NCBI GenBank assembly: GCA_016176335.1
Contig: JACOXI010000003.1
Coordinates: 258,477 to 322,476 of the forward strand
Length of the DNA: 64,000 nucleotides
Reading direction: 5' to 3'
Source of the DNA: Candidatus Daviesbacteria bacterium
GTDB lineage: Bacteria > Patescibacteriota > Microgenomatia > Daviesbacterales > UBA10151
Positions 1-64,000 of this stretch are shown here, piece by piece (position 1 is the stretch's first letter; the number at the start of each line of letters is the position of its first letter). The notes beneath the pieces are model-generated. The model did no database searches and had not been told where the DNA came from. It saw only the letters and a program-made list of their open reading frames with translations. The translations under genes and the position numbers were made by a program.

Positions 1-123
1 GTTGTTGTTGAAGCAGCGGGAATCCATGATATAGTTTCGAAGGCTTTAGGTACTGAAAATAAGGCATCTAATGTTTATGCAACACTTGAGGCATTGAGTA
101 GACTCAAGAAGATAAAACAATGA
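1..123 (+). CDS. rpsE: 30S ribosomal protein S5, C-terminal fragment (partial at window edge)
   Basis: Frame 1 reads ...[34 protein letters not shown], matching the conserved S5 C-terminus. The stop overlaps the rplO ATG (ATGA). No L30 gene lies between S5 and L15. Confidence 0.6.
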   Translation, partial: VVVEAAGIHDIVSKALGTENKASNVYATLEALSRLKKIKQ

Positions 124-554
124 AATTACACGAACTGAATAAAGTGACAACAAAACCAAGAAAACGTATCGGGCGGGGGCTTGGATCGGGTAAGGGTAAA
201 ACCGGCGGCCGAGGAAGCAAAGGGCAAAAGGCAAGAGGAAAAATCCCGGTAGGATTTACAGGCAGTCTTCCTTTATATAGAAAATTGCCTTTAAGGCGCG
301 GAAAAGGTAATCCCAAAATATCTAGGAAAGTTAAAGTTATTAGTATTTCTGCGCTAAATGTTTTTAAATCAAAAAGTGTTGTTGGTGTTGAGGAATTAAT
401 TAAAGAAAAGATTATAAGTCCAAAAGATGCAAAGAAAGGTGTAAAAATTTTAGGCAATGGTGAAATAAATACTGCTTTGACCGTCAAACTTCCGGTAACT
501 AATTCTGCCCAAAAAAAGATAGAAAGTAAGGGCGGAAAGGTGAACAATGTCTGA
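120..554 (+). CDS. rplO: 50S ribosomal protein L15
   Basis: N-terminus [33 protein letters not shown] is the L15 signature. It sits in the conserved S5-L15-SecY context. Confidence 0.9.
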
Positions 555-1860
555 ATCGAAGACAAGCTTTGCCTATATCTTATCCCCCATATTTAATGCC
601 TTTAAAATTCCGGAATTGAGGCGAAAAATACTCATCACTGTTTTAATTGTTATTATTTTTAGAATAGCTGCACATATTCCGGTAGGAGGGGTAGATTTGG
701 TTGCTTTAAAGCAACTTTTTTCATCCAATCAATTCTTGGGACTTTTGGATATTTTTTCCGGCGGAACTTTGGTTAATTTTTCAATTATTTCTTTGGGATT
801 AAATCCGTATATTAATGCTTCAATCGTGATGCAACTTCTAACCATGATTATACCTTCCTTGGAGGCTTTATCAAAAGAAGGAGAAATGGGGAGACAGATG
901 ATTAATCAGTATACAAGATATCTGACAATACCTTTGGCGTTGGTACAGTCAATTGGGATGTTTGCTCTGCTTAAAAATCAAGGCATCATCACCCAAATTA
1001 CACCGGTTCAGATTGCGGCCATTGTTGTGGGGATGACTGCAGGGACTATATTTTTAATGTGGCTTGGAGAGTTGATTACGGAATATGGTATAGGAAACGG
1101 TATATCTCTTCTTATTTTTGCAGGAATTGTTTCAAGAATTCCGGTGGTATTTTCTCAAACAGCTTCTGTTTTTGATCAACTGCAGACTTTAAACGTGTTG
1201 ATTTTTGGAACCTTGGCAATTTTGGTGATTGCTGCGGTCGTATTTATAAATGAAGGAAGAAGACAAATTCAGGTGCATTACGCAAGGAGATTTGTCGGGG
1301 AACGGGAAACAGGCGGAGCCGCCAAAACGTACCTGCCGCTAAGAGTTAATCAGGCAGGAGTTATACCGATTATCTTTGCGGTTTCTTTGGTGTTAGTACC
1401 ATCATTTCTAGGATCATATCTTGCTCAACTCCCCAACCCTCAACTGTCATTTTTGGGCAGGTGGCTTGCAGCAAATTTTAATCCTTCAAGTGTTACTTAC
1501 AACTTAAGTTACTTTTTATTGGTTGTAGGATTTACCTTTTTCTACACTGCCGTTATCTTCAACCCTACCAAAGTTGCTGATGAGATTAAAAAATACGGAG
1601 GATTTATTCCCGGCATCAGGCCCGGTACTCAAACCGCAAGTTTTCTAAATTATATTATGGTAAGGATTACCTTGGCAGGAGCTATATTTTTAGGGTTGAT
1701 CGCCATCCTGCCTTCTGTTGCATCGGTACTCACAGGTATTACTACCCTTATTATAGGGGGAACCGGACTTTTGATTGTTGTTTCAGTAATTATGGATACA
1801 GCAAAACAATTCGAGTCAAAACTTATTGAAAGAAGTTATGAGGTATTTGCAAAAAGGTAA
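547..1860 (+). CDS. secY: preprotein translocase subunit SecY
   Basis: 437-aa polytopic membrane protein with SecY motifs (…[16 protein letters not shown]…, [11 protein letters not shown]). Position after rplO. Confidence 0.95.
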
Positions 1861-1862
1861 TT

Positions 1863-2393
1863 ATGAAAAGAATACTTTTAATTGGGGCACAAGGTTCAGG
1901 TAAATCTACCCAGGCAAAACTTTTGTCGGAATTTTTAGGAGTACCTGTTGTCAGCACCGGAGAAGTATTCAGAAATCTTGCTGCATCTGAAAGCGATGAA
2001 GGCAAAATGATTAAGGCGATTTTAGATGCGGGAAAATTAGTTGACGACAAAATCACCTCGGAAATTGTCAAAAAAAGGCTTGATGAGGATGATTGTCAGA
2101 ACGGTTTTATAATGGATGGTTATCCAAGAAACTTGGAGCAAGTGAATTATTTTGATCCGCAGTTTGACAAGGTTTTTTATTTAAATGTGTCGGATGAAGA
2201 GATTATAAAAAGGTTAAGCGTAAGAGGGAGGGAGGATGATACGCCGGAGCTTATTAAGACCAGGTTGGATATTTATAGCGAGGTTACGGTACCTCTGCTA
2301 AAACACTATCAGAAGCAAGGGGTTTTGGTTGAAATTGATGGTATGGGTCAGGTAGAGAAAATCCACCAAGATTTAAGAAGTAATTTTCTGTAA
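1863..2393 (+). CDS. adk: adenylate kinase
   Basis: P-loop GAQGSGKSTQAKLL and overall Adk length/order (secY-adk-map). Confidence 0.9.
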   Translation: MKRILLIGAQGSGKSTQAKLLSEFLGVPVVSTGEVFRNLAASESDEGKMIKAILDAGKLVDDKITSEIVKKRLDEDDCQNGFIMDGYPRNLEQVNYFDPQFDKVFYLNVSDEEIIKRLSVRGREDDTPELIKTRLDIYSEVTVPLLKHYQKQGVLVEIDGMGQVEKIHQDLRSNFL

Positions 2394-3145
2394 TGGTCAA
2401 GTTAAGAAATCAGTATGAATTAAAGTTGATGAGGGACAGTGGAAAGATTGCAGCAGCTGCTTTAAAAAGAGCAATTGAGGGGGTAAAGGTGGGAGTAAGA
2501 GAAATAGATGTAGATAAAGTTGCAGAAAAAACAATTTATAAATTAGGAGGGGATTTGTCCTATAAAACAGTTCCCAATTATCCTTTTGCAACCTGCATTA
2601 CGGTTAATGATCGGGTGGTACACGGTTTGCCTACAGAAAGGCAATTTGTCAAAGAAGATATCGTCAGTATTGATTTGGCAGTCAAATTCAAAGGTTGGCA
2701 TACTGATTGTGCATGGTCGGTACTTTTGGGGAAAGATCCTAAAAAACAAGTGTTCTTAAAAGTTGGGGAAAAGGCTTTGTGGGATGGTATTGAAAAAGCA
2801 GTTGATGGAAATACAGTGGGAGATATATCGAATGCTATTCAAAGTAGAGTCGAGAGAGCTGGCTTAAGCGTGGTAAGAAGTTTGGTAGGTCATGGGATTG
2901 GAAAAAATCTACATGAGGATCCTGAAATACCCGGGTACGGACCAAAAGGAGCTGGGATAAGGCTTAAATCGGGAATGACCTTGGCAATAGAGGTTATTTA
3001 CACAAATGGAAAGGGAGATGTGGTGTTGGATGAGGATGGTTGGACATTCAAGACAGCGGATGGTTCTTTGGGAGGGCTTTTTGAAATGACAGTAATCGTT
3101 GGAAAAAAAGAGGCTGAAGTTTTAACTGATTGGCGGAAAGTTTAA
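2393..3145 (+). CDS. map: type I methionine aminopeptidase
   Basis: 250 aa with MetAP fold residues (…VVHGLP…, HTDCAWS, GHGIG). Conserved position after adk. Confidence 0.9.
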   Translation: MVKLRNQYELKLMRDSGKIAAAALKRAIEGVKVGVREIDVDKVAEKTIYKLGGDLSYKTVPNYPFATCITVNDRVVHGLPTERQFVKEDIVSIDLAVKFKGWHTDCAWSVLLGKDPKKQVFLKVGEKALWDGIEKAVDGNTVGDISNAIQSRVERAGLSVVRSLVGHGIGKNLHEDPEIPGYGPKGAGIRLKSGMTLAIEVIYTNGKGDVVLDEDGWTFKTADGSLGGLFEMTVIVGKKEAEVLTDWRKV

Positions 3146-3211
3146 TAGAAATTACTATTATGGGTTGTATTACGAGGTTAGTTCTGATAAAATACTTTGA
3201 GCCTGAAAATA

Positions 3212-3451
3212 ATGAAAGATACGCTTGAAGTAGAAGGTAAAATTTTGGAAGTTTTACCGAATACTTTGTTCAGAGTAGAAATTGATAAAAGTACTGACCT
3301 GCCTGAACTTATGGGGAGGGTAATTTTGTGTCATATTTCTGGAAAAATGAGGATGCACTATATCAGGCTTTTGGAAGGAGATCGGGTTAGGATACAGATG
3401 AGTCCGAAGTATGATCTTGACAAAGGAAGGATTACATTTAGATTAAAATGA
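3212..3451 (+). CDS. infA: translation initiation factor IF-1
   Basis: [24 protein letters not shown]…[32 protein letters not shown] is a near-canonical IF-1 sequence. Confidence 0.9.
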
Positions 3452-3564
3452 AAGTACAAGCAAGTATTAAAACAAGATGTAAATTTTGTAAAGTAGTTAA
3501 AAGGGAGGGCATTTTGTATGTCATCTGCCCACGTGACCCAAGACATAAGCAAAGACAAGGGTAA
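3448..3564 (+). CDS. rpmJ: 50S ribosomal protein L36 (38 aa; missed by the >=60-aa ORF track)
   Basis: Hand translation from the ATG overlapping the infA stop (ATGA) gives [38 protein letters not shown]. This is the C-x2-C…C…H zinc-ribbon L36 signature in the canonical infA-rpmJ-rpsM position. Confidence 0.85.
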
Positions 3565-3572
3565 AATAAATT

Positions 3573-3977
3573 ATGGCAAGAATTGCAGGAGTTGATTTAC
3601 CGGAAAATAAAAGAGTGGATATAGGACTTACCTATCTTTATGGGATAGGTCGTTCCAATGTGAGATTGGTTTTAAATGAAACGCGGGTTGATCCTAAAAA
3701 GAAAATTTTGGATTTAACAGAGGGTGAAATTAACAAGATTCAAAAGGCTTTAGAGCAGTTTACAGTGGAGGGAGATTTGCATCAGGAAGTTAACCAAAAT
3801 ATTAAAAGATTGGAAGAGATTGGAAGTTATAGAGGATTGCGACACAGGAAGAATTTGCCAGTGAGAGGACAAAGAACAAGATCTAATGCAAGGACAAAAA
3901 GAGGTAAAAGAAAGACCATTGGCGCAATGAAAAAAATTGATCGAGCAAAGGTGGAAGGACCAAAGACAGATGCCTAA
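3573..3977 (+). CDS. rpsM: 30S ribosomal protein S13
   Basis: MARIAGVDLPENKRVDIGLTYLYGIGRS… is canonical S13. Confidence 0.9.
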   Translation: MARIAGVDLPENKRVDIGLTYLYGIGRSNVRLVLNETRVDPKKKILDLTEGEINKIQKALEQFTVEGDLHQEVNQNIKRLEEIGSYRGLRHRKNLPVRGQRTRSNARTKRGKRKTIGAMKKIDRAKVEGPKTDA

Positions 3978-4362
3978 GAAAATCAAAAAAATTAAAAAAC
4001 AAAAAATAGAGAGAAAGTATAGTAGCGGTAGAGTGTATGTGACAGCTACATTTAACAACACCATAGTTACTTTAACTGATAGTTTGGGAAATACCCTAGC
4101 TTGGGGGACATCCGGCGGAGCTGGATTTAAGGGTGCAAGAAAAGCAACCCCATATGCTGCAATTTCCGCAATGGAAGCGGTTGCTCAAAAAGGCAAAGGT
4201 ATGGGTATATCTTCTGTTGAACTGTATATCAAAGGACCAGGTCCAGGGAGAGATGCCACGATCAAAGCTATCAGAGGTGCCGGGATTAACATCACTATGA
4301 TTGCCGATGTAACACCTATTCCGCACAACGGCCCCAGAGCAAAAAAAAGGAGGAGGGTTTAA
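3970..4362 (+). CDS. rpsK: 30S ribosomal protein S11
   Basis: …GRVYVTATFNNTIVTLTD..GN.LAWGTSG..GFKGARKATPYAA… is canonical S11. Start set at the internal MPKK to avoid overlapping rpsM. Confidence 0.9.
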   Translation: MPKKIKKIKKQKIERKYSSGRVYVTATFNNTIVTLTDSLGNTLAWGTSGGAGFKGARKATPYAAISAMEAVAQKGKGMGISSVELYIKGPGPGRDATIKAIRGAGINITMIADVTPIPHNGPRAKKRRRV

Positions 4363-4365
4363 TCT

Positions 4366-4968
4366 ATGGCAAGATATACGGGCCCCAAAAGGAGATTATC
4401 AAGACGAGAAGGTTTGGCATTGTTTGCAAAGGATGCTAAGTCTTTGGAGCGGAAAGGTGCAGTGCCTCCAGGTCAGCATGGTGCCAAAAGAAGAAGGAGA
4501 ATCTCCGAATATGGTATACAACTTAGAGAAAAACAGAAAGCAAAAAGAATTTATGGCATTTTAGAAAGACAATTTAAAAAATATGTTTTGGAGGCAAATA
4601 AAATTAAGGGTGCAACCGGTCTGTCACTCCTGCAGATTTTAGAAACAAGGTTGGATAACGTAGTTTATAAGTTAGGTCTTTCTAAAAGCAGAGCCGGAGC
4701 AAGACAATTGGTTTCTCATGGTCATATTCAGGTAGATGGTCAAAAAACGGCCATCCCTTCATATAAGGTAAGGACGGGTCAGACTATTGCATTATCCGCC
4801 AAATTATCGGATAATACACAAGTTAAAAAGAGTCTTGAAGGATTAGAAACCTTGCCAGAGTGGCTTGAAAGACAGGCTACAGTAGGCAAGGTTTTAAGAA
4901 AACCTGAGAGGGATGAGATGGAACAGTCAATTGATGAACAACTGATTGTTGAGTATTATTCAAGGTAA
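4366..4968 (+). CDS. rpsD: 30S ribosomal protein S4
   Basis: MARYTGPKRRLSRREG… N-terminus plus the S4 domain. Confidence 0.9.
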   Translation: MARYTGPKRRLSRREGLALFAKDAKSLERKGAVPPGQHGAKRRRRISEYGIQLREKQKAKRIYGILERQFKKYVLEANKIKGATGLSLLQILETRLDNVVYKLGLSKSRAGARQLVSHGHIQVDGQKTAIPSYKVRTGQTIALSAKLSDNTQVKKSLEGLETLPEWLERQATVGKVLRKPERDEMEQSIDEQLIVEYYSR

Positions 4969-4980
4969 TATTAAAAAAAA

Positions 4981-5892
4981 ATGGTTAAATTTCACATAAA
5001 AACAGAAAAAGAAGTAGAAAATTTTGCAAAAATTGTTATTGAACCGTTGGAGGTTGGGTTTGGCCATACTTTGGGTAACAGCCTAAGACGAGTTCTCTTA
5101 ACATCATTGGGCGGTTCGGCTGTAACATCAGTTAAGATAGACGGAGTTTCACATCAATTCTCAACAATAGAGGGAGTGTTGGAAGATGTTATCGAAATAA
5201 TTTTGAATGTTAAAAAAATCCGCCTTCAGGTGGATTCAGAAGATCCGGTTAGATTGTTAATTAAAACATCAGGGAAAAAAGAGATTAAAGCCGGAGATTT
5301 TGAAGTTGCGGGAGCCGCACAGGTAGTGAATCCCGATCAACATATAGCAACTCTGACGGATACAAAATCCAAACTAAATATGGAGATGATTGCAGAAATT
5401 GGAAAAGGGTATTCTTTGGCAGAAGAGCGGAAAAGCAATGAAATAGGAATTATCGCAGTAGATGCATTATTCACCCCTGTTGTAGCAGTAAATTACAATG
5501 TTGAGCCGACAAGGGTTGGAAGAAGAACGGATTTTGACAAATTGGTTTTAGAGGTGACAACAGACGGATCTATTACTCCACAAGATTGCTTAAATGAGGC
5601 TGCAAAAATTTTATCAGATACTTTTAAAAAAATCTATGAGCCGGATATAGAAGAAAAAGTTGAAGAGACAAGTCTCGCAATTTCTGAAGAAGTGTTAAAA
5701 ATGACAATAGAAGAGTTGGATCTTCCTGTGAGAATAACCAATGCTCTAAAAGCTATAGAGATAAATATCTTAGAGGATTTGATAAATATTCCTAAAGCGC
5801 AACTTTTAAAAGCCAAAAATTTGGGTACCAAATCAATTAGTTTAATTTCTGATAAATTAGTTGAGAGGGGGTTGTCTTTGCGTGAGGCATAA
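4981..5892 (+). CDS. rpoA: DNA-directed RNA polymerase alpha subunit
   Basis: N-terminal domain (…FGHTLGNSLRRVLLTSLGGSAVTSVKIDGV.HQFSTIEGV…) and the C-terminal domain. Confidence 0.9.
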   Translation: MVKFHIKTEKEVENFAKIVIEPLEVGFGHTLGNSLRRVLLTSLGGSAVTSVKIDGVSHQFSTIEGVLEDVIEIILNVKKIRLQVDSEDPVRLLIKTSGKKEIKAGDFEVAGAAQVVNPDQHIATLTDTKSKLNMEMIAEIGKGYSLAEERKSNEIGIIAVDALFTPVVAVNYNVEPTRVGRRTDFDKLVLEVTTDGSITPQDCLNEAAKILSDTFKKIYEPDIEEKVEETSLAISEEVLKMTIEELDLPVRITNALKAIEINILEDLINIPKAQLLKAKNLGTKSISLISDKLVERGLSLREA

Positions 5893-6409
5893 TGTATATG
5901 GTAAAAAATTGGGAAGAAATAAAAACGAAAGAACTGCACTTTTTAAAAGTTTAGTGCGCAGTCTTTTTAGTTATGGAACTATTGAGACTTCCGAATCTAA
6001 AGCCAAGGCTGTAAAAGGGTTAGTTGATAAAATTATCAACCTGGCTAAAAACAAAAGCACCCAGCATTTATTGCAATCATATTTAGTAAACAGAGATTTA
6101 CAACAAAGATTAATTAAAGAAATTGCTCCAAAACTTTCTGATAGGATTTCCGGGTATACTACCATGTTGAGAATCGGTACAAGAGCAGGTGACAGATCAA
6201 CAATGGTAAGAGTGAGTCTGATACATAACGAGCAGTTAAAGCCAATAGAGAAAAAAGAATTAAGAATTAAGAATCGAGAATCAAGCGAAAAGATAGTAAG
6301 GACTGAAGTAAAAAAAACTGTTTCCGAGAAGAAAGGTAGAACTGGACAATCTGTTAGAAAAACTCACGTCACAAAGAAGAGGACTTCAAGATTGTCCAAA
6401 ACAAAATGA
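5882..6409 (+). CDS. rplQ: 50S ribosomal protein L17 with a Lys-rich C-terminal extension
   Basis: …RHNVYGKKLGRNKNERTALFKSLVRSLFSYGTIET…TTMLRIGTRAGD… matches L17. The start is probably GTG/TTG near 5876–5882. About 60 extra basic residues at the C-terminus. Confidence 0.8.
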   Translation: MRHNVYGKKLGRNKNERTALFKSLVRSLFSYGTIETSESKAKAVKGLVDKIINLAKNKSTQHLLQSYLVNRDLQQRLIKEIAPKLSDRISGYTTMLRIGTRAGDRSTMVRVSLIHNEQLKPIEKKELRIKNRESSEKIVRTEVKKTVSEKKGRTGQSVRKTHVTKKRTSRLSKTK

Positions 6410-6831
6410 GCACCAGTTCATTATCAGCAAAAAATATACAGAGGAAGTGGCATTTGATAGATGCCAAGGATCAGGTATTGGGAAGGCTGGCTTCTGATGT
6501 TGCAAAAATTTTAATGGGTAAGAATAAACCGATCTTTGTTCCATATTTGGATACGGGTGATTTTGTGGTTGTAACAAATGCTTCACAAGTTAAGGTATCA
6601 GGTAAAAAATCCCAAACCAAAAGATACGTCGGACATTCCGGTTACCCTGGTGGTTTGAGGGTTGAGATATTTGATAAGATGATAAAAAGAAAACCGGAAT
6701 ATGTTATAGAGCATGCAGTTTTGGGAATGCTCCCCAGGAATAAATTAGGTAAACAGATGATAAAAAAATTAAAAGTTTTTGCCGGGGAAGAACACCCATA
6801 CAAACTACGAATAGAGGGAGGATCAAAATAA
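6406..6831 (+). CDS. rplM: 50S ribosomal protein L13
   Basis: …KWHLIDAKDQVLGRLASDVAKILMGKNKPIFVPYLDTGDFVVVTNA… is canonical L13. Confidence 0.9.
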   Translation: MSTSSLSAKNIQRKWHLIDAKDQVLGRLASDVAKILMGKNKPIFVPYLDTGDFVVVTNASQVKVSGKKSQTKRYVGHSGYPGGLRVEIFDKMIKRKPEYVIEHAVLGMLPRNKLGKQMIKKLKVFAGEEHPYKLRIEGGSK

Positions 6832-7247
6832 TGGAAGAAATAGTAAAAGGGAAGGAAAGTAAATTTATTTCATCAGTTGGGAGAAGAAAAGAGGCTGTTG
6901 CCAGAGTTAGATTAATGGAGGGTAATGGTCAAGTTACAGTTAATGGGAAACCTATTGTTGCATATTTTTCAGGTGCGGTTTTCCAAAGACTTTACTCAAA
7001 ACCTTTTGAGATTACAAAAACGCTTGGTAAATACGCAATTTCAGTAAAAGTTGGGGGTGGAGGTAGAGTCTCACAATTAGGAGCTGTTATACACGGGATT
7101 GCAAGGGTTCTTTCCAAAGCGAACCCGCAATTTCGTGTAACATTAAAAAGAGAAGGTTTGTTAACACGCGATGCAAGGGTAAAAGAGAGAAGAAAGTTCG
7201 GTTTAGCTCACAAAGCAAGGGCTAAAAAACAGTCTCCCAAACGATAG
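6831..7247 (+). CDS. rpsI: 30S ribosomal protein S9
   Basis: C-terminus …GGGRVSQLGAVIHGIARVL…TRDARVKERRKFGLAHKARAKKQSPKR is canonical S9. Confidence 0.9.
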   Translation: MEEIVKGKESKFISSVGRRKEAVARVRLMEGNGQVTVNGKPIVAYFSGAVFQRLYSKPFEITKTLGKYAISVKVGGGGRVSQLGAVIHGIARVLSKANPQFRVTLKREGLLTRDARVKERRKFGLAHKARAKKQSPKR

Positions 7248-7373
7248 TTTTTTAGACCGAAGTCCTGGAAGCAGTCACCAAAGAGATAATTTCCTGCCCA
7301 AATTTCTACATGTAATTATTGTAAGGGTTTGTTAAAATACTTTAAGAGTTTAATATAGTAAATAAACAAACTT

Positions 7374-8768
7374 ATGCCGCTTCTTAAAAAAACCATGTTT
7401 CGTGAATATGATCTGCGGGGCCGGGAAGCAGACGACGAGCTTAACGATACTTCAATGTACTATATTGGTCGCGGTTTCGGGGCATATCTTCACAAGCGTA
7501 GCATTAATGAAGCAGTGGTTGGTCATGATGCCAGGGGTACTTCCGAAAGTTTTCACCAAAGTGTCATAAAAGGATTAACTGAAAGTGGTATTAATGTAAT
7601 TGATACCGGGATAATTACCACCCCGATGGGTTACTGGTCTCAATATCATTTAAAAGTTAAGGGGCTGGTTACTGTTACAGCTTCTCATAATCCAGCCGGA
7701 TGGAACGGAGTAAAGCTTGGATCAGATCTGTCATATACACTTCTGACTGATGAATTACAGGAAGTTTATAATATCATTGCAAAAGAGGAATTTGTTGATG
7801 GAAAAGGAACAATTAAAAAAGCAGAGATATTCAAACCCTACAAAGAAGACTTAACTGCAAAGGTTAACATTGTAAAGAAATTCAAAGTTTTAGTAAATAC
7901 CGGCAATGGAACTGCTGGATTATATGTACCGGAAATCTTGAAAGCTGCAGGATGTGAAGTGGTTGACCACTTTACGAATGTGGACCCGACTTATCCAAAT
8001 TACACTCCAAATCCTGATGGAACTGCCATGATGGAAGATACTGCCAAACAAACTATAAAAAATAAATGTGATTTAGGATTTGCTTTTGATGGCGACGGCG
8101 ACAGGTTGGGGTTGGTTGATGAAAAGGGAAATGTGATCTGGCCAGACAGGTATATGATTTTGCTTTCCCGCCTTATTTTATCTAAACGACCTGGGGCCAA
8201 AATTATTTTTGATGTTAAGGTTTCAGAAGCTTTGCCAGAAGATATTAAAGCTCATGGTGGAGTTCCTATTATGTGGAAGACTGGGCATTCTCATATTAAA
8301 GCCAAGATGCATGAGGAAAAAGCAGCTCTGGCAGGAGAAATGAGTGGGCATATTTTCTTTTCAGATGGCTATTATGGTTTTGATGACAGTATGATTGCCG
8401 CCTTAAAACTTTTGGAATATTTAGCTACTCAAAACAAACCATTATCAGAAATTATTGATGATACTCCTTACTACATATCTACCCCGACCATTCAAGTCAA
8501 AACCACTGATGAAGATAAATACGATATAGTGGAGGAGTTAACTGCAGAATTTAAAGCTGAAGGGTATACAGTGATAGATATTAATGGAGCTAGAGTTTAT
8601 ACAGATAAAGGTTGGGGACTGGTGAGGGCTTCTTCCAATACACCAACACTAGTTTTAAGATTTGAAGCTAAAGACGAAAAAGAACTAGAGAGATTAAAAA
8701 AAATGATGAAAGAAAAATTGGATAAATTTGAAAAAGTTAGTAAAGATTGGGATACGAGCGGACACTAA
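7374..8768 (+). CDS. phosphoglucomutase/phosphomannomutase-family alpha-D-phosphohexomutase
   Basis: Active-site serine loop TASHNPAGWNGVK, metal loop FDGDGDRLG and sugar-binding GEMSGH. 464 aa. Confidence 0.8.
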   Translation: MPLLKKTMFREYDLRGREADDELNDTSMYYIGRGFGAYLHKRSINEAVVGHDARGTSESFHQSVIKGLTESGINVIDTGIITTPMGYWSQYHLKVKGLVTVTASHNPAGWNGVKLGSDLSYTLLTDELQEVYNIIAKEEFVDGKGTIKKAEIFKPYKEDLTAKVNIVKKFKVLVNTGNGTAGLYVPEILKAAGCEVVDHFTNVDPTYPNYTPNPDGTAMMEDTAKQTIKNKCDLGFAFDGDGDRLGLVDEKGNVIWPDRYMILLSRLILSKRPGAKIIFDVKVSEALPEDIKAHGGVPIMWKTGHSHIKAKMHEEKAALAGEMSGHIFFSDGYYGFDDSMIAALKLLEYLATQNKPLSEIIDDTPYYISTPTIQVKTTDEDKYDIVEELTAEFKAEGYTVIDINGARVYTDKGWGLVRASSNTPTLVLRFEAKDEKELERLKKMMKEKLDKFEKVSKDWDTSGH

Positions 8769-8816
8769 CAATTAATTTTCCACTTGCCAAAATAGGTAAT
8801 TTGTGGTTTAATAATA

Positions 8817-8936
8817 ATGCATCAAGAGTGCCGCCTAAAAGGCGAGCCGGCAACCGAAAAGTTAACGGTGCCAAAGATGATGTGCCCTGCTACATAAGCG
8901 AGGAAAACTTAATCCTCTCTTATGAGAGGTTTTTTT
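8817..8936 (+). promoter_or_regulatory. SAM riboswitch (SAM-I/SAM-IV clan, SAM-IV-like core) with intrinsic terminator, 5' of metK
   Basis: …GCAUCAAGAGUGCCGCC-uaaaa-GGCGAGCCGGCAACC…CGGUGCCaaagAUGAUGUGC… matches the S-box/SAM-IV conserved strings (AUCAAGAG, GAGUGCC, CCGGCAACC, GGUGCC, P1 closing GAUGAUG). A terminator hairpin CCTCTCttatGAGAGG plus T7 follows at 8914–8936. It lies directly upstream of metK. Confidence 0.55.
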
Positions 8937-8944
8937 AAAAAAAT

Positions 8945-10057
8945 ATGGCAAAAAACAGTACTACTACTTTTACATCAGAATCTGTTTGTGCTGGTCATCC
9001 GGATAAAATTTGTGACCAAATTTCCGATGCCATTTTGGATGAAGTATTAAAACAAGATTCGCATGGTCGAACAGCGATTGAATGTTTGGCCGCCAGTAAT
9101 AGATTAATTATTGCAGGAGAAGTGGGCGCTCGGGCAAAAGTAGATTTTAAAAAAATCGCCCGAGAACAAATAAAAAGACTTGGTTACACAAATAGCAAAT
9201 TTAATTTTTCGGACAAGTCTCCAATAGATGTATACGTACACGAACAATCTCTGGAAATTTCGGTGGGAGTGAAACGTAAAGGTGCCGGGGATCAGGGAAT
9301 GATGTTTGGTTTTGCTTGTAAAGAAACAGCTGTGTTAATGCCTTTGCCGATTATGATTGCACATGTACTAACCAGAAAAATGGATCAGGTTCGGGAAGAA
9401 AATATAGTTGATTATCTTCGCCCGGATGGTAAATCTCAAGTAACGATAGAATATAAAAATGGCAAGCCTGTAAAAATTATACAAGTTGTTATAGCAATAC
9501 CACACAAAGAATCCGTAGCACTAGATTACGTCAAAGATGATGTTTACAGAGTAATAGTGACACCGGTATTGGAAACCTTTGGATTTAAAATGAAAAAGGA
9601 CAAGCTGATTGTGAACGGTACAGGTATTTGGCATAACGGCGGCCCTGCATCAGATTGCGGTTTAACCGGTAGAAAAATTGTGGTTGACACATATGGAGGT
9701 TATGCCAGAGTTGGTGGAGGTTGTTTTTCCGGTAAAGAACCCTCAAAGGTAGATAGGGGTGGTGCATATGCGGCAAGATTCTTGGCCAAAAATGTGGTGG
9801 CACATGGTTTGGCGGAAAAGGCGGAGGTCAGACTGGCTTATTTTATTGGGGCTAAAAAGCCTACCATGGAGGATATAGAAACTTTTGGGACTGCAAAAAA
9901 GTCTCACAAAGTAATCCTTTCTTTTATGAATAAAATTTTAGATACATCTGTTGAAGGAATTTTAAAAGGATTGGATTTGCAAAGACCAATTTATTTACCA
10001 ACTGCCGCGTACGGTCACTTCGGCCGTGAAGAATTCCCCTGGGAAAAAGTAGTCTAA
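8945..10057 (+). CDS. metK: S-adenosylmethionine synthetase
   Basis: GHPDKICDQISDAILD, GAGDQGMMFGFA and the full MetK length. Confidence 0.9.
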   Translation: MAKNSTTTFTSESVCAGHPDKICDQISDAILDEVLKQDSHGRTAIECLAASNRLIIAGEVGARAKVDFKKIAREQIKRLGYTNSKFNFSDKSPIDVYVHEQSLEISVGVKRKGAGDQGMMFGFACKETAVLMPLPIMIAHVLTRKMDQVREENIVDYLRPDGKSQVTIEYKNGKPVKIIQVVIAIPHKESVALDYVKDDVYRVIVTPVLETFGFKMKKDKLIVNGTGIWHNGGPASDCGLTGRKIVVDTYGGYARVGGGCFSGKEPSKVDRGGAYAARFLAKNVVAHGLAEKAEVRLAYFIGAKKPTMEDIETFGTAKKSHKVILSFMNKILDTSVEGILKGLDLQRPIYLPTAAYGHFGREEFPWEKVV

Positions 10058-10323
10058 TATATTTCAAATTGTAAAAAGTTTTTAAGTTTATCTTCAGTTA
10101 TTTCTACTTTTTCTACTTCTGCCATGGATGGGCCAATATAGCACCATTTAACAAATTTATCTAACTTTTCTTCTTCTCCTTCAGCTTCTATGTAAACTGA
10201 TCCATCAGGAATATTTTTGGCAAATCCAACAATACCCAACAAATCTGCTTGCTCTTTTGCTGTTGCTCTGAAAAATATTCCTTGAACTCTGCCGAAAACT
10301 TTAATATTTAAATGTTTTCTCAT
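10054..10323 (-). CDS. acylphosphatase
   Basis: 89 aa with the VxGxVQGVxFR motif (VFGRVQGIFFRATA) and the acylphosphatase-like fold length. Confidence 0.7.
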   Translation of the reverse strand: MRKHLNIKVFGRVQGIFFRATAKEQADLLGIVGFAKNIPDGSVYIEAEGEEEKLDKFVKWCYIGPSMAEVEKVEITEDKLKNFLQFEIY

Positions 10324-10326
10324 AAT

Positions 10327-11115
10327 TTAGGAAAATTCCAGTATCATCGGCAAATGGTCTGATATTTCTACTTCAAGTACTTGAAAATCTGAAACTTTAA
10401 CATTTTTTGAAATAAAAGTATAATCTGCAAATTTTTGAAAGTTAGGTCCTCCATAAAATGGACTTAAATTACTTCTAGTTCTTAAGATTTGGTATTCTTT
10501 TATTAAGTTTCGCATCCCCTGTCCTAAAATCTTCAGACTTTCAGTTTCAGGAAGGAGGTTAAAGTCCCCAACTAAAATTTTTGCCCCTTTTTTATTTTCA
10601 ATGATATTTTTTGCCTTTTTTACCTGCTTTAATCTATTTGGAGCATCTAGTTTATGTGTGAGAGGATAGGGCGTTCCATGATAGTTAAAAACTGAGAATT
10701 GTTTGTTATTAAAAGTAAAAGTTAGATACTGTAAGGGTGTTGAAAGATTGGAAAAATTCTTTTTTAATGTATCAAGTTGCCTGCTTTTATAAATAAAATA
10801 ATCTTTATGTTCGTCAACTCTGATATTATTTTTGATAAATACTGCTAATCCATATTGTAAGTTAAAGTTAACTGGTTCTGTTTGATCATCAATACCAAAA
10901 AGAATTGGAAAATAAAATACTTGATAATCCGGCAATATTTTTTTGATCTCTTTCAATAAATTAGCCCTAATTCCTTGGTATTGTTTGACCTCGGAAGTTG
11001 TATTGTATATTTCCTGCAGGCAAAAAATATCAGTATCTGCAGACGATTGTTTTATAAAATTAATAAGGGGTTCAAAAACCTTCCCACCCCAGGTATTTAG
11101 CGAAATTAGTTTCAT
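10327..11115 (-). CDS. endonuclease/exonuclease/phosphatase (EEP) family protein
   Basis: N-terminal LNTWGG…DIFCLQEI and C-terminal SDHLP catalytic His motif typical of the EEP/DNase I-like fold. Confidence 0.6.
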   Translation of the reverse strand: MKLISLNTWGGKVFEPLINFIKQSSADTDIFCLQEIYNTTSEVKQYQGIRANLLKEIKKILPDYQVFYFPILFGIDDQTEPVNFNLQYGLAVFIKNNIRVDEHKDYFIYKSRQLDTLKKNFSNLSTPLQYLTFTFNNKQFSVFNYHGTPYPLTHKLDAPNRLKQVKKAKNIIENKKGAKILVGDFNLLPETESLKILGQGMRNLIKEYQILRTRSNLSPFYGGPNFQKFADYTFISKNVKVSDFQVLEVEISDHLPMILEFS

Positions 11116-11156
11116 ACATAGAATTATAGAGTATCAGATGGTAAAATTTAAGACTG

Positions 11157-11228
11157 CGGGGATTAGGTCATCGGTAGACCGCTCGGATGGGGTCCGAGAA
11201 GCAGAGAGTTCAATTCTCTCATCCCCGA
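11157..11228 (+). tRNA. tRNA-Pro (anticodon GGG)
   Basis: Hand-folded cloverleaf: acceptor CGGGGAT/ATCCCCG (C1:G72, typical of tRNA-Pro), D-stem GGTC/GACC, anticodon stem CTCGG/CCGAG with loop AT-GGG-GT, T-arm GAGAG-TTCAATT-CTCTC, discriminator A. Confidence 0.8.
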
Positions 11229-11319
11229 CACACCCCTATTTAAATATATGTATCCATACACCCAAACAAATGAAATTTGGGGTATTGTGTAGAAGGTTTT
11301 GTTTTGCTATAACAAATTC

Positions 11320-12384
11320 ATGGCGCAAAATGATGAAGCTAAAAAAGCTGCAATCGCTGCCGCTATGGCACAAATTCAGAAATCCTACGGCACAGGTTCT
11401 ATCATGAGATTGGGTGAAAGAGCGGAGAAACTGACTACCCAGGTCATTCCCACCGGATCAATTGCGCTGGATTTGGCTTTAGGGGTTGGAGGGATACCCA
11501 GGGGGCGTATTATTGAAATTTTTGGCCCGGAGGCAGGTGGAAAAACTACCTTATGCCTTCACATTATAGCGGAGGCGCAAAAGAAGGATGGAGTTGCCGC
11601 ATTTATTGATGCAGAGCACGCCCTGGATCCCCAAAGAGCCCAAAAAATTGGTGTTAATTTGGATGATCTTTTAATATCTCAACCGGATACTGGCGAGCAG
11701 GGGTTGGAAATTGCTGAAAGCTTAATTAGATCAGGTGGAATTGATGTATTGGTAATTGATTCTGTGGCAGCCTTGGTGCCCCGTGCAGAATTGGAGGGCG
11801 AGATGGGAGATGCAGTCATGGGTATGCAGGCAAGGTTAATGTCTCAAGCTTTGCGAAAATTAACCGGCGCTGTTTCCAATACCAACACAATTGTGATTTT
11901 TACCAACCAGTTGAGGCAAAAGATTGGAGTGATGTTTGGAAATCCGGAAACAACTCCTGGAGGATTGGCGCTGAAGTTTTATACGTCAGTTAGACTTGAT
12001 ATTAGAAAAATTGAGAACATTAAAGTGGGAGATACAGTTGTTGGCTCAAGACATAGGGTAAAAGTTGTAAAAAATAAAGTTGCTCCTCCGTTTAGAATTG
12101 CCGAGTTTGATATGGACGAAAACGGTATATCTTACGAAGGTGAGCTTTTGGATATTGGTATAGAGCTTGGGATTTTGACAAAAAGCGGGGCATTTATCAA
12201 AAAAGGTGAAACTATCATAGGTCAGGGCAGGCCTGCTGCTATAGAATACTTAAAGAATGATAAAAAGGAAGCTCAAAACCTGGAAAAAGAAATCAGGGAG
12301 GGATGGGGAGAACAAAAAGAGGGTAAGGAGAAAATTGTAGTAGGACCACAAGAAGAGGCAGTAGGTATAGAACAAGCTGTCTGA
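11320..12384 (+). CDS. recA: recombinase RecA
   Basis: …[30 protein letters not shown]… Walker A, L1/L2 loops and the full RecA length. Start set at MAQNDEAKK. Confidence 0.95.
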
Positions 12385-12385
12385 T

Positions 12386-13063
12386 ATGCCCAGAGTAACT
12401 GCCGTAGAACCTCAAACTCTTCGACTACGCTTGGGGCCTAATCGGAGATTTAATATATTTTTAGATGGAGAATTTGCTTTTGGAGCAGATGAGGATTTGG
12501 TGGTGGAATGGAGATTGATCCCCGGTAAAGTACTTGACACACCCGATGTGGAAAGATTGTTATTTGAGGCAGAGGTAGGGAAACTGATGGAAAGGATGTA
12601 CCGACTTTTTAATATCAGACAAAGAAGCGAAAAAGAGGTTAAAGACTATTTGAGGAATTTGTCTTTTAAAAGGAAAGTTAAAGGTCAAGAGGAAATTTCA
12701 GAAGCAGCTATTGCACTTTTAATTAATAAATTAAAACAAAAGGGTCTTCTGTCTGATGAACAATTTGCTAAAGCTTGGGTGCAGTCACGAAGAAAAACTA
12801 AAAATAAAGGAAAAATCGCACTTAAAGCTGAATTGTATCAAAAAGGAATTAATCGAGATTTAATTGAAGAAGTACTTGAGGAAGAATCCACACCAGAATC
12901 TGAAAAGCAGTTAGCTCAACAAGCCTTAATGAAAAAAATGAAGACTTGGAAAAGCTTACCGTTGTTGAAATTTAAGAAAAAATCCTACGAGTTTTTATTA
13001 AGAAGAGGTTTTGAATATGAAGTTGTTCGGGAAGTTATTGAAAATTATCTTAACAAGAGGTAA
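12386..13063 (+). CDS. recX: recombination regulator RecX
   Basis: Immediately downstream of recA, 225 aa, with a three-repeat helical architecture and RecX-like N-terminus (…LRLRLGPNRRFNIFLDGEFAF…). Confidence 0.75.
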   Translation: MPRVTAVEPQTLRLRLGPNRRFNIFLDGEFAFGADEDLVVEWRLIPGKVLDTPDVERLLFEAEVGKLMERMYRLFNIRQRSEKEVKDYLRNLSFKRKVKGQEEISEAAIALLINKLKQKGLLSDEQFAKAWVQSRRKTKNKGKIALKAELYQKGINRDLIEEVLEEESTPESEKQLAQQALMKKMKTWKSLPLLKFKKKSYEFLLRRGFEYEVVREVIENYLNKR

Positions 13064-13179
13064 AATACTAATACTTGGAGTATAGAGGTAAATTCTGATA
13101 TGGGTACCAAGATTTTTCAAAAACTTGCAAACTTTATCAGCCGATAATTTCGGTTCCTCTGCTATTCTCCCAAAATTGT

Positions 13180-14502
13180 ATGCAAAGATCATTTGGTCCA
13201 ATTACATCAAATCAACAAAGTTCTAATTCTACAGAACTTGCCAAACGAGAGGGAATTTTAGAGGAAAGAGAAAGACAAATATCACAAAAGAGTAAAATTT
13301 TAGATGAAAAGTTAGACCAAGTTGAAAAAACCAGAAAAGACTTGGTAGAAAAGCTGGAAAAAGCCTCCAGGCTATCCAAAGATGAAGCTGGCAAGATATT
13401 ATTGGAACAGGTAGAAAAAGATCTATCTGTTGAGATTTCCAAAAAAATTAAAGAAGCGGAAGAAGAAATAAAGCTGGCATCAGATGAGAAGTCAAAGGAG
13501 ATTTTGGCTGATGCTATGAGGCATGGATTTACAGATGTGATTTCCGAATTTACAACCTCAAGGGTTAATCTTCCTGATGAAGAAGTTAAGGGGCGGATTA
13601 TCGGCAAAGAAGGAAGGAATATCAGAACTTTTGAACAAGCAACCGGGGTAGATGTGATTATGGATGATGAAACTCCCAATAGTTTGATAATTTCATCATT
13701 TGACTCTGTCAGGCGTGAAATTGCCAAAGTTGCTTTAGAGAAACTTTTGGCTGATGGAAGAATTCAACCACAAAGAATTGAGGAGATAGTTGCCAAAACC
13801 AAAGAGGATTTTGAAAAAATTATGTTACAAGCAGGGGAAAAACTTTGTACAGATGCCGGAGTTTATAATTTACCCACTGATTTGGTAAAACTTTTGGGAA
13901 GATTTAAATATAGATTTTCTTTCGGGCAAAATTTGATCCAACATACATTGGAGGAAACAAGAATTGGGGTGGTTTTGGCAAAAGAAATTGGAGCAGATGC
14001 AAACATTGTTCGTTTGGGCTGTTTGCTGCATGATATTGGAAAAGTAGCAACAGAGGGAGATGAGGGGACTCATGTTGAAAAAGGAGTGCAAGTTGCCAAA
14101 AAATTCCAAATGCCGGAGGCAGTTGTCAATTGTATTGCGGAACATCATGAAGATAAACCATTCTCCTCCATTGAGTCGGTGTTGGTCTATATCGCGGACG
14201 CAATATCCGGCGGAAGGCCGGGAGCAAGACACGAAAATGTTGAGGATTATATAAAAAGGATGGGGGATCTGGAAAAAATTGCCACCTCGTATGAAGGGGT
14301 TGATAAAGCTTTTGCACTGCAAGCAGGTCGTGAAGTTAGAGTTATAGTTATGCCGGATAGAATATCCGATGATGAATTACCAAAATTGGTACACGATATA
14401 GCAACAAGAATTTCTCAAGAAGTTATGGTTCCTGGGGCAGTCAAAATTACAGCAATCAGAGAAACCAGAATAACGGAAACTACAATGACGACTCCGCAGT
14501 GA
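13180..14502 (+). CDS. rny: ribonuclease Y (KH + HD domains; N-terminal transmembrane anchor apparently absent)
   Basis: KH motif GRIIGKEGRNIRTFE, HD motif LLHDIGK…HH, C-terminal …VIRETR. Aligns to B. subtilis RNase Y from about residue 80 onward. The upstream in-frame sequence lacks a hydrophobic helix. Confidence 0.85.
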   Translation: MQRSFGPITSNQQSSNSTELAKREGILEERERQISQKSKILDEKLDQVEKTRKDLVEKLEKASRLSKDEAGKILLEQVEKDLSVEISKKIKEAEEEIKLASDEKSKEILADAMRHGFTDVISEFTTSRVNLPDEEVKGRIIGKEGRNIRTFEQATGVDVIMDDETPNSLIISSFDSVRREIAKVALEKLLADGRIQPQRIEEIVAKTKEDFEKIMLQAGEKLCTDAGVYNLPTDLVKLLGRFKYRFSFGQNLIQHTLEETRIGVVLAKEIGADANIVRLGCLLHDIGKVATEGDEGTHVEKGVQVAKKFQMPEAVVNCIAEHHEDKPFSSIESVLVYIADAISGGRPGARHENVEDYIKRMGDLEKIATSYEGVDKAFALQAGREVRVIVMPDRISDDELPKLVHDIATRISQEVMVPGAVKITAIRETRITETTMTTPQ

Positions 14503-14555
14503 TACTTCTTACTTTGGGTCTTTACATAGGGTAAAACTTCTGGTAATTTAGTGTC

Positions 14556-14828
14556 ATGACAAAGAATCAGCTTATAGAAAAAGTTGCTAAAAAAGCCAGT
14601 CTTACTAAAAGGGCAGCAGCAGATGCGGTAAATTCCACATTTAATTTTATTAAAGACGGTTTGGTAAGAGGAGAAAAAGTTGTCATTACCGGATTTGGGA
14701 CTTTTCTTATTAGATCTCGTGCAGCAAGGCGTGGCAGAAATCCTCAAACAGGAGAAACAATCCAAATTCCCAATAAAAAAACTCCGGGATTTACAGCAGG
14801 AAAAACTCTTAAGAGATTAATTAAGTGA
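14556..14828 (+). CDS. hup: DNA-binding protein HU
   Basis: 90 aa. MTKNQLIEKVAKKASLTKRAAADAVNSTFNFI…GFGTF..R.R.AR.GRNPQTGE.I.IP…F..GK.LK is canonical HU. Confidence 0.9.
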   Translation: MTKNQLIEKVAKKASLTKRAAADAVNSTFNFIKDGLVRGEKVVITGFGTFLIRSRAARRGRNPQTGETIQIPNKKTPGFTAGKTLKRLIK

Positions 14829-14984
14829 TATTACCCAGTCTTTAAATTTATTATCAGACTGATAATTTGGTTTAGGTTTTAATGATCCATCAAGAAATCC
14901 CCCAATTCCTCTGGCAGCCAAAATGACTTTTAATTTATCTATGTTGTAACCGCTCATTACTAACATGGATAATATCTTCTCGGC

Positions 14985-15770
14985 CTAATCTTGATTTTGG
15001 AGTACACTGAACACTCTTTGAATGAAATATCCGATATCATAATATTCAACCCCATTTACCATAGCGTGTTCTCCATCAAAAAGTCCAAGTTTATCTCCTT
15101 TTAGAATGATTAGATGCCAGGGAGTAAAGTCTCCATGCCTGGGTCTTTTTTGAAGTCTAGGTATACCATTTTCCACAATTTTCAATAAATCCATCACTTT
15201 GTACCTTTCCCTGATATCTTCCGGAATGTCACCATACCATGATTTCGTTTTCTGTAAGAACCATCTCTGATGTTCAGAGTTTTCTTGATCAGATAGTTGA
15301 TCAATACCTAGTTCTTGAATCAATTCTGAAAATTCAATAACAGAAGGCAGGAGATTTTGAAGAATTGTTGATACCCGTATCCTTTCTGGTCTTTGGGCAA
15401 GTAATTCCCCATCAAATTTATCGGTTATTAAATAGAAAAGCTTATCTTTGTATAGTCCGCAATCTTTGTTTTGAGGCACCCAAAAATTTGAGACAGATCT
15501 TGATACTAATTTATTAAATTGTTCGTTCCATCTATATTCATTTTTTGTGACAGTAGAGATGCCCTCGGTAGTTGCCAGTTTTAAAAATAATACTTTGTTC
15601 CCCTTTTCTAATATACCAAGAATGTGTCTTCCACCCGACCAAAGTTTTTTGATGAGGTATCTTTTTTCAAAAAAGGCCTTTGTCTTACCTAAATCCAATT
15701 TTTTACCCAAACGATAATCTAAAACTCTGCCGTTTACCTTGATTTGGAAGGCTTTGAGATTTTTTCTCAT
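14985..15770 (-). CDS. APH/choline-kinase-like phosphotransferase family protein
   Basis: Catalytic-loop-like HGDFTPWHLII and downstream D-x-E/G pattern resembling the aminoglycoside phosphotransferase/ChoK fold. No other recognisable motifs. Confidence 0.4.
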   Translation of the reverse strand: MRKNLKAFQIKVNGRVLDYRLGKKLDLGKTKAFFEKRYLIKKLWSGGRHILGILEKGNKVLFLKLATTEGISTVTKNEYRWNEQFNKLVSRSVSNFWVPQNKDCGLYKDKLFYLITDKFDGELLAQRPERIRVSTILQNLLPSVIEFSELIQELGIDQLSDQENSEHQRWFLQKTKSWYGDIPEDIRERYKVMDLLKIVENGIPRLQKRPRHGDFTPWHLIILKGDKLGLFDGEHAMVNGVEYYDIGYFIQRVFSVLQNQD

Positions 15771-15843
15771 ATAAATTGATTATATCAAAGGTTTTCTGTA
15801 TTATTGTATGGATACGTGAATCAACTCAAAAGTCAAAACTCAA

Positions 15844-16128
15844 ATGTCAAAACCTAAGATTAACAAGGGTATTCAGATTCCAGATCAAATTTTACGAGAG
15901 TTGTTAACTGTCTCCGAATGGAGAATGTTAAAGAACCGCTTTCAAATAAAGAACCTTTTGGAAGAAGGATTATCCATAAGATCGGTGGCAAGTCAGGTTA
16001 GAGTTGGTACTGATACGGTAGTTAGGGTAGCCAGGATCATTGAAAAAAGTAACTTGAAAATTTTGAAAAAAGTAAAAAAACTGCCATTTAAAACTTCAAC
16101 CCCTTGGATTTTTGGGAAAAGTGAATAA
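15844..16128 (+). CDS. TrpR-like/YerC-YecD family DNA-binding protein
   Basis: …ELLT.SEWRMLKNRFQI…L.EGLS.R.VA..V.VGT.TV.RV is the TrpR/YerC helix-turn-helix signature. The N-terminus is encoded within a heptamer-repeat tract. Confidence 0.55.
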   Translation: MSKPKINKGIQIPDQILRELLTVSEWRMLKNRFQIKNLLEEGLSIRSVASQVRVGTDTVVRVARIIEKSNLKILKKVKKLPFKTSTPWIFGKSE

Positions 16129-16137
16129 GTAGATTTC

Positions 16138-17340
16138 TTAAAAAGGATTTTTTGACATATTTATTAAGAAAAACAATTTGATGAATTCTTTGGGGATGGG
16201 AATGCCAGTTAAAAATGGATAGACTAAAATAAAACTTAAAATCATTAAGCTAAGAAAAATAATAATCATTGGTTGACTCTTTTTTTTGTCTAAACCTAAA
16301 CTTAATTGGTATCCCAATGCCAGAGATAAAAATGGAACTGAAGGACTAAAATAATATATAAACATTAACCTGGGAGAGATAGCCCAAGGTAACCAGAGAA
16401 AGAAAAATCCAGCCAAAACCAGTAATAAACTCTCGGAACGTTTTTTTAGATAATCCCTAACAGTTAACAAAATAGCGATTGTGCCTACCCAAAAAACAAC
16501 AGGATTGCCGAAGGCAAAAATATTGGCAATTTTATCTTTTTGATAGTCTACAAAATACCAAACAGGATAAAGATTAAGCGGCCAGGACCACCAAGAAGAA
16601 GCATAATCATGAGCTGCTTTCAAATGAGTATGATACCACCACTGCTGATTTATAAGTTGCAGAAATTGATTGAGTGTATGACCAGTTAAAAAAAAGGGTA
16701 AATAGATTAGTAAATAGATAACAGGAGGGATAACTAGAAATTTGAATATTTTTATCGGCAGACGGTATTTTATCAGCAGTAAAATAAAAAGACCCAGTAG
16801 ATAAACAGCTGTCCATTTATTCGCCAGCGCCATTCCCAAAAATATTGCAGAAATGCTAAATTTGTTTTTTATGAAAAACACAAAACTTAAAAGACAAAAA
16901 GTAACCAGATAAATATCCAACATGCCGGTTCTTGATTGGACAAAATTTAAGCCATCAATAGAAAAGATCAAGGCTGAAAGTAAAGCTATAGTGTCTTTTT
17001 TGAAAAGTAACACTCCAAGATAATAGACCAGATATACAGATAGCACCCCCATTACTACTCCTGGTAAACGCCAAGCGAGACTGTCAGTATTTTTCAGGAT
17101 AAACATTGACCCGGCCATTATTTCTTGAGCTAGCGGTGGATTGACCCAAGCATAGGCATGACCTTCAGGAGCTTTTGTCCACCATTCCCAAGCTTCCTTA
17201 TTCCCCTTTAGATACTCCTTTGCTGTAAATGGGTAGTACACCTCATCAAAAACATAATTTTTAGGATAATCAATTCTTATAATCCGCAAAAATAGCGAAC
17301 TAACAAGTAATAAAATGAGAAGCAAATTAGTCTTTTTCAT
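16138..17340 (-). CDS. GT39/PMT-like (GT-C fold) membrane glycosyltransferase
   Basis: N-terminal loop YVFDEVYY (the DE motif of PMT/ArnT-type GT-C enzymes) followed by at least 10 predicted TM helices. Confidence 0.55.
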   Translation of the reverse strand: MKKTNLLLILLLVSSLFLRIIRIDYPKNYVFDEVYYPFTAKEYLKGNKEAWEWWTKAPEGHAYAWVNPPLAQEIMAGSMFILKNTDSLAWRLPGVVMGVLSVYLVYYLGVLLFKKDTIALLSALIFSIDGLNFVQSRTGMLDIYLVTFCLLSFVFFIKNKFSISAIFLGMALANKWTAVYLLGLFILLLIKYRLPIKIFKFLVIPPVIYLLIYLPFFLTGHTLNQFLQLINQQWWYHTHLKAAHDYASSWWSWPLNLYPVWYFVDYQKDKIANIFAFGNPVVFWVGTIAILLTVRDYLKKRSESLLLVLAGFFFLWLPWAISPRLMFIYYFSPSVPFLSLALGYQLSLGLDKKKSQPMIIIFLSLMILSFILVYPFLTGIPIPKEFIKLFFLINMSKNPF

Positions 17341-18448
17341 AACACTTTTTTAACTCGTATATTAATCTCAAATAGAGAAAAATAAAATAGATTACTATAA
17401 ATCGAAAAATTATATCCAAAATAAATCTCAATTCATGTGTTAGCCTAAAATAAGAAAACAAAACTGTAGAATTGATTAAGTCAAATGGCCACCAAATGCT
17501 AATAGCAGGAATTTGGAGTAAAGATACAAAAGGCAAAAACCATAGCATGTATTGAGGAGTGTTGACATGGTTTCCTAAAACAGCCGTAAAGATTGTGAGA
17601 TAACAAAGGAGTAAAAAATTTTTATTAGTTAAACTGCTCTTTTTGTAGAAGAACCAACTTATGAACCAGGCGATCAAAAGTAAACTAAAAAGTAGTAAAG
17701 TGCGGTAATGATCAAACCCAAAATAAATTAGATAATAAGATAACGTATTAAAATCATACATTTGAGGATTCTGACTTTGCCAAGTATAAGGAAAAAGCCA
17801 AAATTGAAAATTGTAAAGAGCAAAAGGAAGGTTAATTAGAACTATGGTAGTTATAAAAATTATCAAAGGTAAAATAATAGATTTTTTTCCTAGTTGGTAC
17901 AATATGAATAAAGGTAATAGAAACCCAGGATAAATTTTAACTGTTGTTCCAAGAGCCAGTATTAAAAAGGCCAGTTTTGACTGATTTTTTATCAGTAATA
18001 AAATAGCAAGTAGAGTTAGTAAAGTCGGCAATAAGTCATAGTTAGTAGTTGAAGCAATGAGAAAAGTGGGTGATGCAGTCAGGTAAATAATAAATCTTTT
18101 AGATTTGGAGTTGACAATCGTTGCTAAGCGGTCTAAGCAGACAAAAATTAAAAGTCCTGCCGGTATAAAGATAAAGGCATTTCCCAGAATAAAATTCTGA
18201 TAGGAAAATCCACCCAGAAGCATACTTATAAAATAAGCAAATTTTTGTATCAGTATATAACCTACTGGATACTCAATAGGAAAAAAGAAGCTATGTGCTA
18301 TATATTGACCGTAGTAATGGTAAAAATACCACCAATCCCCCTGATATGTACCTAAAAGATTAACGAACGGCCAAAAATTCAGTCTAATATAGACTGAAAA
18401 TATTAAAACGATTGCAGGGAAGAGCAAATAAAGATTCTTGATGTTCAT
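17327..18448 (-). CDS. polytopic membrane protein, probable GT-C-type glycosyltransferase partner
   Basis: 374 aa, highly hydrophobic and Trp/Tyr-rich. Start set at MNIKNLYLL (ATG at 18446–18448) to avoid overlap with miaA. Abuts the GT39-like gene on the same strand. Confidence 0.45.
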   Translation of the reverse strand: MNIKNLYLLFPAIVLIFSVYIRLNFWPFVNLLGTYQGDWWYFYHYYGQYIAHSFFFPIEYPVGYILIQKFAYFISMLLGGFSYQNFILGNAFIFIPAGLLIFVCLDRLATIVNSKSKRFIIYLTASPTFLIASTTNYDLLPTLLTLLAILLLIKNQSKLAFLILALGTTVKIYPGFLLPLFILYQLGKKSIILPLIIFITTIVLINLPFALYNFQFWLFPYTWQSQNPQMYDFNTLSYYLIYFGFDHYRTLLLFSLLLIAWFISWFFYKKSSLTNKNFLLLCYLTIFTAVLGNHVNTPQYMLWFLPFVSLLQIPAISIWWPFDLINSTVLFSYFRLTHELRFILDIIFRFIVIYFIFLYLRLIYELKKCYEKD

Positions 18449-18473
18449 CTTAGAGTATATAATATTGTACCGT

Positions 18474-19535
18474 ATGAAAAAAATTTTAGTGATTTTGGGT
18501 CCAACTGCAACAAGAAAAACTGACTTGGCTTTATATTTGGCCAAAAAACTTAATGGAGAGTTGGTGGCTTGTGATTCTAGACAAGTATATAAGGGATTAG
18601 ATATTGGCACTGGAAAGTTACCAGCCCCAATGTCAAATCTCAAATGTCCCGTCAAAGACGAGGCTCGCTCGCCTCGCAGCGAAGCAGCGGGCCTCTGGCG
18701 GCAAATGTCAAATGTAGAAAAAAAGAATGGATATTGGAAGATTGATGGGATAAAAATACATATGTATGATGTTGTTTCTCTAAAGATTCAGTTTACTGTG
18801 GCAGATTATGTTAAAGATGCAAATAGGGTAATTAATGATATTGAGAAAAGAGGGAAATTGCCAATTATAGTGGGTGGGACAGGATTGTATGCTAAAGCAT
18901 TAATTGAGGGATTGTCTTCTCTTGAAACACCCGTAAATAAAAAATTAAGGCAGAAATTAAACTTTTTATCTTTAAAACAACTGCAAAAAAAACTGCAAAA
19001 AATTGCATCGGAGAAATGGCAGTCTTTGAATCATTCCGATAAGAATAATCCAAGAAGATTAGTTCGGGCAATTGAGTTAGAAATTAATAAGGGAGATACG
19101 GGAAATCGGGGCAATTGGGGAAATCAGAGATTAGCAAGAGAATTTGATATTTTAAAAATTGGATTAAATGCGTCTAGAGATATATTGTATGAAAAAATTA
19201 ATAAAAGAGTTTATAAGTGGATTGAGGAGGGAATATTAGAAGAAGTTAAAAATTTAAGGAGTAAGGGGATAAGCAAAGATAGGTTTAAAGAATTGGGACT
19301 AGAGTATTCGGTTGCTTTGGAATATTTGGATAAAAAAATTACGCTTGAGGAAATGGTAAATAAGATGCAAACTAAAGTCAGGCAATATGCAAAGAGGCAA
19401 ATTACCTGGTTTAAGAGGGATAAAAATATTTTTTGGTTTGATATATCGGATAAAGATTATCTAATAAAAGTAGAAAACTTCATCACTAAATGGTATCATC
19501 AGTTAAAGATAACAAAATATGCCGCAAAAAATTGA
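18474..19535 (+). CDS. miaA: tRNA dimethylallyltransferase MiaA carrying an in-frame GC-rich palindromic insertion
   Basis: P-loop GPTATRKT, DSRQVYKGLDIGTGK, then about 35 extra residues (…PAPMSNLKCPVKDEARSPRSEAAGLWRQMSNVEKK…) before the conserved …HMYDVV…/…QFTVADYVKDA… block. The rest matches the MiaA family. Confidence 0.85.
   Translation: MKKILVILGPTATRKTDLALYLAKKLNGELVACDSRQVYKGLDIGTGKLPAPMSNLKCPVKDEARSPRSEAAGLWRQMSNVEKKNGYWKIDGIKIHMYDVVSLKIQFTVADYVKDANRVINDIEKRGKLPIIVGGTGLYAKALIEGLSSLETPVNKKLRQKLNFLSLKQLQKKLQKIASEKWQSLNHSDKNNPRRLVRAIELEINKGDTGNRGNWGNQRLAREFDILKIGLNASRDILYEKINKRVYKWIEEGILEEVKNLRSKGISKDRFKELGLEYSVALEYLDKKITLEEMVNKMQTKVRQYAKRQITWFKRDKNIFWFDISDKDYLIKVENFITKWYHQLKITKYAAKN
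18648..18701. repeat. GC-rich palindromic mini-element (copy 1) inserted in-frame in miaA, flanked by direct heptamer repeats
   Basis: CCGTCAAAGACGAGGCTCGCTCGCCTCGCAGCGAAGCAGCGGGCCTCTGGCGG is about 70% GC in an AT-rich gene. It is flanked by AATGTCAAATCTCAAATGT on the left and CAAATGTCAAATGTAG on the right. It shares the GGCTCGCCTCGC / CGTCAAAGACG / GCGAAGC.GCGGGC words with the copies at 22902–22962 and 37600–37629. Confidence 0.6.
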
Positions 19536-20487
19536 TATCTCTTATAAAACAGTAATTTTTATTGCGATCTTCGTTATCACTCTCTGGGCAATTTATTTAA
19601 TACGAGATCTGCTGGTTATTCTATTTGTCTCAATCATTTTTATGTCAGCCTTAAATCCCCTGGTAAGTTTCTTTGTAAAAGCTAAACTACCGAAAGTTTT
19701 GAGTATTGGTATAACCTACCTTATTATAATCGCTGTTGGCGCAGCAGCGTTTGCCGCCATTTTACAACCGCTTATTGAAGAAAGCAGACGGCTGATCTTG
19801 ACTTTGCCGTATCTGTCGGGGCAATTTTTTAACATCGCTAACATAAATGAATCGGTCTTTCAGTCCGAACTAACCAATCTTTCAAAAAACGCATTCACTA
19901 TAACGCTTGCTATATTTGATAATTTATTGGCGATAGTATTTCTTTTGGTGATCACATTCTACATGCTTTTGGAACGCGATAATCTCAAACAGCGGCTGGC
20001 GTCTCTATTTATTGGAAAAGAAGATAGAGTAAAGAGGTTAATCGTCAGAATTGAGGAGAAATTGGGAAGTTGGTTAAGAGGACAACTAGTTTTAACTTTG
20101 ATTATTGGTCTCCTATCTTATATAGGATTAACTATTTTAAATATCCCTTACGCCCTCCCACTAGCTGTTCTGGCAGGAATATTGGAGGTGGTACCTGTAA
20201 TTGGGCCTATTATTTCTGCTATTCCGGCGATACTCATTGCCATCACCGTATCTCCCTTTTTAGGACTGGGTGTTGCGGCAATGTATGTTGTGATTCAACA
20301 ATCGGAAAATCATTTAATTGTTCCTCAAGTTATGAAACGGGCAGTAGGACTGAATCCTTTAATGGTGATTTTGGCAATTGCTATCGGATCGAGACTGCTG
20401 GGTTTCGCAGGAGCATTGCTCGCTGTTCCATTTACGGTTGTATTGCAGATTATAGTTGCGGAAATTATGGAAGATAGAAAAACTTAG
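19519..20487 (+). CDS. AI-2E family transporter (PerM/YhhT, UPF0118)
   Basis: 322 aa, about 8 TM helices, characteristic length and conserved C-terminal GLxGxxLAVP motif. Confidence 0.7.
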   Translation: MPQKIDISYKTVIFIAIFVITLWAIYLIRDLLVILFVSIIFMSALNPLVSFFVKAKLPKVLSIGITYLIIIAVGAAAFAAILQPLIEESRRLILTLPYLSGQFFNIANINESVFQSELTNLSKNAFTITLAIFDNLLAIVFLLVITFYMLLERDNLKQRLASLFIGKEDRVKRLIVRIEEKLGSWLRGQLVLTLIIGLLSYIGLTILNIPYALPLAVLAGILEVVPVIGPIISAIPAILIAITVSPFLGLGVAAMYVVIQQSENHLIVPQVMKRAVGLNPLMVILAIAIGSRLLGFAGALLAVPFTVVLQIIVAEIMEDRKT

Positions 20488-20492
20488 TGCCT

Positions 20493-20877
20493 AGGAAGCT
20501 AGTAAGCCAGATTCTGTTTTCCCGCTTCGACGAATCGAGGCGAGTAGATGATCATTTATCTAGAATGTGATTTTTAATAGTCACATCTTCCCGGTTTTAC
20601 GGGATGCTCCTGACTCCGGTTATTGAACGAGCTACTCAACCGATTCTAGGATTGCAGCAGGGAGGATTATCCCTCTGTACCAGAAGGTACAGAGAACCCG
20701 GTAGCTTGGTCGTTTCATTCGGCGCCACCCGATTCGTCACTGTTACTCTATACTGGGTCTTGCGACCCCCCGCTTGTGCGGGGCACCTTGCTCTATGCTG
20801 TCTGGACTTTCCTGTCGCCCGCAACTGCGTAGCTGTTGGCGACCGATCATCCTTCTTCCTAGGCTTCCATATTTTAC
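20493..20877 (-). ncRNA. rnpB: RNase P RNA, bacterial type A
   Basis: The minus strand reads 5'-GGAAGCCUAGGAAG…GGCGACAGGAAAGUCCAGACAGCAUAGAGCAAGGUGCC…ACAGUGA…CCGAAUGAAACGACC…ACAGAAUCUGGCUUACUAGCUUCC-3'. It contains the universally conserved P4 halves (AGGAAAGUCC…; …ACAGAAnCnGGCUUA), the GNRA/P-loop blocks and P1 pairing between the ends. The 385-nt GC-rich block sits in an AT-rich genome. The ORFs 20604–20903(+) and 20636–20899(-) lying inside it are spurious. Confidence 0.75.
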
Positions 20878-20980
20878 TATATAATGAGTCTAGATTCAAA
20901 TAAGGACCTGCTTCGCACTTACGCTTGTGAATATTTTAGCTCGTGCTCGCAGAACCTGTTAATTTTGTAGAAACAAAATT

Positions 20981-22510
20981 ATGCTCTCAAAAATTTACTC
21001 AGGAGCCAATATTGGGCTGGATGCTGTTACAGTAACTGTAGAAGTTGATGTTTCATCAACAGGATTACCTCATTTTATTATGGTAGGACTGGCTGATAGA
21101 GCTGTGGAAGAAAGTAAAGAACGGGTCAGATCAGCCATAAGAAATAGCAAAGTTGAATTTCCGGATCATAAGATTACTATCAATTTGGCACCGGCAGATT
21201 TACCCAAAGAGGGTCCACATTATGATTTGCCCATTGCGTTAGGGATACTGTTGGCCTCCGGTCAAATTACAAACAGGGCAGGTATAGATTTAAATCAGTC
21301 CTTGGTTGTAGGGGAATTGTCTTTGGATGGGACATTAAGATATACCCGTGGTATTTTACCGATTGCCTTACTTGCCAAATCTTCCGGTTTCCAAAAAATT
21401 ATCGTTCCTTTTGAGAATGCGAAAGAAGCATCTGTGGTTGAGGGGGTTGAGGTTTTAGCTTTTCATTCATTGTCTGAAGTAATGAGAGTTATTTTAGGTC
21501 AGCAAGATTTGACCCCTTTTGTACGAGAAAATCTAAATTTGGGAGAGGATTTAATATTTGAGTATGATTTTTCCCAAATTAAAGGTCAAGAGATGGCAAA
21601 AAGAGCGCTTGAGGTTGCAGCTGCGGGAGGACATAATATTTTACTTAAGGGTCCACCTGGTGCAGGTAAAACTATGTTAGCTCGAGCTTTTCCTTCGATT
21701 TTACCTCCGCTTTCATTTGAGGAAGCAATTGAAGTGACAAAGATTTATTCTATTGCCGGACTTTTGGAATCGGGTAAGTCTTTGGTTACAACAAGACCTT
21801 TTAGATCCCCTCATCATACTGCATCACATGTAGGTTTAATTGGAGGTGGGAACAATATCAGACCGGGAGAGATTTCACTTGCTCACAGAGGAGTGTTATT
21901 TTTGGATGAGCTACCGGAGTTCCCCAGACAAGTATTGGAGGTTTTACGACAGCCAGTGGAGGATCATAAAGTGACTATTTCCCGCTCCTCCGGTTCTCTG
22001 ACCTTTCCTGCTCAATTTATTCTTTTGGCTGCCCAAAACCCCTGTCCTTGCGGGTTTTTGGGAGACTTGAAAAAAAGTTGTACTTGTATGCCGGGTCAGA
22101 TTGCAAAATATCGAAAAAGAATTTCAGGACCTCTTTTGGATCGTATAGATATTTACCTTGAAGTACCTGCGGTTGCAGTTGATAAATTGACAACCGGGGA
22201 AGATGCGGAATCTTCCCATCAGATTAGAGATAGAGTCAACAAGGCGCGACGCACCCAAAAAACAAGATTTGGGGGTAGAATTTTAACAAATTCCGAAATG
22301 ACCAACCAAGATATAAAGCAATTTTGTAGCATCACTTCAGAGGGATTAGAGATCTTGAAGAAGGCGATTTCTTCTTTAAACCTTTCTGCCAGAGGTTATC
22401 ATAGAGTATTAAAGCTCTCAAGGACTATCGCGGATATTTCGAATTCGGATAATATTCAATTGGAGCATATAGCCGAGGCACTGCAGTATAGACTTCGAGA
22501 AGAAATTTGA
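20981..22510 (+). CDS. comM: YifB/ComM family Mg-chelatase-like AAA+ ATPase
   Basis: N-terminal Lon-like domain MLSKIYSGANIGLDAVTVTVEVD…, Walker A GPPGAGKT and the ChlI-type C-terminus. 509 aa. Confidence 0.9.
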   Translation: MLSKIYSGANIGLDAVTVTVEVDVSSTGLPHFIMVGLADRAVEESKERVRSAIRNSKVEFPDHKITINLAPADLPKEGPHYDLPIALGILLASGQITNRAGIDLNQSLVVGELSLDGTLRYTRGILPIALLAKSSGFQKIIVPFENAKEASVVEGVEVLAFHSLSEVMRVILGQQDLTPFVRENLNLGEDLIFEYDFSQIKGQEMAKRALEVAAAGGHNILLKGPPGAGKTMLARAFPSILPPLSFEEAIEVTKIYSIAGLLESGKSLVTTRPFRSPHHTASHVGLIGGGNNIRPGEISLAHRGVLFLDELPEFPRQVLEVLRQPVEDHKVTISRSSGSLTFPAQFILLAAQNPCPCGFLGDLKKSCTCMPGQIAKYRKRISGPLLDRIDIYLEVPAVAVDKLTTGEDAESSHQIRDRVNKARRTQKTRFGGRILTNSEMTNQDIKQFCSITSEGLEILKKAISSLNLSARGYHRVLKLSRTIADISNSDNIQLEHIAEALQYRLREEI

Positions 22511-22524
22511 AATTGACAACAATT

Positions 22525-22562
22525 GAAAAACCACGTTTCAATTTACATGAACGTGGTTTTTC
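22525..22562. terminator. bidirectional intrinsic terminator between comM (+) and the small zinc-ribbon ORF (-)
   Basis: AAAAACCACGTT-tcaatttacatga-AACGTGGTTTTT is a perfect 10-bp stem flanked by A-runs and T-runs. Confidence 0.7.
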
Positions 22563-22594
22563 AAAATGGTGAATTCACCATAAATCGTGTGGGA

Positions 22595-22732
22595 TTAACC
22601 ACCGATTTTAAACATTGAGGTGCTACAAACCGGGCATCTGCCTTTTGAGGCTTTTTTACCATTTTTCATGGTTACCCCTTGGACATCTTCAGCATCTCTT
22701 TTTTGGCGGCATTTGACGCAATACATTTGCAT
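22595..22732 (-). CDS. small zinc-ribbon protein (45 aa; missed by the >=60-aa ORF track)
   Basis: Strong RBS GAAAGGAGGTGAG 8 nt upstream of the ATG. Product MQMYCVKCRQKRDAEDVQGVTMKNGKKASKGRCPVCSTSMFKIGG has CxxC…CxxC. It ends at the convergent terminator. Confidence 0.5.
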   Translation of the reverse strand: MQMYCVKCRQKRDAEDVQGVTMKNGKKASKGRCPVCSTSMFKIGG

Positions 22733-22750
22733 ACTAAAACTCACCTCCTT

Positions 22751-23176
22751 TCAGAATATATTAATATTCAAAACATTATTTTTCATTAGAAAATAAAGGA
22801 TGATTTGTAAACCCAATGCAGTACCTGCAAAGATAGAAATCTTCAGCAGATCTTGACGAAGGTAGGTGGTGTCATCGATAGTGACTTCCACTTTTGTGGT
22901 AGACGGCTCGCCTCGCTGTCGCCCTTGGCGAACCTCGTCAAAGACGGGCGAAGCGGGCAGACTGTAGATGTTAGACTGATCATTCCTGCCATAGAATTGC
23001 TGGCGAAGGATCTTGAGGCGTTTTTCCAAATCTGACTGATGTTTGCTCTGGTGTAGGGCCATGTTAGGTTCAGCTACGCACACTTGAGCCTTAGAGAACA
23101 TACAATTGAGTTCTCGCAGGATCAAATCGATTAGATTTGAGCCTATCACGCACAGTGTACGCTTGTCAAGCACCAA
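22751..23176 (-). CDS. hypothetical C-terminally membrane-anchored protein containing GC-rich element copy 2 (coding status uncertain)
   Basis: 141-codon ORF with a TTG/GTG start and C-terminal hydrophobic helix ISIFAGTALGLQIILYFLM. It carries the in-frame GC-rich repeat at 22902–22962. No recognisable family. Confidence 0.3.
   Translation of the reverse strand: MVLDKRTLCVIGSNLIDLILRELNCMFSKAQVCVAEPNMALHQSKHQSDLEKRLKILRQQFYGRNDQSNIYSLPASPVFDEVRQGRQRGEPSTTKVEVTIDDTTYLRQDLLKISIFAGTALGLQIILYFLMKNNVLNINIF
22902..22962. repeat. GC-rich palindromic mini-element (copy 2, permuted relative to the miaA copy)
   Basis: GACGGCTCGCCTCGCTGTCGCCCTTGGCGAACCTCGTCAAAGACGGGCGAAGCGGGCAGAC. It shares GGCTCGCCTCGC, CGTCAAAGACG and GCGAAGCGGGC with the copy at 18648–18701, in a different order. 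Confidence 0.5.
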
Positions 23177-23240
23177 ATGAACCTAAAACTATCGGATAAA
23201 ATTAGTTAGGTTATTTTTTTCAAATAACAATAGATTGTCA

Positions 23241-23269
23241 TTGACAAATAATCGCAACAAAGTTATATT
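23241..23269 (+). promoter_or_regulatory. sigma-70-type promoter for the 23283 gene
   Basis: TTGACA (23241–23246), a 17-bp spacer, then TATATT (23264–23269), about 14 bp upstream of the ATG region. Confidence 0.45.
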
Positions 23270-23282
23270 AAAAGAGTAACTT

Positions 23283-23747
23283 ATGTATTCGGATTGGGTT
23301 GGTCCCGCCATAGCGGGATTTTTGGCAGTTTGGCTTGGGGTTTTAAGTTTCTTAATTTGGAAACAGGGGAATTTCTTGCAGTCTCTTTTTCCAAAAGATG
23401 GAAAAAGAGATATAAGACGCAAGTTTGAGGAAGTGTTGGAGGCTCTAGAGGAGTTTAAGGAAGAGTCAAAAAAGACCAAAGCAGATTTGGATGAATTGAG
23501 AGAGGAGGGGTTATTGCATATTAGCCGTTTTTGGCTTTTACGATATAACCCGTATGAAGATACAGGCGGGGATCAAAGTTTTACAGTTGCTTTGTTGGAT
23601 ACGAGGGGATCGGGGTTTGTATTGACCAGTTTACACGCAAGATCGCAGACTCGGGTTTTTGCAAAGCCGATTACAGACGGTAAAAGTAGCAAGTATCGTC
23701 TATCAAAAGAAGAAGAAGAGGTTGTAAAGAAAGCAATGAAGAAATGA
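23283..23747 (+). CDS. hypothetical membrane-anchored protein (DUF4446-like)
   Basis: N-terminal TM helix, a coiled/charged linker and a conserved-looking C-terminal block …RYNPYEDTGGDQSFTVALLD.RGSGFVLTSLH.R…SKY.LS.EE. Confidence 0.4.
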   Translation: MYSDWVGPAIAGFLAVWLGVLSFLIWKQGNFLQSLFPKDGKRDIRRKFEEVLEALEEFKEESKKTKADLDELREEGLLHISRFWLLRYNPYEDTGGDQSFTVALLDTRGSGFVLTSLHARSQTRVFAKPITDGKSSKYRLSKEEEEVVKKAMKK

Positions 23748-24928
23748 TGGTAAAAAATCTTTTGCAAACATATCAAAATCTTAATAATATCCAAAGACTG
23801 TTGGTGTTGATAATTTTGGCAACTGTTTTATATGGCAGTTCAACCAGTTTATCTTACTCGTTATTGGGTAAAATAGGTAAAAGTTCTACGTCCCCAGAAG
23901 AATTAACTTCTGCACTCCCAAGCATAACCGGATCAGTGCAAGAAGACCCAAATGAACCAAAAACAGAAACCTGTCCTTTAAATGGACGTTTGCATACCAA
24001 AAAAGCAAAAGATGCTTGGGAGCAAAAAAGACCTTTGGCAGTCATGATTGAAAACCACACGGAAGCAAGGCCGCAATCAGGTTTATCTTCAGCAGATGTA
24101 GTTTATGAGGCTGTGGCAGAAGGAGGGATCACCAGGTTTATGGCTGTATATTATTGTAATCTACCCGATGTTCAAGTTGGTCCTGTCAGATCCGCTAGGA
24201 CCTATTATTTAGATTGGCTTTTAGAATATGATGCCTTGTATGCACATGTGGGAGGAGCGAATACCCCGGGTCCTGCCGATGCTTTAAGTCAGATCATAAA
24301 GTATGATGTTTTAGACTTGAATCAATTCTCCATCGGCTTCCCTGTTTTTTGGAGAGATTATCAAAGATTAGGCCATCCTGTTGCAACAGAACATACTATG
24401 TATTCAACAACCGCAAAACTTTGGGAAGTAGGTGCAAAAAGAGGCTGGAGCGCAGTTGATTCCAAAGGTGTCAGATGGGATAAAAACTTTACACCTTGGA
24501 AGTTTAAAGATGATCAGGGTGGTGGGACTACGACTAATATGACGGTTAATTTCTGGGAAAGCCAGTCAGCATACCAAGTGCAGTGGAGCTATGATAGTGT
24601 CACCAATTCATATAAAAGGAAAAATGGGGAACCTCATACTGACTTAAATAACAATAAACAGCTTGAAGCAAAAGCGATTATTGTGCAATTTGAAAGAGAA
24701 TCTAATGCCAACGATGGGTATCCGGGCAATGTTCATTTGCTATACGGAACTACCGGTACTGGAAAGGCTTTGATTTTCCAAGATGGTAATGTCGTGGAGG
24801 GCAAGTGGATTAAGCAATCCAGAACAGCGAGAAGTAAATATGTTGACTCCAAAGGGAAAGAGGTTGAATTAAATAGGGGTCAAATTTGGATCCAGACTGT
24901 CCCGGAAGGATCGAAAGTAACGTATTAA
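23744..24928 (+). CDS. DUF3048-family secreted/lipoprotein-like protein
   Basis: Signal/TM, then RPLAVMIENHTEARPQSGLSSADVVYEAVAEGGITRFMAVY, resembling the YerB/DUF3048 N-domain. 394 aa. Confidence 0.45.
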   Translation: MMVKNLLQTYQNLNNIQRLLVLIILATVLYGSSTSLSYSLLGKIGKSSTSPEELTSALPSITGSVQEDPNEPKTETCPLNGRLHTKKAKDAWEQKRPLAVMIENHTEARPQSGLSSADVVYEAVAEGGITRFMAVYYCNLPDVQVGPVRSARTYYLDWLLEYDALYAHVGGANTPGPADALSQIIKYDVLDLNQFSIGFPVFWRDYQRLGHPVATEHTMYSTTAKLWEVGAKRGWSAVDSKGVRWDKNFTPWKFKDDQGGGTTTNMTVNFWESQSAYQVQWSYDSVTNSYKRKNGEPHTDLNNNKQLEAKAIIVQFERESNANDGYPGNVHLLYGTTGTGKALIFQDGNVVEGKWIKQSRTARSKYVDSKGKEVELNRGQIWIQTVPEGSKVTY

Positions 24929-24951
24929 CCTTATTGCCTGCCTGAAAGGAG

Positions 24952-25548
24952 GTGGCAATGTTAGAAGAATTATTTGTTTCAAGAGTCCGGGTAAAAATAT
25001 TACAGTTATTTCTATCTGCTCCAACTAATGCTCTTTTTCATGTCCGAGAAATAGTAAGACGTGTGTCAGAAGAAATAAACGCCGTCAGGCGCGAGTTAGC
25101 AAGAATGGAAAAGTTCGGAATGGTTTCTTCTGAATGGAGAGCAAATAGAAGACTTTATGAATTCAGAAGAGATTATCTTTTCTACAAAGAACTACTATCT
25201 TTAGTTGCAAAAACTTCCGGTTTGGGCGGGAATTTAATTAAAAACAAGAACAAACTGGGTAAAATTAAATTTATTTTTGTTTCTACTAAATTTGTAAAAG
25301 GATTACCCGCAGGTAGCGAAGATGTCAATCTTTTGGTTGTAGGCAGTATAGTTTTGCCCGAATTGCAATCAATTATCGCGGATGAACAGGCAAAAAGAGA
25401 AGCAGAAATTAATTACTCTTTTATGGATGAGGCAGAATTTAAATTTAGGGTAAAAAGAAGAGACTCTTTTATTTTAAAGGTTTTGATGCAGCCGAAGATT
25501 ATGCTGATTGGGGATGAGGATGAACTACTAGAGGGAGTAGTTGCATAA
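24952..25548 (+). CDS. winged-helix DNA-binding domain protein
   Basis: N-terminal wHTH-like region (…VREIVRRVSEEINAVRRELARMEKFGMVSS…); the C-terminal domain is unassigned. Confidence 0.35.
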   Translation: MAMLEELFVSRVRVKILQLFLSAPTNALFHVREIVRRVSEEINAVRRELARMEKFGMVSSEWRANRRLYEFRRDYLFYKELLSLVAKTSGLGGNLIKNKNKLGKIKFIFVSTKFVKGLPAGSEDVNLLVVGSIVLPELQSIIADEQAKREAEINYSFMDEAEFKFRVKRRDSFILKVLMQPKIMLIGDEDELLEGVVA

Positions 25549-25556
25549 TATAGAGG

Positions 25557-26852
25557 ATGGCCTCCAGAAAAATTTTATGGTTTATTGTGTTTGTCATCTT
25601 ACTTTCAATTTTCATAGATCTACCGAAATTACCGAATTTTAATATTCTTGGTAAGAGCATGAGGTTTGATTTCCCGCTAAAGTTAGGATTGGATCTTCAG
25701 GGTGGAACCCAACTGGTGTTAGAAGCCCAGATGGACAAAATTGAGCCACAAAATAGAGATAGTGCTCTGGAATCAGCCAAAAATGTTTTGGAAAAAAGAG
25801 TCAATTTATACGGAGTATCTGAAGCGGTAGTGCAATCTTCCAAAATAGGAAATCAAAGAAGAATTCTGATTGAACTGCCGGGATTAAAGGATGCGTCTTC
25901 GGCGGCACAACTGGTTGGTAAAACTGCCCAGCTGGATTTTAGAGAGATGATTGGTACTTCTTCTGAAGCCACTCAATCAGCTGTAGCATTGCTTGATCAT
26001 TTTAGACCAACTGGATTAACCGGAGCAGATTTAAAAAAAGCCCAAGTTACTTTTGGCAGCGATACGAGAGTTCAAGCAGGACCACAGGTGGCAATTGAGT
26101 TTACCTCGGAAGGAGCCCAAAAATTTGCCGAGATCACCAAAAGAAATGTTAATAAACCTCTGGCTATGTTTTTGGATGATATACCAATTAGCTGGCCACC
26201 ACCTGTTGTTCAACAAGAAATTATTGGTGGTTCAGCGGTAATTACCGGGCAATTCACCACTCAAGAAGCTAAAGAATTGGCTATTCAACTTAATGCCGGA
26301 GCATTACCTGTGCCAATCAAGATTTTAGAGCAAAGGTCAATCGGCCCCACATTAGGACAAGAATCTGTGAATAAGAGCTTAGTGGCAGGCATTATAGGGT
26401 TGGTGATAGTGGCCATATACATGGGGGCATATTATGGAGTGTTAGGACTGGTGGCAGATGGTGCTTTGGTTGTCTACACTCTTTTGATTCTGGCAATTTT
26501 TAAAACCGGTCTTTTTATTTTACCTCCTGTTACTCTAACCTTGGCAGGAATTGCCGGATTTGTACTATCAATTGGAATGGCGGTTGATGCAAATATCTTG
26601 ATTTTTGAAAGGATGAAAGAGGAAATCCGCTGGGGTAAAAGTCAAAGGTCGGCTTTGGAATTGGGGTTTACAAGAGCCTGGTCCTCGATTTGGGCCTCCA
26701 ATGTTTCATCTCTTATGACCGCTGCAATTCTTTTCGGAATGGGTACAACTTTAATTAAAGGTTTTGCAATTACTTTGTCAATTGGTGTTTTGGTATCTAT
26801 GTTTACAGCAATTGTAGTGACCAGAACGTTTTTAAGGTTAATCATTCACTGA
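25557..26852 (+). CDS. secD: protein translocase subunit SecD
   Basis: N-terminal TM, periplasmic P1 domain (…LGLDLQGGTQLVLEA…) and a C-terminal 6-TM bundle with SecD/F motifs. Confidence 0.9.
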   Translation: MASRKILWFIVFVILLSIFIDLPKLPNFNILGKSMRFDFPLKLGLDLQGGTQLVLEAQMDKIEPQNRDSALESAKNVLEKRVNLYGVSEAVVQSSKIGNQRRILIELPGLKDASSAAQLVGKTAQLDFREMIGTSSEATQSAVALLDHFRPTGLTGADLKKAQVTFGSDTRVQAGPQVAIEFTSEGAQKFAEITKRNVNKPLAMFLDDIPISWPPPVVQQEIIGGSAVITGQFTTQEAKELAIQLNAGALPVPIKILEQRSIGPTLGQESVNKSLVAGIIGLVIVAIYMGAYYGVLGLVADGALVVYTLLILAIFKTGLFILPPVTLTLAGIAGFVLSIGMAVDANILIFERMKEEIRWGKSQRSALELGFTRAWSSIWASNVSSLMTAAILFGMGTTLIKGFAITLSIGVLVSMFTAIVVTRTFLRLIIH

Positions 26853-26853
26853 T

Positions 26854-27729
26854 ATGAAATTTAAGTCTAAAAAGCCCCATTATGAATATCTTAAGAAAAA
26901 ATTTAAAGCAAGACATAGGAGTCTGCAGGAAAAATTCTGGGATAAACACGGAGAAGCACTCAAGCAAATAGCTTTGGGATCTTTAGGAGGGTTATTACTG
27001 CTTTCTCCTCCAACTAACCTAAGTTTACCTTTTCCAAATCTAACAACAAGTAAAGATGATGCTTTAAAAAGTTTTGACAAGAATGTGTTACTTGCTGCTG
27101 AATTGGAAAAAATAGTTCCGAAAGATATCAGGCCGTTATCAAAAGAGGAAGAGAGGGAAATCACTGGTACTTTGTCAAGAAATTTCGGTCTTGCGGTTTT
27201 GCCGGAACTTGAGGGTGTTAGACTAAACAGAAATTACGGTCTGATTGGAGGAGAGCAACACTTATATAGATACCCGGGTGATAATTTATATGCGCACGCT
27301 GAAAATACAAGTGATTGGGCAAAATATGGTTCCTCGGGTATTGCACCAAGTCTGGGGGCTTGGGGTTATTTTACTCCTTCTAAAGAAGAATTTAGTGAGC
27401 TGGACAAATCAAGAGAAAGATATTATCTTGCTATACAAACCTTTTTAATACCTGGTTTCGCGGAAAATGTTTCAAAGTTTAGGGATTTTTTAAAATTTAG
27501 AAAAATGCTGGTGGTAAATCCAAAGAGCGGACAGGCAGTTGTAGCAATTATCGGTGATGCAGGACCGGCAGAGTGGACAGGGAAACATTTGGGGGGTTCC
27601 CCTGAAGTCATGGATATTTTAGGCTTAGCAGGTGGGATGAGAAAGGGACCGGTATTATACTTTTTTATTAATGACCCCGAGGATAAGATTCCTTTGGGTC
27701 CCATAAAGGTGGTCAACAATGAAGCATAA
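26854..27729 (+). CDS. secreted RlpA-like double-psi beta-barrel (DPBB) domain protein inserted between secD and secF
   Basis: N-terminal TM (ALGSLGGLLLLSPP). C-terminal …KSGQAVVAIIGDAGPAEWTGKHLGGSPEVMDILGL resembles the DPBB core (V.V.DRGP…R.iDLS..A…LG) of RlpA/expansin-like proteins. Confidence 0.4.
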   Translation: MKFKSKKPHYEYLKKKFKARHRSLQEKFWDKHGEALKQIALGSLGGLLLLSPPTNLSLPFPNLTTSKDDALKSFDKNVLLAAELEKIVPKDIRPLSKEEEREITGTLSRNFGLAVLPELEGVRLNRNYGLIGGEQHLYRYPGDNLYAHAENTSDWAKYGSSGIAPSLGAWGYFTPSKEEFSELDKSRERYYLAIQTFLIPGFAENVSKFRDFLKFRKMLVVNPKSGQAVVAIIGDAGPAEWTGKHLGGSPEVMDILGLAGGMRKGPVLYFFINDPEDKIPLGPIKVVNNEA

Positions 27730-28057
27730 CCAAAAGTTTTTTTACAGCCATCTTATAGAGGTGGAGTCAATTATTATAGAGTTGGATAAAATGGATTTAT
27801 CAGTTGATGAGAAACTACATCTTACTCAACTGATTGATTCCAGTTTGCATCATGCTATCTTGGATGCAGTTTTTTCCGAACTTTCCAATCAGGACAAAAG
27901 AGTTTTGGTAAATCACCTTAATGAGGGTGACCATGAAAAGATTTGGAGTTTCTTACAAGGAAAGATAGAAAATGTCGAAGACAAAATAAAAAAAGTGGCA
28001 GATGATTTAAAAAAAGAAATACATAAAGACATGAAGGAGAGTAAGATTAGAAAATGA
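27719..28057 (+). CDS. hypothetical charged helical protein
   Basis: 112 aa, overlaps neighbours by 4–11 nt (operonic). No recognisable motif. Confidence 0.35.
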   Translation: MKHNQKFFYSHLIEVESIIIELDKMDLSVDEKLHLTQLIDSSLHHAILDAVFSELSNQDKRVLVNHLNEGDHEKIWSFLQGKIENVEDKIKKVADDLKKEIHKDMKESKIRK

Positions 28058-28941
28058 TTAACTTGATGAAATTCAAAGTAGCGTATTTTATTTTTTCGTT
28101 ACTAATTATTATACCGGGTTTATATTATTTGATAACTTTCGGACTAAGACTGGGTGTAGATTTTACCGGTGGTGCCCTATTGGAATATAAATTTGAAAAA
28201 ACTATTGATAAAAATGAATTAAGAAAACAGATTGCTTTATCAGGGATAGAAGTAGGACAAATCATCCAATCTTCAGACGAGACCTATATTATAAGAACAA
28301 AACCTCTGGAACAGGAAAAGATTGGTAATTTAAAATCTGCCCTGACAGAAAAATTTGGTAAATTGGAGGAAAAAAGATCGGAATTTGTAGGCCCTGTTAT
28401 AGGATCAGAACTGAAGCAAAAAGCGGCACTGGCTTTACTGTTGGCATCAGTTGTAATTATTGTATATATTGCTTTTTCTTTTCGTAAGGTACCAAGGCCT
28501 GCTTCTTCCTGGAGGTTTGGTGTTGCTGCAATTGTGGCACTATTGCATGATGTCTTGGCGGTAGTAGGAGTATTTGCCATTTTAGGAAAATTTTTAGGAG
28601 TTGAAGTAGATACTCTCTTTGTGACAGCACTTTTGACTATTATTGGTTTTTCAGTTCATGACACAATTGTGGTATTTGATAGAATCAGAGAGAATTTAAT
28701 CAAAAATATTGGAAAGAAATTTGTAGATATTGCTAACCTTTCTGTTGTTCAGACTATTGGCAGGTCATTGAATACCTCACTGACTGTGGTATTTGTACTG
28801 GTGGCACTACTGCTTTTTGGAGGAGAAACAATTAAGTGGTTTGTGGTGGCGCTTCTGGTGGGAATTATTTCTGGAACTTATTCTTCAATTTTCAACGCCA
28901 CAGCGCTTTTAGTATGGTGGGAGGAAAAACTAGGCCATTAA
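28054..28941 (+). CDS. secF: protein translocase subunit SecF
   Basis: 295 aa with the SecF P1 region (…GVDFTGGALLEY.F…) and the 6-TM SecD/F bundle. Confidence 0.9.
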   Translation: MINLMKFKVAYFIFSLLIIIPGLYYLITFGLRLGVDFTGGALLEYKFEKTIDKNELRKQIALSGIEVGQIIQSSDETYIIRTKPLEQEKIGNLKSALTEKFGKLEEKRSEFVGPVIGSELKQKAALALLLASVVIIVYIAFSFRKVPRPASSWRFGVAAIVALLHDVLAVVGVFAILGKFLGVEVDTLFVTALLTIIGFSVHDTIVVFDRIRENLIKNIGKKFVDIANLSVVQTIGRSLNTSLTVVFVLVALLLFGGETIKWFVVALLVGIISGTYSSIFNATALLVWWEEKLGH

Positions 28942-30344
28942 ACCTGCTTAATTTTACTCAAAAGGTATTTGCGATTATTCTTAGATGAGTCTTCTAATAC
29001 TTCCTCAAAAAGTTTTTGCAGGATTTCTCCTACCTTGGGTCCTGGTTTGATATTTAAAGTTTTCATAACATCATTACCGTTTACTTTTAGATCTGCTATG
29101 GAAAATGGTTTTTTTAACACTTCTTTAATCCTTTGTCTAAACTTTTCCATTCTCCAGGATACTGCTTTTTGAGTACCTCCTCCAAGTCTGTCTCCAATCC
29201 GTACTGCCATCATATCTTCAATATTTTCTACTCCAACATTTTTAATAAATCTTCTGATAGCAGAATCTGTTTGGTTTTCATCGACTGTAAATAAATGCCA
29301 CCTGACAAGTTGATATAATTTATCAGTTTGTTTGTTTGATAAATTAAACCTTTTGGCAATTTTTAAAGCAATCTGACCACCAACTGTATCATGGTTATAA
29401 AAAGTTACATTTCCGTCGTTTTGTGTTGCAACTGTATCAGGTTTTCCAACATCATGAAGCAGGGCAGCCAGTCTGACGAGCGGATCTTTTGATGAACATT
29501 CTTTAAGAGTAAGAAGTGAGTGTTCTCCAATATCATAAATCCTGTCATGTTTTGGGCCCTCTTGTTTTATCCCAAAACACCTTTCTAATTCCGGTAATAT
29601 AACCTGTAATATCCCTACTTCCCTAAGTGTTACTATCCCCATGTATGGATTCACACCACCTAGAATTTTGAAAAGTTCATCTCGAATTCTTTCCCAGGCG
29701 ATTTCTCTTAACAGATGGGCGTTTTTTTTGATGGATTCAAGAGTTTTTTCATCTATACCAAATTCTAATTCTGTGGCAAACCGAACAGCTCTGATTAAAC
29801 GAAGAGCATCTTCCTGAAAGCGAGTGTTGGGGTCCCCAACTGCCTTAATTAGCTGATTTTCAAGGTCATCTTGTCCATGGAATGGGTCAATTAGAATAAA
29901 GCTAAATGCTTGATTCTTACTGCTTAATTCTGCGCGAAGCGCCATGGCATTGACAGTAAAATCACGCCGAGCCAAATCCTCCTCAATTTTATTGGTCCAT
30001 GCTACTTTATCAGGATGTCGGTAATCCTTATATGTGCCTTCCTTTCTCATTGTTGTAATCTCATAGATTTCGGCAGTTGTGGTTGGAATACCTACAGTCC
30101 CGAACTTATTATCATAAAAAGGTTCTCCAAAAGTCGAACCTTTTTGCGAGCTTCGCTCTAAAAATCCTTCTTGGAAAAGTTGTAAAATCTCATCAGGCTT
30201 CGCGTCTGTTGTAAAGTCCCAATCGGAAACAATTTTGTCCATTAAAAGATCACGAACCGCCCCTCCAACAATAAAAATTTGGAAATTAACTTTTTGAAAT
30301 TTATCTAATATATTTTTTATATGACTGGGTATTTTATAAGCCAT
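28938..30344 (-). CDS. cca: CCA-adding tRNA nucleotidyltransferase (class II pol-beta head + HD domain)
   Basis: Head motif FIVGGAVRDLLM…DWDF, downstream RRDFTVNAMA, HD motif LLHDVGK. Confidence 0.85.
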   Translation of the reverse strand: MAYKIPSHIKNILDKFQKVNFQIFIVGGAVRDLLMDKIVSDWDFTTDAKPDEILQLFQEGFLERSSQKGSTFGEPFYDNKFGTVGIPTTTAEIYEITTMRKEGTYKDYRHPDKVAWTNKIEEDLARRDFTVNAMALRAELSSKNQAFSFILIDPFHGQDDLENQLIKAVGDPNTRFQEDALRLIRAVRFATELEFGIDEKTLESIKKNAHLLREIAWERIRDELFKILGGVNPYMGIVTLREVGILQVILPELERCFGIKQEGPKHDRIYDIGEHSLLTLKECSSKDPLVRLAALLHDVGKPDTVATQNDGNVTFYNHDTVGGQIALKIAKRFNLSNKQTDKLYQLVRWHLFTVDENQTDSAIRRFIKNVGVENIEDMMAVRIGDRLGGGTQKAVSWRMEKFRQRIKEVLKKPFSIADLKVNGNDVMKTLNIKPGPKVGEILQKLFEEVLEDSSKNNRKYLLSKIKQV

Positions 30345-30378
30345 GAGGTAATTTTACCCTCTTAGTTGGTATGATACA

Positions 30379-31968
30379 ATGCAGCATGATATGAGATGGA
30401 AAGTAGCAGGTAAACAAAGTGCTGGTCTCATCCAACAACTGCTTCTCAATCGTGGGATTAAAACTAATAAAGAAAAACAAGATTTTTTTAACCCGAATCT
30501 AGCCTCGTATAAAAAGGATCTGGATATTCCCGGAATAGAAAAAGCTCAAAAGAGAATATTTGAGGCAATAAAAAATAACGAGTTGATAATAGTATACGGA
30601 GATTATGATGTGGATGGAATTTGTGGGACTGCTATTTTGTATAAAGGGTTAACCTCACTTGGAGTAAAAGTTTTACCCTACATTCCGCATAGAGAAAAAG
30701 AAGGTTATGGATTATCAAGGATAGGTTTGGAATTTGCTAGGGATTCAGGGGCATCGGTTGTAATAACAGTTGATAACGGAATTGTGGCGATAGATCAGGC
30801 AAAATTGGCAAAAAGTTTAGGATTGGATCTTATTATTACCGATCACCATATCCTCGGAAAAGTTAAACCGGATGCATACGGGATAGTACATTCTACAAAC
30901 ATGTGTGGAGCAGCAGTTGCCTGGTGTCTTATCAATTCACTGATTAAAAAAGAGTTGGCCCAAGAACTTTTGCAGTTTGCAGCAATTGCCACTGTTTGTG
31001 ATCTGCTTCCATTAATGGGCTTGGGTAGAGCATTTGTTTTTGAGGGACTAAAGATTTTAAATCGCACAACCAACTTGGGGTTACTTGCTCTTATTAATGA
31101 ATCTGGTATTAGCTTGGGTAATATCGGCTCATATGAGATAGGTTACATTATTGGACCAAGGCTTAATGCCATGGGCAGGTTAGAACATGCCATAGATTCT
31201 TTACGCTTACTTTGTACTAAGGATCCTGCCAAAGCTTCGAAATTGGCCAAACTTTTATCAGAAACAAATGTCACCCGTCAAAAGATGACAATGGCGGCAA
31301 TTGATGAAGCAAAATCATTAGTGGACGAAAAGAAAAAGATTCATATTTTAAGCAGTAAAGATTGGTCTGCCGGTATTATTGGATTGGTGGCAGGCAGGAT
31401 CACTGAACAATATTTCCGTCCAACAATTGCTATTTCTTTGGGAGAGACAGTTTCCAAAGGTTCTGCCCGTTCGGTAGATGGAATAAATATTGTGGAGGTA
31501 ATCAGAAAACACTCTGATATATTAATTGATGTCGGAGGGCATCCTGGTGCAGCTGGTTTTTCCATCTTGAGTAAACATATAGACATTTTTAAAAAGAGAG
31601 TGGAAAGCGAGGAGATAGCCTTGCCAGAGTCAGAGCAGGTTTTAGCAATTGATGCCAAAGTTCAAACAGAACAATTAAACAAAACTTTAGTGCAGGAGTT
31701 GGAAAAATTTGAGCCGTTCGGTTTTGGCAACCCCAGACCAATTTTGGCAACATATGGAATGAGTATTTCTGATATTAGAATTGTAGGGGGAGGAAAGCAT
31801 TTGAAATGTAAAGCGGATGGGATTGATGCCATTGCTTTTGGAATGGGAGAGCAGGTTAATCTTTTAAGATCCGGCCAAATAGTAGACTTGGCATATAACT
31901 TGGAACTTGATACTTATAATAGCAATGATAAGTTACAATTAAAAGTTAAGGATATAAAAATTATTTAG
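30379..31968 (+). CDS. recJ: single-stranded-DNA-specific exonuclease RecJ
   Basis: DHH motifs (…IIVYGDYDVDGICGTAIL…, …ITDHHIL…) and the DHHA1 domain (…GGHPGAAGF…). 529 aa. Confidence 0.9.
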   Translation: MQHDMRWKVAGKQSAGLIQQLLLNRGIKTNKEKQDFFNPNLASYKKDLDIPGIEKAQKRIFEAIKNNELIIVYGDYDVDGICGTAILYKGLTSLGVKVLPYIPHREKEGYGLSRIGLEFARDSGASVVITVDNGIVAIDQAKLAKSLGLDLIITDHHILGKVKPDAYGIVHSTNMCGAAVAWCLINSLIKKELAQELLQFAAIATVCDLLPLMGLGRAFVFEGLKILNRTTNLGLLALINESGISLGNIGSYEIGYIIGPRLNAMGRLEHAIDSLRLLCTKDPAKASKLAKLLSETNVTRQKMTMAAIDEAKSLVDEKKKIHILSSKDWSAGIIGLVAGRITEQYFRPTIAISLGETVSKGSARSVDGINIVEVIRKHSDILIDVGGHPGAAGFSILSKHIDIFKKRVESEEIALPESEQVLAIDAKVQTEQLNKTLVQELEKFEPFGFGNPRPILATYGMSISDIRIVGGGKHLKCKADGIDAIAFGMGEQVNLLRSGQIVDLAYNLELDTYNSNDKLQLKVKDIKII

Positions 31969-32173
31969 AGCCGTTAGTTCGATCTTCCACAGGCTCATAG
32001 GTTCTTGTAGTTGTATTAAAATACCACTCTTCAGAAACACCAGGGCATTCTCTTGGTCCTACTCCATTCCCAAAAATATTAGTACGAAGAGTTGCTTCTG
32101 GTACCAACCTACGGTCAGGTGTATTTTTAGGGCGATGATATGCTTCTAATCCTCCTCTTACTTCTGTTGTCAT
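31961..32173 (-). CDS. hypothetical 70-aa protein (GC-richer island)
   Basis: Excellent RBS AAAGGAGGAGGAATAAA-ATG. Product MTTEVRGGLEAYHRPKNTPDRRLVPEATLRTNIFGNGVGPRECPGVSEEWYFNTTTRTYEPVEDRTNGSK has no recognisable family. It overlaps the recJ 3' end by 8 nt on the opposite strand. Confidence 0.4.
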   Translation of the reverse strand: MTTEVRGGLEAYHRPKNTPDRRLVPEATLRTNIFGNGVGPRECPGVSEEWYFNTTTRTYEPVEDRTNGSK

Positions 32174-32445
32174 TTTATTCCTCCTCCTTTCCGCACTTGT
32201 CTCAATGAAGAGCGAAGTGACTTTACCCCCCTACTGTAGACAGCACTATCAATAACTCCTGCAGCTAATTGGGTTCTAATTCTATGTATTTTTTCTTCAA
32301 TCTCAGCTAGTGGTGAGGATAATACTTGGTAATGTATGGGTGAACCGTGAGGTGACAACAGACGTCTTCGCCTGCCCCTATCAGCTAATCCTATCGCGCT
32401 TTCTGCTGTTGGATCTTGCCACTCTCTAAAATAACGTTCTTTCAT
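32170..32445 (-). CDS. questionable 91-aa ORF, possibly a structured 5' leader of the 70-aa gene
   Basis: No SD within 5–10 nt of its ATG; a hairpin plus U-run ends 12 nt upstream. Its last codons are simply the RBS of the downstream ORF translated (…RKGGGIK*). Arg-rich low-complexity stretch RGRRRRLLSPHGSP. Confidence 0.2.
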   Translation of the reverse strand: MKERYFREWQDPTAESAIGLADRGRRRRLLSPHGSPIHYQVLSSPLAEIEEKIHRIRTQLAAGVIDSAVYSRGVKSLRSSLRQVRKGGGIK

Positions 32446-32507
32446 ATTTTTTCCATTAAAAAACCTCCCGTTTGGGAGGTCTGATTCCTTTCTATTTTAG
32501 GTTAAAT

Positions 32508-32609
32508 TTACCTAAAAAGACCTCCCCAAAAAGTGGCCAAAATGACCACCAAAATAAGGAGGCCTACAATTAACAAATTTTCTCTTGGTAAACTAATCAC
32601 TTTTGACAT
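32508..32609 (-). CDS. putative 33-aa hydrophobic small peptide (leaderless), followed by a hairpin terminator
   Basis: ATG at 32607–32609 (minus strand) with a -10-like TACTAAAT immediately upstream and no SD. Product MSKVISLPRENLLIVGLLILVVILATFWGGLFR. Hairpin CCTCCCaaacGGGAGG plus T6 (32464–32479) follows. Confidence 0.3.
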   Translation of the reverse strand: MSKVISLPRENLLIVGLLILVVILATFWGGLFR

Positions 32610-32734
32610 ATTTAGTATTGTATCTTGTTTAAGTAAACAATGCAAGTGTCCGCAATATTCCCCATAGAAATTCGAGAATAGCGAGAAAAAGTTGCGTTTT
32701 CGTAAACTTTATATTAAGATTGCATCTTATAATA

Positions 32735-34336
32735 ATGTCTGCAGAACAAGATAAATCATTTTTGGTAATCGGCGGAGCTGATGGTATGGGTAACTGGCTT
32801 GTGCGCCGAGTCTTTGGACAGGTATCAGGAATAAATCGTATCACCCTTCTTGATGTTCGTCCTGTTGATCAAATTCCGAATGCTAGATGGTTAAGCGAGT
32901 TTGGCCAACTCCCTAATCCCATAGATGGTATTCAGGTAGATTATTCTGTCAGTCCTGACAGATTAATCCATGGATGGAGACCAATCGCTACAAATTCTAC
33001 TCCTCCAGAAAGTAGGCTTCCGTTATCTGAATATGATATCGTTATGCTGGGAGTACCTGCAGATCAAATATCTACTGCTGTCGCCAATATTTTTCCGCAA
33101 TTGAAAAGATCCGTCTGGATACTTGATATCTGTTCTGTTAAGCAGAAGCCCATAGAAATTATGCATCAACAAGCTCCGGAGGGAGCTTCTATTATTGGTA
33201 CGCACCCACTTTTTGGGCCAGCTGTACCTGATCTTATAGGGCAGAGGATGGTAATGGTTGAGACTCCCTCAACTAATTCTGATCATTTTAATTGGCTGAC
33301 CCAGCTCTATAGAGATCGTGGTGCTCTGATAGTGCAAGCAGCACCTGATGAGCATGACTATTATATGCAATTTGTACAGGGACTTACACACTTTAGCTTC
33401 TTCCTGTTTGGCGAAGTTTTAAGGCGGGCAATGTACAGAGGCTTTAATTTTGATCGTTCGTTTGATTTCATGACACCCCCATATGCAGCTGTTGCAGGGT
33501 TTCTTGGAAGAATAATTTCAGCTAACCCTAGGGTTTATGCCCAAATTCAGGCTGATCCTACCATGTTGCCTATAAGGGATTTGCTAGTTGAGTCAGCCCG
33601 TTCCTTAGTTTCTAGTTTCAGAGATTCTGATGAAACTGGAATTATTTTGGCAATAGAGGGTATAACTGGTCCTTTTCAAGAGCGTGGAGTTGCAAAAGGC
33701 ATTTCTCTTTCTGCATCTTTTGTAGCAGCAAATCAGGCATACTTTCGTTTGCTACAAGAACGTAAAGTTGAGGAGCGATTAACTGTTGTACAGGTAGTAG
33801 ATCCTATAGATACAGGTAGGGAAAGAGTTTATCATGCAGGACGACTAATTGATTTTGATGGTGAATCTTTAGTGCTTAGAGAACGTACCTCCTTCATAGA
33901 TGGTAAGTTAATCATAGTCTATGGTCAAGAATCCCAACGTGGTGCTGAGCGATTATTAAGAAAATTTGGAATGGGATTACCTAAAGGTAAAGAGATTCGT
34001 ATACACCATAAGAGAGCCCGTGTTTTGTCTGATCCAGAGACTGACCTGTGGAGAAGACTTAACCTATTGCATCATGTATCTGATATCCCAGTTATAACGG
34101 AAGTACCGACGCGATTGGAAGGACTTATAAGAAATATCCCTTTGCTCTGCCCAGATGTTGTCTCCTTAGCAACAAGAACAGTAGAAGAAGCTCGTTGGTT
34201 ACAGCGCTATGGATTAACTAATCAAATTTTGCACCTCACAGTTTATGGAGATAGGAATATGGCAGAAGTCCAAGCACAAGTAATCCAATTACTCTCCGTA
34301 TCAGGACTAAAGCTACATCAGGAGGTTAACAGTTAA
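32735..34336 (+). CDS. prephenate/arogenate dehydrogenase (TyrA) domain fused to a ~240-aa C-terminal domain of unknown function
   Basis: N-terminal Rossmann VIGGADGMGNW, catalytic THPLFGP (the HPMFGP-type TyrA motif) and dimerisation region. The C-terminal 240 aa has no recognisable motif. GC about 45% against about 35% genome background. An alternative start lies at 32720. Confidence 0.65.
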   Translation: MSAEQDKSFLVIGGADGMGNWLVRRVFGQVSGINRITLLDVRPVDQIPNARWLSEFGQLPNPIDGIQVDYSVSPDRLIHGWRPIATNSTPPESRLPLSEYDIVMLGVPADQISTAVANIFPQLKRSVWILDICSVKQKPIEIMHQQAPEGASIIGTHPLFGPAVPDLIGQRMVMVETPSTNSDHFNWLTQLYRDRGALIVQAAPDEHDYYMQFVQGLTHFSFFLFGEVLRRAMYRGFNFDRSFDFMTPPYAAVAGFLGRIISANPRVYAQIQADPTMLPIRDLLVESARSLVSSFRDSDETGIILAIEGITGPFQERGVAKGISLSASFVAANQAYFRLLQERKVEERLTVVQVVDPIDTGRERVYHAGRLIDFDGESLVLRERTSFIDGKLIIVYGQESQRGAERLLRKFGMGLPKGKEIRIHHKRARVLSDPETDLWRRLNLLHHVSDIPVITEVPTRLEGLIRNIPLLCPDVVSLATRTVEEARWLQRYGLTNQILHLTVYGDRNMAEVQAQVIQLLSVSGLKLHQEVNS

Positions 34337-34382
34337 TTATCAGCACCAATGCAGATTGATTTTAAATCTCCTTAATCTCTTC

Positions 34383-35468
34383 TTAAGATAATTTTTCAGA
34401 AATGAGTTGGGCTAATGTTGGTGCTTTTCCTAGCCCTAATTTTGCCCTCCTAAGATTAGCGGTTTCAGTATCGAATTTTATTTGATTTAAATTTGCCACA
34501 ATTTCGGCTATTTCAGTTCTACCAGTATAAGGTCTTAAGTTGCTGACATAGACCTGAAGAGCACTAGGGGTTCTTAAATCTTCAATAGTTGGTTCACCTC
34601 CAAAGCGTTCAGCAATTGGAATTCTTTGATAGGGGGCATGGAGGTGCTTTGCAGAAATAACTGTTCCTATCTCTTTATCTCGAGCAGGTTCCCATCCAAT
34701 ACCTTCAACTTCTTTCATAAGTAGTAAATATCTTAACTCTGAAGCAGGCATAAAGTTAATTCTCCGCTCACCGTTTCTTGCAAAAAGTAGCTCCTCTTGG
34801 CTGTACCCCCATGCAGGTGGATGAGTAAGTAGATATATTAGTGGTCGTTGAGGAACATCTAAGAGATGATCAGTGGTACCATTTCTATTATAGCGTTCTG
34901 CAACTTCTGCCAGACTAGAAGCAATAGTTGGATGAGTAATTTGAATATGCTGTACAATTGGTAACAAATGTTCTTCGGTTTCGCAGGTAATTGGGTTTCC
35001 TGCATCAAGAGTTACTCTTACACCACTTAATTCAGGATAATAAGCATCTTTATACGCCTCAATAAATCCCCTGATTTGTTGTGCATTAGCCATCTGGTTA
35101 TCTATATCTCCGCCATTGGCGTACACATTGCTATGACAAGGACTCATAATTCTAAGAGCAGCAAGGTTTACCTGATTAACCTCACGAAGGCGGCGGGACA
35201 AGCTTAATGCTGTACTTACATAACCAACTACTCTCGCAGGCAAATCAGTAGGACGAGTATTGGGCATGACAATCACGATACTCATTTCTACGGACTGCTG
35301 TCCTTCTCTCCAACCGTGGAGAAAATCTGGAGTTCGAATGTCATGTGAGGCAATGAGGGGAGAATTTATTTTTCCGTCTGAAGGATCAGTCAAAAATCTC
35401 CAACCCATTCTAGTTAGTGCCTCATAATACTGATTCGTCCATGGTTGATTGGCATGTCCTCTTTCCAT
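34383..35468 (-). CDS. hypothetical 361-aa protein (GC-richer island)
   Basis: Long ORF with non-host-like codon usage and no family assignable by eye. Ends 2 nt before the aminotransferase gene on the same strand (operonic). Confidence 0.45.
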   Translation of the reverse strand: MERGHANQPWTNQYYEALTRMGWRFLTDPSDGKINSPLIASHDIRTPDFLHGWREGQQSVEMSIVIVMPNTRPTDLPARVVGYVSTALSLSRRLREVNQVNLAALRIMSPCHSNVYANGGDIDNQMANAQQIRGFIEAYKDAYYPELSGVRVTLDAGNPITCETEEHLLPIVQHIQITHPTIASSLAEVAERYNRNGTTDHLLDVPQRPLIYLLTHPPAWGYSQEELLFARNGERRINFMPASELRYLLLMKEVEGIGWEPARDKEIGTVISAKHLHAPYQRIPIAERFGGEPTIEDLRTPSALQVYVSNLRPYTGRTEIAEIVANLNQIKFDTETANLRRAKLGLGKAPTLAQLISEKLS

Positions 35469-35470
35469 GG

Positions 35471-36586
35471 TCAGTTAATCTCCTTTAAAGAAGTTAAAAA
35501 TTTTTTATTTTTTTCTTCATCAGCGATAGTTATTCTTACAAAACCCATATTTTCAATTCCTTTTGACTTTCTAAAATCAGCAGTGAGAATACCCTTTTTT
35601 AAAAGTTCTTCGTATAAGTCTTTCGTTCTATGTTTCAATAAATAAATATTTGTTTTTGTATCTGCTCCTAACTCTAGATTTTTTAATTTAGAAATTTCTC
35701 TAAAAAGATTTTCCCTTAACCTTCTTGTTTCTAAGGTTGTTCTTTGAATGAATGTTTGATCCATAAGAGCAGCCCCAGCAAGATTGATGATTAGTCCAGA
35801 AGTCATCAGCATAGTATCTCGATAATTCTCAATTACTTCTATCATTTTTGAATGAGCTAAGGCATAACCAAAGCGTAAACCCGCTAATCCATAAGCTTTT
35901 GATAGAGTACGAAGAACAATTAGATTTTCATACTTATGAATTAATTTAATGGCAGATTTTTTATGCTTTGGATCGTAAAATTCAAAAAAAGCTTCGTCTA
36001 CAATAACAAGAGATGGCGAATTTTTTACAATTCTTTCGATTTGTTCTTGTTCATAAACTTCTCCAGTCGGATTGTTGGGATTACAGATCCAAATAATACT
36101 GGCGTTATTTTTGTTAGCTGAGTTGCATATCCTGTCAATCAAGATCGAATCAGGCTTAAAACAATTATTTGCAGGTAAGTTTAGATATATTACCCCACCT
36201 TGCATTAATAGTGAAGCTTCAGAAAATCTATAAAACGAGGGTACAACAATAATACTTTTGCTATTTTTATCCACAATCATTCTTGGTAAATAATCAATGA
36301 TTTCATTGCTACTATTGGCAATAGTTACATTATTCATTGAAAGGTTATATAAAGAGGCAATGATTTTTTTGATTTTGCTATTGCTGGGGTCGGTATAATA
36401 GGCTAGAATTTTTTTATCAATAGCCTTTAAGACGGTTTCAATATTGACACTGCCAAGTAGATTCTCTCCTAAATCAAGTCTAAGGTATTTAGAAAGATCA
36501 TCAAACTTTTGATCCTTAGAGAGATATCCAGTGACTCTAATCTTTAAATATTTATTGGTAATTGTATTTAGTTTCATTTTTTTCAT
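35471..36586 (-). CDS. class I/II pyridoxal-phosphate aminotransferase (HisC/aromatic aminotransferase-like)
   Basis: PLP-lysine motif LRTLSKAYGLAGLRFGY, N.NNPTG and DEAF motifs. 371 aa. Confidence 0.75.
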   Translation of the reverse strand: MKKMKLNTITNKYLKIRVTGYLSKDQKFDDLSKYLRLDLGENLLGSVNIETVLKAIDKKILAYYTDPSNSKIKKIIASLYNLSMNNVTIANSSNEIIDYLPRMIVDKNSKSIIVVPSFYRFSEASLLMQGGVIYLNLPANNCFKPDSILIDRICNSANKNNASIIWICNPNNPTGEVYEQEQIERIVKNSPSLVIVDEAFFEFYDPKHKKSAIKLIHKYENLIVLRTLSKAYGLAGLRFGYALAHSKMIEVIENYRDTMLMTSGLIINLAGAALMDQTFIQRTTLETRRLRENLFREISKLKNLELGADTKTNIYLLKHRTKDLYEELLKKGILTADFRKSKGIENMGFVRITIADEEKNKKFLTSLKEIN

Positions 36587-36712
36587 TAAAAAACCTCCGA
36601 CACAAAACGGAGGTTAGTCTATTTAGCTGATTTTTATTTCACAAAAACCAACCTCCGTTTTAAGCGAAGGTAAAGAAAAAGCCAACAGCCTTTCTTTGTA
36701 GTTTTTGCACAG
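36587..36712 (-). promoter_or_regulatory. 5' leader of the aminotransferase gene with mutually exclusive antiterminator/terminator hairpins that sequester the SD
   Basis: Minus-strand transcript: …AACGGAGGTTggttttt…(antiterminator partner)…AACCTCCGttttgtgtCGGAGGTTTTTTA-ATG. The terminator stem CCTCCG/CGGAGG (36594–36613) contains the GGAGG SD 8 nt before the ATG. A -35 TTGACA/-10-like promoter lies at about 36718–36747. Confidence 0.45.
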
Positions 36713-36768
36713 AGAGTACTTTATCATAAGAATTCAAGCCTTGTCAAGTTCTTTCACAAACTGATATT

Positions 36769-38151
36769 ATGCAAGCATATATGGATCGCACATTAATTTT
36801 GGATTGTAAAGAGAAGGTTGGAAAAGAGGTGAAAATTTGTGGATGGGTTGTAACTGGCCGAGATCACGGAAAGCTCGTTTTTCTGGATGTCTTAGACAGA
36901 AGTGGAGTTATTCAAGTATTAGCATCTGGGGCTGACAAAAATGTTCCAGAGCTAAGACCCCAGGATGTAGTTTGTGTTACAGGAACTGTCAATAAAAGAC
37001 CACAAAATCTGGTTAATAAAAATATCCCTACGGGTGAAATAGAAATTTCAGCAGAAACTATTGAGGTTTTATCAAAAGCTCAAGAATTGCCTTTTGATAT
37101 GGGAGGTAAAGATTTGGATTTGCAGTTGCCAACTCTTTTAGATTTCCGATCCTTAACTTTACGTCACCCTAAGCTTAAGTCTATTTTCAAAGTTCAGGCA
37201 AGTCTGCTTGAGGGATTTAGGCAAGCAGCTTTAGATTTAGACTGTACAGAGATTGTAGTACCAACAATTGTGGCAGGAGCAACAGAAGGAGGGGCAGAAG
37301 TTTTTAAGATAGATTATTTCGGCCGTAAAGCCTACCTTTCCCAAAGTCCCCAGCTTTACAAACAAATGTTAGTGCCTGTATATGAGCGGGTCTTTACTAT
37401 TGCTAAGGCTTACCGTGCCGAACCCTCGGTTACCACCAGACATTTAACCGAAAGCACACAACTGGATATTGAAATTGGTTTTATAGAATTTGAAGACTTG
37501 CTGGATTTCCTGGAGGCAGTGGCGGTTAAAATGTTAACTGTTGCGGAGGAACAGTGCGGAGATATTTTATCTGAATTTGGTGTTGAAAAAATTGCTTTTG
37601 GCTCGCCTCGCTCCGCGGGCGGAGCGGGCAAAATTCCCAGACTGACCTTAAGAGAAGCTCAAGAAATAATCTTTAAAGAGTTTGGCAGAGATAATAGGAA
37701 TGAGAAAGATTTGACCCCGCAAGATGAGATAGATTTGTGTCAATGGTCGAAAGATAAACATCAATCGGATTTTGTCACCATCACTCATTTTCCAACTTCG
37801 GCAAAGCCATTTTACACCATGCCTAATCCAAAAAATCCAGAGTATAGTTTAAGTTATGACCTTCTTTTTAGAGGGGTAGAAATTTTAAGTGGTAGTCAGC
37901 GTATTAATGATTATCAGCAATTGCTCGATAGCATAAAAGGTCGGGGTATGAATCCTGATAATTTTCAGTTGTATCTTCAGGCTTTCCAGTATGGTATGCC
38001 CCCGGAGGGAGGATTTTCCTTCGGACTTGAGAGGGTTACGATGCATGTTCTAAATTTATCAAATATTAGGCAAGCCAGTCTTTTTCCAAGGGATATGGAA
38101 AGAGTTGATATCAGATTATCTCAAAACTCAAATCGCAAATCTCAAAACTAA
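36769..38151 (+). CDS. aspS: aspartyl-tRNA synthetase (archaeal/bacterial short type) with an in-frame 30-nt GC palindrome insertion
   Basis: OB-fold N-domain and class II motifs (FRAE…, …GGFSFGLERV…). A 10-aa GSPRSAGGAG insert is encoded by element copy 3. Confidence 0.9.
   Translation: MQAYMDRTLILDCKEKVGKEVKICGWVVTGRDHGKLVFLDVLDRSGVIQVLASGADKNVPELRPQDVVCVTGTVNKRPQNLVNKNIPTGEIEISAETIEVLSKAQELPFDMGGKDLDLQLPTLLDFRSLTLRHPKLKSIFKVQASLLEGFRQAALDLDCTEIVVPTIVAGATEGGAEVFKIDYFGRKAYLSQSPQLYKQMLVPVYERVFTIAKAYRAEPSVTTRHLTESTQLDIEIGFIEFEDLLDFLEAVAVKMLTVAEEQCGDILSEFGVEKIAFGSPRSAGGAGKIPRLTLREAQEIIFKEFGRDNRNEKDLTPQDEIDLCQWSKDKHQSDFVTITHFPTSAKPFYTMPNPKNPEYSLSYDLLFRGVEILSGSQRINDYQQLLDSIKGRGMNPDNFQLYLQAFQYGMPPEGGFSFGLERVTMHVLNLSNIRQASLFPRDMERVDIRLSQNSNRKSQN
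37600..37629. repeat. GC-rich palindromic mini-element (copy 3) in-frame in aspS
   Basis: GGCTCGCCTCGCTCCGCGGGCGGAGCGGGC has a near-perfect palindromic centre GCTCCGCGGGCGGAGC. It shares GGCTCGCCTCGC…GCGGGC with copies 1 and 2 and is flanked by AAAATT on both sides. Confidence 0.55.
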
Positions 38152-38280
38152 AACTTTAAATCTTAAAACTTTTTAAAGATTTTACCTTTAAGATGTAGAT
38201 TTGACCCATTCGGCTTCGTTCAGGGTCATCCTGAGCATTGTCGAAGGATGACATCTAAGATATAAGATTTGAGATTGTTA
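38119..38280. repeat. composite element: heptamer tandem-repeat arrays in inverted orientation flanking a GC-rich palindromic core (38203–38255)
   Basis: Left: TCTCAAA ACTCAAA TCGCAAA TCTCAAA ACTAAAA CTTTAAA TCTTAAA, encoding the aspS C-terminus …SQNSNRKSQN*. Core: GACCCATTCGGCTTCGTTCAGGGTCATCCTGAGCATTGTCGAAGGATGACATC. Right: CTAAGATATAAGATTTGAGATTG, the reverse complement of CAATCTCAAATCTTATATCTTAG. Confidence 0.5.
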
Positions 38281-39204
38281 ATAATGAAATATTATTTTTA
38301 TTCTGCTGGTTTAATTATACTGGCTATTATTTTTGCAACTACTTTACCAATTCTTACCGAGCAAAGTGAAAACACCCTACTTAGTCTACAAATTCCACAG
38401 AATAACTCCGCAGTTGCCGGTATTCAAAAGTACAATATCCCCCCTGTTAGCAAAAATATCCTCCCTCCGGAAATTTCCGCCCGATCTGTTTTAGTGAAAG
38501 ATCTGGGAACAGGAACTATCCTTTATCAAAAGGATGCAAATCTGCCGGTACCTATCGCATCAACCACTAAGATTGCAACAGCCTTGGTTGCCAGCGAATA
38601 TTTTAATCCCAACTCAATTTTAACAGTAAATCTGGGAGCAGAAATAAGCGGTGCAAAAGTAGGTCTTTTAAAGGGGGAAAACTTAAGTTTTAGGTCTCTT
38701 CTTTACGGGATGTTACTTAATTCCGGAAATGATGCGGCTTTCGCAATTGCGGAAAACTACCCCGGCGGAGTATTAGGTTTTGTTTCGGCAATGAACAAAA
38801 AATCAAATGAATTAGGGTTGAAAAGCACACATTTTGAAAATCCTGCCGGGTTTGATGGTCCCAATCATTTCTCATCTGCCTTGGATCTTTCTAAACTGAC
38901 AGAGGAGGCTTTGAAAAATTACCAGTTGGCAAGGATTTTTGCCACCAAAGACACCAGTATTGTATCCTTGGATAAAAAATATGAGCACCAACTCCATAAT
39001 TTAAATAAGCTTTTGGCTGATGTTAAGGGAGTGCTTGGTGTCAAAACCGGTTATACGCAAGCAGCAAAAGAAAATTTAGTCACTTTGGTTGATAGGGATG
39101 GTCACAAAATACTGGTTGTTGTTTTGGGTAGTGATGATAGGTTTGGGGAATCAACTAATTTGATTGAGTGGACTTATGATAACTTCATATGGCCCCAATT
39201 TTAA
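38269..39204 (+). CDS. D-alanyl-D-alanine carboxypeptidase (peptidase S11, PBP5-like)
   Basis: SxxK ASTTKIAT, SxN LNSGNDAA and KTG motif VKTGYT. N-terminal signal/TM. Confidence 0.8.
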   Translation: MRLLIMKYYFYSAGLIILAIIFATTLPILTEQSENTLLSLQIPQNNSAVAGIQKYNIPPVSKNILPPEISARSVLVKDLGTGTILYQKDANLPVPIASTTKIATALVASEYFNPNSILTVNLGAEISGAKVGLLKGENLSFRSLLYGMLLNSGNDAAFAIAENYPGGVLGFVSAMNKKSNELGLKSTHFENPAGFDGPNHFSSALDLSKLTEEALKNYQLARIFATKDTSIVSLDKKYEHQLHNLNKLLADVKGVLGVKTGYTQAAKENLVTLVDRDGHKILVVVLGSDDRFGESTNLIEWTYDNFIWPQF

Positions 39205-40244
39205 GGATTTAAATACTCCGAACTGACGGCAGGAACGTACGCCACAAAATTGGGTCCCTCAAAAACAAAAATCGGTTGCAAATACGGCGAGTAGTTTTGA
39301 GAAAGGTAATATCCAAGATAAACAGAAGTGATGGATACTTGGGGTTTATCAGGTTCCAAAACTACAACTCCTCCCCCTCCTTTTAAATCCTCAAAAGCTT
39401 GTTCGGCAGATTTGGTAAGATACGTTGCAAATGTGGTATTATCCAATACATAATAAGTAAAGTTTGCTGAAAGGTAATTTCCCAAATTGGCAGCCGAACC
39501 TAAAACAGTTGCCTTAACCAAAGCCTCGTTAAAATTGGGGGTAAAAATAGATTTTCCATCGATTGCTTTTGGCCAAATTGACACTTGGGCTGCAATAGCT
39601 TCGGATCTTAAAGTAGTGGAGATAAGTTTTTCACCATCCTTTTTTAAGAGAGTAATTTTAGTGCGACCTTCTCTTAAATCCCCGTTTAGATAACCTAGGG
39701 ATTCTAGAAATCTTTCAAAGTCGGAAAGAAGTTTGTTATCATCATCCAAGTTTTCAGCCCCCGAAATAGTTGCCTCCTTGGTGTAGGAAAAATTACCGGT
39801 ATCCAAATCAACAAGTAAGCTTTTACCATTTTCTTTAAATTTATATTGAGTTTCACTTAAGATTTGTGGGGAGGTAAGTATTGCAAACTTTTTTGCCAAG
39901 TCCTCGCTTCTTTCGGGCGATAAAAGTGTGGCAAAAGACTTCACAATAAAATATACTTTAATAATTTTTTCAAAGCCGGTATCTTGTCCAACCTTCGGTA
40001 ATCCTCCTGTTTTAGTATCCAAAGAATAAGAAAAATTGGAGGAAGATACGGCGGCAGTTGGAAAATCAGGGTAGGGTAGAAAGCCAAATTTTGTATCGGG
40101 TTTTTCTTCAACCCGGGGGATAGTTGACAGATAATAAGCATACCAAATCTTATAACCTATAAAACCCAAAATACCCAAAATTAGCGCTACTGCTGTCAAA
40201 ACAATAATTTGTCTACTTAAAATTGCAGTTTGAGTTAGAGTCAT
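39201..40244 (-). CDS. hypothetical N-terminally anchored extracytoplasmic protein
   Basis: N-terminal TM helix (IIVLTAVALILGILGFIGY) and a 300-aa beta-rich domain. No motif assignable. Confidence 0.4.
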   Translation of the reverse strand: MTLTQTAILSRQIIVLTAVALILGILGFIGYKIWYAYYLSTIPRVEEKPDTKFGFLPYPDFPTAAVSSSNFSYSLDTKTGGLPKVGQDTGFEKIIKVYFIVKSFATLLSPERSEDLAKKFAILTSPQILSETQYKFKENGKSLLVDLDTGNFSYTKEATISGAENLDDDNKLLSDFERFLESLGYLNGDLREGRTKITLLKKDGEKLISTTLRSEAIAAQVSIWPKAIDGKSIFTPNFNEALVKATVLGSAANLGNYLSANFTYYVLDNTTFATYLTKSAEQAFEDLKGGGGVVVLEPDKPQVSITSVYLGYYLSQNYSPYLQPIFVFEGPNFVAYVPAVSSEYLNP

Positions 40245-40301
40245 AGTTTTTGTTGCGAGCCTCTACTGTTATTATACAGGATCGAAAGGTATAATATGTT
40301 T

Positions 40302-41627
40302 ATGAACGTGAGAGTCAGGATTGCCCCATCCCCAACAGGATCACCACATATCGGGACTGTTTGGCAAGCCCTTTTTGATTTTGTTTTTGCCAAAAAAAAA
40401 CATGGCAAATTTATTTTGCGGATTGAAGATACAGACAGGGCAAGATATGTTGCCGAAAGCGAACAGGAAATTGTCGAAACATTTAAATGGTTAGGTTTTG
40501 AGTTTGATGAAGGTCCCAATATTGGGGGGGATTTTGGTCCGTATAGACAATCGGAAAGGCTTGAGATATACGAAAAGTTTGCCAGGGAGTTGGTGAAAAA
40601 GGGTACGGCTTTTGCAGATGAAGGAGCAGTCAGATTTAAGACAAAAAAGACAGGAGTAACCTCTTGGCACGATTTGGTGGGAAGTAAGCTGATAACTTTT
40701 GAAAATTCCACACAGGATGATTTTGTGATTTTAAAATCAGACGGATATCCCACATATAACTTTGCCAATGTTGTGGATGACCATTTAATGGAGATAACCC
40801 ATGTGATCAGAGGGAATGAATTTATCTCATCTACCCCAAAGCATTTGATGATATATGAATCCTTTGGTTGGCAGCCTCCTCAATTTGCCCATCTGCCGGT
40901 TTTGGTTGGGGCCGATCGGAGTAAATTATCTAAAAGACACGGGGCAAAATCCGCACTGGAGTTTAAAAAAGAAGGATACTTGAAAGAGGCGATCCTAAAT
41001 TTTCTGGCTCTTTTAGGGTGGACACACCCGGAAGGCAGGGAAATTTTCACTATAGATGAGATGATAGGTCTTTTTAATTTTAAAGATTTTAACTTGGCAT
41101 CGGCTTTTTTTGATACTACAAAGCTTGACTGGTTGAATGGGGAATATATTAGGAAATCTCAAAACTCAAAACTCAAAAGTCAAATTTTGGAATATTTAAA
41201 AGATATCTCAGGTGGGGCAATCGAGCATCCCACAGAGCAGGAAGTTGAGAAAGTAATACCGCTTATTAAAGAGCGGATTAAGAAATTATCAGATTTTATT
41301 CCTCTGACAGATTTTCTTTGGGAAAAGGCTGAATATGATTTACAAATATTTCAAAAATTAAATATTAAAGATCAAAAAGAAATTCTAACCAAAATTATAG
41401 AAGAGCTGAAAAACATGGAAAGACCTTGGAAGGCAGATATTTTTGAGGCAACCTTTAGGAAACTGGCAGAGGATTTGGGATTATCAGCTGCACAAGTTTT
41501 TCAACTAATCAGAGTGGCAGTGTCAGGCCAATTAGTTACTCCGCCTCTTTTTGAAAGCATCCAGATATTGGGAGAAAATGAGACTGTCAAAAGAGTTAAT
41601 GAAGTTGCAAACATTATAGGTTCGTGA
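40302..41627 (+). CDS. gltX: glutamyl-tRNA synthetase
   Basis: MNVRVRIAPSPTGSPHIGTVWQALFD (HIGH motif) and KLSKR (KMSKS motif). Contains an in-frame heptamer-repeat tract at 41157–41186 encoding …RKSQNSKLKSQI…. Confidence 0.9.
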   Translation: MNVRVRIAPSPTGSPHIGTVWQALFDFVFAKKKHGKFILRIEDTDRARYVAESEQEIVETFKWLGFEFDEGPNIGGDFGPYRQSERLEIYEKFARELVKKGTAFADEGAVRFKTKKTGVTSWHDLVGSKLITFENSTQDDFVILKSDGYPTYNFANVVDDHLMEITHVIRGNEFISSTPKHLMIYESFGWQPPQFAHLPVLVGADRSKLSKRHGAKSALEFKKEGYLKEAILNFLALLGWTHPEGREIFTIDEMIGLFNFKDFNLASAFFDTTKLDWLNGEYIRKSQNSKLKSQILEYLKDISGGAIEHPTEQEVEKVIPLIKERIKKLSDFIPLTDFLWEKAEYDLQIFQKLNIKDQKEILTKIIEELKNMERPWKADIFEATFRKLAEDLGLSAAQVFQLIRVAVSGQLVTPPLFESIQILGENETVKRVNEVANIIGS

Positions 41628-41640
41628 TAATATCGCCACC

Positions 41641-41985
41641 ATGGAGGATCCCAGGTGGCTGCGACTAATAACTATCGGGTTGGTTTTGGCAGCCTTGGCT
41701 GTTGGTTATTTTCTTTTAACAGGCAGGTTATCTCCAAATAGCACAACCAGGACACAAACTCAAGTGAATAAGGCAGTTGAATCCCCAACTCCTAATGCAG
41801 TTCCCGGCGTTACTCCGCCATCTTCTCCCACCCCTACCCCTGCTTCTGCCTATTCCAGAATAGTTGAGCGTACTCAAGATGGAGTAAAGAGTTTGCCTAA
41901 GACTGGTTTTCCGCAGGCTTTGTTAACAGTTATTTCAATTGGGGTAATGATCTCCGGTTTGGGTCTTCGTAAGTTTCCGTATTAA
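41641..41985 (+). CDS. small LPXTG cell-wall-anchor protein
   Basis: N-terminal TM/signal, Pro/Thr/Ser-rich stalk, then the LPKTG sorting motif, hydrophobic segment and basic tail (…SLPKTGFPQALLTVISIGVMISGLGLRKFPY*). Confidence 0.55.
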   Translation: MEDPRWLRLITIGLVLAALAVGYFLLTGRLSPNSTTRTQTQVNKAVESPTPNAVPGVTPPSSPTPTPASAYSRIVERTQDGVKSLPKTGFPQALLTVISIGVMISGLGLRKFPY

Positions 41986-41988
41986 TTC

Positions 41989-42546
41989 TTAATCTGTTTT
42001 TCCGCTTAGGAGAGCATCAATTATATCGTGAGGTAGCGCCGCCGCATTTAGCAGAGCTTTTCTGACTAAACTGCCTGCTTCTGATCCAATTTCATCAGCT
42101 GCTTTAAGAATTCCCATGACAGCACTTTTTGCCAGTTCCCCTGAATCTGCCCCAATATCACCGGCTGCTTGAATAGCTCCCTCAACAGAAGAGATAGCTA
42201 CTCCCCCAATATCTCCACCGACCTTGGAGGTGGTTTTTACAGCTTGTGATGCAGCCTCACCTGCTGCTTCGGTTGCGTTTACTCCAGTATCTTTTGCTCC
42301 ATCCACCACACCTCTGACTAAACCTGTGACTCCATCTGTTAAGGAGGCCCCTGTTCCGGATATAGTTTCCAAACCTTCACCTACAACCTGGTCAATTGTT
42401 TGAAGGCCGGTGCTTGCCACATCTCCTGCTCCAGAAATAAGCTTGACAACGTTTTCCCGAGCTACATTTTGTACAGTTGAGGCCACATCACCTGCACCGG
42501 AGACAACTGAAGAAAGAGCATTTTTAAAATCGTCGGTTACAGACAT
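41989..42546 (-). CDS. hypothetical Ala/Gly/Val/Asp-rich repetitive protein
   Basis: 185 aa of low complexity with internal repeats (…ISGAGDVAST… twice; GxxAxxAxxD periodicity). Family not assignable. Confidence 0.4.
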   Translation of the reverse strand: MSVTDDFKNALSSVVSGAGDVASTVQNVARENVVKLISGAGDVASTGLQTIDQVVGEGLETISGTGASLTDGVTGLVRGVVDGAKDTGVNATEAAGEAASQAVKTTSKVGGDIGGVAISSVEGAIQAAGDIGADSGELAKSAVMGILKAADEIGSEAGSLVRKALLNAAALPHDIIDALLSGKTD

Positions 42547-42633
42547 TAAATTTAGAGTAACATTAGTAATTTATTTAGTCAATACCCCGTATTAGCTATG
42601 GGTATTATAAATTGATATAATCATCCCGCATAT

Positions 42634-42704
42634 TGCGGGATGGTGAAATGGTATCACAACTGGCTCTGAACCAGTTATTCTAGGTTCAAATCCTAGTCCC
42701 GCAG
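42634..42704 (+). tRNA. tRNA-Gln (anticodon CTG)
   Basis: Hand-folded: acceptor TGCGGGA/TCCCGCA (U1:A72, typical of bacterial tRNA-Gln), D-stem GTGA/TCAC, anticodon stem ACTGG/CCAGT with loop CT-CTG-AA, T-arm CTAGG-TTCAAAT-CCTAG, discriminator G. A -10 TATAAT lies 7 nt upstream. Confidence 0.8.
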
Positions 42705-42815
42705 CCCTTCGACTTCGTCCCAATAAATTGGGACTTCGCTCAGGGCTATAGCCTTTTACTTTCATAAAGTAGAAGTCGAAGGCCCTGAGTGAGCGTAGCG
42801 AATCGAAGGGCTATA
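42705..42815. repeat. GC-rich long imperfect palindrome immediately 3' of tRNA-Gln (intergenic GC-repeat family)
   Basis: GCCCTTCGACTTCG…CGCTCAGGGC…GCCCTGAGTGAGCGTAGCGAATCGAAGGGC has arms pairing over about 30 nt. It shares the words CTCAGGG, GTCGAAGG, CCTGAG and GAGCGTAG with the elements at 38203–38255 and 63849–63915. Confidence 0.5.
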
Positions 42816-42823
42816 ATAATATC

Positions 42824-43096
42824 ATGCCCTATGTAGTTTATATTCTTAGAACCTCTTCCAGCACTCTCTATATTGGTCAAACTAATAACCTGGAAAAAAG
42901 ATTAAAAGAACATCAAAGCAAATCCTCAAGATCAGCCAAATATATAAAATACTTTCAGTCTTCTACCTTAGTATATTCAGAAACATACAATTCTAGAACT
43001 GAAGCCATTACAAGAGAATGGCAGTTAAAAAGATGGACAAAAGCAAAAAAAGAAGCGTTGATCAAAGGCGATACAAACTTATTGAAAAAGTTATAA
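42824..43096 (+). CDS. small stand-alone GIY-YIG nuclease (YhbQ/UPF0213-like)
   Basis: MPYVVYILRTSSSTLYIGQTNNLEKRLKEH…YSE.Y.SRTEAITREWQLKRWTKAKK is the GIY-YIG core (YV.YIL…LYIG.T.NL..RL.EH, R…E…K). 90 aa. Confidence 0.7.
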   Translation: MPYVVYILRTSSSTLYIGQTNNLEKRLKEHQSKSSRSAKYIKYFQSSTLVYSETYNSRTEAITREWQLKRWTKAKKEALIKGDTNLLKKL

Positions 43097-43144
43097 AATA
43101 CAGCCAAGACGGGCATCCTAAACAATCGAGGTGTCTTTAATGCT

Positions 43145-44626
43145 ATGCCAAAAATAAAATCATCGGAGCAACAACTATCGCGAGAATCATTAAATGAGTT
43201 AAAACTCCTGATTGAAAAAAAAGGATGGAGTCTCGTACCAATCCATCTCGAGGATGATTTTGGGGCTGACGGGCAAGTAGAACTTTTTGTCCGAAAGAAA
43301 AAAGATTACGAATATAGTCCTTATTCTTTCAAGTTTCAGTTGAAATCGACAACTTCTGGTAAAAATACAGAAGATTTTAGTCTTATTGATTTGAAGACAT
43401 GGTGTCATAGTCCCATTCCTTTCTTTCTGTTTTTTTGGAATAAAGCTGAAAATAAATTTTACTGGATAAACCTACATGAATTTTGTAACAATTTAGAATT
43501 AACCAGCCCAGAAAAATTCGAGCAGACTTATTTAAAAATTAACTTTGAGAACGAGCTAAACGTGGATAGTTTTAACCTTATTGAGATGAACACAAGAAAC
43601 CTTTGCAAAATGGCGGCGAGGGCAATTAATGATAACGTAGGTAAACAAGTTGCCGTTGGGGATCTTGCTAAACAGGGAGAACCAATCATAGCTCTCGGCT
43701 ATTCTTTTAAAAAAGCTGATCTTTCAAAAATGGATATGAGGAAGGCAATTATGATGGGTATTGATTTTAATAATGCTGATCTTTCTCATGCAGATATGAG
43801 ATCAGGTGCATTTATGGGAGCAAATTTTAAAGGCGCTAATTTAGATGGAGCAGATCTTCGAAGTTGTAGTTTTATGGGCGCGTTTCTTGAAAAAGCTAAA
43901 TTAAGAACAGTAAAACTGCAGGGAGCGGCTTTTATGGGAGCGTTTGTGGAGGGAGCAGATTTTTCAGGAGCTGAATGGGATGATATTTCCCTATGGTCAA
44001 TAAGCAAATCCTATGATTTCGAAAAGGCCATATTTGATGAAGGTATTTTAGGTAAAATTGTTAAACTGGGCAAAATAAACAATCTTGCTGTTAATAATTT
44101 ATCTGTTGTAAATAATAAACAAGATATTTCTGTTATAGACAAATGGATTGCAGTTAAAACTGAAAACGAACAGGGCGCTGATTATCGGTCGGTTCCGCTT
44201 GAGGGTAAACCGTTAAATAAAATTACCTTTAGGATTAAACCCATGTCGCCTTTTTGGAGAGCAGGTTTGAAAATTGTTGATCCCAACGGCTCATTCCTAC
44301 CATTAAGAAGCGTGAATAGTATTCTTTTCCATTTGGGATCTACAGTAACTAATAATTTTTTCGGTATTACCGCGTATGTAAATGGTGAATTAGTAGGAGC
44401 TGTTAATAAATCCTTGAAATATGACCCCCTTCAATCAATAATAATTAGTTTCGAGGTTAACCAAAATAACTTCGTTAAGTTTTTTGTGAATGGATCTGTC
44501 GAATTTGAACCGAACGAGAGAATAAACCCTCGTCTATTAAAAAAGGCTTGTCTAGTTGCATGGGGTGATATTAATGACTACAAGGTTGGATTTGATGAGA
44601 TAAAATTTTTACCGAGAGCGGCATAG
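43145..44626 (+). CDS. three-domain protein: DUF4365-like PD-(D/E)xK nuclease N-domain, pentapeptide-repeat tract, C-terminal beta-sandwich domain
   Basis: The N-domain (…WSLVPIHLEDDFGADGQVELFV…FKFQLKSTTSGK…WCHSPIPFFLFFWNKAENKFYWINL) fits the D…E.K / 'QVKST' pattern of DUF4365 restriction-endonuclease-fold domains. Residues 190–280 form about 18 tandem pentapeptides (ADLSKMDMRKAIMMGIDFNNADLSHADMRSGAFMGANFKGANLDGADLRSCSFMGAFLEKAKL…). The C-terminal 200 aa is beta-rich (…FRIKPMSPFWRAGLKIVDPNGSF…GITAYVNGELVGAVN…FFVNGSVEFEPNE…). Confidence 0.6.
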   Translation: MPKIKSSEQQLSRESLNELKLLIEKKGWSLVPIHLEDDFGADGQVELFVRKKKDYEYSPYSFKFQLKSTTSGKNTEDFSLIDLKTWCHSPIPFFLFFWNKAENKFYWINLHEFCNNLELTSPEKFEQTYLKINFENELNVDSFNLIEMNTRNLCKMAARAINDNVGKQVAVGDLAKQGEPIIALGYSFKKADLSKMDMRKAIMMGIDFNNADLSHADMRSGAFMGANFKGANLDGADLRSCSFMGAFLEKAKLRTVKLQGAAFMGAFVEGADFSGAEWDDISLWSISKSYDFEKAIFDEGILGKIVKLGKINNLAVNNLSVVNNKQDISVIDKWIAVKTENEQGADYRSVPLEGKPLNKITFRIKPMSPFWRAGLKIVDPNGSFLPLRSVNSILFHLGSTVTNNFFGITAYVNGELVGAVNKSLKYDPLQSIIISFEVNQNNFVKFFVNGSVEFEPNERINPRLLKKACLVAWGDINDYKVGFDEIKFLPRAA

Positions 44627-44686
44627 AACATAGTAAATGAGTCATAAGGATAGAAGGGTTCGAAACCGATACGTTCAGCTTTTAAA

Positions 44687-44782
44687 ATGATTAAACTTGT
44701 TGCTTTTGATTGGAACGGAACTATTTTTGCAGATACTCATGCAATTTTCGAGAGTGAAATAGGGATTATGCGCAAGATGTAG
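44687..44782 (+). pseudogene. N-terminal remnant (31 codons) of a HAD-superfamily hydrolase gene
   Basis: ATG…MIKLVAFDWNGTIFADTHAIFESEIGIMRKM* carries HAD motif I (FDWNGT) but stops after 31 codons. No continuation in any frame. Confidence 0.45.
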
Positions 44783-44817
44783 TTGAACTATAGGGTGATT
44801 GGTGATATACTACAAAA

Positions 44818-45597
44818 ATGGGAAAAGAAGAAGAACGTATTGCCTATCTCCGACAAACTCCTATGGAGATTGGAACAATTCAAGCACGATATAGAACGGC
44901 GCTTGAAGTTGCACAGAGATTATTAGGAGATAAGACTTCTCTTTGGTTAGATATTGGATCCAATCTTGGATTTGGATTACAGGAGTTATGTCCATCTATA
45001 AACAGAGTGATAGCAGTTGATATAGACCCTGAATATATCCAGCTAGCATCAGAAAGAAATCCTCAGGTAAGAGGAGTAGCAATGGACGGTTGCCAACTTG
45101 GTTTTCCTAATGAGCGTTTTGATTTAGTAAGTTTATTTGAAGTGATTGAGCACACGGGAGAAGTACAGCAAAGAAATTTACTTGCGGAAGCAAACAGAAT
45201 TCTCAAACCTGAAGGGATACTCCTTCTGTCTACCCCAAATAAAGACGCTCATGGTAGAAGACAAATGGGTATTGATCACGAAAGAGAACTAAGACCTCAA
45301 GAACTTAAACAGCTGTTAGCAGAAGGAGGATTTATTATTCAGGATACCTTTGGACAAATATTTTTAAATGGCAGCTTATTTCACGATATACTTCAGAATG
45401 TAAGAGTAAACCCTTTAGCTACTTTTATATATTATCAACTTATTCCGTTTTCTTTAAGAAGGGGTATAAGCGATTTTACTCTTTCTTCTCAAAGTCCATT
45501 ACAGGTAAGAAGCCCCAAACCATACGAGATACCAAGAATAATGTTTGTTGTTTGTCAAAAAAACTTCAACAGTTCGTTTGAAGACTACACTACATAA
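44818..45597 (+). CDS. class I SAM-dependent methyltransferase (Methyltransf_11/23-like)
   Basis: Motif I LDIGSNLGFG, post-I acidic VIAVDID, motif III-like region. GC-richer than neighbours. The 3' end overlaps the ribD stop by about 13 nt (convergent). Confidence 0.65.
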   Translation: MGKEEERIAYLRQTPMEIGTIQARYRTALEVAQRLLGDKTSLWLDIGSNLGFGLQELCPSINRVIAVDIDPEYIQLASERNPQVRGVAMDGCQLGFPNERFDLVSLFEVIEHTGEVQQRNLLAEANRILKPEGILLLSTPNKDAHGRRQMGIDHERELRPQELKQLLAEGGFIIQDTFGQIFLNGSLFHDILQNVRVNPLATFIYYQLIPFSLRRGISDFTLSSQSPLQVRSPKPYEIPRIMFVVCQKNFNSSFEDYTT

Positions 45598-46592
45598 CCT
45601 ATGGTTAAAAGGTTATCATCAAATCTTTTGTATGAAAGATTTTTTAAATGTATGGATTGTGAGATAGTTTGAACTCCTTGTCCAGCTATGGCACTGATGG
45701 CCTTTTTTCCACCAACAAGGATAGGAGCATGAAAGGCATATACTTTATCAACCACTTTGGCATCCACAAAACTTCCCAAAACACTTCCTCCTCCCTCCAC
45801 CAAAATACTGATTATTTCTTTTTCCCTCAAGACTGATAAAAGATCATGGATTTTTTTAGCTTTTATAATTAAGACATTTTGATCCCGCAAAACTTGGGCA
45901 TCATCTGGAATTTGCACTCTTTGGCCCAGGATGATCCGTAGCGGGTCTTTTTTCCCTTTCATCCTCACACCTAAATGGGGATTATCTTTTAAAACTGTAT
46001 TTATTCCCACCAAAACTGCCTGATACTGCCCCCGCAAACTTCTGGCATATTTCCTTGCCTTTTCATTGGTAATCCATTTTGATTCACCGGTTCTGGTGGC
46101 AATTTTACCATCCAAGGAGGCTGCAAATTTTAGGGCAATAAAAGGACGCTTTTTCTCATGAAATGTAAAAAATGCTTCATTTAAGGTTCGTGCCTCACTC
46201 TCTAACACTCCTACTAAAACTTCAATCCCTGCTTTTTGCAATTTAGCTAAGCCAAAACTTCGGACCTTTGGGTTTGGATCCAGTGTCGCACAAACCACTC
46301 TGGTTATTCCCGCTTGGATGATGGTATCAACGCAGGGTGGTGTTTTGCCAAAATGGGAGCAGGGTTCCAGATTAACATATAATGTTGCTCCTTTTGGATT
46401 TTCTTTACACTTTTGCAGTGCCTCAATTTCCGCGTGTGGCAGACCAAATACTTTATGATAACCTTTTCCGATCATCCTGCCGCCCTTTACAATAAGGGCT
46501 CCAACCATAGGATTAGGATATGTCCAGCTCACCCCTTTTTTGGCAAGTTTTAATGTTTCATTAATGAAAAATTCATCTTGGGTATAAGTCAT
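45585..46592 (-). CDS. ribD: bifunctional riboflavin biosynthesis deaminase/reductase RibD
   Basis: CMP/dCMP deaminase zinc motif HAEIEAL…PCSHFGKTPPC and a C-terminal RibD reductase domain. Confidence 0.9.
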   Translation of the reverse strand: MTYTQDEFFINETLKLAKKGVSWTYPNPMVGALIVKGGRMIGKGYHKVFGLPHAEIEALQKCKENPKGATLYVNLEPCSHFGKTPPCVDTIIQAGITRVVCATLDPNPKVRSFGLAKLQKAGIEVLVGVLESEARTLNEAFFTFHEKKRPFIALKFAASLDGKIATRTGESKWITNEKARKYARSLRGQYQAVLVGINTVLKDNPHLGVRMKGKKDPLRIILGQRVQIPDDAQVLRDQNVLIIKAKKIHDLLSVLREKEIISILVEGGGSVLGSFVDAKVVDKVYAFHAPILVGGKKAISAIAGQGVQTISQSIHLKNLSYKRFDDNLLTIGYVV

Positions 46593-46597
46593 GGGAA

Positions 46598-47824
46598 TTA
46601 AACCTCTCTTAGATGGTGAGACAGTTTTTGTTTTTTGGTGGCAAGATATTGTTTATTATTTTTATTAGGTTTTATTTCCAGTGGCACAGTTTGTAAAACA
46701 TCTATACCAAAACTGGAAAGTTGCTGCTCTTTATCCGGATTATTAGTTAAAAGATATATTTTTGAAATACCTAAATCTTTTAACATATCTGCTGCAATTT
46801 TGTAGCCGCGAGCATCAATCGGTAAGCCTAATTTGGTATTTGCTTCAACAGTATCAAGACCCAGATCTTGCAGTGCATAGGCTTTTATCTTATTTGTTAA
46901 TCCAATTCCTCTTCCTTCCTGATTTAGATAGAGAATTACACCCTGCCCCTTTTTTTGAATCAGCTTCATGCTCTGGTGTAGTTGCGCTCCACAATCACAC
47001 CTAAGTGACAGTAGAGTATCACCTGTTAGACATTGAGAGTGTACTCTGGTCAGTATTGGGTTTGTAATTTTGCCTAAAAGCAGTACCACATGCTCACTTT
47101 GATCAGCCAGAGATTTGTAAATGAATAATTTAAATGTGCCATATTTAGTAGGCAAGAGCGAATAGGCTGTTTTTACCAGCTCTTCTTTCTCTTTTGTTTC
47201 TCCCAAGGGGTGTTTTTTAAGATATTTAACCAGTCCCTCAATTGCCACAATTTTAATATGTAATTTTTGGGCCAGTTTTTTAAGATCAGCTAATCTGGCC
47301 ATCCTGCCATCACTTCCTATAATTTCACAAATCACTCCTGCCGGGTTAAAACCCGCAAGTTGAGAAAGATCTACTGCTGCTTCGGTATGACCGGCTCTTT
47401 TTAACACCCCGCCCGTTTTGGCCACCAGACCAAAAACATGACCTGGTTTTATCAAATCTTCCGGTTTTGATCTGGGGTTTGCTAAAATTTTAATGGTCTT
47501 TAGCCGATCAAAAGCAGATATCCCTGTTGAAACATTGTTTTTAGCATTGACTGAAACAGTAAAGTTTACTTTGGTTTTTTCGGTATTTTCCCAAGGTGGA
47601 GCCATCAACGGTAAGTGTAGACGGTGGGCTTGAGATTGGGTAATGGCACAACAAATAAGACCTCCCCCCTGGCGAATCATGGTGATTAGATGCTGAAGTT
47701 TTAGCTGATCAGCCGGTATATAAAAATCAGCCTCATTCTCACGCTTAGGATGATCTACTAAAATTAACATATTGCCTTTTTTAATCTGTTCTAAAGCCAC
47801 AGATATGCTTGAGAAATTACTCAT
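46598..47824 (-). CDS. ribBA: bifunctional 3,4-dihydroxy-2-butanone-4-phosphate synthase / GTP cyclohydrolase II
   Basis: RibB N-domain (…DHPKRENEADF…) and RibA C-domain with the zinc motif CDCGAQL. Confidence 0.9.
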   Translation of the reverse strand: MSNFSSISVALEQIKKGNMLILVDHPKRENEADFYIPADQLKLQHLITMIRQGGGLICCAITQSQAHRLHLPLMAPPWENTEKTKVNFTVSVNAKNNVSTGISAFDRLKTIKILANPRSKPEDLIKPGHVFGLVAKTGGVLKRAGHTEAAVDLSQLAGFNPAGVICEIIGSDGRMARLADLKKLAQKLHIKIVAIEGLVKYLKKHPLGETKEKEELVKTAYSLLPTKYGTFKLFIYKSLADQSEHVVLLLGKITNPILTRVHSQCLTGDTLLSLRCDCGAQLHQSMKLIQKKGQGVILYLNQEGRGIGLTNKIKAYALQDLGLDTVEANTKLGLPIDARGYKIAADMLKDLGISKIYLLTNNPDKEQQLSSFGIDVLQTVPLEIKPNKNNKQYLATKKQKLSHHLREV

Positions 47825-48264
47825 AGTTTTGACATCAGTCTGATCATTTCTAAAGCAGTCAAAGCTGCTTCCACTCCCTTATTTTCTTTTTTACGAGTTG
47901 CCCGCCCTATTGCATCTTTGAGATCATAAACTGCCAATACCTCAAAAATAACAGGAATTTCATATTGTAAGGATACTTCCATACAACCCCTGGCGCACTC
48001 CATCCCAATTTGCTCAAAATGGTAAGTTTTGCCTTTGACTATTGCCCCAAAGGCAATAATGGCGTCATATTTTCTTTTTTTGGCCAAAATTTTAGCCAGT
48101 AAAGGTATTTCTAAAGATCCGGGTACTCTAAAGATGTCTACCTGATCCCTACCTATCCCTTTTTTGGAAAGTGTAGTAAGGCAATTTTTCTGCAAGCTTT
48201 TCGTTACTTCTTCTCTGAAGCTACTACCTACAATGGCGATTTTAATATCTTTAATTTTTTTCAT
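47821..48264 (-). CDS. ribH: 6,7-dimethyl-8-ribityllumazine synthase
   Basis: 147 aa, lumazine synthase fold residues (…IAIVGSSFREEV…, …VPGSLEIP…). Confidence 0.9.
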   Translation of the reverse strand: MKKIKDIKIAIVGSSFREEVTKSLQKNCLTTLSKKGIGRDQVDIFRVPGSLEIPLLAKILAKKRKYDAIIAFGAIVKGKTYHFEQIGMECARGCMEVSLQYEIPVIFEVLAVYDLKDAIGRATRKKENKGVEAALTALEMIRLMSKL

Positions 48265-48847
48265 GTCCTTTTCCTTTTAACAGTTTTCTTGTGTATTTGG
48301 CTAAAATATCTACTTCAAGATTGACAAAACTACCAATTTTGACGGCGTGTAGCATGGTTGCTCTAAAGGTGTAGGGGGTAATTGCCACTGTAAAAGAATC
48401 TTTTTTGGTTTGGACAATTGTTAAAGAAATGCCATTTACCGCCACTGATCCTTTTTCAACTATAAACTTAGAAAGCCTTGCGGGATGCTTAACTAATAAA
48501 ATTTTGCTGTTTTTTTTGTTTTTAATCTCCTTAATAATGCCCACTCCGTCAACATGACCCTGCACAATATGTCCTGATAGAAAGGTATTCATAGTAACCG
48601 GTAATTCTAAGTTAACTAGGGTATTAGGTTGAAGATTGCCTAGCACTGTTGCCTTAAGGGTTTCTGGCATGACATCAGCATAAATAGTGTTGTTTTTAGC
48701 TTTATTGACAGTTAGGCAAACACCATTAATGGCAATACTGGTGCCTTCAGAGATTTGTTTCATAAGCTTTAGCGGAATTGCAAAGACAAACCCTTCTGGT
48801 GTTCGTTTAACAAATGTTCCTAAATGGGTAATGATGCCAGAAAACAT
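48251..48847 (-). CDS. ribE: riboflavin synthase alpha subunit
   Basis: MFSGIITHLGTF… with the duplicated lumazine-binding barrel (…INGVCLTV… / …VNGISLTI…). Confidence 0.9.
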   Translation of the reverse strand: MFSGIITHLGTFVKRTPEGFVFAIPLKLMKQISEGTSIAINGVCLTVNKAKNNTIYADVMPETLKATVLGNLQPNTLVNLELPVTMNTFLSGHIVQGHVDGVGIIKEIKNKKNSKILLVKHPARLSKFIVEKGSVAVNGISLTIVQTKKDSFTVAITPYTFRATMLHAVKIGSFVNLEVDILAKYTRKLLKGKGHEKN

Positions 48848-49075
48848 AAAAAATCCCCTTTCGGGGATACAATAAACACCAATTGGTGTATTTTTCTTTC
48901 TTTCATCCCGACTGTACCCTTCGATACTTCGACTTCGCTCAGTACTCAGGGTTCTTCACTTTGTGAAGAACGGTCGGCTTTGGACTTTCACCAAATCATC
49001 CATATACCGTTTCTGGTATGTGGTCGTGGGCTATACCACCGATTTTGACTTACACAAAACCCCGAAAGAACAGCT
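48848..49075 (-). promoter_or_regulatory. FMN riboswitch (RFN element) with terminator/SD-sequestering expression platform, 5' of the rib operon
   Basis: The minus strand reads …UCUUUCGGGGuuuuGUG.AA.UC…AUCGGUGGUauAGCCCaCGAcc…GGAUgauuugGUGAAAGUCCAAAGCCGACCGU…AAAGU…GAAGGGUACAGUCGGGAUGAAAGAAAG. This matches RFN conserved blocks (CGGGG, ACCGG.GGU, AGCCCGCGA, AAGCCGACAGU.AAAGU, GGAUG.AAGA). It is followed by AUCCCCgaaaGGGGAU plus U6 directly abutting the ribE ATG; the 3' half-stem GGGGA is the likely SD. Confidence 0.7.
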
Positions 49076-49264
49076 ATAGTATAACACAAAAAAATACATT
49101 CGACTATGCTCAGTATTTTTTTTGTGCTGAGTAATATCGAAGCACAAAAAAACTCGCGCAAGGCGAGTTTTCTTGAGAACCTACTTTTCAGTAAGCCAAA
49201 TGTTTATATCAAACAGATCAAGATGGGTCAAGTAGTACAAAATAGATCATGATACAATTAAGAT

Positions 49265-49717
49265 ATGGTATACCTTGGTACTGATCATGCGGGGTTTGAG
49301 TTAAAAGAAAAAATTAAAGGGTTTTTAAAGGAGCAGGGATATGAGACCGAAGATTTTGGTGCACATTCTTTAGATTTGGAGGATGACTACCCTGATTTTA
49401 TATCAAAAGCTGCGGAAGCTGTTTCCAAAAATCCGGAAAGCAAGGCAATAATTTTGGGAGGTTCAGGACAAGGAGAGGCCATAGTTGCTAATAAATATCC
49501 CAATGTTAGAGCTGTTGTATATTACGGGAGAGCGCAGCAGATACCTGCTCTGGCTCGCCAACACAATGATGCCAACATCTTGTCTCTGGGAGCCAGATTT
49601 TTAACCGAGGAAGAAGCATTAGAGGCTGTTGGGTTATTTTTGCAAACTCCATTTACTAAAGAAGCGCGTCATGTCAGAAGAATAGAAAAAATAGAACATA
49701 TAGAGCAAAGTCGTTAA
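49265..49717 (+). CDS. rpiB: ribose-5-phosphate isomerase B
   Basis: MVYLGTDHAGFELKE… and …IILGGSGQGEAIVANK… (RpiB/LacAB family). 150 aa. Confidence 0.85.
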   Translation: MVYLGTDHAGFELKEKIKGFLKEQGYETEDFGAHSLDLEDDYPDFISKAAEAVSKNPESKAIILGGSGQGEAIVANKYPNVRAVVYYGRAQQIPALARQHNDANILSLGARFLTEEEALEAVGLFLQTPFTKEARHVRRIEKIEHIEQSR

Positions 49718-50359
49718 ATGGTACAAATTATTCCGGCCATACTTTCTACCTCAGAGGATGATTACGCAAGAGATGTCTCGCGTTACCAGAAGTCTTCATT
49801 CTTCCAAGAAGGTTGGGTTCATATTGATTTCATGGACAATATTTTTGTTCCAAATAAAAGTATTGAACCGCCAGTAATAGCTAAACACCCGATTAATTTA
49901 CATAAAGAAGCTCACCCCATGGTCTTACATCCTTTGCAATGGGTTGACAGTTTAGTGAAGGTGGGATTTGAGAGGATAATTTTTCATATAGAGGCAGCAG
50001 ATACTAGTGAATGTATAGAGTATATCAAGAGTCAGGGACTTGAGGTAGGACTGGCTATAAATAATAAGACCCCTATGGAGAAACTAACACCTTTCATTGC
50101 TAAAATAGATGTGGTACTAGTGATGTCTATCATCCCGGGTTTTCAGGGACAACCGTTTATTCATGAGTCTTTGGATAAAATCAGAAAATTAAAATCTAAG
50201 GAATGGAAAGTCCGAATCGGGATAGATGGAGCAGTGAAAGATGATAATATTAGGGAGATTGTTGATGCGGGAGTAGATTTTATCACAGTTGGTTCGTATC
50301 TTCTTAAAGGGGATATTGATGAAAATTTAGAAAAGTTATGGGAGGTAATCAATGAATGA
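49718..50359 (+). CDS. rpe: ribulose-phosphate 3-epimerase-like TIM-barrel enzyme
   Basis: HIDFMDNIFVPN (cf. RPE HVDVMDGHFVPN), …HIEA…, C-terminal …GIDGAV…GVDFITVGS. Confidence 0.75.
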   Translation: MVQIIPAILSTSEDDYARDVSRYQKSSFFQEGWVHIDFMDNIFVPNKSIEPPVIAKHPINLHKEAHPMVLHPLQWVDSLVKVGFERIIFHIEAADTSECIEYIKSQGLEVGLAINNKTPMEKLTPFIAKIDVVLVMSIIPGFQGQPFIHESLDKIRKLKSKEWKVRIGIDGAVKDDNIREIVDAGVDFITVGSYLLKGDIDENLEKLWEVINE

Positions 50360-50984
50360 TAATACTTTAAGAAAAGCTAAAAATATTGAGCAGGTGGCAA
50401 TTTTCGGATCATCGCATGCAGCGCTTGACAGCCAACTGGCAAAAGATACATCTGAAGTTTCCAAAAAATTAGCAGAAGCGGGATATATTGTGGTGGATGG
50501 CGGAGGACCGGGGGTTATGAGAGCGGCAACAGAAGGGGCAAAGTCTGTTGGAGGTAAGGTGATAGGGATAGTGTTGGAAGCAGATGAGCACATGCATTAT
50601 GAGGGAAGGGATCCCGAGAATAAATTTGACATAGAGATTAAGGCAAAAAATTTTGTAGAAAGGACAATCGCGCTGATGCGGGAAGGTCAGGTTTATGTGG
50701 TATTTAATGGTGGGACAGGCACCATATCGGAATTTGGCATGGCGTGGGGGTTAGCCAAATTATACTTTGGTCACCATAAACCGCTTATTTTGTACGGTAA
50801 GTTTTGGGAAAATATTATGAATACATTTAAAGAAAATATGCTGATAACAAACGAGGAGAGAGAGGTATATAAAATTGTAGACTCCCCAGAAGGTGTTTTA
50901 GAAGCAATTATTCAGTTTGAAGAAGAATTGGAAAAAGGGGAGCATAAGTATATTCAAACAACCAGAGGTGATTTCACAAATTAG
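50352..50984 (+). CDS. LOG-family (TIGR00730) Rossmann-fold nucleotide-binding protein
   Basis: GGGPGVMRAATEGA…VIGI and …FNGGTGTISEF… motifs characteristic of LOG/YvdD proteins. Confidence 0.7.
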   Translation: MNDNTLRKAKNIEQVAIFGSSHAALDSQLAKDTSEVSKKLAEAGYIVVDGGGPGVMRAATEGAKSVGGKVIGIVLEADEHMHYEGRDPENKFDIEIKAKNFVERTIALMREGQVYVVFNGGTGTISEFGMAWGLAKLYFGHHKPLILYGKFWENIMNTFKENMLITNEEREVYKIVDSPEGVLEAIIQFEEELEKGEHKYIQTTRGDFTN

Positions 50985-51000
50985 TGATACTATTAAAGTT

Positions 51001-51837
51001 ATGACTTTAACTGATACAGATTATCGTAAGTTGGAGGAGAAAGCCAATTTAATCCGCCAGGATATTATTAAAATGCTTTTGGAGGCAGGTTCCGGCCATT
51101 CTGCCGGACCTTTGGGGATGGCAGATATTTTTGCTGCCTTGTATTTTAATATTTTAAAGCATGATCCTGCTAAGCCGGATTGGGAAGATCGGGATAGGCT
51201 AATTTTATCCAATGGACATATTTGTCCGGTACGTTATGCGGCCATGGCTCATGCCGGTTATTTTCCTATTTCCGAACTTAAAACTTTGAGAAAATTAGGG
51301 AGCAGACTTCAAGGACATCCACACAGAGGTGCACTTCCAGGTATTGAAACAACATCAGGTCCCCTAGGATCCGGATTATCACAAGCAATAGGGTTGGCAT
51401 TGGCAGGCAGAATTGATGGGGCAAAATGGAGAGTAATTTGCCTCATGTCAGATGGAGAGCAGGATGAAGGAAATACCTGGGAAGCAGTAATGCTTGCCAG
51501 TAAATACAAACTACACAATATGACTGCCTTAATGGATCGTAACAATATTCAAATTGACGGGTTTACGGAAGATGTAATGCCGCTGGATTCCTTAAAAAAT
51601 AAATACGAAGCTTTTGGTTGGTATGTTTTAGAGATTGACGGCCATAATATGGAGGAAATAATTGATGCTTTCAGTCAGGCCAAAGCAATTTTTGAAAAAC
51701 CGACTTTAATTATTGCCCACACAATTCCAGGGAAAGGTGTTGATTTTATGGAGAATAAATTTGAATGGCATGGAAAACCACCCAATAAAGAAGAAGCAGA
51801 GCTGGCTTTAAAACAGCTACAGAAATCAGGGGAGTAA
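51001..51837 (+). CDS. transketolase, N-terminal (thiamine-diphosphate-binding) subunit
   Basis: …GSGHSAGPLGMADIFAALYF… and the GDGE/N metal motif (…MSDGEQDEGNTWEA…). The split-gene arrangement is completed by the next ORF. Confidence 0.85.
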   Translation: MTLTDTDYRKLEEKANLIRQDIIKMLLEAGSGHSAGPLGMADIFAALYFNILKHDPAKPDWEDRDRLILSNGHICPVRYAAMAHAGYFPISELKTLRKLGSRLQGHPHRGALPGIETTSGPLGSGLSQAIGLALAGRIDGAKWRVICLMSDGEQDEGNTWEAVMLASKYKLHNMTALMDRNNIQIDGFTEDVMPLDSLKNKYEAFGWYVLEIDGHNMEEIIDAFSQAKAIFEKPTLIIAHTIPGKGVDFMENKFEWHGKPPNKEEAELALKQLQKSGE

Positions 51838-51841
51838 AATT

Positions 51842-52831
51842 ATGATAAATAGAAAAATGAATTTAAACAGTAAACTTTTTGATGATGGTGTAGAGCAAAT
51901 TCCCAGCCGCAATGGTTTTGGAGAAGGGTTAGTTTTGGCAGCAGAAGAGAATGAACAGGTGGTCGGACTGTGTGCAGATCTGACTGAATCTACCAGAATG
52001 CAAGCATTTGCCGAAAAATTCCCGCAAAGATTTATAGAAGTTGGTGTAGCTGAACAAAATTTGGCAACTGTGGCAGCAGGAATGGCTCTTGGAGGGAAGA
52101 TTCCTTTCATCGCATCTTATGCAACTTTCTCCCCAGGTAGAAATTGGGAACAAATCAGAACAACTATTTGCTATAACGATGTGCCAGTTAAAATTATCGG
52201 TTCTCATGCCGGAGTTTCTGTTGGACCGGACGGAGCAACACATCAAGCCTTAGAGGATATAGCTATGATGCGTGTATCACCAAATGTGGTGGTAGTTTCT
52301 CCAGCAGATTCAATTGAAGCTAGAAAAGCCACTTTAGCAATTGCCCGCCTCAATAAACCTTGTTATTTGAGACTCTCCAGAGACAAAGTTCCTGTTATCA
52401 CCACCAATACTACCCCTTTTGAAATAGGAAAAGCAGAGGTTTTCTATGAAGGAAAGGATGCTACGATTGTTGCAACAGGACAGATGGTATATAGAGCCTT
52501 AATGGCAGCAAAAGAGTTGGAATCGAGTAAAATTTCTGTTCGAGTAATAAATTGTCACACGATAAAACCAATAGACCAAGAAACTATTTTAAAAGCTGCA
52601 AAAGAAACAGGGGCAATAGTTAGTGCGGAAGAGCATCAAGTTACAGGAGGATTGGGCGGGGCGGTGGCTGAAGTTTTGTCCCAAAATTACCCTGTACCTT
52701 TACAGATAGTTGGTATTGAGGACAGATTTGGTGAATCAGGTGCACCGAATGAACTTATGGAAAAATTCGGATTGACAAAGAATGCAATTATAAAAGCTAT
52801 AATGCAAGTTTTAAGAATGAAAGGAAAATGA
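51842..52831 (+). CDS. transketolase, C-terminal (pyrimidine-binding + C-terminal domain) subunit
   Basis: …IEVGVAEQNLATVAAGMAL… and …IGSHAGVSVGPDGATHQALEDIA… are transketolase Pyr-domain signatures. Confidence 0.85.
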   Translation: MINRKMNLNSKLFDDGVEQIPSRNGFGEGLVLAAEENEQVVGLCADLTESTRMQAFAEKFPQRFIEVGVAEQNLATVAAGMALGGKIPFIASYATFSPGRNWEQIRTTICYNDVPVKIIGSHAGVSVGPDGATHQALEDIAMMRVSPNVVVVSPADSIEARKATLAIARLNKPCYLRLSRDKVPVITTNTTPFEIGKAEVFYEGKDATIVATGQMVYRALMAAKELESSKISVRVINCHTIKPIDQETILKAAKETGAIVSAEEHQVTGGLGGAVAEVLSQNYPVPLQIVGIEDRFGESGAPNELMEKFGLTKNAIIKAIMQVLRMKGK

Positions 52832-52916
52832 AGATGTGTGAGACTTGCGGGCAAGCTTTTTCCTCATTGGTGGCGGGGGTAATATCGCTTATCTCTTTTA
52901 TCCTTTTTCCCCTACT

Positions 52917-53585
52917 TCAGCTTTTTTTTGCCTCAATTAGATTACTTTTGAGTAAGGTTGGTAGGATCATGGTAACAATTCGTACTATTACAACAAAGGC
53001 AGCAAAACCGAAAGTTATCTGGCCAACCACCCTTTTGATTACTAAAACTCCATTGACAGATTCAACTAAATAAAAGTGTAAAACTGCCAAAATTAATGCC
53101 AGATATGCTGTTGACTGGACAATTTTCCAAATCTTAGGGCTTAAAGAATTTAAAGCCAGCTTGTTAGAGGTTAAGGTGACTGCCGAAAGTATTAATAAAG
53201 AAGCCAGACCAGCCAGCAAGCCAAGGTATTTGGGACTGGCCGGGTTAAATAATTTGGCTAGATTGTAATTAACATAGAAAATATAAATTAAAATAGCATG
53301 GGATAGGGCAACAAAAAAGCTCAATATTCCCCAAAATTTCCGGTGGGCTTTTAAAACATCCAAGGTAGGGAAAAACCTGCAGGCAGGGCCAATCAGTAAA
53401 GTTAGGGATAGCAGGGCAACAGACATTAGGCCGGTGGTTTTAACCATTTCTTGAGGGGAAACTTTGCCAAAATTGTAAAACTGAAAATACAGCCAGAAAA
53501 GGATGAGCGGTACCCCAAAATCAATTAATCTTTGGGTTATATTTTTATCTTCAGAGTAATGATAAGGATGGACTTTATTTTTCAT
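52917..53585 (-). CDS. ferric-reductase-like (YedZ/MsrQ-type) haem-binding membrane protein
   Basis: 6-TM protein with spaced His in TM helices (…AHRKFWGILSFFVALSHAIL…, …LILAVLHFYL…). The overlapping +strand ORF 52828–53073 is probably spurious. Confidence 0.4.
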   Translation of the reverse strand: MKNKVHPYHYSEDKNITQRLIDFGVPLILFWLYFQFYNFGKVSPQEMVKTTGLMSVALLSLTLLIGPACRFFPTLDVLKAHRKFWGILSFFVALSHAILIYIFYVNYNLAKLFNPASPKYLGLLAGLASLLILSAVTLTSNKLALNSLSPKIWKIVQSTAYLALILAVLHFYLVESVNGVLVIKRVVGQITFGFAAFVVIVRIVTMILPTLLKSNLIEAKKS

Positions 53586-53664
53586 TGACTAAATGGTGTG
53601 TATTAAAGATTATACCACATGAGATCTTGACATATCCCCTATGGGGGGATATAGTATATGGATT

Positions 53665-53937
53665 ATGTACAGACCTAAAGATACACAGGAAAGAATTCTG
53701 CATAGACTAAGGATCGCCAGGGGGCATCTTGATAAAGTGATCAAGATGATTGAGAATGGGGACTACTGCATTGATATTATCCACCAATCCCAGGCTGTTC
53801 AAAGTGCTCTGCGAGAAGCTGACTCCTTAACTTTAGAAAACCACTTGAAAACCTGTGTGGTTGATCATATTAAAAAGGGCGAGACAGAGACTTCTATCAA
53901 AGAAATAATGTATGTTTTTAAGAAGAATAAGCAATAA
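53665..53937 (+). CDS. csoR: CsoR/RcnR-family metal-sensing transcriptional repressor
   Basis: …ILHRLRIARGHLDKVIKMIENGDYCIDIIHQSQAVQSAL…H…C… is the CsoR W-X-Y-Z fingerprint (Cys/His/Cys) in a 4-helix bundle of about 90 aa. Confidence 0.7.
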   Translation: MYRPKDTQERILHRLRIARGHLDKVIKMIENGDYCIDIIHQSQAVQSALREADSLTLENHLKTCVVDHIKKGETETSIKEIMYVFKKNKQ

Positions 53938-53938
53938 G

Positions 53939-54436
53939 ATGAATGACAAAAAAATTATTATTGGCTTTGTAGTCTTAACGCTCTTAATACTGGGAGGTGG
54001 AGTTTATATTTTAAGTGTTACCACTGCTAATCCTGCTGTGGTTAATCTTGCCCAAAATGCCAAAGTGTCTGTTGATCAAAAAACTCATGATTGGGGAAAT
54101 ATCCCTTATAGCGGAGGTAATGTCAGCAAAACTTTTACTATTAAAAATACAGGAACTGATTCCTTAAAGCTGACTAACATAAAAACTTCATGTGCTTGTA
54201 CTTATGCTCAAGTAATCATCGATGGGAAGACAAGTCCTAATTTTGGTATGCACACCACTTCTTCCTGGGTGGGAGAGGTGGCTCTAGGTAAAGAAGCCAA
54301 CTTAACGGTCGTTTTTGATCCGGCTTTCCATGGTCCGTCAGGTGTGGGAGCTATTGAACGGTTGGTGTCGGTTGAAACAAATGATATTCAAAATCCTAAA
54401 TTAGAATTTTCCTTAAAAGGGGTAGTAGTGAAATAA
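53939..54436 (+). CDS. DUF1573-domain protein (N-terminal TM + beta-sandwich)
   Basis: …HDWGNIPYSGGNVSKTFTIKNTGTDSLKLTNIKTSCACTYAQV… matches the DUF1573 pattern (DFG.I…F.F.N.G…L.I..V..SCGCT). Confidence 0.55.
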   Translation: MNDKKIIIGFVVLTLLILGGGVYILSVTTANPAVVNLAQNAKVSVDQKTHDWGNIPYSGGNVSKTFTIKNTGTDSLKLTNIKTSCACTYAQVIIDGKTSPNFGMHTTSSWVGEVALGKEANLTVVFDPAFHGPSGVGAIERLVSVETNDIQNPKLEFSLKGVVVK

Positions 54437-54449
54437 TTCAAAATTCAAA

Positions 54450-55397
54450 ATGCAAAATTCAAAATTACAATTAAAAATTCAAAAATTTTTATCTAAAGCA
54501 GTGCCGCTTTGGATGGTGCTTTTGATTGTTTTAAATTCCACCCTAATCATGGGTATTATCCAGTACTATTTGATGAAGCAGGAATTGGATAAAAATATCC
54601 GGCAGCTTGCAAAAACCACTCAAACTCCCCAGCAACTGGCGCAAATTTTAAAACAGGAGGTTGTGCCTCAAAAAGGTTATGTGACCTCTTTAAAATGGAA
54701 AGATTTAGGCAAAAGATTAGTGGAGACAGGGGCTATTGATAAGAAAAAATATGAGGAAATCTTTACTCAAAATGTGGATGGAGGGGATCATATGAAATAT
54801 ATGGATGGAAATTGGGAGGAGAATATTGCTATTAACGAGCAAAATGCCCGTTTTATGGTTAATACTTTTTGGGCTTTGGGGTTGGTTAATAAGAGTAAGG
54901 TTTTAGATGAAGGGCCAATGAGGGGAGAGGGTATTGAAACCGGAAACATGGCTTCAACCGCAGGTTGGACTTTGGGTAGTAAACCTGCCATGGAGCTTTA
55001 TTCTTCAAGTCCAACAATTCCTTTAACTGCCGAGCAGCAAGAACTGGTTAAAAAGATTGCCCAAAATGTTTTTCGTCCTTGCTGCGGTAACTCAACTTAT
55101 TTTCCGGACTGCAACCATGGTATGGCTGCCTTAGGATATATTGAGTGGGCAATCTATAATGGATTATCTGAAGACCAAATTTATAAAGATCTTTTAGCCT
55201 TTAATTCTTTCTGGTTTCCGCAAAATTATGTAGAGATGGCAGTTTATTTTGATAAGCAAAATATCAAATGGAAAGATTTAGACCCAAAATTGGCACTCTC
55301 TGCCTCTTATTCTTCGGCGCAAGGTGTGCAGCGTATAAAACAAGCCATACAATCTGTTCCCGGGGTTTCCGGAAGCGGCGGAGGTTGTGGTGTATAA
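54450..55397 (+). CDS. Cys-rich 'CCxNS…DCNHG' family protein, paralog A (metal island)
   Basis: N-terminal TM, then …LTAEQQELVKKIAQNVFRPCCGNSTYFPDCNHGMAALG…AFNSFWFPQNY…GSGGGCGV*. Clear paralog of the C-terminal 300 aa of ORF 59878–61326 (FRPCCNNSTFFQDCNHG…AFNSFWFPQNY…GGAGCGV*). The 5' end is encoded by a heptamer-repeat tract. Confidence 0.5.
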   Translation: MQNSKLQLKIQKFLSKAVPLWMVLLIVLNSTLIMGIIQYYLMKQELDKNIRQLAKTTQTPQQLAQILKQEVVPQKGYVTSLKWKDLGKRLVETGAIDKKKYEEIFTQNVDGGDHMKYMDGNWEENIAINEQNARFMVNTFWALGLVNKSKVLDEGPMRGEGIETGNMASTAGWTLGSKPAMELYSSSPTIPLTAEQQELVKKIAQNVFRPCCGNSTYFPDCNHGMAALGYIEWAIYNGLSEDQIYKDLLAFNSFWFPQNYVEMAVYFDKQNIKWKDLDPKLALSASYSSAQGVQRIKQAIQSVPGVSGSGGGCGV

Positions 55398-56234
55398 ATG
55401 GAAAGTGTATTTTTTCAAACATCACTGGTAGCAGCTTTTGTGGCGGGAATGGTGGCTCTGTTTGCTCCATGTTGTATTACATTTCTTCTTCCGGCATATT
55501 TAGGATCTGTTTTTAAAGAAAAAGAAAAGATAGTTTTAATGACTTTAGTTTTCGGGGCGGGAATTTTTGTAACTTTGATGCCGGCAGTTTTAGGGGTGGC
55601 GCTAATTTCCAAAATGCTTTTTAGATACCATGATGCAATTTATATTACAGGCGGCTTGCTGATGCTTTTTGTGGCAGCAGTTACCTTTTTAGGCTTAAAA
55701 TTACCAATGCCCTCATTACCAAATGCAAAGATTGGCAGGAGAGCAGACATATTATCAATTTTTACTCTGGGTATTTTCTCCGGTATCACATCTGCCTGTT
55801 GCGCACCGGTTTTGATTGGAATTATGACTTTGACTTTTCTTTCTCCCAGCTTTTTCGGAGCGCTTTTGGTGGGTGGGACTTATGTATTGGGGATGGTAGT
55901 ACCGCTTCTTATGATGGCGGTTTTTTTGTCGGACAAGATGCCCAAAATGGTCTTTTTAAGAAGGCCGGTTACCAGCATTAACCTTTTCGGCAGAACTTAT
56001 ATGGTGGCATTGAGTAATCTGATTGCCTCGGTGATATTTTTCGCAACAGGCATCCTGGCTTTGGGGCTGACTTTGACAGGGAAATTGTCTTCTCAAGATA
56101 TGGACATATTCACCAAAACCATAACAGGAGTATTAAATAACGTGAATAATGTTTTTGGCAGCAATATTTTTGTAAATATTTTATTCGTCGTGGTCTTGGC
56201 ATTCCTTATTTATAAAGTTTCGAAAAAGCTTTAG
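55398..56234 (+). CDS. DsbD/CcdA-superfamily-like membrane protein with paired-Cys motifs (MerT-like)
   Basis: 8-TM protein with …FAPCCITFLLPAYLG… in TM1 and …SACCAPVLIG… in a later TM. Start codon abuts the paralog-A stop (translationally coupled). Confidence 0.5.
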   Translation: MESVFFQTSLVAAFVAGMVALFAPCCITFLLPAYLGSVFKEKEKIVLMTLVFGAGIFVTLMPAVLGVALISKMLFRYHDAIYITGGLLMLFVAAVTFLGLKLPMPSLPNAKIGRRADILSIFTLGIFSGITSACCAPVLIGIMTLTFLSPSFFGALLVGGTYVLGMVVPLLMMAVFLSDKMPKMVFLRRPVTSINLFGRTYMVALSNLIASVIFFATGILALGLTLTGKLSSQDMDIFTKTITGVLNNVNNVFGSNIFVNILFVVVLAFLIYKVSKKL

Positions 56235-56259
56235 ACTGGATTTAAGGAGGTGATTTTAA

Positions 56260-56397
56260 ATGATGGGTTATGGAAATTGGGGGTATGGCATGATGAGTTC
56301 CGGATTTGGAGTTTTGGCAACCGTTTTCTGGTTGGTTATTTTCATTGACCTTATTCTTATAGGTATTTGGCTTTGGAAACAGATTCAAAAGAAGTAA
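56260..56397 (+). CDS. small membrane protein (45 aa; missed by the ORF track)
   Basis: RBS AAGGAGGTGA 9 nt upstream. Product MMGYGNWGYGMMSSGFGVLATVFWLVIFIDLILIGIWLWKQIQKK. Confidence 0.4.
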   Translation: MMGYGNWGYGMMSSGFGVLATVFWLVIFIDLILIGIWLWKQIQKK

Positions 56398-56401
56398 GGA
56401 G

Positions 56402-56674
56402 GTGAGAAAAATGTTAAATGCAAAAGCTTTTGCCAATGCGGCATCAGCCGTGATGGGAATTTGGGTGGTAGTTTGTGCATTAGTTTCATATATTGCACCG
56501 GACCTTTTGTTTACTATAGCCCAATCCTGGATGCATACCATTAATTTGGAGGTAGCCAAAACTACTTTCAGTCCGAATTTGGGATTATTACTTTTGGGGC
56601 TGGTAAGCGCAACAGGTCTAACCTGGATAACAACCTATGGCACCATCAGTTTATACAATAAGTGGGTAAGATGA
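56402..56674 (+). CDS. small 2-TM membrane protein
   Basis: RBS AAGGAGGTGAG 8 nt upstream; 90 aa hydrophobic. The ORF ends overlapping the copB start. Confidence 0.4.
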   Translation: MRKMLNAKAFANAASAVMGIWVVVCALVSYIAPDLLFTIAQSWMHTINLEVAKTTFSPNLGLLLLGLVSATGLTWITTYGTISLYNKWVR

Positions 56675-58905
56675 TTGAAAAAAATATGTATATTTGTCCA
56701 ATGCATCCTGATGTTATATCCGAAAGAGCAGGTAAATGTCCCAAGTGTGGTGGCATGGATTTAGTGGAGAAGAAAGAGGAACATGGTATAAGTCACGATA
56801 TGCACGAAGTTGATCAGCCCCAAAGAGCCGGTATGTATTACAGCTGTCCTATGGATCCGGAGGTGATTTCCAAAAAGCCTGGTAATTGTCCCAAATGCGG
56901 CATGGAGCTTATGCCAATAACAAAAGAACATGGGGGTTTGGATCATGCAAATATGGAAGAGGGTTTCAAGCGAAGATTTTTTGTCACCTTACCTCTGGTA
57001 TTTATTATTGTAGTGCTTGCCCCAAAGATTCAGGAATGGTTCAGGTTTAGCCTCACATTCCCGGGAATGGAAATTGTGACCTTTGCCTTAACCTCGGTAA
57101 TAGTTTTCTACTCTGGTTTGCCTTTTTATCAGATGGCCCTTGGTGAAATTAAAGCCAAAAAGTACGGCATGATGACTTTGGTTTCATTGGCTGTTTTATC
57201 AGGGTATTTTTTCTCTGTTGCCGCAACTTTCCTTTTTCCGGGAGAAAATCTTTACTGGGAAATTGCCACATTGGTTTTGGCATTTTTGCTGGGTCACTGG
57301 ATAGAAATGAGAGCTGTTCGGGGCGCAACAGGGGCACTGGCTGAATTGGCCAGACTTATTCCTCCCACGGCCCATAAGATAGTGATAAGTGGCAAGAGAA
57401 AAGTAATTAGTGATGTGGGAACAGGACAATTAAAAAAGGGCGATCTGATTCTGGTTCGTCCAGGAGAAAAAATGCCCATTGATGGGGTGGTTTGGGAAGG
57501 AGAATCTGCTGTAAATGAGTCAATGGTGACAGGAGAGTCTGTTCCTGTAGAAAAGAAAAAAGGGTCAGAAGTGATAGGCGGGACGATCAACAGTGACGGT
57601 TCTCTGACAGTTAAGGTCACAAAAACCGGGGAGGAAACAGCCATCTCCCAGATGATGGAGCTGATTCGGCAGGCACAAGAGAGTAAACCTGATGTACAAA
57701 AAATGGCTGATCAAGCAGCCAGCTGGTTAACATTTACTGCCCTGACAGTAGGTATAGGCACCTTTTTGTTTTGGTTTTTTGGATCAAACCAGGGGGCTAT
57801 TTTTGCCGGAACTTTGGCGATTTCCGTAATTGTTATTGCCTGTCCTCATGCTCTGGGTCTGGCTATCCCGACTGTCACCACTATCACTACGGCTTTGGCT
57901 GCCAAAAACGGAATTTTAATCAAAGACATGAGGGCTTTGGAGATTGCCAGAAAACTTAACTGGGTGGTTTTGGATAAAACAGGAACGTTAACAGAGGGGA
58001 AATTTGGAGTGTCTGATGTGGCAACATTTGGGAAAATATCGTCTGTGGAGATTATTAACTTGGCAACTGCTTTGGAGTTTCATTCTCAACATCCGATTGC
58101 CCAGGGTATTGTGGAGGAGGCCAAAAAAAGGAGAATGAATATACAACCTGCCAAAAATTTTAAATCTATTCCCGGCAAAGGAGCAGAAGGTTTGGTAGAT
58201 GGAAAAAAAGTGGTAGTGGGGAATCAGGCACTGATGGAAGATTTAAGAATTAAGAATATAGAATCAAGAATTAAGGGATTTAAACAGGAAGGGAAAACTT
58301 TTATTTTTGTGGCCATAAATAACAGATTAGTTGGGGCAATTGGGCTGGAAGATGTCATAAGGCCACAGTCAAAAGAAGCAATAGATGCTTTTAGGGAAAT
58401 GGGCATTAAAACAGCCATGCTGACCGGTGATCATGAAACTGTTGCAAAAATGGTGGCTGAAAGATTGGGTATAGATACTTTTTTTGCCCAGGTTCTACCC
58501 GGGGATAAGGTTAGCAAAATCAAGCAGTTGCAAGAAGGGGGCAATGTGGTGGCGATGGTGGGGGATGGGATTAATGATGCGGCCTCTTTAACCCAGGCTC
58601 ATATTGGTATTGCCATTGGGGCAGGCACGGGAGTGGCCATTGAGTCTGCAGAAATAGTGCTGATGAAAAATGACCCCAGGGATGTAGTTAAAGCTATAAA
58701 ACTTTCTCAAAAAACCAACATTAAGATGGTGCAAAATCTTGCTTGGGCAGCAGGTTACAATATCATTACCATCCCCATGGCAGCCGGTATTTTTTATAAC
58801 CTGGGAATTCTGCTGCGCCCTGAATGGGCAGCGCTTTTGATGAGTGCCTCATCTGTGATCGTGGTTTTCAATGCCTTGCTTTTAAAAAAGGAACGTCTTG
58901 ACTGA
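56662..58905 (+). CDS. copB: P1B-type heavy-metal-translocating ATPase, CPH subtype (CopB-like) with two N-terminal Cys4 metal-binding mini-domains
   Basis: Two repeats YICPMHPDVISERAGKCPKCGGMDL / YYSCPMDPEVISKKPGNCPKCGMEL. TM6 motif CPH (…IACPHALGLAIP…), DKTGTLT, GDGINDAA, HP. 747 aa. Confidence 0.9.
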   Translation: MGKMIEKNMYICPMHPDVISERAGKCPKCGGMDLVEKKEEHGISHDMHEVDQPQRAGMYYSCPMDPEVISKKPGNCPKCGMELMPITKEHGGLDHANMEEGFKRRFFVTLPLVFIIVVLAPKIQEWFRFSLTFPGMEIVTFALTSVIVFYSGLPFYQMALGEIKAKKYGMMTLVSLAVLSGYFFSVAATFLFPGENLYWEIATLVLAFLLGHWIEMRAVRGATGALAELARLIPPTAHKIVISGKRKVISDVGTGQLKKGDLILVRPGEKMPIDGVVWEGESAVNESMVTGESVPVEKKKGSEVIGGTINSDGSLTVKVTKTGEETAISQMMELIRQAQESKPDVQKMADQAASWLTFTALTVGIGTFLFWFFGSNQGAIFAGTLAISVIVIACPHALGLAIPTVTTITTALAAKNGILIKDMRALEIARKLNWVVLDKTGTLTEGKFGVSDVATFGKISSVEIINLATALEFHSQHPIAQGIVEEAKKRRMNIQPAKNFKSIPGKGAEGLVDGKKVVVGNQALMEDLRIKNIESRIKGFKQEGKTFIFVAINNRLVGAIGLEDVIRPQSKEAIDAFREMGIKTAMLTGDHETVAKMVAERLGIDTFFAQVLPGDKVSKIKQLQEGGNVVAMVGDGINDAASLTQAHIGIAIGAGTGVAIESAEIVLMKNDPRDVVKAIKLSQKTNIKMVQNLAWAAGYNIITIPMAAGIFYNLGILLRPEWAALLMSASSVIVVFNALLLKKERLD

Positions 58906-58950
58906 AGATCATTGACAAAAGTAAAATAAATTCCTATCATTTGTATAGAT

Positions 58951-59274
58951 ATGCAAATGAAGAAAAAAGAAACTCTCCAAAATGAACTTCAAGATAACGC
59001 CAAAATTGAGGCGTGTGCTGAAAAATTTGGCACTACAGGCGACCGAACCCGAATGAGGATTTGCTACCTTCTTTGTCACCATCCAGAGTTAACAGTTTCT
59101 GAAATAGCTGAAATTATTAGTTCTCCAATCTCGACTGTGTCTCACAGCCTAAAGAAGCTAAAAGAAATACAGGTAGTTGACCACCGAAGACAAGCAAAGC
59201 AAGTTTTATATTCTTTAAGTAAAAACAAATTTGTTTCAGTCATTAAAAGTCAATTATTAGGAAACAATGAATAA
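58951..59274 (+). CDS. ArsR/SmtB-family metalloregulator
   Basis: wHTH …RMRICYLLCHHPELTVSEIAEIISSPISTVSHSLKKLKEIQVVDHRRQAKQVLYSL… with Cys/His in the alpha3 region. Confidence 0.7.
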   Translation: MQMKKKETLQNELQDNAKIEACAEKFGTTGDRTRMRICYLLCHHPELTVSEIAEIISSPISTVSHSLKKLKEIQVVDHRRQAKQVLYSLSKNKFVSVIKSQLLGNNE

Positions 59275-59875
59275 AAAGATACTTGTATTAGCACTAATTA
59301 TAACGGCCTTTGTTGCAGGTTATTTTTATTTTTTCTCATCCAAGCCGCTATTTAATTTTTCTCCCAAGGAGTTTCAACAGGAAACAAAAGGGTTGGTTAA
59401 CGAAGCATTAGCTGTAAAATTTGATTACCTTTCCAAGAATGGTAATTCTTCTTGTTCGGGAGCATTCCGAGACTCTATCGCTTCAATGCCAGACAATGCT
59501 CGTTTACAAGGTTCTTGCTGCAGCCCCATGAGTATGCACCGCTACAGCGAGCAAGTTGAAGGGCTAAAAAAGTATCAACAAATCTTGGAAATCCCTCCTG
59601 ATCCTTATGATATTGAGGCAAAGCTGGCTAAAAAGTTAATGGCAGATTATGACAATATTCAGTTAACTGCAGAAGAACAGAAAGCTTACGATTTTGCCAT
59701 GCAAAATTCTGATGAGAAAGGCCCTTGTTGCTGTAAGTGCTGGAGATGGAATGTTTACGGAGGATTAGGAAAGTATTTGATTAAGAATTACAAATTTACT
59801 GGACAGCAGGTTACCCAAGTGTGGAATTTATCTGATGGATGCGGTGGTGATAATGACCATCATCACAGTTCATAA
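59267..59875 (+). CDS. secreted Cys/His-rich putative metal-binding protein
   Basis: N-terminal TM/signal; clusters …GNSSCSGAF…, …GSCCSPMSMH…, …GPCCCKCWRW…, C-terminal …DGCGGDNDHHHSS*. Confidence 0.45.
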   Translation: MNKKILVLALIITAFVAGYFYFFSSKPLFNFSPKEFQQETKGLVNEALAVKFDYLSKNGNSSCSGAFRDSIASMPDNARLQGSCCSPMSMHRYSEQVEGLKKYQQILEIPPDPYDIEAKLAKKLMADYDNIQLTAEEQKAYDFAMQNSDEKGPCCCKCWRWNVYGGLGKYLIKNYKFTGQQVTQVWNLSDGCGGDNDHHHSS

Positions 59876-59877
59876 GT

Positions 59878-61326
59878 ATGAAGAAACGAGCAATTAAAAA
59901 ACTTAAAACTAAATTTCTTACAGCAGCGTTCTATGGCTCCATCGGCTTAACAGCCTCACTTGCTCTATTTCTTGTCTTTTATTGGAGTTTGAGCCTAAAT
60001 TCAAGTATTTACAGCCTTATCAACAATACGAAAGGCGAACCTATTTATCTTTGGGTCTATGTGTTTCTTACTTTCGGCACCATTTTCTTGTTTGGTGTTA
60101 ACGCTGTACTTTTTGTTTATCGGTGGAGGAAGTTCGGGCCTCCTAGACTTAAAGGTCAAGGCGGAAGCGGTTTGGGAGCTTTGGTAGGAGTGGCGGCTTC
60201 AGCTTGTCCGGTCTGCGGTTCTGTTCTTTTATCTGCCATTGGTATTGCCGGAGGATTGGCAGTTTTCCCGCTTCAAGGTTTGGAACTGAAAGCGCTCTCT
60301 TTTGGACTAATGGCGCTCCCTGTTTGGTTAACAACCAGAGAGTTAAAATCTTTAAGTTGCGGTGATGAAACTTGCCCGACTCCTCGTCCTACTTGGTTTC
60401 AGGCAAAAGACAAGCCTTATCTTATAGCCTCTTTAGCATTAGTTACTGTTTTGATACTTATTGGCTGGAATATGCTCAAATCAGACCCGATAGTTTATGG
60501 TTTTTTCAATAAACCAGAGGCAACAAAGGTTTCTTCAACAATCAATCCATTGTATGACGAAGTAGTGGCTAAAGTTTTGCCCTCCCAAGGTTTTCAAAGC
60601 AAAATTTTCTTAGGAGATAGCTTCTTAAAATTGGTACAAAATGGTGTTATTGACCAGAGTAAGTTTGAAGCAATTTATCAAGAACGCGGAGGATTGTCAG
60701 CCCAGTTTAAAGAAGTCTTAAGTGAGCCTTCATACAAACCAATTCTTCTCACCCGCGAAAATGCCAACATCTACGTCAATCTTCTCTGGGCATTAGGACT
60801 TTCCAACTATATGTCAACAAATAAAGATAGCCCTGTTAACGGCAAATCTCTTTTTAACTTTGCTTCAACTGGAGGCTGGAATATAGGGAAGGAAGAAAAT
60901 GGGGGAGCGTACTTCAATAAATTCAGAATAGTTAGGCTGACACCCGAGCAAGAGGCTCTAGTCACTCAAATTGCCAAAGCAACCTTCCGTCCCTGTTGCA
61001 ATAACTCTACCTTTTTCCAAGATTGTAACCATGGTTCTGCTCTTTTAGGGCTTCTCCAACTCGGAGCTTCACAAGGACTCACTGAAGATGAGTTGTACAA
61101 AGAGGCTCTCGCTTTCAATTCCTTTTGGTTCCCGCAAAATTATATTCAAACAGCCTTATATTTTAAGGTAGTTAAAAACACAGATTGGGACAAAGTTGAC
61201 CCAAAAGTAGCGTTGGGAGCTAATTACTCAACTGGCAATGGATGGAGCAAGAATGTGCAAACAGAGATTGCTAAAATACCAAACCTTATCCCCCAAACAA
61301 ACGGTGGAGCAGGATGTGGGGTATAA
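59878..61326 (+). CDS. fusion of a 4-TM CxxC membrane domain with a Cys-rich 'CCxNS…DCNHG' domain, paralog B
   Basis: N-terminal 180 aa with TM helices and …ASACPVCGSVLLSA…. The C-terminal 300 aa is paralogous to ORF 54450–55397. Confidence 0.5.
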   Translation: MKKRAIKKLKTKFLTAAFYGSIGLTASLALFLVFYWSLSLNSSIYSLINNTKGEPIYLWVYVFLTFGTIFLFGVNAVLFVYRWRKFGPPRLKGQGGSGLGALVGVAASACPVCGSVLLSAIGIAGGLAVFPLQGLELKALSFGLMALPVWLTTRELKSLSCGDETCPTPRPTWFQAKDKPYLIASLALVTVLILIGWNMLKSDPIVYGFFNKPEATKVSSTINPLYDEVVAKVLPSQGFQSKIFLGDSFLKLVQNGVIDQSKFEAIYQERGGLSAQFKEVLSEPSYKPILLTRENANIYVNLLWALGLSNYMSTNKDSPVNGKSLFNFASTGGWNIGKEENGGAYFNKFRIVRLTPEQEALVTQIAKATFRPCCNNSTFFQDCNHGSALLGLLQLGASQGLTEDELYKEALAFNSFWFPQNYIQTALYFKVVKNTDWDKVDPKVALGANYSTGNGWSKNVQTEIAKIPNLIPQTNGGAGCGV

Positions 61327-61372
61327 ATACTAAAGGAGGTGATAAATTATGTGTCCAGATTGCAACTAGATT

Positions 61373-62809
61373 ATGAGTGCAAATATGTTTGATTTAATTA
61401 TTATTGGTGGTGGAGCAGGCGCTTTTGCTGCTGCCATTAAGGCTAATGAACTCGGAGCAAAAACTTTATTAGTTAACAAAGGACTGCCTCTTGGTGGGAC
61501 CTGTGTTAATGTTGGTTGTGTTCCATCTAAAACTCTCCTTTGGGCCGGCGAGGTGATGCATCTTGCCAGAAACCACAAGATTCCGGGAATAGATATAGAG
61601 GTTAAAAGGTTTGATTTTGCCCAAATTGTCCAACACGAGCTTGATTTAGTAGAAAAGTTAAGAGCTGAAAAATATGAAAAAATTTTAAATGGTTTAGAGA
61701 GTGTTACTTATCTAGAAGGACAAGCGACTTTTGTTTCTCCTTATGAGATCGAAGTTAATCCTTCGACAGAGCTCAGGACAGGTGGTCAAAAGTATCAGGC
61801 TAAGAAATTCATTATCGCTGCTGGATCAACTGCAACAGTACCACCAATTGATGGGATTAAGGAAGTAGGATACTTAACTCACATTGAGGCTCTACAGATT
61901 AAACAGCAACCAAAGAAACTAATCGTAGTAGGTGCTGGTCCTTTAGGACTGGAGTTTGCCCAAATGTTTGCCAGGTTTGGTACTAAAGTAACAATATTAC
62001 ATAGAGGACAATCCATTTTCCGTGGTGAAGAAGAATTAACAACTAGACTTGCTGAAATACTCACTGAAGAAGGAATAACTATTAAAACTAATGTCCAAAT
62101 AAAAAGTGTCAGAAAAGATGGAGAGAAAAAGGTTTTAGTATACAAAGAAGCAGACTTGTCCGCCGAAGCCTTGGTAAAGGCGGATGAAATACTACTAGCT
62201 GCAGGTAAAACTCCCAATACCCAAGGAATGGGTCTTGATAAAGCTGAAGTTGGGATGGATGAGAAACAAACGATTAAAGTCAACTCCTACTTTCAAACTT
62301 CTCAATCGCATATTTATGCTATAGGTGATGTGACGGATAGCCCGCTAAGACTTGAGCCAACTGCAGGGAGGGAGGGTACACTAGCTTCAGAAAACGCCTT
62401 AAATAATGCCAAAAATAACATTGACTATAATACTGTGCCCTGGACTATCTTCACTGATCCGCAACTTGCAGGAGTAGGACTTACAGAAGAGCAGGAGATG
62501 GAGCAAATAGGAAGATGTTTATGTCGGACTGTTTCTTTTGCCAACGTACCTAAAGCCATAATAATGAATCGTACGGAAGGTTTAATCAAGATGGTTGTCC
62601 ACCCGGATACAAAAGTGATCCTGGGCGTTCATATACTGGCTCCAAATGCAGGAGAGTTAATTGCTCAAGCAATGGTACTTGTCAAGAACAAAAATACCAT
62701 TGATGATGTTATCAATTCTTTACCAATGTTTCCAACTCTTTCAGAAAGTATAAAAACCGTTGCGTTGTCTTTTACTAGAGATATAAGTAAACTAAGTTGT
62801 TGTATATAA
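61373..62809 (+). CDS. merA: mercuric reductase-like flavoprotein disulfide oxidoreductase (no N-terminal HMA domain)
   Basis: FAD motif IIGGGAGAFAAA, redox-active GGTCVNVGCVPSK, NAD motif and a C-terminal vicinal Cys pair …KLSCCI* (MerA ends …KQLSCCAG). Confidence 0.7.
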   Translation: MSANMFDLIIIGGGAGAFAAAIKANELGAKTLLVNKGLPLGGTCVNVGCVPSKTLLWAGEVMHLARNHKIPGIDIEVKRFDFAQIVQHELDLVEKLRAEKYEKILNGLESVTYLEGQATFVSPYEIEVNPSTELRTGGQKYQAKKFIIAAGSTATVPPIDGIKEVGYLTHIEALQIKQQPKKLIVVGAGPLGLEFAQMFARFGTKVTILHRGQSIFRGEEELTTRLAEILTEEGITIKTNVQIKSVRKDGEKKVLVYKEADLSAEALVKADEILLAAGKTPNTQGMGLDKAEVGMDEKQTIKVNSYFQTSQSHIYAIGDVTDSPLRLEPTAGREGTLASENALNNAKNNIDYNTVPWTIFTDPQLAGVGLTEEQEMEQIGRCLCRTVSFANVPKAIIMNRTEGLIKMVVHPDTKVILGVHILAPNAGELIAQAMVLVKNKNTIDDVINSLPMFPTLSESIKTVALSFTRDISKLSCCI

Positions 62810-62810
62810 A

Positions 62811-63848
62811 ATGGATCTTTGGTTAATTTTCCTGACCGGTTTAACTGTAGGGGGGTTGACCTGTATGGTAGTACAGGGGGGGCTTTTGGCCGGGGTTTTG
62901 GCGGCAAAAGAAGAAGAGGATTTTACAGAAGGCAGTCAAAGAAAACACAACGTACTACCGGTTTTGGCATTTTTGATAGCTAAACTTATTGCGTATGTAA
63001 CTTTAGGTTTTATACTGGGTACTTTTGGTTCAACGCTGGCCATTTCCGATAATACCCGGATTGTCATGCAACTTATTGCAGGGGCGTATATGATAGCCAT
63101 AGCTTTGGATCTTTTGAATGTTCACCCGATTTTTAGATATGTTGTGATCCAGCCTCCTAAATTTTTAACCAGAATGATTAAGGATACCTCGAAAAGCCGC
63201 GATTTATTTGCCCCGGCAATTTTAGGATTTTTGACTGTTTTTATCCCCTGCGGTACTACTTTGGCCATGGAAGTTTTTGCCATATCTTCCGGCAGCGCAA
63301 TTTGGGGGGCTTTGATTATGGGTACATTTACTTTGGGAACCTCACCTTTGTTTTTGGGATTGGGGTTTATTACAACTGTGTTGGGTGATACTTTCAGGAC
63401 GCGATTTTTCAAGTTGGCCGGGGTTTTGGTTGCGTACCTTGGGATCACTACCTTCAATGGAGCGCTGGTTTTGGCTGGATCGCCAATTACTTTGCAAACA
63501 ATCAGAGATATGATCCCCATTCAAATTGATCTTTCCGGTGGAGCGCAGGCAGCTTCAGATTCTAATGTGCAAGTTTTGGCAGGAGTACAAACTGCAAACA
63601 TTTTGGTTTACCCGACAGGTTATAGCCCAAACTACATACAGATTAGATCAGGAATTCCCGTGAGGTTTAATTTGGCTACAACCGGGGGTTTTGGTTGTAC
63701 ATCCCAGTTTCGGATTCCCCAACTTGGGCTTAGCAAAAATTTAACTCAAAATAGTATAACTTCTGTAGAGTTTACGCCGCAGACTAAAGGTAAGATTGTC
63801 TGGACTTGCTCAATGGGTATGTATTCGGGAATAATGAAGGTGATATGA
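62811..63848 (+). CDS. DsbD_2-like 6-TM domain fused to a C-terminal cupredoxin-like Cys/Met domain
   Basis: TM1 …GGLTCMVVQGG… and TM4 …VFIPCGTTLAM…, each with a single Cys. C-terminal 100 aa …GGFGCTSQF…VWTCSMGMYSGIMKV* resembles cupredoxin/TRASH-like metal sites. Confidence 0.45.
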   Translation: MDLWLIFLTGLTVGGLTCMVVQGGLLAGVLAAKEEEDFTEGSQRKHNVLPVLAFLIAKLIAYVTLGFILGTFGSTLAISDNTRIVMQLIAGAYMIAIALDLLNVHPIFRYVVIQPPKFLTRMIKDTSKSRDLFAPAILGFLTVFIPCGTTLAMEVFAISSGSAIWGALIMGTFTLGTSPLFLGLGFITTVLGDTFRTRFFKLAGVLVAYLGITTFNGALVLAGSPITLQTIRDMIPIQIDLSGGAQAASDSNVQVLAGVQTANILVYPTGYSPNYIQIRSGIPVRFNLATTGGFGCTSQFRIPQLGLSKNLTQNSITSVEFTPQTKGKIVWTCSMGMYSGIMKVI

Positions 63849-63915
63849 GCGAAGCGAGTATCATCCCTTCGGGTCTGAGCCTCAGGGTCGAAGACCTGAG
63901 CGTAGTCGAAGGATC
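63849..63915. repeat. GC-rich nested-palindrome repeat (intergenic GC-repeat family)
   Basis: GAGCGAAGCGAGTATCATCCCTTCGGGTCTGAGCCTCAGGGTCGAAGACCTGAGCGTAGTCGAAGGATC. Its core TCAGGGTC-n-CCTGAGC-RTWGTCGAAGGAT is shared with 38203–38255; the words are shared with 42705–42815. Confidence 0.5.
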
Positions 63916-63921
63916 TATTTG

Positions 63922-64000
63922 ATGGTTAAGAAGAAATTAAAAATTCAGGATATACACTGTTCGTCTTGTTCTCTGGTAATTGATATGGATTTGGAGGATT
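63922..64000 (+). CDS. heavy-metal-associated (HMA) domain protein, 5' fragment (runs off the window)
   Basis: MVKKKLKIQDIHCSSCSLVIDMDLED… contains the M.C..C HMA fold start. Confidence 0.5.
   Translation, partial: MVKKKLKIQDIHCSSCSLVIDMDLED

What the first reader, a model, noticed from the sequence alone, without database searches (positions are those of the whole stretch)
18629..18716. In-frame GC-rich palindromic element inserted into miaA, flanked by direct heptamer repeats (RPE-like)
A roughly 54-bp, about 70%-GC, self-complementary block sits inside an otherwise AT-rich essential gene. It adds about 35 residues between the conserved DIGTGK and HMYDVV blocks of MiaA without breaking the frame. 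It is bracketed by AATGTCAAATCTCAAATGT and CAAATGTCAAATGTAG, a duplicated target plus heptamer array. This mirrors Rickettsia palindromic elements that colonise ORFs in-frame. Such a phenomenon is not, to my knowledge, described for this kind of genome.
Basis: seen in the sequence. Interest (0 to 1): 0.75.

Follow-up and report, generated by a model that had tools for sequence, protein, structure and literature searches.

The report
Tiny nested hairpin elements inside miaA
A 54-base GC-rich hairpin block inside the essential tRNA-modification gene miaA of a Candidatus Daviesbacteria (CPR) genome is a real in-frame insertion of two very small repeated DNA modules, one nested in the other; these modules also sit in other housekeeping genes and the RNase P RNA gene, and I found no paper describing them.

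Summary
Window 18648-18701 is a 54-nt, 72 % GC block, the GC maximum of a 38 % GC window. It lies in frame in miaA (18474-19535) and is bracketed by CAAATNT heptamers.

An orthologue has the same heptamer array uninterrupted. The block is therefore an exact +54 nt insertion with no target duplication, and it falls in a loop that AlphaFold2 models with pLDDT < 50.

The block is composite:
- **Shell:** the 30-nt module CCCGTCAAAGACGAGGCTCGCCTCTGGCGG. In 20 metagenomic loci it sits at the T|C unit junction of A-rich heptamer microsatellites, always in the sense orientation.
- **Core:** a 24-nt palindrome of the family GGCTCGCCTCGC…GCGAAGCGGGC, nested in the shell.

The core family has three more copies in the window, all inside genes: aspartyl-tRNA synthetase (AspRS), a small membrane protein and the RNase P RNA gene. 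Near-identical copies occur in many low-GC uncultivated bacteria, 75 % of them in open reading frames.

It behaves like Rickettsia palindromic elements (RPE) or cyanobacterial small dispersed repeats (SDR), but it is not shown to belong to any known family. The mobilising enzyme is unknown. I rate it a new variant of a known kind. Ten literature searches found no description.

The parts
18474..19535 (+). miaA (tRNA dimethylallyltransferase), 353 aa, the host gene
   Evidence: Pfam IPPT, E = 1.6e-59. 100 % identical to an NCBI Candidatus Daviesbacteria MiaA.
18627..18647 (+). Left part of the heptamer microsatellite: CCAATGT CAAATCT CAAATGT
   Evidence: Orthologue L001 has the same five-unit array uninterrupted. 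The units match the flank consensus CAAATNT of the shell family.
18648..18668 (+). 5' part of the 30-nt shell module: CCCGTCAAAGACGAGGCTCGC
   Evidence: The exact 19-mer within it is found in 41 metagenome loci. About 28 of those hits, 20 distinct loci, carry the full shell flanked by heptamers.
18669..18692 (+). 24-nt nested core palindrome: TCGCCTCGCAGCGAAGCAGCGGGC
   Evidence: Covariance model R1 of the core family hits 18662-18692 at 17.2 bits, E = 0.0027. L147 carries the same 54-nt shell-plus-core composite at another locus, with one base different. The exact boundary is ambiguous by a few bases because CTCGC is repeated.
18693..18701 (+). 3' part of the shell module: CTCTGGCGG
   Evidence: The shell reads CCCGTCAAAGACGAGGCTCGC|CTCTGGCGG in 18 loci.
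18702..18715 (+). Right part of the heptamer microsatellite: CAAATGT CAAATGT
20521..20544 (-). Core-family copy (CTCGCCTCGATTCGTCGAAGCGGG, UUCG loop) inserted in the RNase P RNA gene
   Evidence: R1 gives 18 bits, E = 0.0015. It lies inside the Rfam RF00010 match 20487-20862, 100.8 bits. Relatives L003, L129 and L001 read ATCATCT-NNN-AACAGAATC without these 24 nt.
22905..22958 (+). Core-family composite: two arms plus two inner hairpins, including CCTCGTCAAAGACGGG. It lies in frame in a small membrane-protein gene on the minus strand (22751-23062).
   Evidence: 12.6 bits, E = 0.11. The host protein is conserved in L001 but is 10 aa shorter there and lacks the GC block. L067 has the same architecture.
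37600..37629 (+). 30-nt core-family copy GGCTCGCCTCGCTCCGCGGGCGGAGCGGGC, in frame in AspRS (36769-38151), peptide GSPRSAGGAG
   Evidence: R1 gives 37.3 bits, E = 3e-10. Orthologues carry 0, 21, 30 or 51 nt at this exact site.

Best explanation
The miaA block is selfish or neutral repeated DNA. It consists of two ultra-small hairpin modules, one nested in the other, sitting in a permissive surface loop of MiaA and translated as 18 extra, probably disordered, residues.

Shown:
1. The MiaA loop after DIGTGK already held an A-rich heptamer microsatellite, (CAAATNT)5.
2. The 30-nt shell module CCCGTCAAAGACGAGGCTCGCCTCTGGCGG is intercalated at a T|C unit junction of that array. It has a fixed orientation relative to the array and adds or removes no heptamer unit.
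3. The shell carries a 24-nt palindrome of the family GGCTCGCCTCGC…GCGAAGCGGGC in its GGCTCGC|CTC segment. The same 54-nt composite occurs at another locus elsewhere.
4. Copies lying inside ORFs have lengths that are multiples of three and carry no stop codon, which indicates that selection filters what is retained.

Inferred:
1. The modules are copied from existing copies by a trans-acting enzyme that has not been identified.
2. The absence of target duplication, the short asymmetric target (CAAA on one strand, TTTG on the other) and the fixed orientation fit single-strand HUH/Y1 (IS200/IS605- or RAYT-type) transposition better than a cut-and-paste MITE.
3. The sense-only orientation inside genes follows from the heptamer arrays being A-rich on the coding strand.
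4. The presence of the same modules in many phyla implies horizontal spread.
For: **The block is an insertion.**
- Orthologue L001 reads …ATGTCAAATCTCAAATCT|CAAATGTCAAATGTA. The window has the same array with 54 nt at the bar.
- A second, independent case is phosphoglycerate kinase (PGK). L175 is empty and L139 carries the 30-nt shell, with equal heptamer counts.

**The shell family.**
- There are 20 distinct loci with flank consensus (CAAATNT)2|E|(CAAATNT)2.
- Within a locus the left and right 7-mers match at 5.6 of 7 positions, against 3.6 of 7 between loci.
- Period 7 is the best period in 20 of 22 joined flanks, against 1.5 % of 20,000 random positions.
- All 14 in-ORF copies are in the sense orientation, and all three reading frames are used.
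- The hosts are housekeeping genes: LeuRS, LepA, PGK, TopA, GyrB and L1.

**The core family.**
- The window holds four copies, with covariance-model E-values of 3e-10, 0.0015, 0.0027 and 0.11. All four lie in genes.
- The RNase P RNA copy is a clean 24-nt insertion.
- The AspRS site shows a series of 0, 21, 30 and 51 nt.
The centre of the 33-nt unit, which the search pattern did not constrain, is conserved.
- 63 of 84 low-GC copies lie in open frames of at least 100 codons.
- Spans that are multiples of three lie in ORFs in 61 of 76 cases, against 2 of 8 for other spans (Fisher p = 0.0026).

**Permissive site.**
- AlphaFold2 gives pLDDT < 50 for residues 38-78.
- Other Daviesbacteria miaA genes carry different palindromes in the same loop.
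Against: - No transposase was identified. Ten unannotated window ORFs show none; the rest of the genome was not examined.
- The 30-nt shell alone folds no better than shuffles (z = -1.2 and -1.7), so 'hairpin element' is weak for the shell by itself.
- The core family shows no orientation bias relative to local GC skew (44 versus 40). That gives no positive support for replication-strand-specific single-strand transposition.
- Eighteen loci, about 13 of them distinct, carry the perfect 30-mer. This could reflect selection on the sequence rather than recent copying.
- The miaA insertion itself is seen in a single assembly (the P0001 cluster has one member).
- Taxonomic labels of metagenome-assembled contigs may be partly wrong, so the breadth across phyla is uncertain.
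Confidence: 0.7

Rival explanations
1. The shell is a miniature cut-and-paste transposon that makes a 7-bp target-site duplication. On this view the heptamer arrays are by-products: footprints of repeated insertion and excision, or reiterated gap-fill synthesis. Arrays without a hairpin, as in L001, L175 and elsewhere in the window, would be old footprints.
For: - The 7-mers immediately left and right of the shell are identical or nearly so within each locus: 7 of 7 matches in 6 of 20 loci, mean 5.6 of 7.
- Almost every shell copy sits in an array.
- Arrays are unusually frequent in this window: 9-10 period-7 arrays by Tandem Repeats Finder, and period 7 is the only period of five or more over-represented against shuffles.
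- Two PGK orthologues carry the shell at the same loop with different heptamers.
Against: - In both filled-versus-empty comparisons (miaA and PGK) the number of heptamer units is the same, so the indel is exactly 54 or 30 nt.
- 30 + 7 nt would break the reading frame, yet all 14 in-ORF copies are in frame.
- Heptanucleotide repeats are reported as the commonest long simple-sequence repeat class in prokaryotes independently of any element (Mrázek et al., as cited in PMC4679880).
Confidence: 0.15
2. The block, or the shell, is a functional module kept by selection. It could be an mRNA hairpin that controls translation speed or mRNA stability, a protein-binding DNA site, or a useful flexible linker in the protein.
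For: - The 30-mer is perfectly conserved in 18 loci, about 13 of them distinct.
- Orientation in ORFs is strictly sense (14 of 14).
- The core keeps the same two non-Watson-Crick positions (T·G and C·A) wherever it occurs, though these arm positions were fixed by the search pattern.
Against: - All three reading frames are used, giving three unrelated peptides (PVKDEARLWR, PSKTRLASGG, SRQRRGSPLAA), so it is not a protein module.
- It occurs in unrelated genes, in intergenic DNA and in an RNA gene.
- It is absent from close orthologues of the same essential genes.
- The core family occurs in both orientations relative to the host ORF (30 same strand, 33 opposite).
- Rfam has no match at gathering thresholds.
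Confidence: 0.08
3. The block is an assembly or sequencing artefact, such as a chimeric join or a hairpin artefact of amplification.
For: The miaA-specific insertion is seen in one assembly only.
Against: - The insertion is exact, in frame, and has intact flanks.
- The same 54-nt composite occurs in an unrelated JGI contig, L147.
- Orthologous AspRS insertions are seen in independent ENA and Logan assemblies.
- The elements appear in assemblies from many studies and sources.
- Multiples of three are enriched in ORFs, which artefacts would not show.
Confidence: 0.02
4. The segment is an ancestral part of MiaA in this lineage, a lineage-specific loop rather than an insertion.
For: The loop after DIGTGK is long and variable in many Daviesbacteria.
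Against: - None of the 27 aligned orthologues shares the peptide.
- DNA of an orthologue shows the uninterrupted heptamer array.
- The same DNA modules occur in unrelated genes.
Confidence: 0.01

Closest known systems
Rickettsia palindromic elements (RPE; Ogata et al. 2000, Science, recalled from memory; mentioned in PMC1779305 found)
   Same: Repeated palindromic DNA that sits in frame inside essential protein-coding genes and also in RNA genes. It lies in permissive loops, is translated, has no known transposase, and occurs in a small, AT-rich genome of a host-dependent bacterium.
   Different: - RPEs are about 100-150 bp (from memory); the modules here are 24-33 nt, or 54 nt when nested.
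- RPE families are confined to Rickettsia and relatives, whereas these modules are found in many phyla.
- No sequence comparison with RPE consensus sequences was possible here.
- RPEs are not known to target heptamer microsatellites.
Small dispersed repeats (SDR) of Nostocaceae: 'very small mobile repeated elements' (Elhai et al. 2008, Genome Res 18:1484). The paper is not held; its content was taken from citing papers PMC4390886 and PMC5861425.
   Same: Very small (21-27 nt, from memory) repeated modules regarded as mobile. [quoted passage not shown] That parallels the precise intercalation of the shell at the T|C junction of heptamer repeats.
   Different: - SDRs were reported only in Nostocaceae; quotes that no SDR-like repeat was found outside them.
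- The sequences differ.
- Here most copies are inside ORFs of housekeeping genes, and the host lineages are CPR and other uncultivated low-GC bacteria.
REP / BIME / REPIN elements mobilised by RAYT (Y1 HUH) transposases (PMC3733652, PMC3116915)
   Same: 20-40 nt imperfect palindromes in many copies, with no target-site duplication and conserved asymmetries in the stem. A trans-acting single-strand transposase is the plausible mechanism.
   Different: - REPs are by definition extragenic, whereas all four window copies lie in genes.
- The GTAG or CGTC tag at the foot of the hairpin is not at the ends of the core (GGCTCGCC…).
- No RAYT gene was found or tested.
- No REPIN doublet organisation was seen.
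GC clusters, double-hairpin elements and repetitive hairpin-forming elements of fungal and sponge mitochondria (PMC2800124; yeast var1 GC cluster and Allomyces double-hairpin elements recalled from memory)
   Same: Short (about 30-60 nt) GC-rich hairpin modules scattered in an AT-rich compact genome, found in intergenic DNA, rRNA genes and in frame in protein genes. They show nested and modular architectures and have no known enzyme.
   Different: They are organellar and unrelated in sequence. No heptamer-array targeting has been described for them.
Heptanucleotide simple-sequence repeats and STRR sequences of cyanobacteria (PMC4679880; STRR within cyanobacterial RNase P RNA genes, Vioque 1997, from memory, with the term found in PMC2858038)
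   Same: Tandem 7-nt repeats are the dominant long simple-sequence repeat class in many prokaryotes, and they can lie inside an RNase P RNA gene.
   Different: - Those repeats are mostly intergenic and not associated with an intercalated GC hairpin.
- Here the arrays lie inside ORFs although 7 is not a multiple of 3.
- What interrupts RNase P RNA here is the palindrome, not a heptamer array.

Membership tests
Rickettsia palindromic elements (RPE) | Length about 100-150 bp | tested here: not met
   The modules are 24, 30, 33 and 54 nt. The RPE size is from memory.
Rickettsia palindromic elements (RPE) | Multi-copy palindromic DNA inserted in frame in ORFs and in RNA genes | tested here: met
Rickettsia palindromic elements (RPE) | Sequence homology to an RPE-1…RPE-10 consensus | not testable with these tools
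   No RPE consensus sequences were available. Rfam at gathering threshold gave no hit at the elements.
REP / REPIN (RAYT-associated) | 20-40 nt imperfect palindrome in high copy number | tested here: met
   The core unit is 30-33 nt with conserved T·G and C·A positions. There are four copies in 64 kb.
REP / REPIN (RAYT-associated) | Extragenic location | tested here: not met
   All four window copies are inside genes. 75 % of 84 low-GC copies lie in open frames of at least 100 codons.
REP / REPIN (RAYT-associated) | Conserved GTAG or CGTC tetranucleotide at one end of the palindrome (PMC3733652) | tested here: not met
   The core ends are GGCTCGCC… and …GCGGGC. CGTC occurs only inside the shell's first mini-hairpin.
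REP / REPIN (RAYT-associated) | A RAYT (Y1 HUH transposase) gene in the genome, flanked by REPs | not tested
   Only 10 unannotated window ORFs were scanned against Pfam, with no transposase. The remaining roughly 390 kb of the source contig was not available.
MITE (cut-and-paste, IS-derived) | Target-site duplication flanking the element | tested here: not met
   The filled and empty miaA and PGK sites have equal heptamer counts. The RNase P insertion is an exact 24 nt with no duplication.
MITE (cut-and-paste, IS-derived) | Terminal inverted repeats matching those of a parent IS | not tested
   The shell termini CCCGTCA and TGGCGG are only about 6 nt and imperfectly inverted. No parent IS was sought.
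Small dispersed repeats (SDR, Nostocaceae) | Very small (21-27 nt) dispersed repeat inserted precisely in a fixed position of another short iterated motif | tested here: met
   The shell sits at the T|C junction of CAAATNT repeats in 16-18 of 20 loci. The SDR property is taken from PMC4390886.
Small dispersed repeats (SDR, Nostocaceae) | Sequence identity to SDR1-8 and occurrence in Nostocaceae | not testable with these tools
   The Elhai 2008 paper is not held. The hosts here are Patescibacteria and other phyla.
IS200/IS605-type single-strand transposition (mechanistic class) | No target duplication, insertion next to a short specific sequence, and fixed orientation relative to that sequence | tested here: met
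   The right flank begins CAAA (TTTG on the other strand) in most loci, and the array orientation relative to the shell is constant.
IS200/IS605-type single-strand transposition (mechanistic class) | Orientation bias relative to the replication strand, and presence of a Y1 TnpA | tested here: inconclusive
   The shell shows positive local GC skew in 16 of 22 loci. The core shows 44 versus 40. No TnpA was identified.

The most novel reading that the evidence does not exclude
These are a previously unrecognised class of ultra-small (24-33 nt) mobile hairpin modules shared by many phyla of uncultivated low-GC bacteria. They integrate without target duplication at structured or repetitive DNA: unit junctions of A-rich heptamer microsatellites, and the centres of other palindromes. 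The enzyme is still unknown, possibly of the HUH single-strand type. Together with the heptamer arrays, the modules would be a major source of the loop insertions that lengthen housekeeping proteins and RNase P RNA in CPR bacteria.
Probability: 0.35. Interest if true: 0.85.

Novelty: new variant of a known kind. Interest (0 to 1): 0.72.

Why it matters
CPR (Patescibacteria) genomes are regarded as highly streamlined. Here even MiaA, aspartyl-tRNA synthetase and RNase P RNA in the window, and LeuRS, PGK, gyrase B and topoisomerase I on related contigs, are invaded by tiny repeated hairpin modules and heptamer microsatellites.

If this is general, it would:
- explain part of the odd loop insertions and length variation of CPR proteins;
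- warn annotators and phylogeneticists about non-homologous, GC-rich, low-complexity segments in alignments;
- offer natural markers of permissive sites in essential enzymes;
- point to an unknown insertion mechanism that works on modules only 24-33 nt long and appears to cross phylum boundaries.

Tried and rejected
- **Inverted-repeat finder.** With a 6-nt seed it did not report the GC block as an inverted repeat because the stem is imperfect. Folding was needed instead.
- **My first reading.** 'Pre-existing array, so the heptamers are irrelevant' was wrong in emphasis. The metagenome scan showed that the heptamers are a constant companion of the shell. I then considered a 7-bp target duplication with stutter, and rejected it as the main model on unit counts and frame arithmetic.
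- **Replication-strand orientation bias of the core family.** None was found: 44 versus 40.
- **Viral carriage.** Only 2 hits in 2.9 million viral contigs.
- **Translational bypass (take-off and landing codons in the flanking repeats).** Rejected. Reading straight through gives the conserved downstream VEKKNGYWKIDG, whereas hops to the downstream TGT codons run into stops (from the sequence).
- **−1 frameshift signal (slippery heptamer plus hairpin).** Rejected, because CAAATGT is not of the X XXY YYZ type.
- **Known RNA family.** There was no Rfam hit at the elements with gathering thresholds. The only relevant RNA hit is RNase P RNA, which hosts a copy.
- **Protein-level module.** Rejected, because all three frames are used.
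- **Literature.** Ten searches, by sequence strings, translated peptides and keywords, found no description. Elhai et al. 2008 could not be read.
- **Transposase search.** Limited to 10 window ORFs, all negative.
Full report
**1. The observation**

The window is AT-rich, with mean GC 0.38 in 50-nt windows. Positions 18648-18701 read CCCGTCAAAGACGAGGCTCGCTCGCCTCGCAGCGAAGCAGCGGGCCTCTGGCGG. That is 54 nt at 72 % GC, the highest 50-nt GC value in the whole window.

The block is preceded by CCAATGT CAAATCT CAAATGT (18627-18647) and followed by CAAATGT CAAATGT (18702-18715).

It folds as a long imperfect hairpin. The RNA of 18620-18725 gives -32.6 kcal/mol, z = -2.8. The 54-mer as DNA gives -15.2 kcal/mol, z = -2.3.

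The host ORF 18474-19535 is MiaA (Pfam IPPT, E = 1.6e-59). It is 100 % identical to an NCBI protein of 'Candidatus Daviesbacteria bacterium' on a 456,706-bp contig. The block is in frame and has no stop codon.

**2. It is an insertion**

In an alignment of 28 Daviesbacteria and Patescibacteria MiaA proteins (A1), no orthologue shares the peptide PVKDEARSPRSEAAGLWR.

Orthologue P0006 (63 % identity) reads GKMSNLKSQMSNVQKGNGFWKIDG where the window reads …MSNLKC[PVKDEARSPRSEAAGLWR]QMSNVEKKNGYWKIDG.

At the DNA level (A2):
- L001 reads GGAAAAATGTCAAATCTCAAATCT|CAAATGTCAAATGTACAA.
- The window has the same five-unit heptamer array with exactly 54 nt at the bar.

So the block adds 18 residues (P59-R76), not about 35. 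The heptamers are not a duplicated target, because the unit count is the same with and without the block.

AlphaFold2 on A1 gives mean pLDDT 76 but below 50 for residues 38-78. The insert therefore lies in a loop predicted with low confidence and probably disordered, just before a modelled β-hairpin (81-96).

**3. The block is composite and belongs to two repeated families**

*(a) The core family.* GC-island and motif scans found related blocks at 22905-22958 and 37600-37629. They share TCGCCTCGC…GCGGGC on the plus strand. I scanned one genome per species with the pattern GGCTCGCCTCGCN{5,35}GCGRAGCGGGC.

In low-GC genomes most hits are a 33-nt unit GGCTCGCCTCGC-TGAAGCTCYG-GCGAAGCGGGC, or a 30-nt variant.
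- The hosts include many CPR lineages: Daviesbacteria, Moranbacteria, Saccharibacteria, Gottesmanbacteria, Kuenenbacteria, Levybacteria and Microgenomates.
- The hosts also include contigs labelled Nitrospira, Planctomycetota, Ignavibacteria, Omnitrophota, Elusimicrobiota, Bdellovibrionales and low-GC 'Gammaproteobacteria'.
- The ten central positions, which the pattern left free, are conserved: T13 in 52 of 58, G17 in 54, C18 in 56, G22 in 52.
- The unit is often nested inside other palindromes.

A covariance model built from 58 such units (R1) was run on the window with filters off:

| Window position | Strand | Bits | E-value |
|---|---|---|---|
| 37600-37629 | + | 37.3 | 3e-10 |
| 20521-20544 | − | 18.0 | 0.0015 |
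| 18662-18692 | + | 17.2 | 0.0027 |
| 22911-22953 | + | 12.6 | 0.11 |

*(b) The shell family.* I scanned JGI metagenomes with the miaA-specific 19-mer CGTCAAAGACGAGGCTCGC. It gave 41 loci. About 28 of the low-GC hits are a 30-nt unit CCCGTCAAAGACGAGGCTCGCCTCTGGCGG.

That unit is the miaA block minus the central 24 nt TCGCCTCGCAGCGAAGCAGCGGGC. Locus L147 carries the same 54-nt composite, with one base different, in another gene.

The miaA block is therefore the shell (18648-18668 plus 18693-18701) with a nested core (18669-18692).

**4. The heptamers**

In 20 distinct shell loci the flanks have the consensus (CAAATNT)2|shell|(CAAATNT)2. C occurs in 15-18 of 20 loci at the first unit position and T in 16 of 20 at the last.
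- Within a locus the left and right 7-mers match at 5.6 of 7 positions. Between loci they match at 3.6 of 7.
- Period 7 is the best period of the joined flanks in 20 of 22 cases. In 20,000 random positions of the same contigs, period 7 with comparable strength occurs 1.5 % of the time.

A second filled-versus-empty pair supports the miaA result. The PGK of L139 carries the shell, while its 65 %-identical orthologue L175 has an uninterrupted (CAAAAGG)n array with the same number of units.

A 30-nt element making a 7-bp duplication would add 37 nt and break the frame, yet all 14 in-ORF shell copies are in frame.

I conclude that the shell is intercalated at the T|C unit junction of pre-existing A-rich heptamer microsatellites. 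It does so in a fixed orientation and without duplication.

Such arrays are frequent in the window itself. Tandem Repeats Finder reports nine or ten period-7 arrays. By a strict count, period 7 is the only period of five or more that is over-represented: 3 observed against 0 in shuffles.

All arrays are A-rich on the plus strand, and most lie inside ORFs. Examples are GluRS at 41154-41184 and the C-terminal tail of AspRS at 38120-38155.

Heptanucleotide repeats are reported as the commonest long simple-sequence repeat class in prokaryotes (Mrázek et al., as summarised in PMC4679880).

**5. Behaviour in genes**

*Shell.* All 14 in-ORF copies are in the sense orientation, and all three frames occur (PVKDEARLWR, PSKTRLASGG, SRQRRGSPLAA).
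- This rules out a conserved protein module.
- The orientation is explained by the fixed orientation of the shell relative to the array, which is itself A-rich on the coding strand.
- The hosts are housekeeping genes: LeuRS, LepA, PGK (twice), topoisomerase I, gyrase B, ribosomal protein L1 and membrane glycosyltransferases (identified by eye from the translations).

*Core.*
- 63 of 84 low-GC copies lie in open frames of at least 100 codons, against 89 % of random positions. Both orientations occur: 30 on the same strand as the ORF and 33 on the opposite strand.
- Spans that are multiples of three lie in ORFs in 61 of 76 cases, against 2 of 8 for other spans (Fisher p = 0.0026). This is the signature of selection for frame preservation, and therefore of translation.
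- There is no bias relative to local GC skew: 44 versus 40.
- Only 2 hits occur in 2.9 million viral contigs.

**6. The other window copies are also insertions**

*AspRS (36769-38151).* The site IAF|GKIPRL carries different amounts of DNA in different orthologues:
- 0 nt in L130;
- 21 nt (GGCTCGCCTCGCGAAGCGGGC) in L131;
- 30 nt in the window;
- 51 nt in L132 and L133, which is the 30-nt form with a further 21-nt hairpin at its exact centre.

The distribution is patchy among orthologues that are 72-87 % identical. The centre of the palindrome is thus itself a site of nesting or deletion.

*RNase P RNA.* Rfam RF00010 matches 20487-20862 on the minus strand at 100.8 bits. The copy at 20521-20544 is a clean 24-nt hairpin with a UUCG loop, between the 3' strand of P2 and the AACAGAA of P4. 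Three relatives (L003, L129, L001) lack it. They read ATCATCT-NNN-AACAGAATC, where NNN is AAA, CAA or TGT.

*Small membrane protein (22751-23062, minus strand).* The orthologue in L001 is 47 % identical but 10 aa shorter and lacks the GC block in its variable linker.

All four core copies in the 64-kb window are therefore inside genes.

**7. Hot spots**

Other Daviesbacteria miaA genes carry unrelated palindromes in the same loop. These belong to a family with GTCATYC…GRATGAC termini in L126, L127 and L128. Others carry different heptamer arrays, such as (AATTAAG)n in L002 and L129.

The PGK loop after DVPL shows the same mixture of arrays and hairpins among Microgenomates. These loops are permissive sites that are hit repeatedly.

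**8. Mechanism**

*Shown:* precise insertion without duplication at three kinds of site; nesting; multi-copy families; a frame filter; a loop location.

*Inferred:* copying by a trans-acting enzyme. Three features resemble IS200/IS605- or RAYT-type single-strand transposition more than cut-and-paste MITEs:
- no target duplication;
- a short asymmetric target (CAAA, or TTTG on the other strand);
- a fixed orientation.

However, no enzyme was identified; ten unannotated ORFs in the window were negative. The shell alone does not fold better than shuffles.

The main rival is a 7-bp duplication with the arrays as footprints. It remains possible at roughly 15 %.

**9. Comparison with known systems**

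Behaviourally this matches Rickettsia palindromic elements, because it lies in frame in essential genes and in an RNA gene. It also matches the small dispersed repeats of Nostocaceae, which are very small modules inserted precisely within another iterated motif.

It fails the defining features of three classes:
- REP, which is extragenic and carries a GTAG or CGTC tag;
- MITEs, which have target-site duplications;
- RPE, on size.

Mitochondrial GC clusters and hairpin elements are a further analogue, in AT-rich organelle genomes (PMC2800124).

Ten literature searches, including searches for the sequences and their translated peptides, returned no description of these elements. Most subscription-journal papers are not in the library.

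**10. Verdict**

- The interpretation 'RPE-like in-frame palindromic element' is right in spirit. It needs three corrections: the block is a nested composite, the heptamers are the target rather than a duplication, and the block adds 18 residues rather than about 35.
- Novelty: a new variant of a known kind.
- The caveats are listed under evidence against: a single assembly for the miaA insertion, uncertain taxonomic labels for the cross-phylum distribution, and an unidentified mobilising mechanism.

Noticed in passing
window 20487-20862 (minus strand): A bacterial type A RNase P RNA gene lies in the gap between the AI-2E transporter gene and the comM-like gene. It scores right at Rfam's gathering cut-off (98.7-100.8 bits against 100), so the default scan of the whole window missed it. 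It carries a 24-nt palindromic insertion at 20521-20544.
   Followed up: yes
window 217-243, 3979-4007, 6255-6285, 15826-15852, 38120-38155, 41154-41184, 41353-41378, 54435-54484, 58238-58275: There are nine A-rich tandem heptamer arrays, with units such as CTCAAAA, AAGAATT and AATTCAA. Most lie inside ORFs although 7 is not a multiple of 3. Period 7 is the only tandem-repeat period of five or more over-represented against shuffles. The same AAGAATT-type array (peptide LRIKNxE) occurs in two window proteins and in the MiaA loop of relatives L002 and L129.
   Followed up: partly
window 38120-38155: The C-terminal tail of AspRS (…RLSQNSNRKSQN) is encoded by a heptamer array that runs across the stop codon. 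Some orthologues have similar tails (SQSSKVKSQK) and most have none.
   Followed up: partly
window 41154-41184: A heptamer array (AAAACTC ×4.4, peptide KSQNSKLKSQ) sits between the catalytic and anticodon-binding domains of a glutamyl/glutaminyl-tRNA synthetase (ORF 40296-41627).
   Followed up: partly
window 19100-19125 (miaA residues about 209-217): A second variable loop of MiaA (GDTGNRGNWGNQ) is encoded by a 9-nt tandem repeat GGGAAATCG ×2.9 and has pLDDT < 50. In orthologue P0099 the same loop carries a nested palindromic insertion (…WIPVYARLAGASAKRAGMT…) that includes a core-family unit.
   Followed up: partly
loci L126, L127, L128 (miaA orthologues); proteins P0017, P0033, P0035, P0045: A different palindromic element family, with termini GTCATYC…GRATGAC, occupies the same MiaA loop in other Daviesbacteria. 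It translates to peptides such as VILRAKPEG…ILRFAQND and RHPELDSGS…IPKQVRND.
   Followed up: partly
AspRS orthologues P0136, P0149, P0162, P0163, P0176, P0181, P0185, P0209 (alignment A5, columns 70-115): The N-terminal domain of AspRS has another insertion hot spot in relatives (VHLEGVKAHLRG, PTSEVR, HLGGAPARGG…). The peptides look like translated GC-rich palindromes. The window's AspRS is empty at this site.
   Followed up: no
locus L133 (AspRS orthologue P0233); also P0149: A perfect 21-nt palindrome CTGCCTGCCGGCAGGCAGGTC (peptide LPAGRQV) is inserted two codons downstream of the core-family insertion. This gives two independent hairpin insertions within 10 codons.
   Followed up: partly
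window 48891-49073 (−), 8814-8920 (+), 11157-11228 (+), 42634-42704 (+): Rfam hits at gathering score: an FMN riboswitch upstream of riboflavin genes (lumazine synthase and lumazine-binding ORFs at 47821-48847), a SAM-I/IV riboswitch, and two tRNAs.
   Followed up: no
window 17327-18655 (minus strand): The mechanical ORF of the upstream membrane-protein gene, which lies on the opposite strand, runs 180 nt into miaA and through the element. This happens because the antisense of the GC block and heptamers has no stop codon in that frame, so the true start is probably further downstream. Automatic gene callers may mis-set starts near such elements.
   Followed up: no

Follow-up and report, generated by a model that had tools for sequence, protein, structure and literature searches.

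A candidate phenylalanine-responsive regulon encoding an aminotransferase and a synthetase-like protein in Candidatus Daviesbacteria

The closest described counterparts of the locus investigated here are the attenuators of pheA (pheL, RF01859) and pheST (pheM) of E. coli, the latter of which is located between rplT and pheS. Our locus, which is part of a 64,000-nucleotide stretch of a Candidatus Daviesbacteria contig (the window), shares with them a short open reading frame with a Phe-codon run, a pair of hairpins (antiterminator and terminator) of which only one can form at a time, and a T-run just before the regulated gene, and in three relatives the element resides, as in the case of pheM, between rplT and pheS. 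In contrast to the E. coli systems, the leaders of the window score only 27–32 bits with RF01859 (gathering score 55), the leader frame starts 6–15 nt past the −10 box and would thus be leaderless or almost leaderless, CCTCC/GGAGG forms the stems and the host is a CPR bacterium. Moreover, the same scaffold bears Phe, Tyr, Ile or Leu/Ile/Val runs before different genes, and its target is an aminotransferase together with a synthetase-like protein, here termed X. We consider it probable (about 0.7) that the region constitutes a chromosomal, lineage-conserved regulon for the supply of aromatic amino acids, chiefly phenylalanine, to the translation machinery, which would be controlled by transcription attenuation through the ribosome. 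Its main elements are:

36718 to 36747, minus strand: predicted promoter of the aminotransferase-X operon, TTGACA, 18-nt spacer, TG-n-TAAAGT
36660 to 36710, minus strand: leader peptide ORF, GTG CAA ... TTT TTC TTT ACC TTC GCT TAA, encoding MQKLQRKAVGFFFTFA followed by the stop
36588 to 36671, minus strand: predicted attenuator RNA with segments A (CCTTCG), B (CGGAGGTTGG), C (CTAACCTCCG) and D (CGGAGG, then T6)
35471 to 36586, minus strand: HisC-like aminotransferase of 371 aa, preceded by the terminator-containing leader
34383 to 35468, minus strand: protein X of 361 aa, with a predicted fold resembling class Ic aminoacyl-tRNA synthetases
32720/32735 to 34336, plus strand: TyrA-like protein of 533 aa, an archaeal-type (PRK08655-like) prephenate/arogenate dehydrogenase

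The promoter of the aminotransferase-X operon is the top-scoring match between 31 and 38 kb (10 of 12 positions, with an extended −10), and its −10 hexamer is followed after 7 nt by the start codon of the leader, which suggests an mRNA with little or no sequence upstream of this frame. The encoded peptide contains four Phe among its final six codons. Its frame begins with GTG, which counts against a working attenuator; in model bacteria, GTG is a poor initiator on leaderless mRNA. Folding predicts the alternative pairings A:B, B:C (the antiterminator) and C:D (the terminator), with the terminator (36615–36592) and the A:B hairpin (36671–36651) both being detected independently. In a stall simulation, a crude procedure based on minimum free energies in which two leaders of the relative L011 did not switch, the antitermination zone falls on the Phe run. 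The promoter, the leader ORF, segments A to D and the T-run are conserved between the window and the relatives L010, L004 and L005, and segments B, C and D display concerted C/G switches across 15 leaders. The match to the Rfam model Phe_leader is weak (27.5 bits, gathering score 55).

An aromatic-rich leader is present at all 12 X loci with readable upstream DNA, with peptides containing, for example, FFFTFA, FFFAFA, YWFFFTFA, FFYFWF, LFFPTFA, FYWFHY, FLFKYFSFIF, FFGFFFTFA, FGFFFTFA or FWFYFY. An internal control is provided by L011, where an Ile-rich leader (IAIII) is found before a citramalate synthase (TIGR00977, 509 bits with a cutoff of 450) and a YYYY leader before a distant paralog of X.

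The mechanism that we infer from sequence, folding and comparison would start with transcription that begins at or beside the initiation codon of the 16-codon leader ORF, whose product ends in FFFTFA. If Phe-tRNA(Phe) is scarce, a ribosome stalled on the Phe codons would cover segment A, thereby permitting the B:C antiterminator to form and RNA polymerase to read into the genes of the aminotransferase and the coupled protein X. If Phe-tRNA(Phe) is ample, the ribosome would instead proceed to the stop codon, which lies in the loop of A:B, and the pairing of C with D (GGAGG, then T6) would terminate transcription. The aminotransferase would convert aryl-pyruvates to Phe or Tyr and the archaeal-type TyrA prephenate to 4-hydroxyphenylpyruvate, with the ACT-like C-terminal region of the latter probably conferring feedback control.

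The aminotransferase matches PF00155 (E 1e-39), contains the motif SKAYGLAGLR and scores 221 bits with the hisC model TIGR01141, which is under its cutoff of 276.55. Its sequence places it among the fold-type-I PLP enzymes of the HisC family, where it is probably of the aromatic (phenylpyruvate/4-hydroxyphenylpyruvate) type. It is 80–85% identical to its counterparts in L004 and L010 (dN/dS about 0.16), and its homologs begin at the second ATG (36577). TyrA consists of a core (about residues 1–346), a beta-rich domain and a ferredoxin/ACT-like domain, and its gene has its own promoter with no attenuator upstream. It matches PF02153 (57.5 bits) and PF20463 (22.5 bits), is spanned by NF006411 at residues 103–531 and remains below every equivalog cutoff of NCBIfam. 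Its AlphaFold2 model (pLDDT 83) resembles 2pv7 (Foldseek TMt 0.82), and the alignment of both proteins retains HPLFGP, EHD..Q..L.HF and GR. With PRK08655-type enzymes and the ACT-domain-containing TyrA of B. anthracis it shares the core with its conserved catalytic His and Arg positions and a C-terminal region of regulatory type, whereas it exceeds the PRK08655-type proteins by about 90 residues, owing to two insertions, one of about 45 aa within the nucleotide-binding domain and one in the C-terminal region. A link with Phe-tRNA is suggested by L006, where pheS-pheT and two tRNA-Phe genes are followed by the gene of a TyrA-like homolog. An earlier, sequence-only reading of this DNA had correctly located all genes with their coordinates and had recognized the HisC-type aminotransferase behind an attenuator as well as the prephenate-dehydrogenase core with its THPLFGP motif. 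The C-terminal 240 residues of TyrA, which it had left as a fused domain without assignment, align in the family alignment with the C-terminus common to PRK08655-type enzymes.

The most unusual component of the operon is X, whose start codon lies 2 nt beyond the stop codon of the aminotransferase, and which the same reading had described as unrelated; this view is at odds with the translational coupling and with an aminotransferase neighbouring X in 7 of 13 loci, at distances of −4 to +7 nt where both genes are directly adjacent. In agreement with its listing there as an unknown protein, X has no match in Pfam or NCBIfam. Its AlphaFold2 model is confident (pLDDT 92.3, pTM 0.91), and all 24 Foldseek matches in the PDB with E≤1e-3 are TrpRS or TyrRS, which defines X, at the level of the model, as an undescribed family with the shape of a class Ic synthetase. 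With these enzymes (PF00579) it shares a Rossmann catalytic domain followed by C-terminal helices (Foldseek probability 1.0, E about 1e-5), and in the order of elements Y-x3-H and S-E pairs are found where TyrRS contains Y-x3-Q and D-Q. It is distinguished from them by TM-scores of only 0.42–0.45, the absence of detectable sequence similarity, the tiny size of its family, which is restricted to CPR bacteria as far as contigs were identified, and the existence of a canonical PheRS beside it. When the HIGH, KMSKS and GxDQ motifs are mapped by the order of secondary structure elements in the model rather than by a residue-level structural alignment, X reads (D)LPAR at the position of HIGH and a variable ISAKQ at that of KMSKS. 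The ATP motifs thus appear to be lost, which makes ATP-dependent activation unlikely, whereas the residues that would hold the alpha-amino group and the ribose (by position Y212/H216 and S243-E244) appear to be retained. The Y212/H216 pair and E244, the equivalent of the ribose-binding acid, are invariant across the whole superfamily. We propose a catalytic domain of the TyrRS/TrpRS type as the ancestor of X.

Concerning its function, we tentatively favor X as a Phe-specific enzyme or subunit that would cooperate with the aminotransferase in the final step or steps of Phe formation, thus taking the place of PheA in ordinary bacteria, a proposal that we would still bet against. No shikimate, chorismate or PheA gene is found within the 64-kb window, and we know of no protein with an aminoacyl-tRNA synthetase fold that carries out PheA-like chemistry. 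The partners of X vary and include, besides the aminotransferase, TyrA, a D-amino-acid-oxidase-type flavoenzyme, Ldh_2, pheS and an MR_MLE racemase with a PepT-like peptidase, with no constant enzyme partner among the loci compared. The paralog with the Tyr leader would be accounted for by a binder specific for the side chain just as well as by an isoenzyme.

It is rather unlikely that X instead works on tRNA or with PheRS, as a synthetase-derived binder of the 3' end of aminoacylated tRNA(Phe), with its paralog binding tRNA(Tyr). Its task could in such case be the trans-editing of mischarged tRNA, auxiliary or alternative charging, or a tRNA-dependent amino-acid synthesis with a PLP enzyme resembling SepRS/SepCysS. 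Such a role would agree with the predicted catalytic and helical domains, the invariant residues, the tight coupling to a fold-type-I PLP enzyme, the three genomes (L001, L005 and L013) in which X, downstream of rplT, has the Phe attenuator on one side and pheS on the other, and the Tyr leader of the paralog. It is less compatible with the apparent loss of HIGH and KMSKS, the short C-terminal helical part and the canonical pheS or pheT present in the same loci, and the PheA-type ACT, flavoenzyme and Ldh_2 neighbours point to small-molecule metabolism. Cyclodipeptide synthases similarly combine a class Ic-derived fold with the absence of HIGH and KMSKS, and YvmC (3s7t) is among the structural matches of X (E 5e-3). 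However, these enzymes lack the C-terminal helical domain, X has no match to their Pfam family, and their consumption of aminoacyl-tRNAs would be counter-productive for a protein whose gene is induced by a shortage of Phe-tRNA.

A precedent for a different function is found in HisZ which, like AsnA, is a synthetase-derived protein encoded in, and co-regulated with, genes supplying the cognate amino acid. We regard it as improbable that X is a comparable non-catalytic sensor or regulatory subunit, whose binding of Phe would adjust the activity of the aminotransferase or of a different partner. The apparent loss of synthetase motifs with apparent retention of amino-acid-binding positions and the translational coupling to the aminotransferase would be expected of such a protein. 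Conversely, HisZ and AsnA originate from class II, with known partners and reactions, whereas X is of class I; the family contains many invariant polar residues, as expected of an active site, and X has no constant partner and occurs alone beside pheS in L013. L012 already encodes a separate sensor in form of a stand-alone PheA-type ACT domain 2 nt after X (NF008865, E 8e-10), a neighbour that, like the aminotransferase, connects X with Phe biosynthesis.

A second leader of related architecture precedes two small genes on the other side of tyrA:

32617 to 32645, minus strand: promoter of the small-ORF operon, TTGCAT, 17-nt spacer, TACAAT, as read from the sequence
32508 to 32609, minus strand: second leader peptide ORF, MSKVISLPRENLLIVGLLILVVILATFWGGLFR followed by the stop, with a Leu/Ile/Val run
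32458 to 32557, minus strand: second predicted attenuator, B GGGGAGGTCT, C AGACCTCCC, D GGGAGG, T6, then AATGGAAAAAATATG
32170 to 32445, minus strand: ORF of a 91-aa basic protein, first in the small-ORF operon
31961 to 32173, minus strand: 70-aa ORF, overlapping the 91-aa ORF by 4 nt (ATGA) and also the recJ stop

As in the aminotransferase leader, the start codon (here ATG) is located 7 nt past the −10 hexamer, and in the stall simulation the antiterminated fold is confined to ribosomes at codons 14–24 (IVGLLILVVIL). The 22-nt 3' motif of the attenuators is present in exactly two copies in the window (chance expectation 0.03), and the pattern CCTCC..GGAGGTTTTT occurs twice against 0.01 expected. 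Together with a sub-threshold Phe_leader match of 31.6 bits (gathering score 55), these similarities assign the second attenuator, as judged from its sequence, to the same family as the first. Its 3' part is kept in L009, where a pair of small ORFs with 67–70% identity adjoins recJ, in support of their earlier description as probable genes. The 91-aa protein has a single homolog (P0044, E 1e-26; 67% identity, 70% over aligned residues), with a dN/dS of 0.44 and GC1 and GC2 of about 0.5 compared to a GC3 of 0.27. The 70-aa ORF is homologous to a 67-aa ORF in L009 (82% amino-acid identity) and shows strong codon-position periodicity (GC3 0.197); however, its dN/dS is about 0.9 and its pS only 0.09. 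We propose that both form a separate operon with a sister attenuator, whose leader would sense Leu/Ile/Val codons.

This arrangement bears on the suggestion of the sequence-only reading that 31961–35470 is a horizontally acquired, GC-richer island with a tyrosine/arylpyruvate-metabolite or RiPP-like module, in which the small ORFs would be precursor peptides. The underlying hand counts (27/60 and 14/60) are exact; they are not representative of a region with 40.7% GC compared to 38.2% in the remainder of the window, which ranks at the 91st percentile of same-size windows without being the maximum and contains no 500-nt window above 43.6%. The strong local contrast is mainly a consequence of the adjacent aminotransferase being, with 30.2%, among the two most GC-poor genes of the window. 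Neither does the proposed shift towards CTG, CGC and GGC codons withstand computation, since the GC3 of the four region genes (0.197–0.289) does not exceed the mean of the window (0.317, sd 0.047), CTG accounts for 7% of Leu codons compared to 12% elsewhere and GGC for 11% compared to 12%, with CGN Arg codons being the only ones of those compared that are somewhat enriched. The GC excess sits at codon positions 1 and 2 and arises from Arg-rich, Lys-poor proteins (Arg 8.8% and Lys 2.7%, compared to 4.2% and 7.7% in the remainder of the window), in which Pro and His are likewise raised. The contrast between an aminotransferase of about 30% and X of about 38–39% GC is repeated in L004, L005 and L010, and is thus a property of the genes rather than of a recent insertion, as is also evident from the synteny shared with relatives (aspS next to aminotransferase-X in L010, the small ORFs next to recJ in L009). 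Neither an integrase nor a flanking tRNA nor an enzyme of RiPP or natural-product pathways was revealed by the scans, the last of these in Pfam and NCBIfam searches of the five genes and their neighbours, and the small ORFs are absent from those other X loci whose length permits a judgement. Regulation by Phe codons fits primary metabolism. Codon use, synteny and scans thus largely refute the island, which we consider very improbable despite the proximity of small ORFs and the unusual Arg and Lys content. Conserved synteny would, according to the same reading, mark ordinary aromatic-amino-acid genes, which largely describes the supply regulon that we favor, except for X, which is not ordinary. 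Distant TyrA-like homologs reside on contigs of 57% GC and an ancient transfer of tyrA is therefore possible.

The genes investigated here constitute a predicted attenuator-controlled regulon for aromatic amino-acid supply in a member of the CPR bacteria, organisms that are thought to rely on scavenged amino acids and in which, to our knowledge, little is known about gene regulation. The ORFs recognized in the sequence-only reading are all present at the coordinates it assigned to them and the gene set is real, but its description as a GC-richer foreign island, perhaps with functions in aryl-metabolite synthesis or peptide modification, is wrong since the region is neither a compositional island nor a peptide-modification cluster. 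Computation establishes what the genes are, which fold X has, that synteny is conserved, and that leader ORFs with alternative helices are preserved. The main interest resides in the 361-residue protein X and in a re-codable, apparently leaderless family of attenuators in CPR bacteria. The features of the region are:

36747-36718 (-), promoter: TTGACA, 18-nt spacer, TG-n-TAAAGT, the top promoter match in 31-38 kb
36710-36660 (-), leader ORF of 16 codons, MQKLQRKAVGFFFTFA*, beginning 7 nt past the promoter
Attenuator segments of this leader: A CCTTCG, B CGGAGGTTGG, C CTAACCTCCG, D CGGAGG followed by T6
35471-36586 (-), HisC-type aminotransferase
34383-35468 (-), X, 361 aa
32735-34336 (+), TyrA-like protein, 533 aa
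32609-32458, second copy of the attenuator scaffold, upstream of the 91-aa and 70-aa ORFs
32170-32445 (-), ORF of 91 aa
31961-32173 (-), ORF of 70 aa

The compositional contrast that had suggested a foreign origin is only weakly reflected in the data. The GC content of 31961-35470 is indeed raised (40.7% compared to 38.2% in the rest of the window), although far from the difference initially described, as it corresponds to the 91st percentile among windows of equal size, whose maximum is located elsewhere, with no 500-nt window within the region exceeding 43.6%. The proposed shift in codon usage did not withstand computation: the GC3 of the four genes is 0.197-0.289 compared to a window mean of 0.317 (sd 0.047), none of their codon log-likelihoods departs from that of the window as a whole by more than about 1.6 sd, and the codons held to be enriched are not, with CTG accounting for 7% of Leu codons compared to 12% elsewhere and GGC for 11% compared to 12% of Gly codons. 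The excess GC is located in codon positions 1 and 2, and the proteins of the region contain 8.8% Arg and 2.7% Lys, compared to 4.2% and 7.7% elsewhere in the window, illustrating how an 'island' spotted by eye can be an effect of amino-acid composition. The conspicuous contrast is mainly a consequence of the neighbouring aminotransferase gene, which, at 30.2% GC, is among the two lowest-GC genes of the window. Since three relatives show this same combination (about 30% for the aminotransferase and about 38-39% for the X gene), the contrast belongs to the genes and provides no sign of recent arrival.

Gene order in relatives equally contradicts the assignment of a foreign island. In the locus L010, whose X is 73% identical, aspS is divergent from the aminotransferase-X pair in a window-like arrangement, in L009 both small ORFs are convergent with recJ, matching the window, and in L011 the secF-CCA-recJ backbone is kept with X adjoining recJ. 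Together with GC3 and codon use and the GC pattern in relatives, this shared synteny leads us to reject a recent foreign island, and gene order conserved in relatives is what the sequence-only reading had itself named as a refutation. Neither a site empty in relatives, nor mobility genes, nor a flanking tRNA were found in the scans as hallmarks of an island, the nearest tRNAs being located at 11.2 kb and 42.6 kb, and the remaining genes of the window are typical housekeeping genes (SecY, MetK, RecA, RNase Y, MiaA, SecDF, CCA enzyme, RecJ, AspRS, GluRS, riboflavin genes and transketolase). The tyrA-like gene may have been acquired by transfer long ago; the more distant homologs of its product (36-43% identity) are found on 57%-GC contigs. 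The envisaged RiPP or natural-product module is likewise rejected, as the scanned genes contain no modifying-enzyme, protease or exporter domains of such clusters and as the small ORFs were not found beside X at those other loci whose length permits a verdict, which is also why we leave them out of the module, though the type of control is shared.

This control is illustrated by the leader of the aminotransferase-X operon, where Phe accounts for four of the final six codons. A scan independently detected the hairpin formed by A and B and the terminator formed by C and D, and folding defines B:C as an alternative antiterminator helix of 11 bp. The layout of promoter, leader and attenuator is kept in L010, L004 and L005, with leader peptides MHAKKPSRILLFFFAFA, MQKPTGRIYWFFFTFA and MNRNQTFFYFWFT..., respectively, and over 15 leaders the segments B, C and D co-switch between CGGAGG/CCTCCG/CGGAGG and GGGAGG/CCTCCC/GGGAGG. 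In a simple stall simulation, where the ribosome masks the RNA to 13 nt beyond the A-site codon, a ribosome halted at or before the third Phe codon gives the antiterminated fold and one halted anywhere from the following codon to the stop gives the terminator. Computationally, the element thus contains alternative antiterminator and terminator structures under the control of ribosome position, and its sequence suggests that stalling at Phe codons would cause read-through. In its predicted working, the element resembles E. coli pheL/pheM, although it falls outside the corresponding Rfam family RF01859 (Phe_leader), for which the two copies in the window score 31.6 and 27.5 bits compared to a gathering score of 55 and which is not listed in a scan of the whole window at the gathering threshold. 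A T-box or riboswitch as sensor was discarded since the Rfam scan detected no such family in either leader, and the conservation of the leaders is explained by ORFs with amino-acid-specific codon runs. In all leader copies inspected, the start codon is located 6-15 nt past the -10 box, and the ORFs thus appear to be leaderless or nearly so, with the GTG start of the window leader as the weak point of this reading. CPR bacteria appear to use classical ribosome-mediated attenuation. The searchable literature contained no report of such attenuation in CPR or Patescibacteria, no description of X or of a re-codable, apparently leaderless attenuator family, and nothing relevant on CPR prephenate dehydrogenase, Daviesbacteria shikimate or Microgenomates phenylalanine.

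An aromatic-rich leader is present at all 12 X loci with readable upstream DNA:

Gene order and leader at X loci (L-numbers denote loci on contigs of relatives)
Locus; genes; leader
Window; aminotransferase, X; FFFTFA
L010; aminotransferase, X; FFFAFA
L004; aminotransferase, X; YWFFFTFA
L005; rplT, aminotransferase, X, pheS; FFYFWF
L012; aminotransferase, X; ...FFTFA (contig cut)
L014; X, aminotransferase; FGFFFTFA
L016; X, unrelated uncharacterized 534-aa protein, aminotransferase; LF...SFF
L003; X, uncharacterized 534-539-aa protein, MR_MLE racemase/epimerase, PepT-like M20 peptidase; LFFPTFA
L015; as in L003; FWFYFY
L001; rplT, X, D-amino-acid-oxidase-type flavoenzyme, (Ldh_2), pheS; FYWFHY
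L013; thrS-infC-rplT, X, pheS; FFGFFFTFA
L011; citramalate synthase, X, X paralog; FLFKYFSFIF

The L011 contig carries two further leaders. An Ile-rich leader (L011:6080-6205; ENIAIIIN; MLNSFISENIAIIINLTDGRTC*) is located upstream of a citramalate synthase (TIGR00977, 509 bits, cutoff 450), the enzyme that opens the pathway from pyruvate to isoleucine, and thus provides an internal control for deducing function from a leader. A Tyr-rich leader (L011:9125-9250) containing YYYY (MGKLINKYYYYNNFSKGGGLA*) is found upstream of a 323-aa distant X paralog (hhalign probability 83%). It thus appears that one modular scaffold has been adapted by re-coding to Phe, Tyr, Ile or Leu/Ile/Val, with the leader codons naming the amino acid that would be served by each downstream gene. 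The last of these codings refers to the second copy in the window, whose 22-nt 3' motif has exactly two occurrences within the 64 kb, compared to 0.03 expected by chance. Its leader ORF of 33 codons (MSKVISLPRENLLIVGLLILVVILATFWGGLFR*) shows antitermination in the simulation only with stalls at codons 14-24 (IVGLLILVVIL), which points to the sensing of branched-chain amino acids, a reading based on one full-length sequence. The two small ORFs downstream each have one homolog, in L009, and could not be assigned a family or function. Compared to L009, the 91-aa ORF shows a dN/dS of 0.44, and the 70-aa ORF combines strong codon-position periodicity (GC3 0.197) with a dN/dS of about 0.9 and unusually few synonymous changes (pS 0.09 compared to 0.25-0.30 for its neighbours, from small counts), and there may be constraint on its nucleotide sequence itself.

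The identification of a prephenate/arogenate dehydrogenase was correct, and the protein is genuine though divergent, as judged by Pfam domains, catalytic His and Arg residues, and fold. Residues 102-279 match PF02153 with 57.5 bits (cutoff 26.5) and, borderline, PF20463 with 22.5 bits (cutoff 22), whereas the best NCBIfam model, NF006411 (PRK08655), aligned to residues 103-531, reaches 178 bits compared to an equivalog cutoff of 464, thus defining a divergent subfamily. The C-terminal domain, initially regarded as unknown, aligns with a region common to PRK08655-type proteins of 431-457 aa, and the extra length results from two insertions. Alignment to H. influenzae TyrA (2pv7) reveals retention of HPLFGP, EHD..Q.L.HF and LGRI, and the family shows no variation at S134, H157, H219 and R259, which we take to be the equivalents of S126, H147, H217 and R250 in A. 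aeolicus. The structural model (pLDDT 83; Foldseek to 2pv7: E 4e-14, TMt 0.82-0.83) contains, past residue 346, a domain rich in beta strands and an ACT/ferredoxin-type unit with the order beta-alpha-beta-beta-alpha-beta. The gene has its own promoter-like sequence, kept in L004, is devoid of an attenuator and adjoins X at only 2 of the 13 loci with X. A homolog in L006 is located downstream of pheS-pheT and two tRNA-Phe genes; on this contig of 57% GC, the tandem tRNA-Phe(GAA) pair (L006:6346-6591) lies between pheS-pheT, followed by an uncharacterized 281-aa ORF, and the TyrA-like homolog, with a DDE_3 transposase next along. The aminotransferase matches PF00155 (E 1e-39) and contains the PLP-lysine motif SKAYGLAGLR in its translation. 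With 221.3 bits it remains under the cutoff of the hisC equivalog TIGR01141 (276.55), and its substrate is thus not assignable by homology, whereas its Phe leader suggests that it would use aryl-pyruvates.

The labelling by leaders singles out X, a protein of about 35 sequence clusters without domain annotation, with a TyrRS/TrpRS-like fold and a predicted induction upon shortage of Phe-tRNA. A search of 5.8 billion sequences defined a family of 27 proteins, and searching 1.8 billion cluster representatives with a profile gave about 35 genuine members, the other matches being repeat proteins aligned over a single helix. X and its 26 relatives have no Pfam match even at E<=10, including PF00579 (tRNA-synt_1b), no NCBIfam model matches any of them, and a Pfam domain was found in none of ten distant members scanned. 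Profile searches of the PDB returned no sequence match, and hhalign revealed no link to M. jannaschii TyrRS. Alignment A5, a broad one, proved too heterogeneous for locating loci; scans with alignment A2 identified one locus in genomes and two in metagenomes. An AlphaFold model obtained from the family alignment (pLDDT 92.3, pTM 0.91) has tryptophanyl- or tyrosyl-tRNA synthetases as all 24 matches among PDB structures at E<=1e-3, the best with E 1.5e-5, probability 1.0, TM 0.42-0.45 and about 10% identity, with cyclodipeptide synthase and MshC appearing lower in the list. The model thus assigns X the catalytic-domain fold of class Ic aminoacyl-tRNA synthetases.

Within this predicted fold, motif positions were assigned from the order of secondary-structure elements without structural superposition. 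In contrast to the HIGH motif of class Ic synthetases, X contains DLPAR (residues 75-79) at the start of the helix past the first Rossmann strand, and KMSKS is replaced by ISAK(Q/H) in the loop past the fifth strand, whose Lys is lost in distant members. P110, Y212, H216, E244 and Y280 are invariant throughout the superfamily, and P77, D155, P241, S243 and E292 nearly so. In TyrRS, a Y-x3-Q pair binds the amino group of the substrate and G-x-D-Q binds the ribose; by element order, X would instead present Y212-x3-H216 and P-A-S243-E244 at these sites. With these pairs apparently kept and HIGH and KMSKS apparently replaced, X looks like a synthetase catalytic domain that is still able to hold an amino acid and perhaps also an adenosine, and the model suggests that canonical ATP machinery and ATP-dependent activation would have been lost. 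A HisZ-like sensor, to which such retained binding would be suited, is an unlikely reading that we rank third. Still less probable is that X acts as a re-invented class I synthetase-type enzyme for Phe, with a Tyr-specific paralog, where R79, R106 and R236 would stand in for HIGH and KMSKS. In a first version, X would provide an additional, starvation-induced way of making Phe-tRNA(Phe), as class I counterpart to the class II PheRS; in a second, X and a coupled PLP aminotransferase would carry out tRNA-dependent Phe synthesis, comparable to SepRS/SepCysS. Either version would, if true, connect amino-acid synthesis with tRNA charging in CPR bacteria in a new way. As a separate observation, the 839-aa protein P0048 carries an X domain behind an N-terminal region of about 490 residues without Pfam match.

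The neighbourhoods of X, compared over 13 loci, show a gap of -4 to +7 nt to the aminotransferase wherever both genes are directly adjacent. The 514-aa protein P0027 was rejected as a Rosetta-stone fusion of the two, since it comprises only about the first 200 aminotransferase residues and lacks the PLP-lysine region. Its two parts meet at a YYD common to both, and it probably arose by deletion or as a chimera of the assembly, although it nevertheless shows the adjacency of the genes. In L012, a stand-alone ACT domain of 111 aa (L012:2346-2681) follows X by 2 nt, and its best matches are regulatory domains, that of prephenate dehydratase (NF008865, E 8e-10) and that of phenylalanine hydroxylase. 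In E. coli, the pheM attenuator of pheST sits between rplT and pheS, a position that is occupied by X in L001, L005 and L013, so that X is often located between the predicted attenuator and pheS. X is thus predicted to be induced by Phe starvation, among enzymes making or salvaging L-Phe and beside the enzyme charging Phe. We rank first, with a probability of about 0.35, that X is an enzyme or subunit of Phe formation, and its paralog of Tyr formation; a tRNA- or PheRS-linked activity, as might be expected next to pheS, is a doubtful alternative ranked second, and X may turn out to be a new aromatic amino-acid enzyme, a synthetase-derived regulator or a tRNA-linked activity. The racemase-peptidase set in L003 and L015 may serve D-to-L or peptide amino-acid salvage, and in L011 a GCS2-type carboxylate-amine ligase is found upstream of such an MR_MLE racemase-PepT-like peptidase pair. 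The family directly 3' of X in the former two loci (L003:1461-3080 and L015:1358-2962, 43% mutual identity) has no Pfam or NCBIfam match, and a TyrA-like assignment of its 539-aa member in L003 was discarded (hhalign probability 0.4%).

Several observations concern other parts of the window. The most atypical codon usage is found in a 141-aa ORF at 22751-23176 (-), with a GC3 of 0.493 and the lowest codon log-likelihood (-1.33), making it a better foreign or non-coding candidate than the region under study. The highest GC content in the vicinity of the regulon is located at 41641-42546, beside tRNA-Gln (42633-42707), with 500-nt windows of up to 48.8% and ORFs of 114 and 185 aa (GC 46-47%, GC1 up to 0.645). 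Two riboswitches score above their Rfam gathering thresholds, SAM-I/IV at 8814-8920 (+) upstream of metK and FMN at 48891-49073 (-) upstream of the riboflavin operon, and a 493-aa protein at 43145-44626 (+) combines DUF4365 with pentapeptide repeats.
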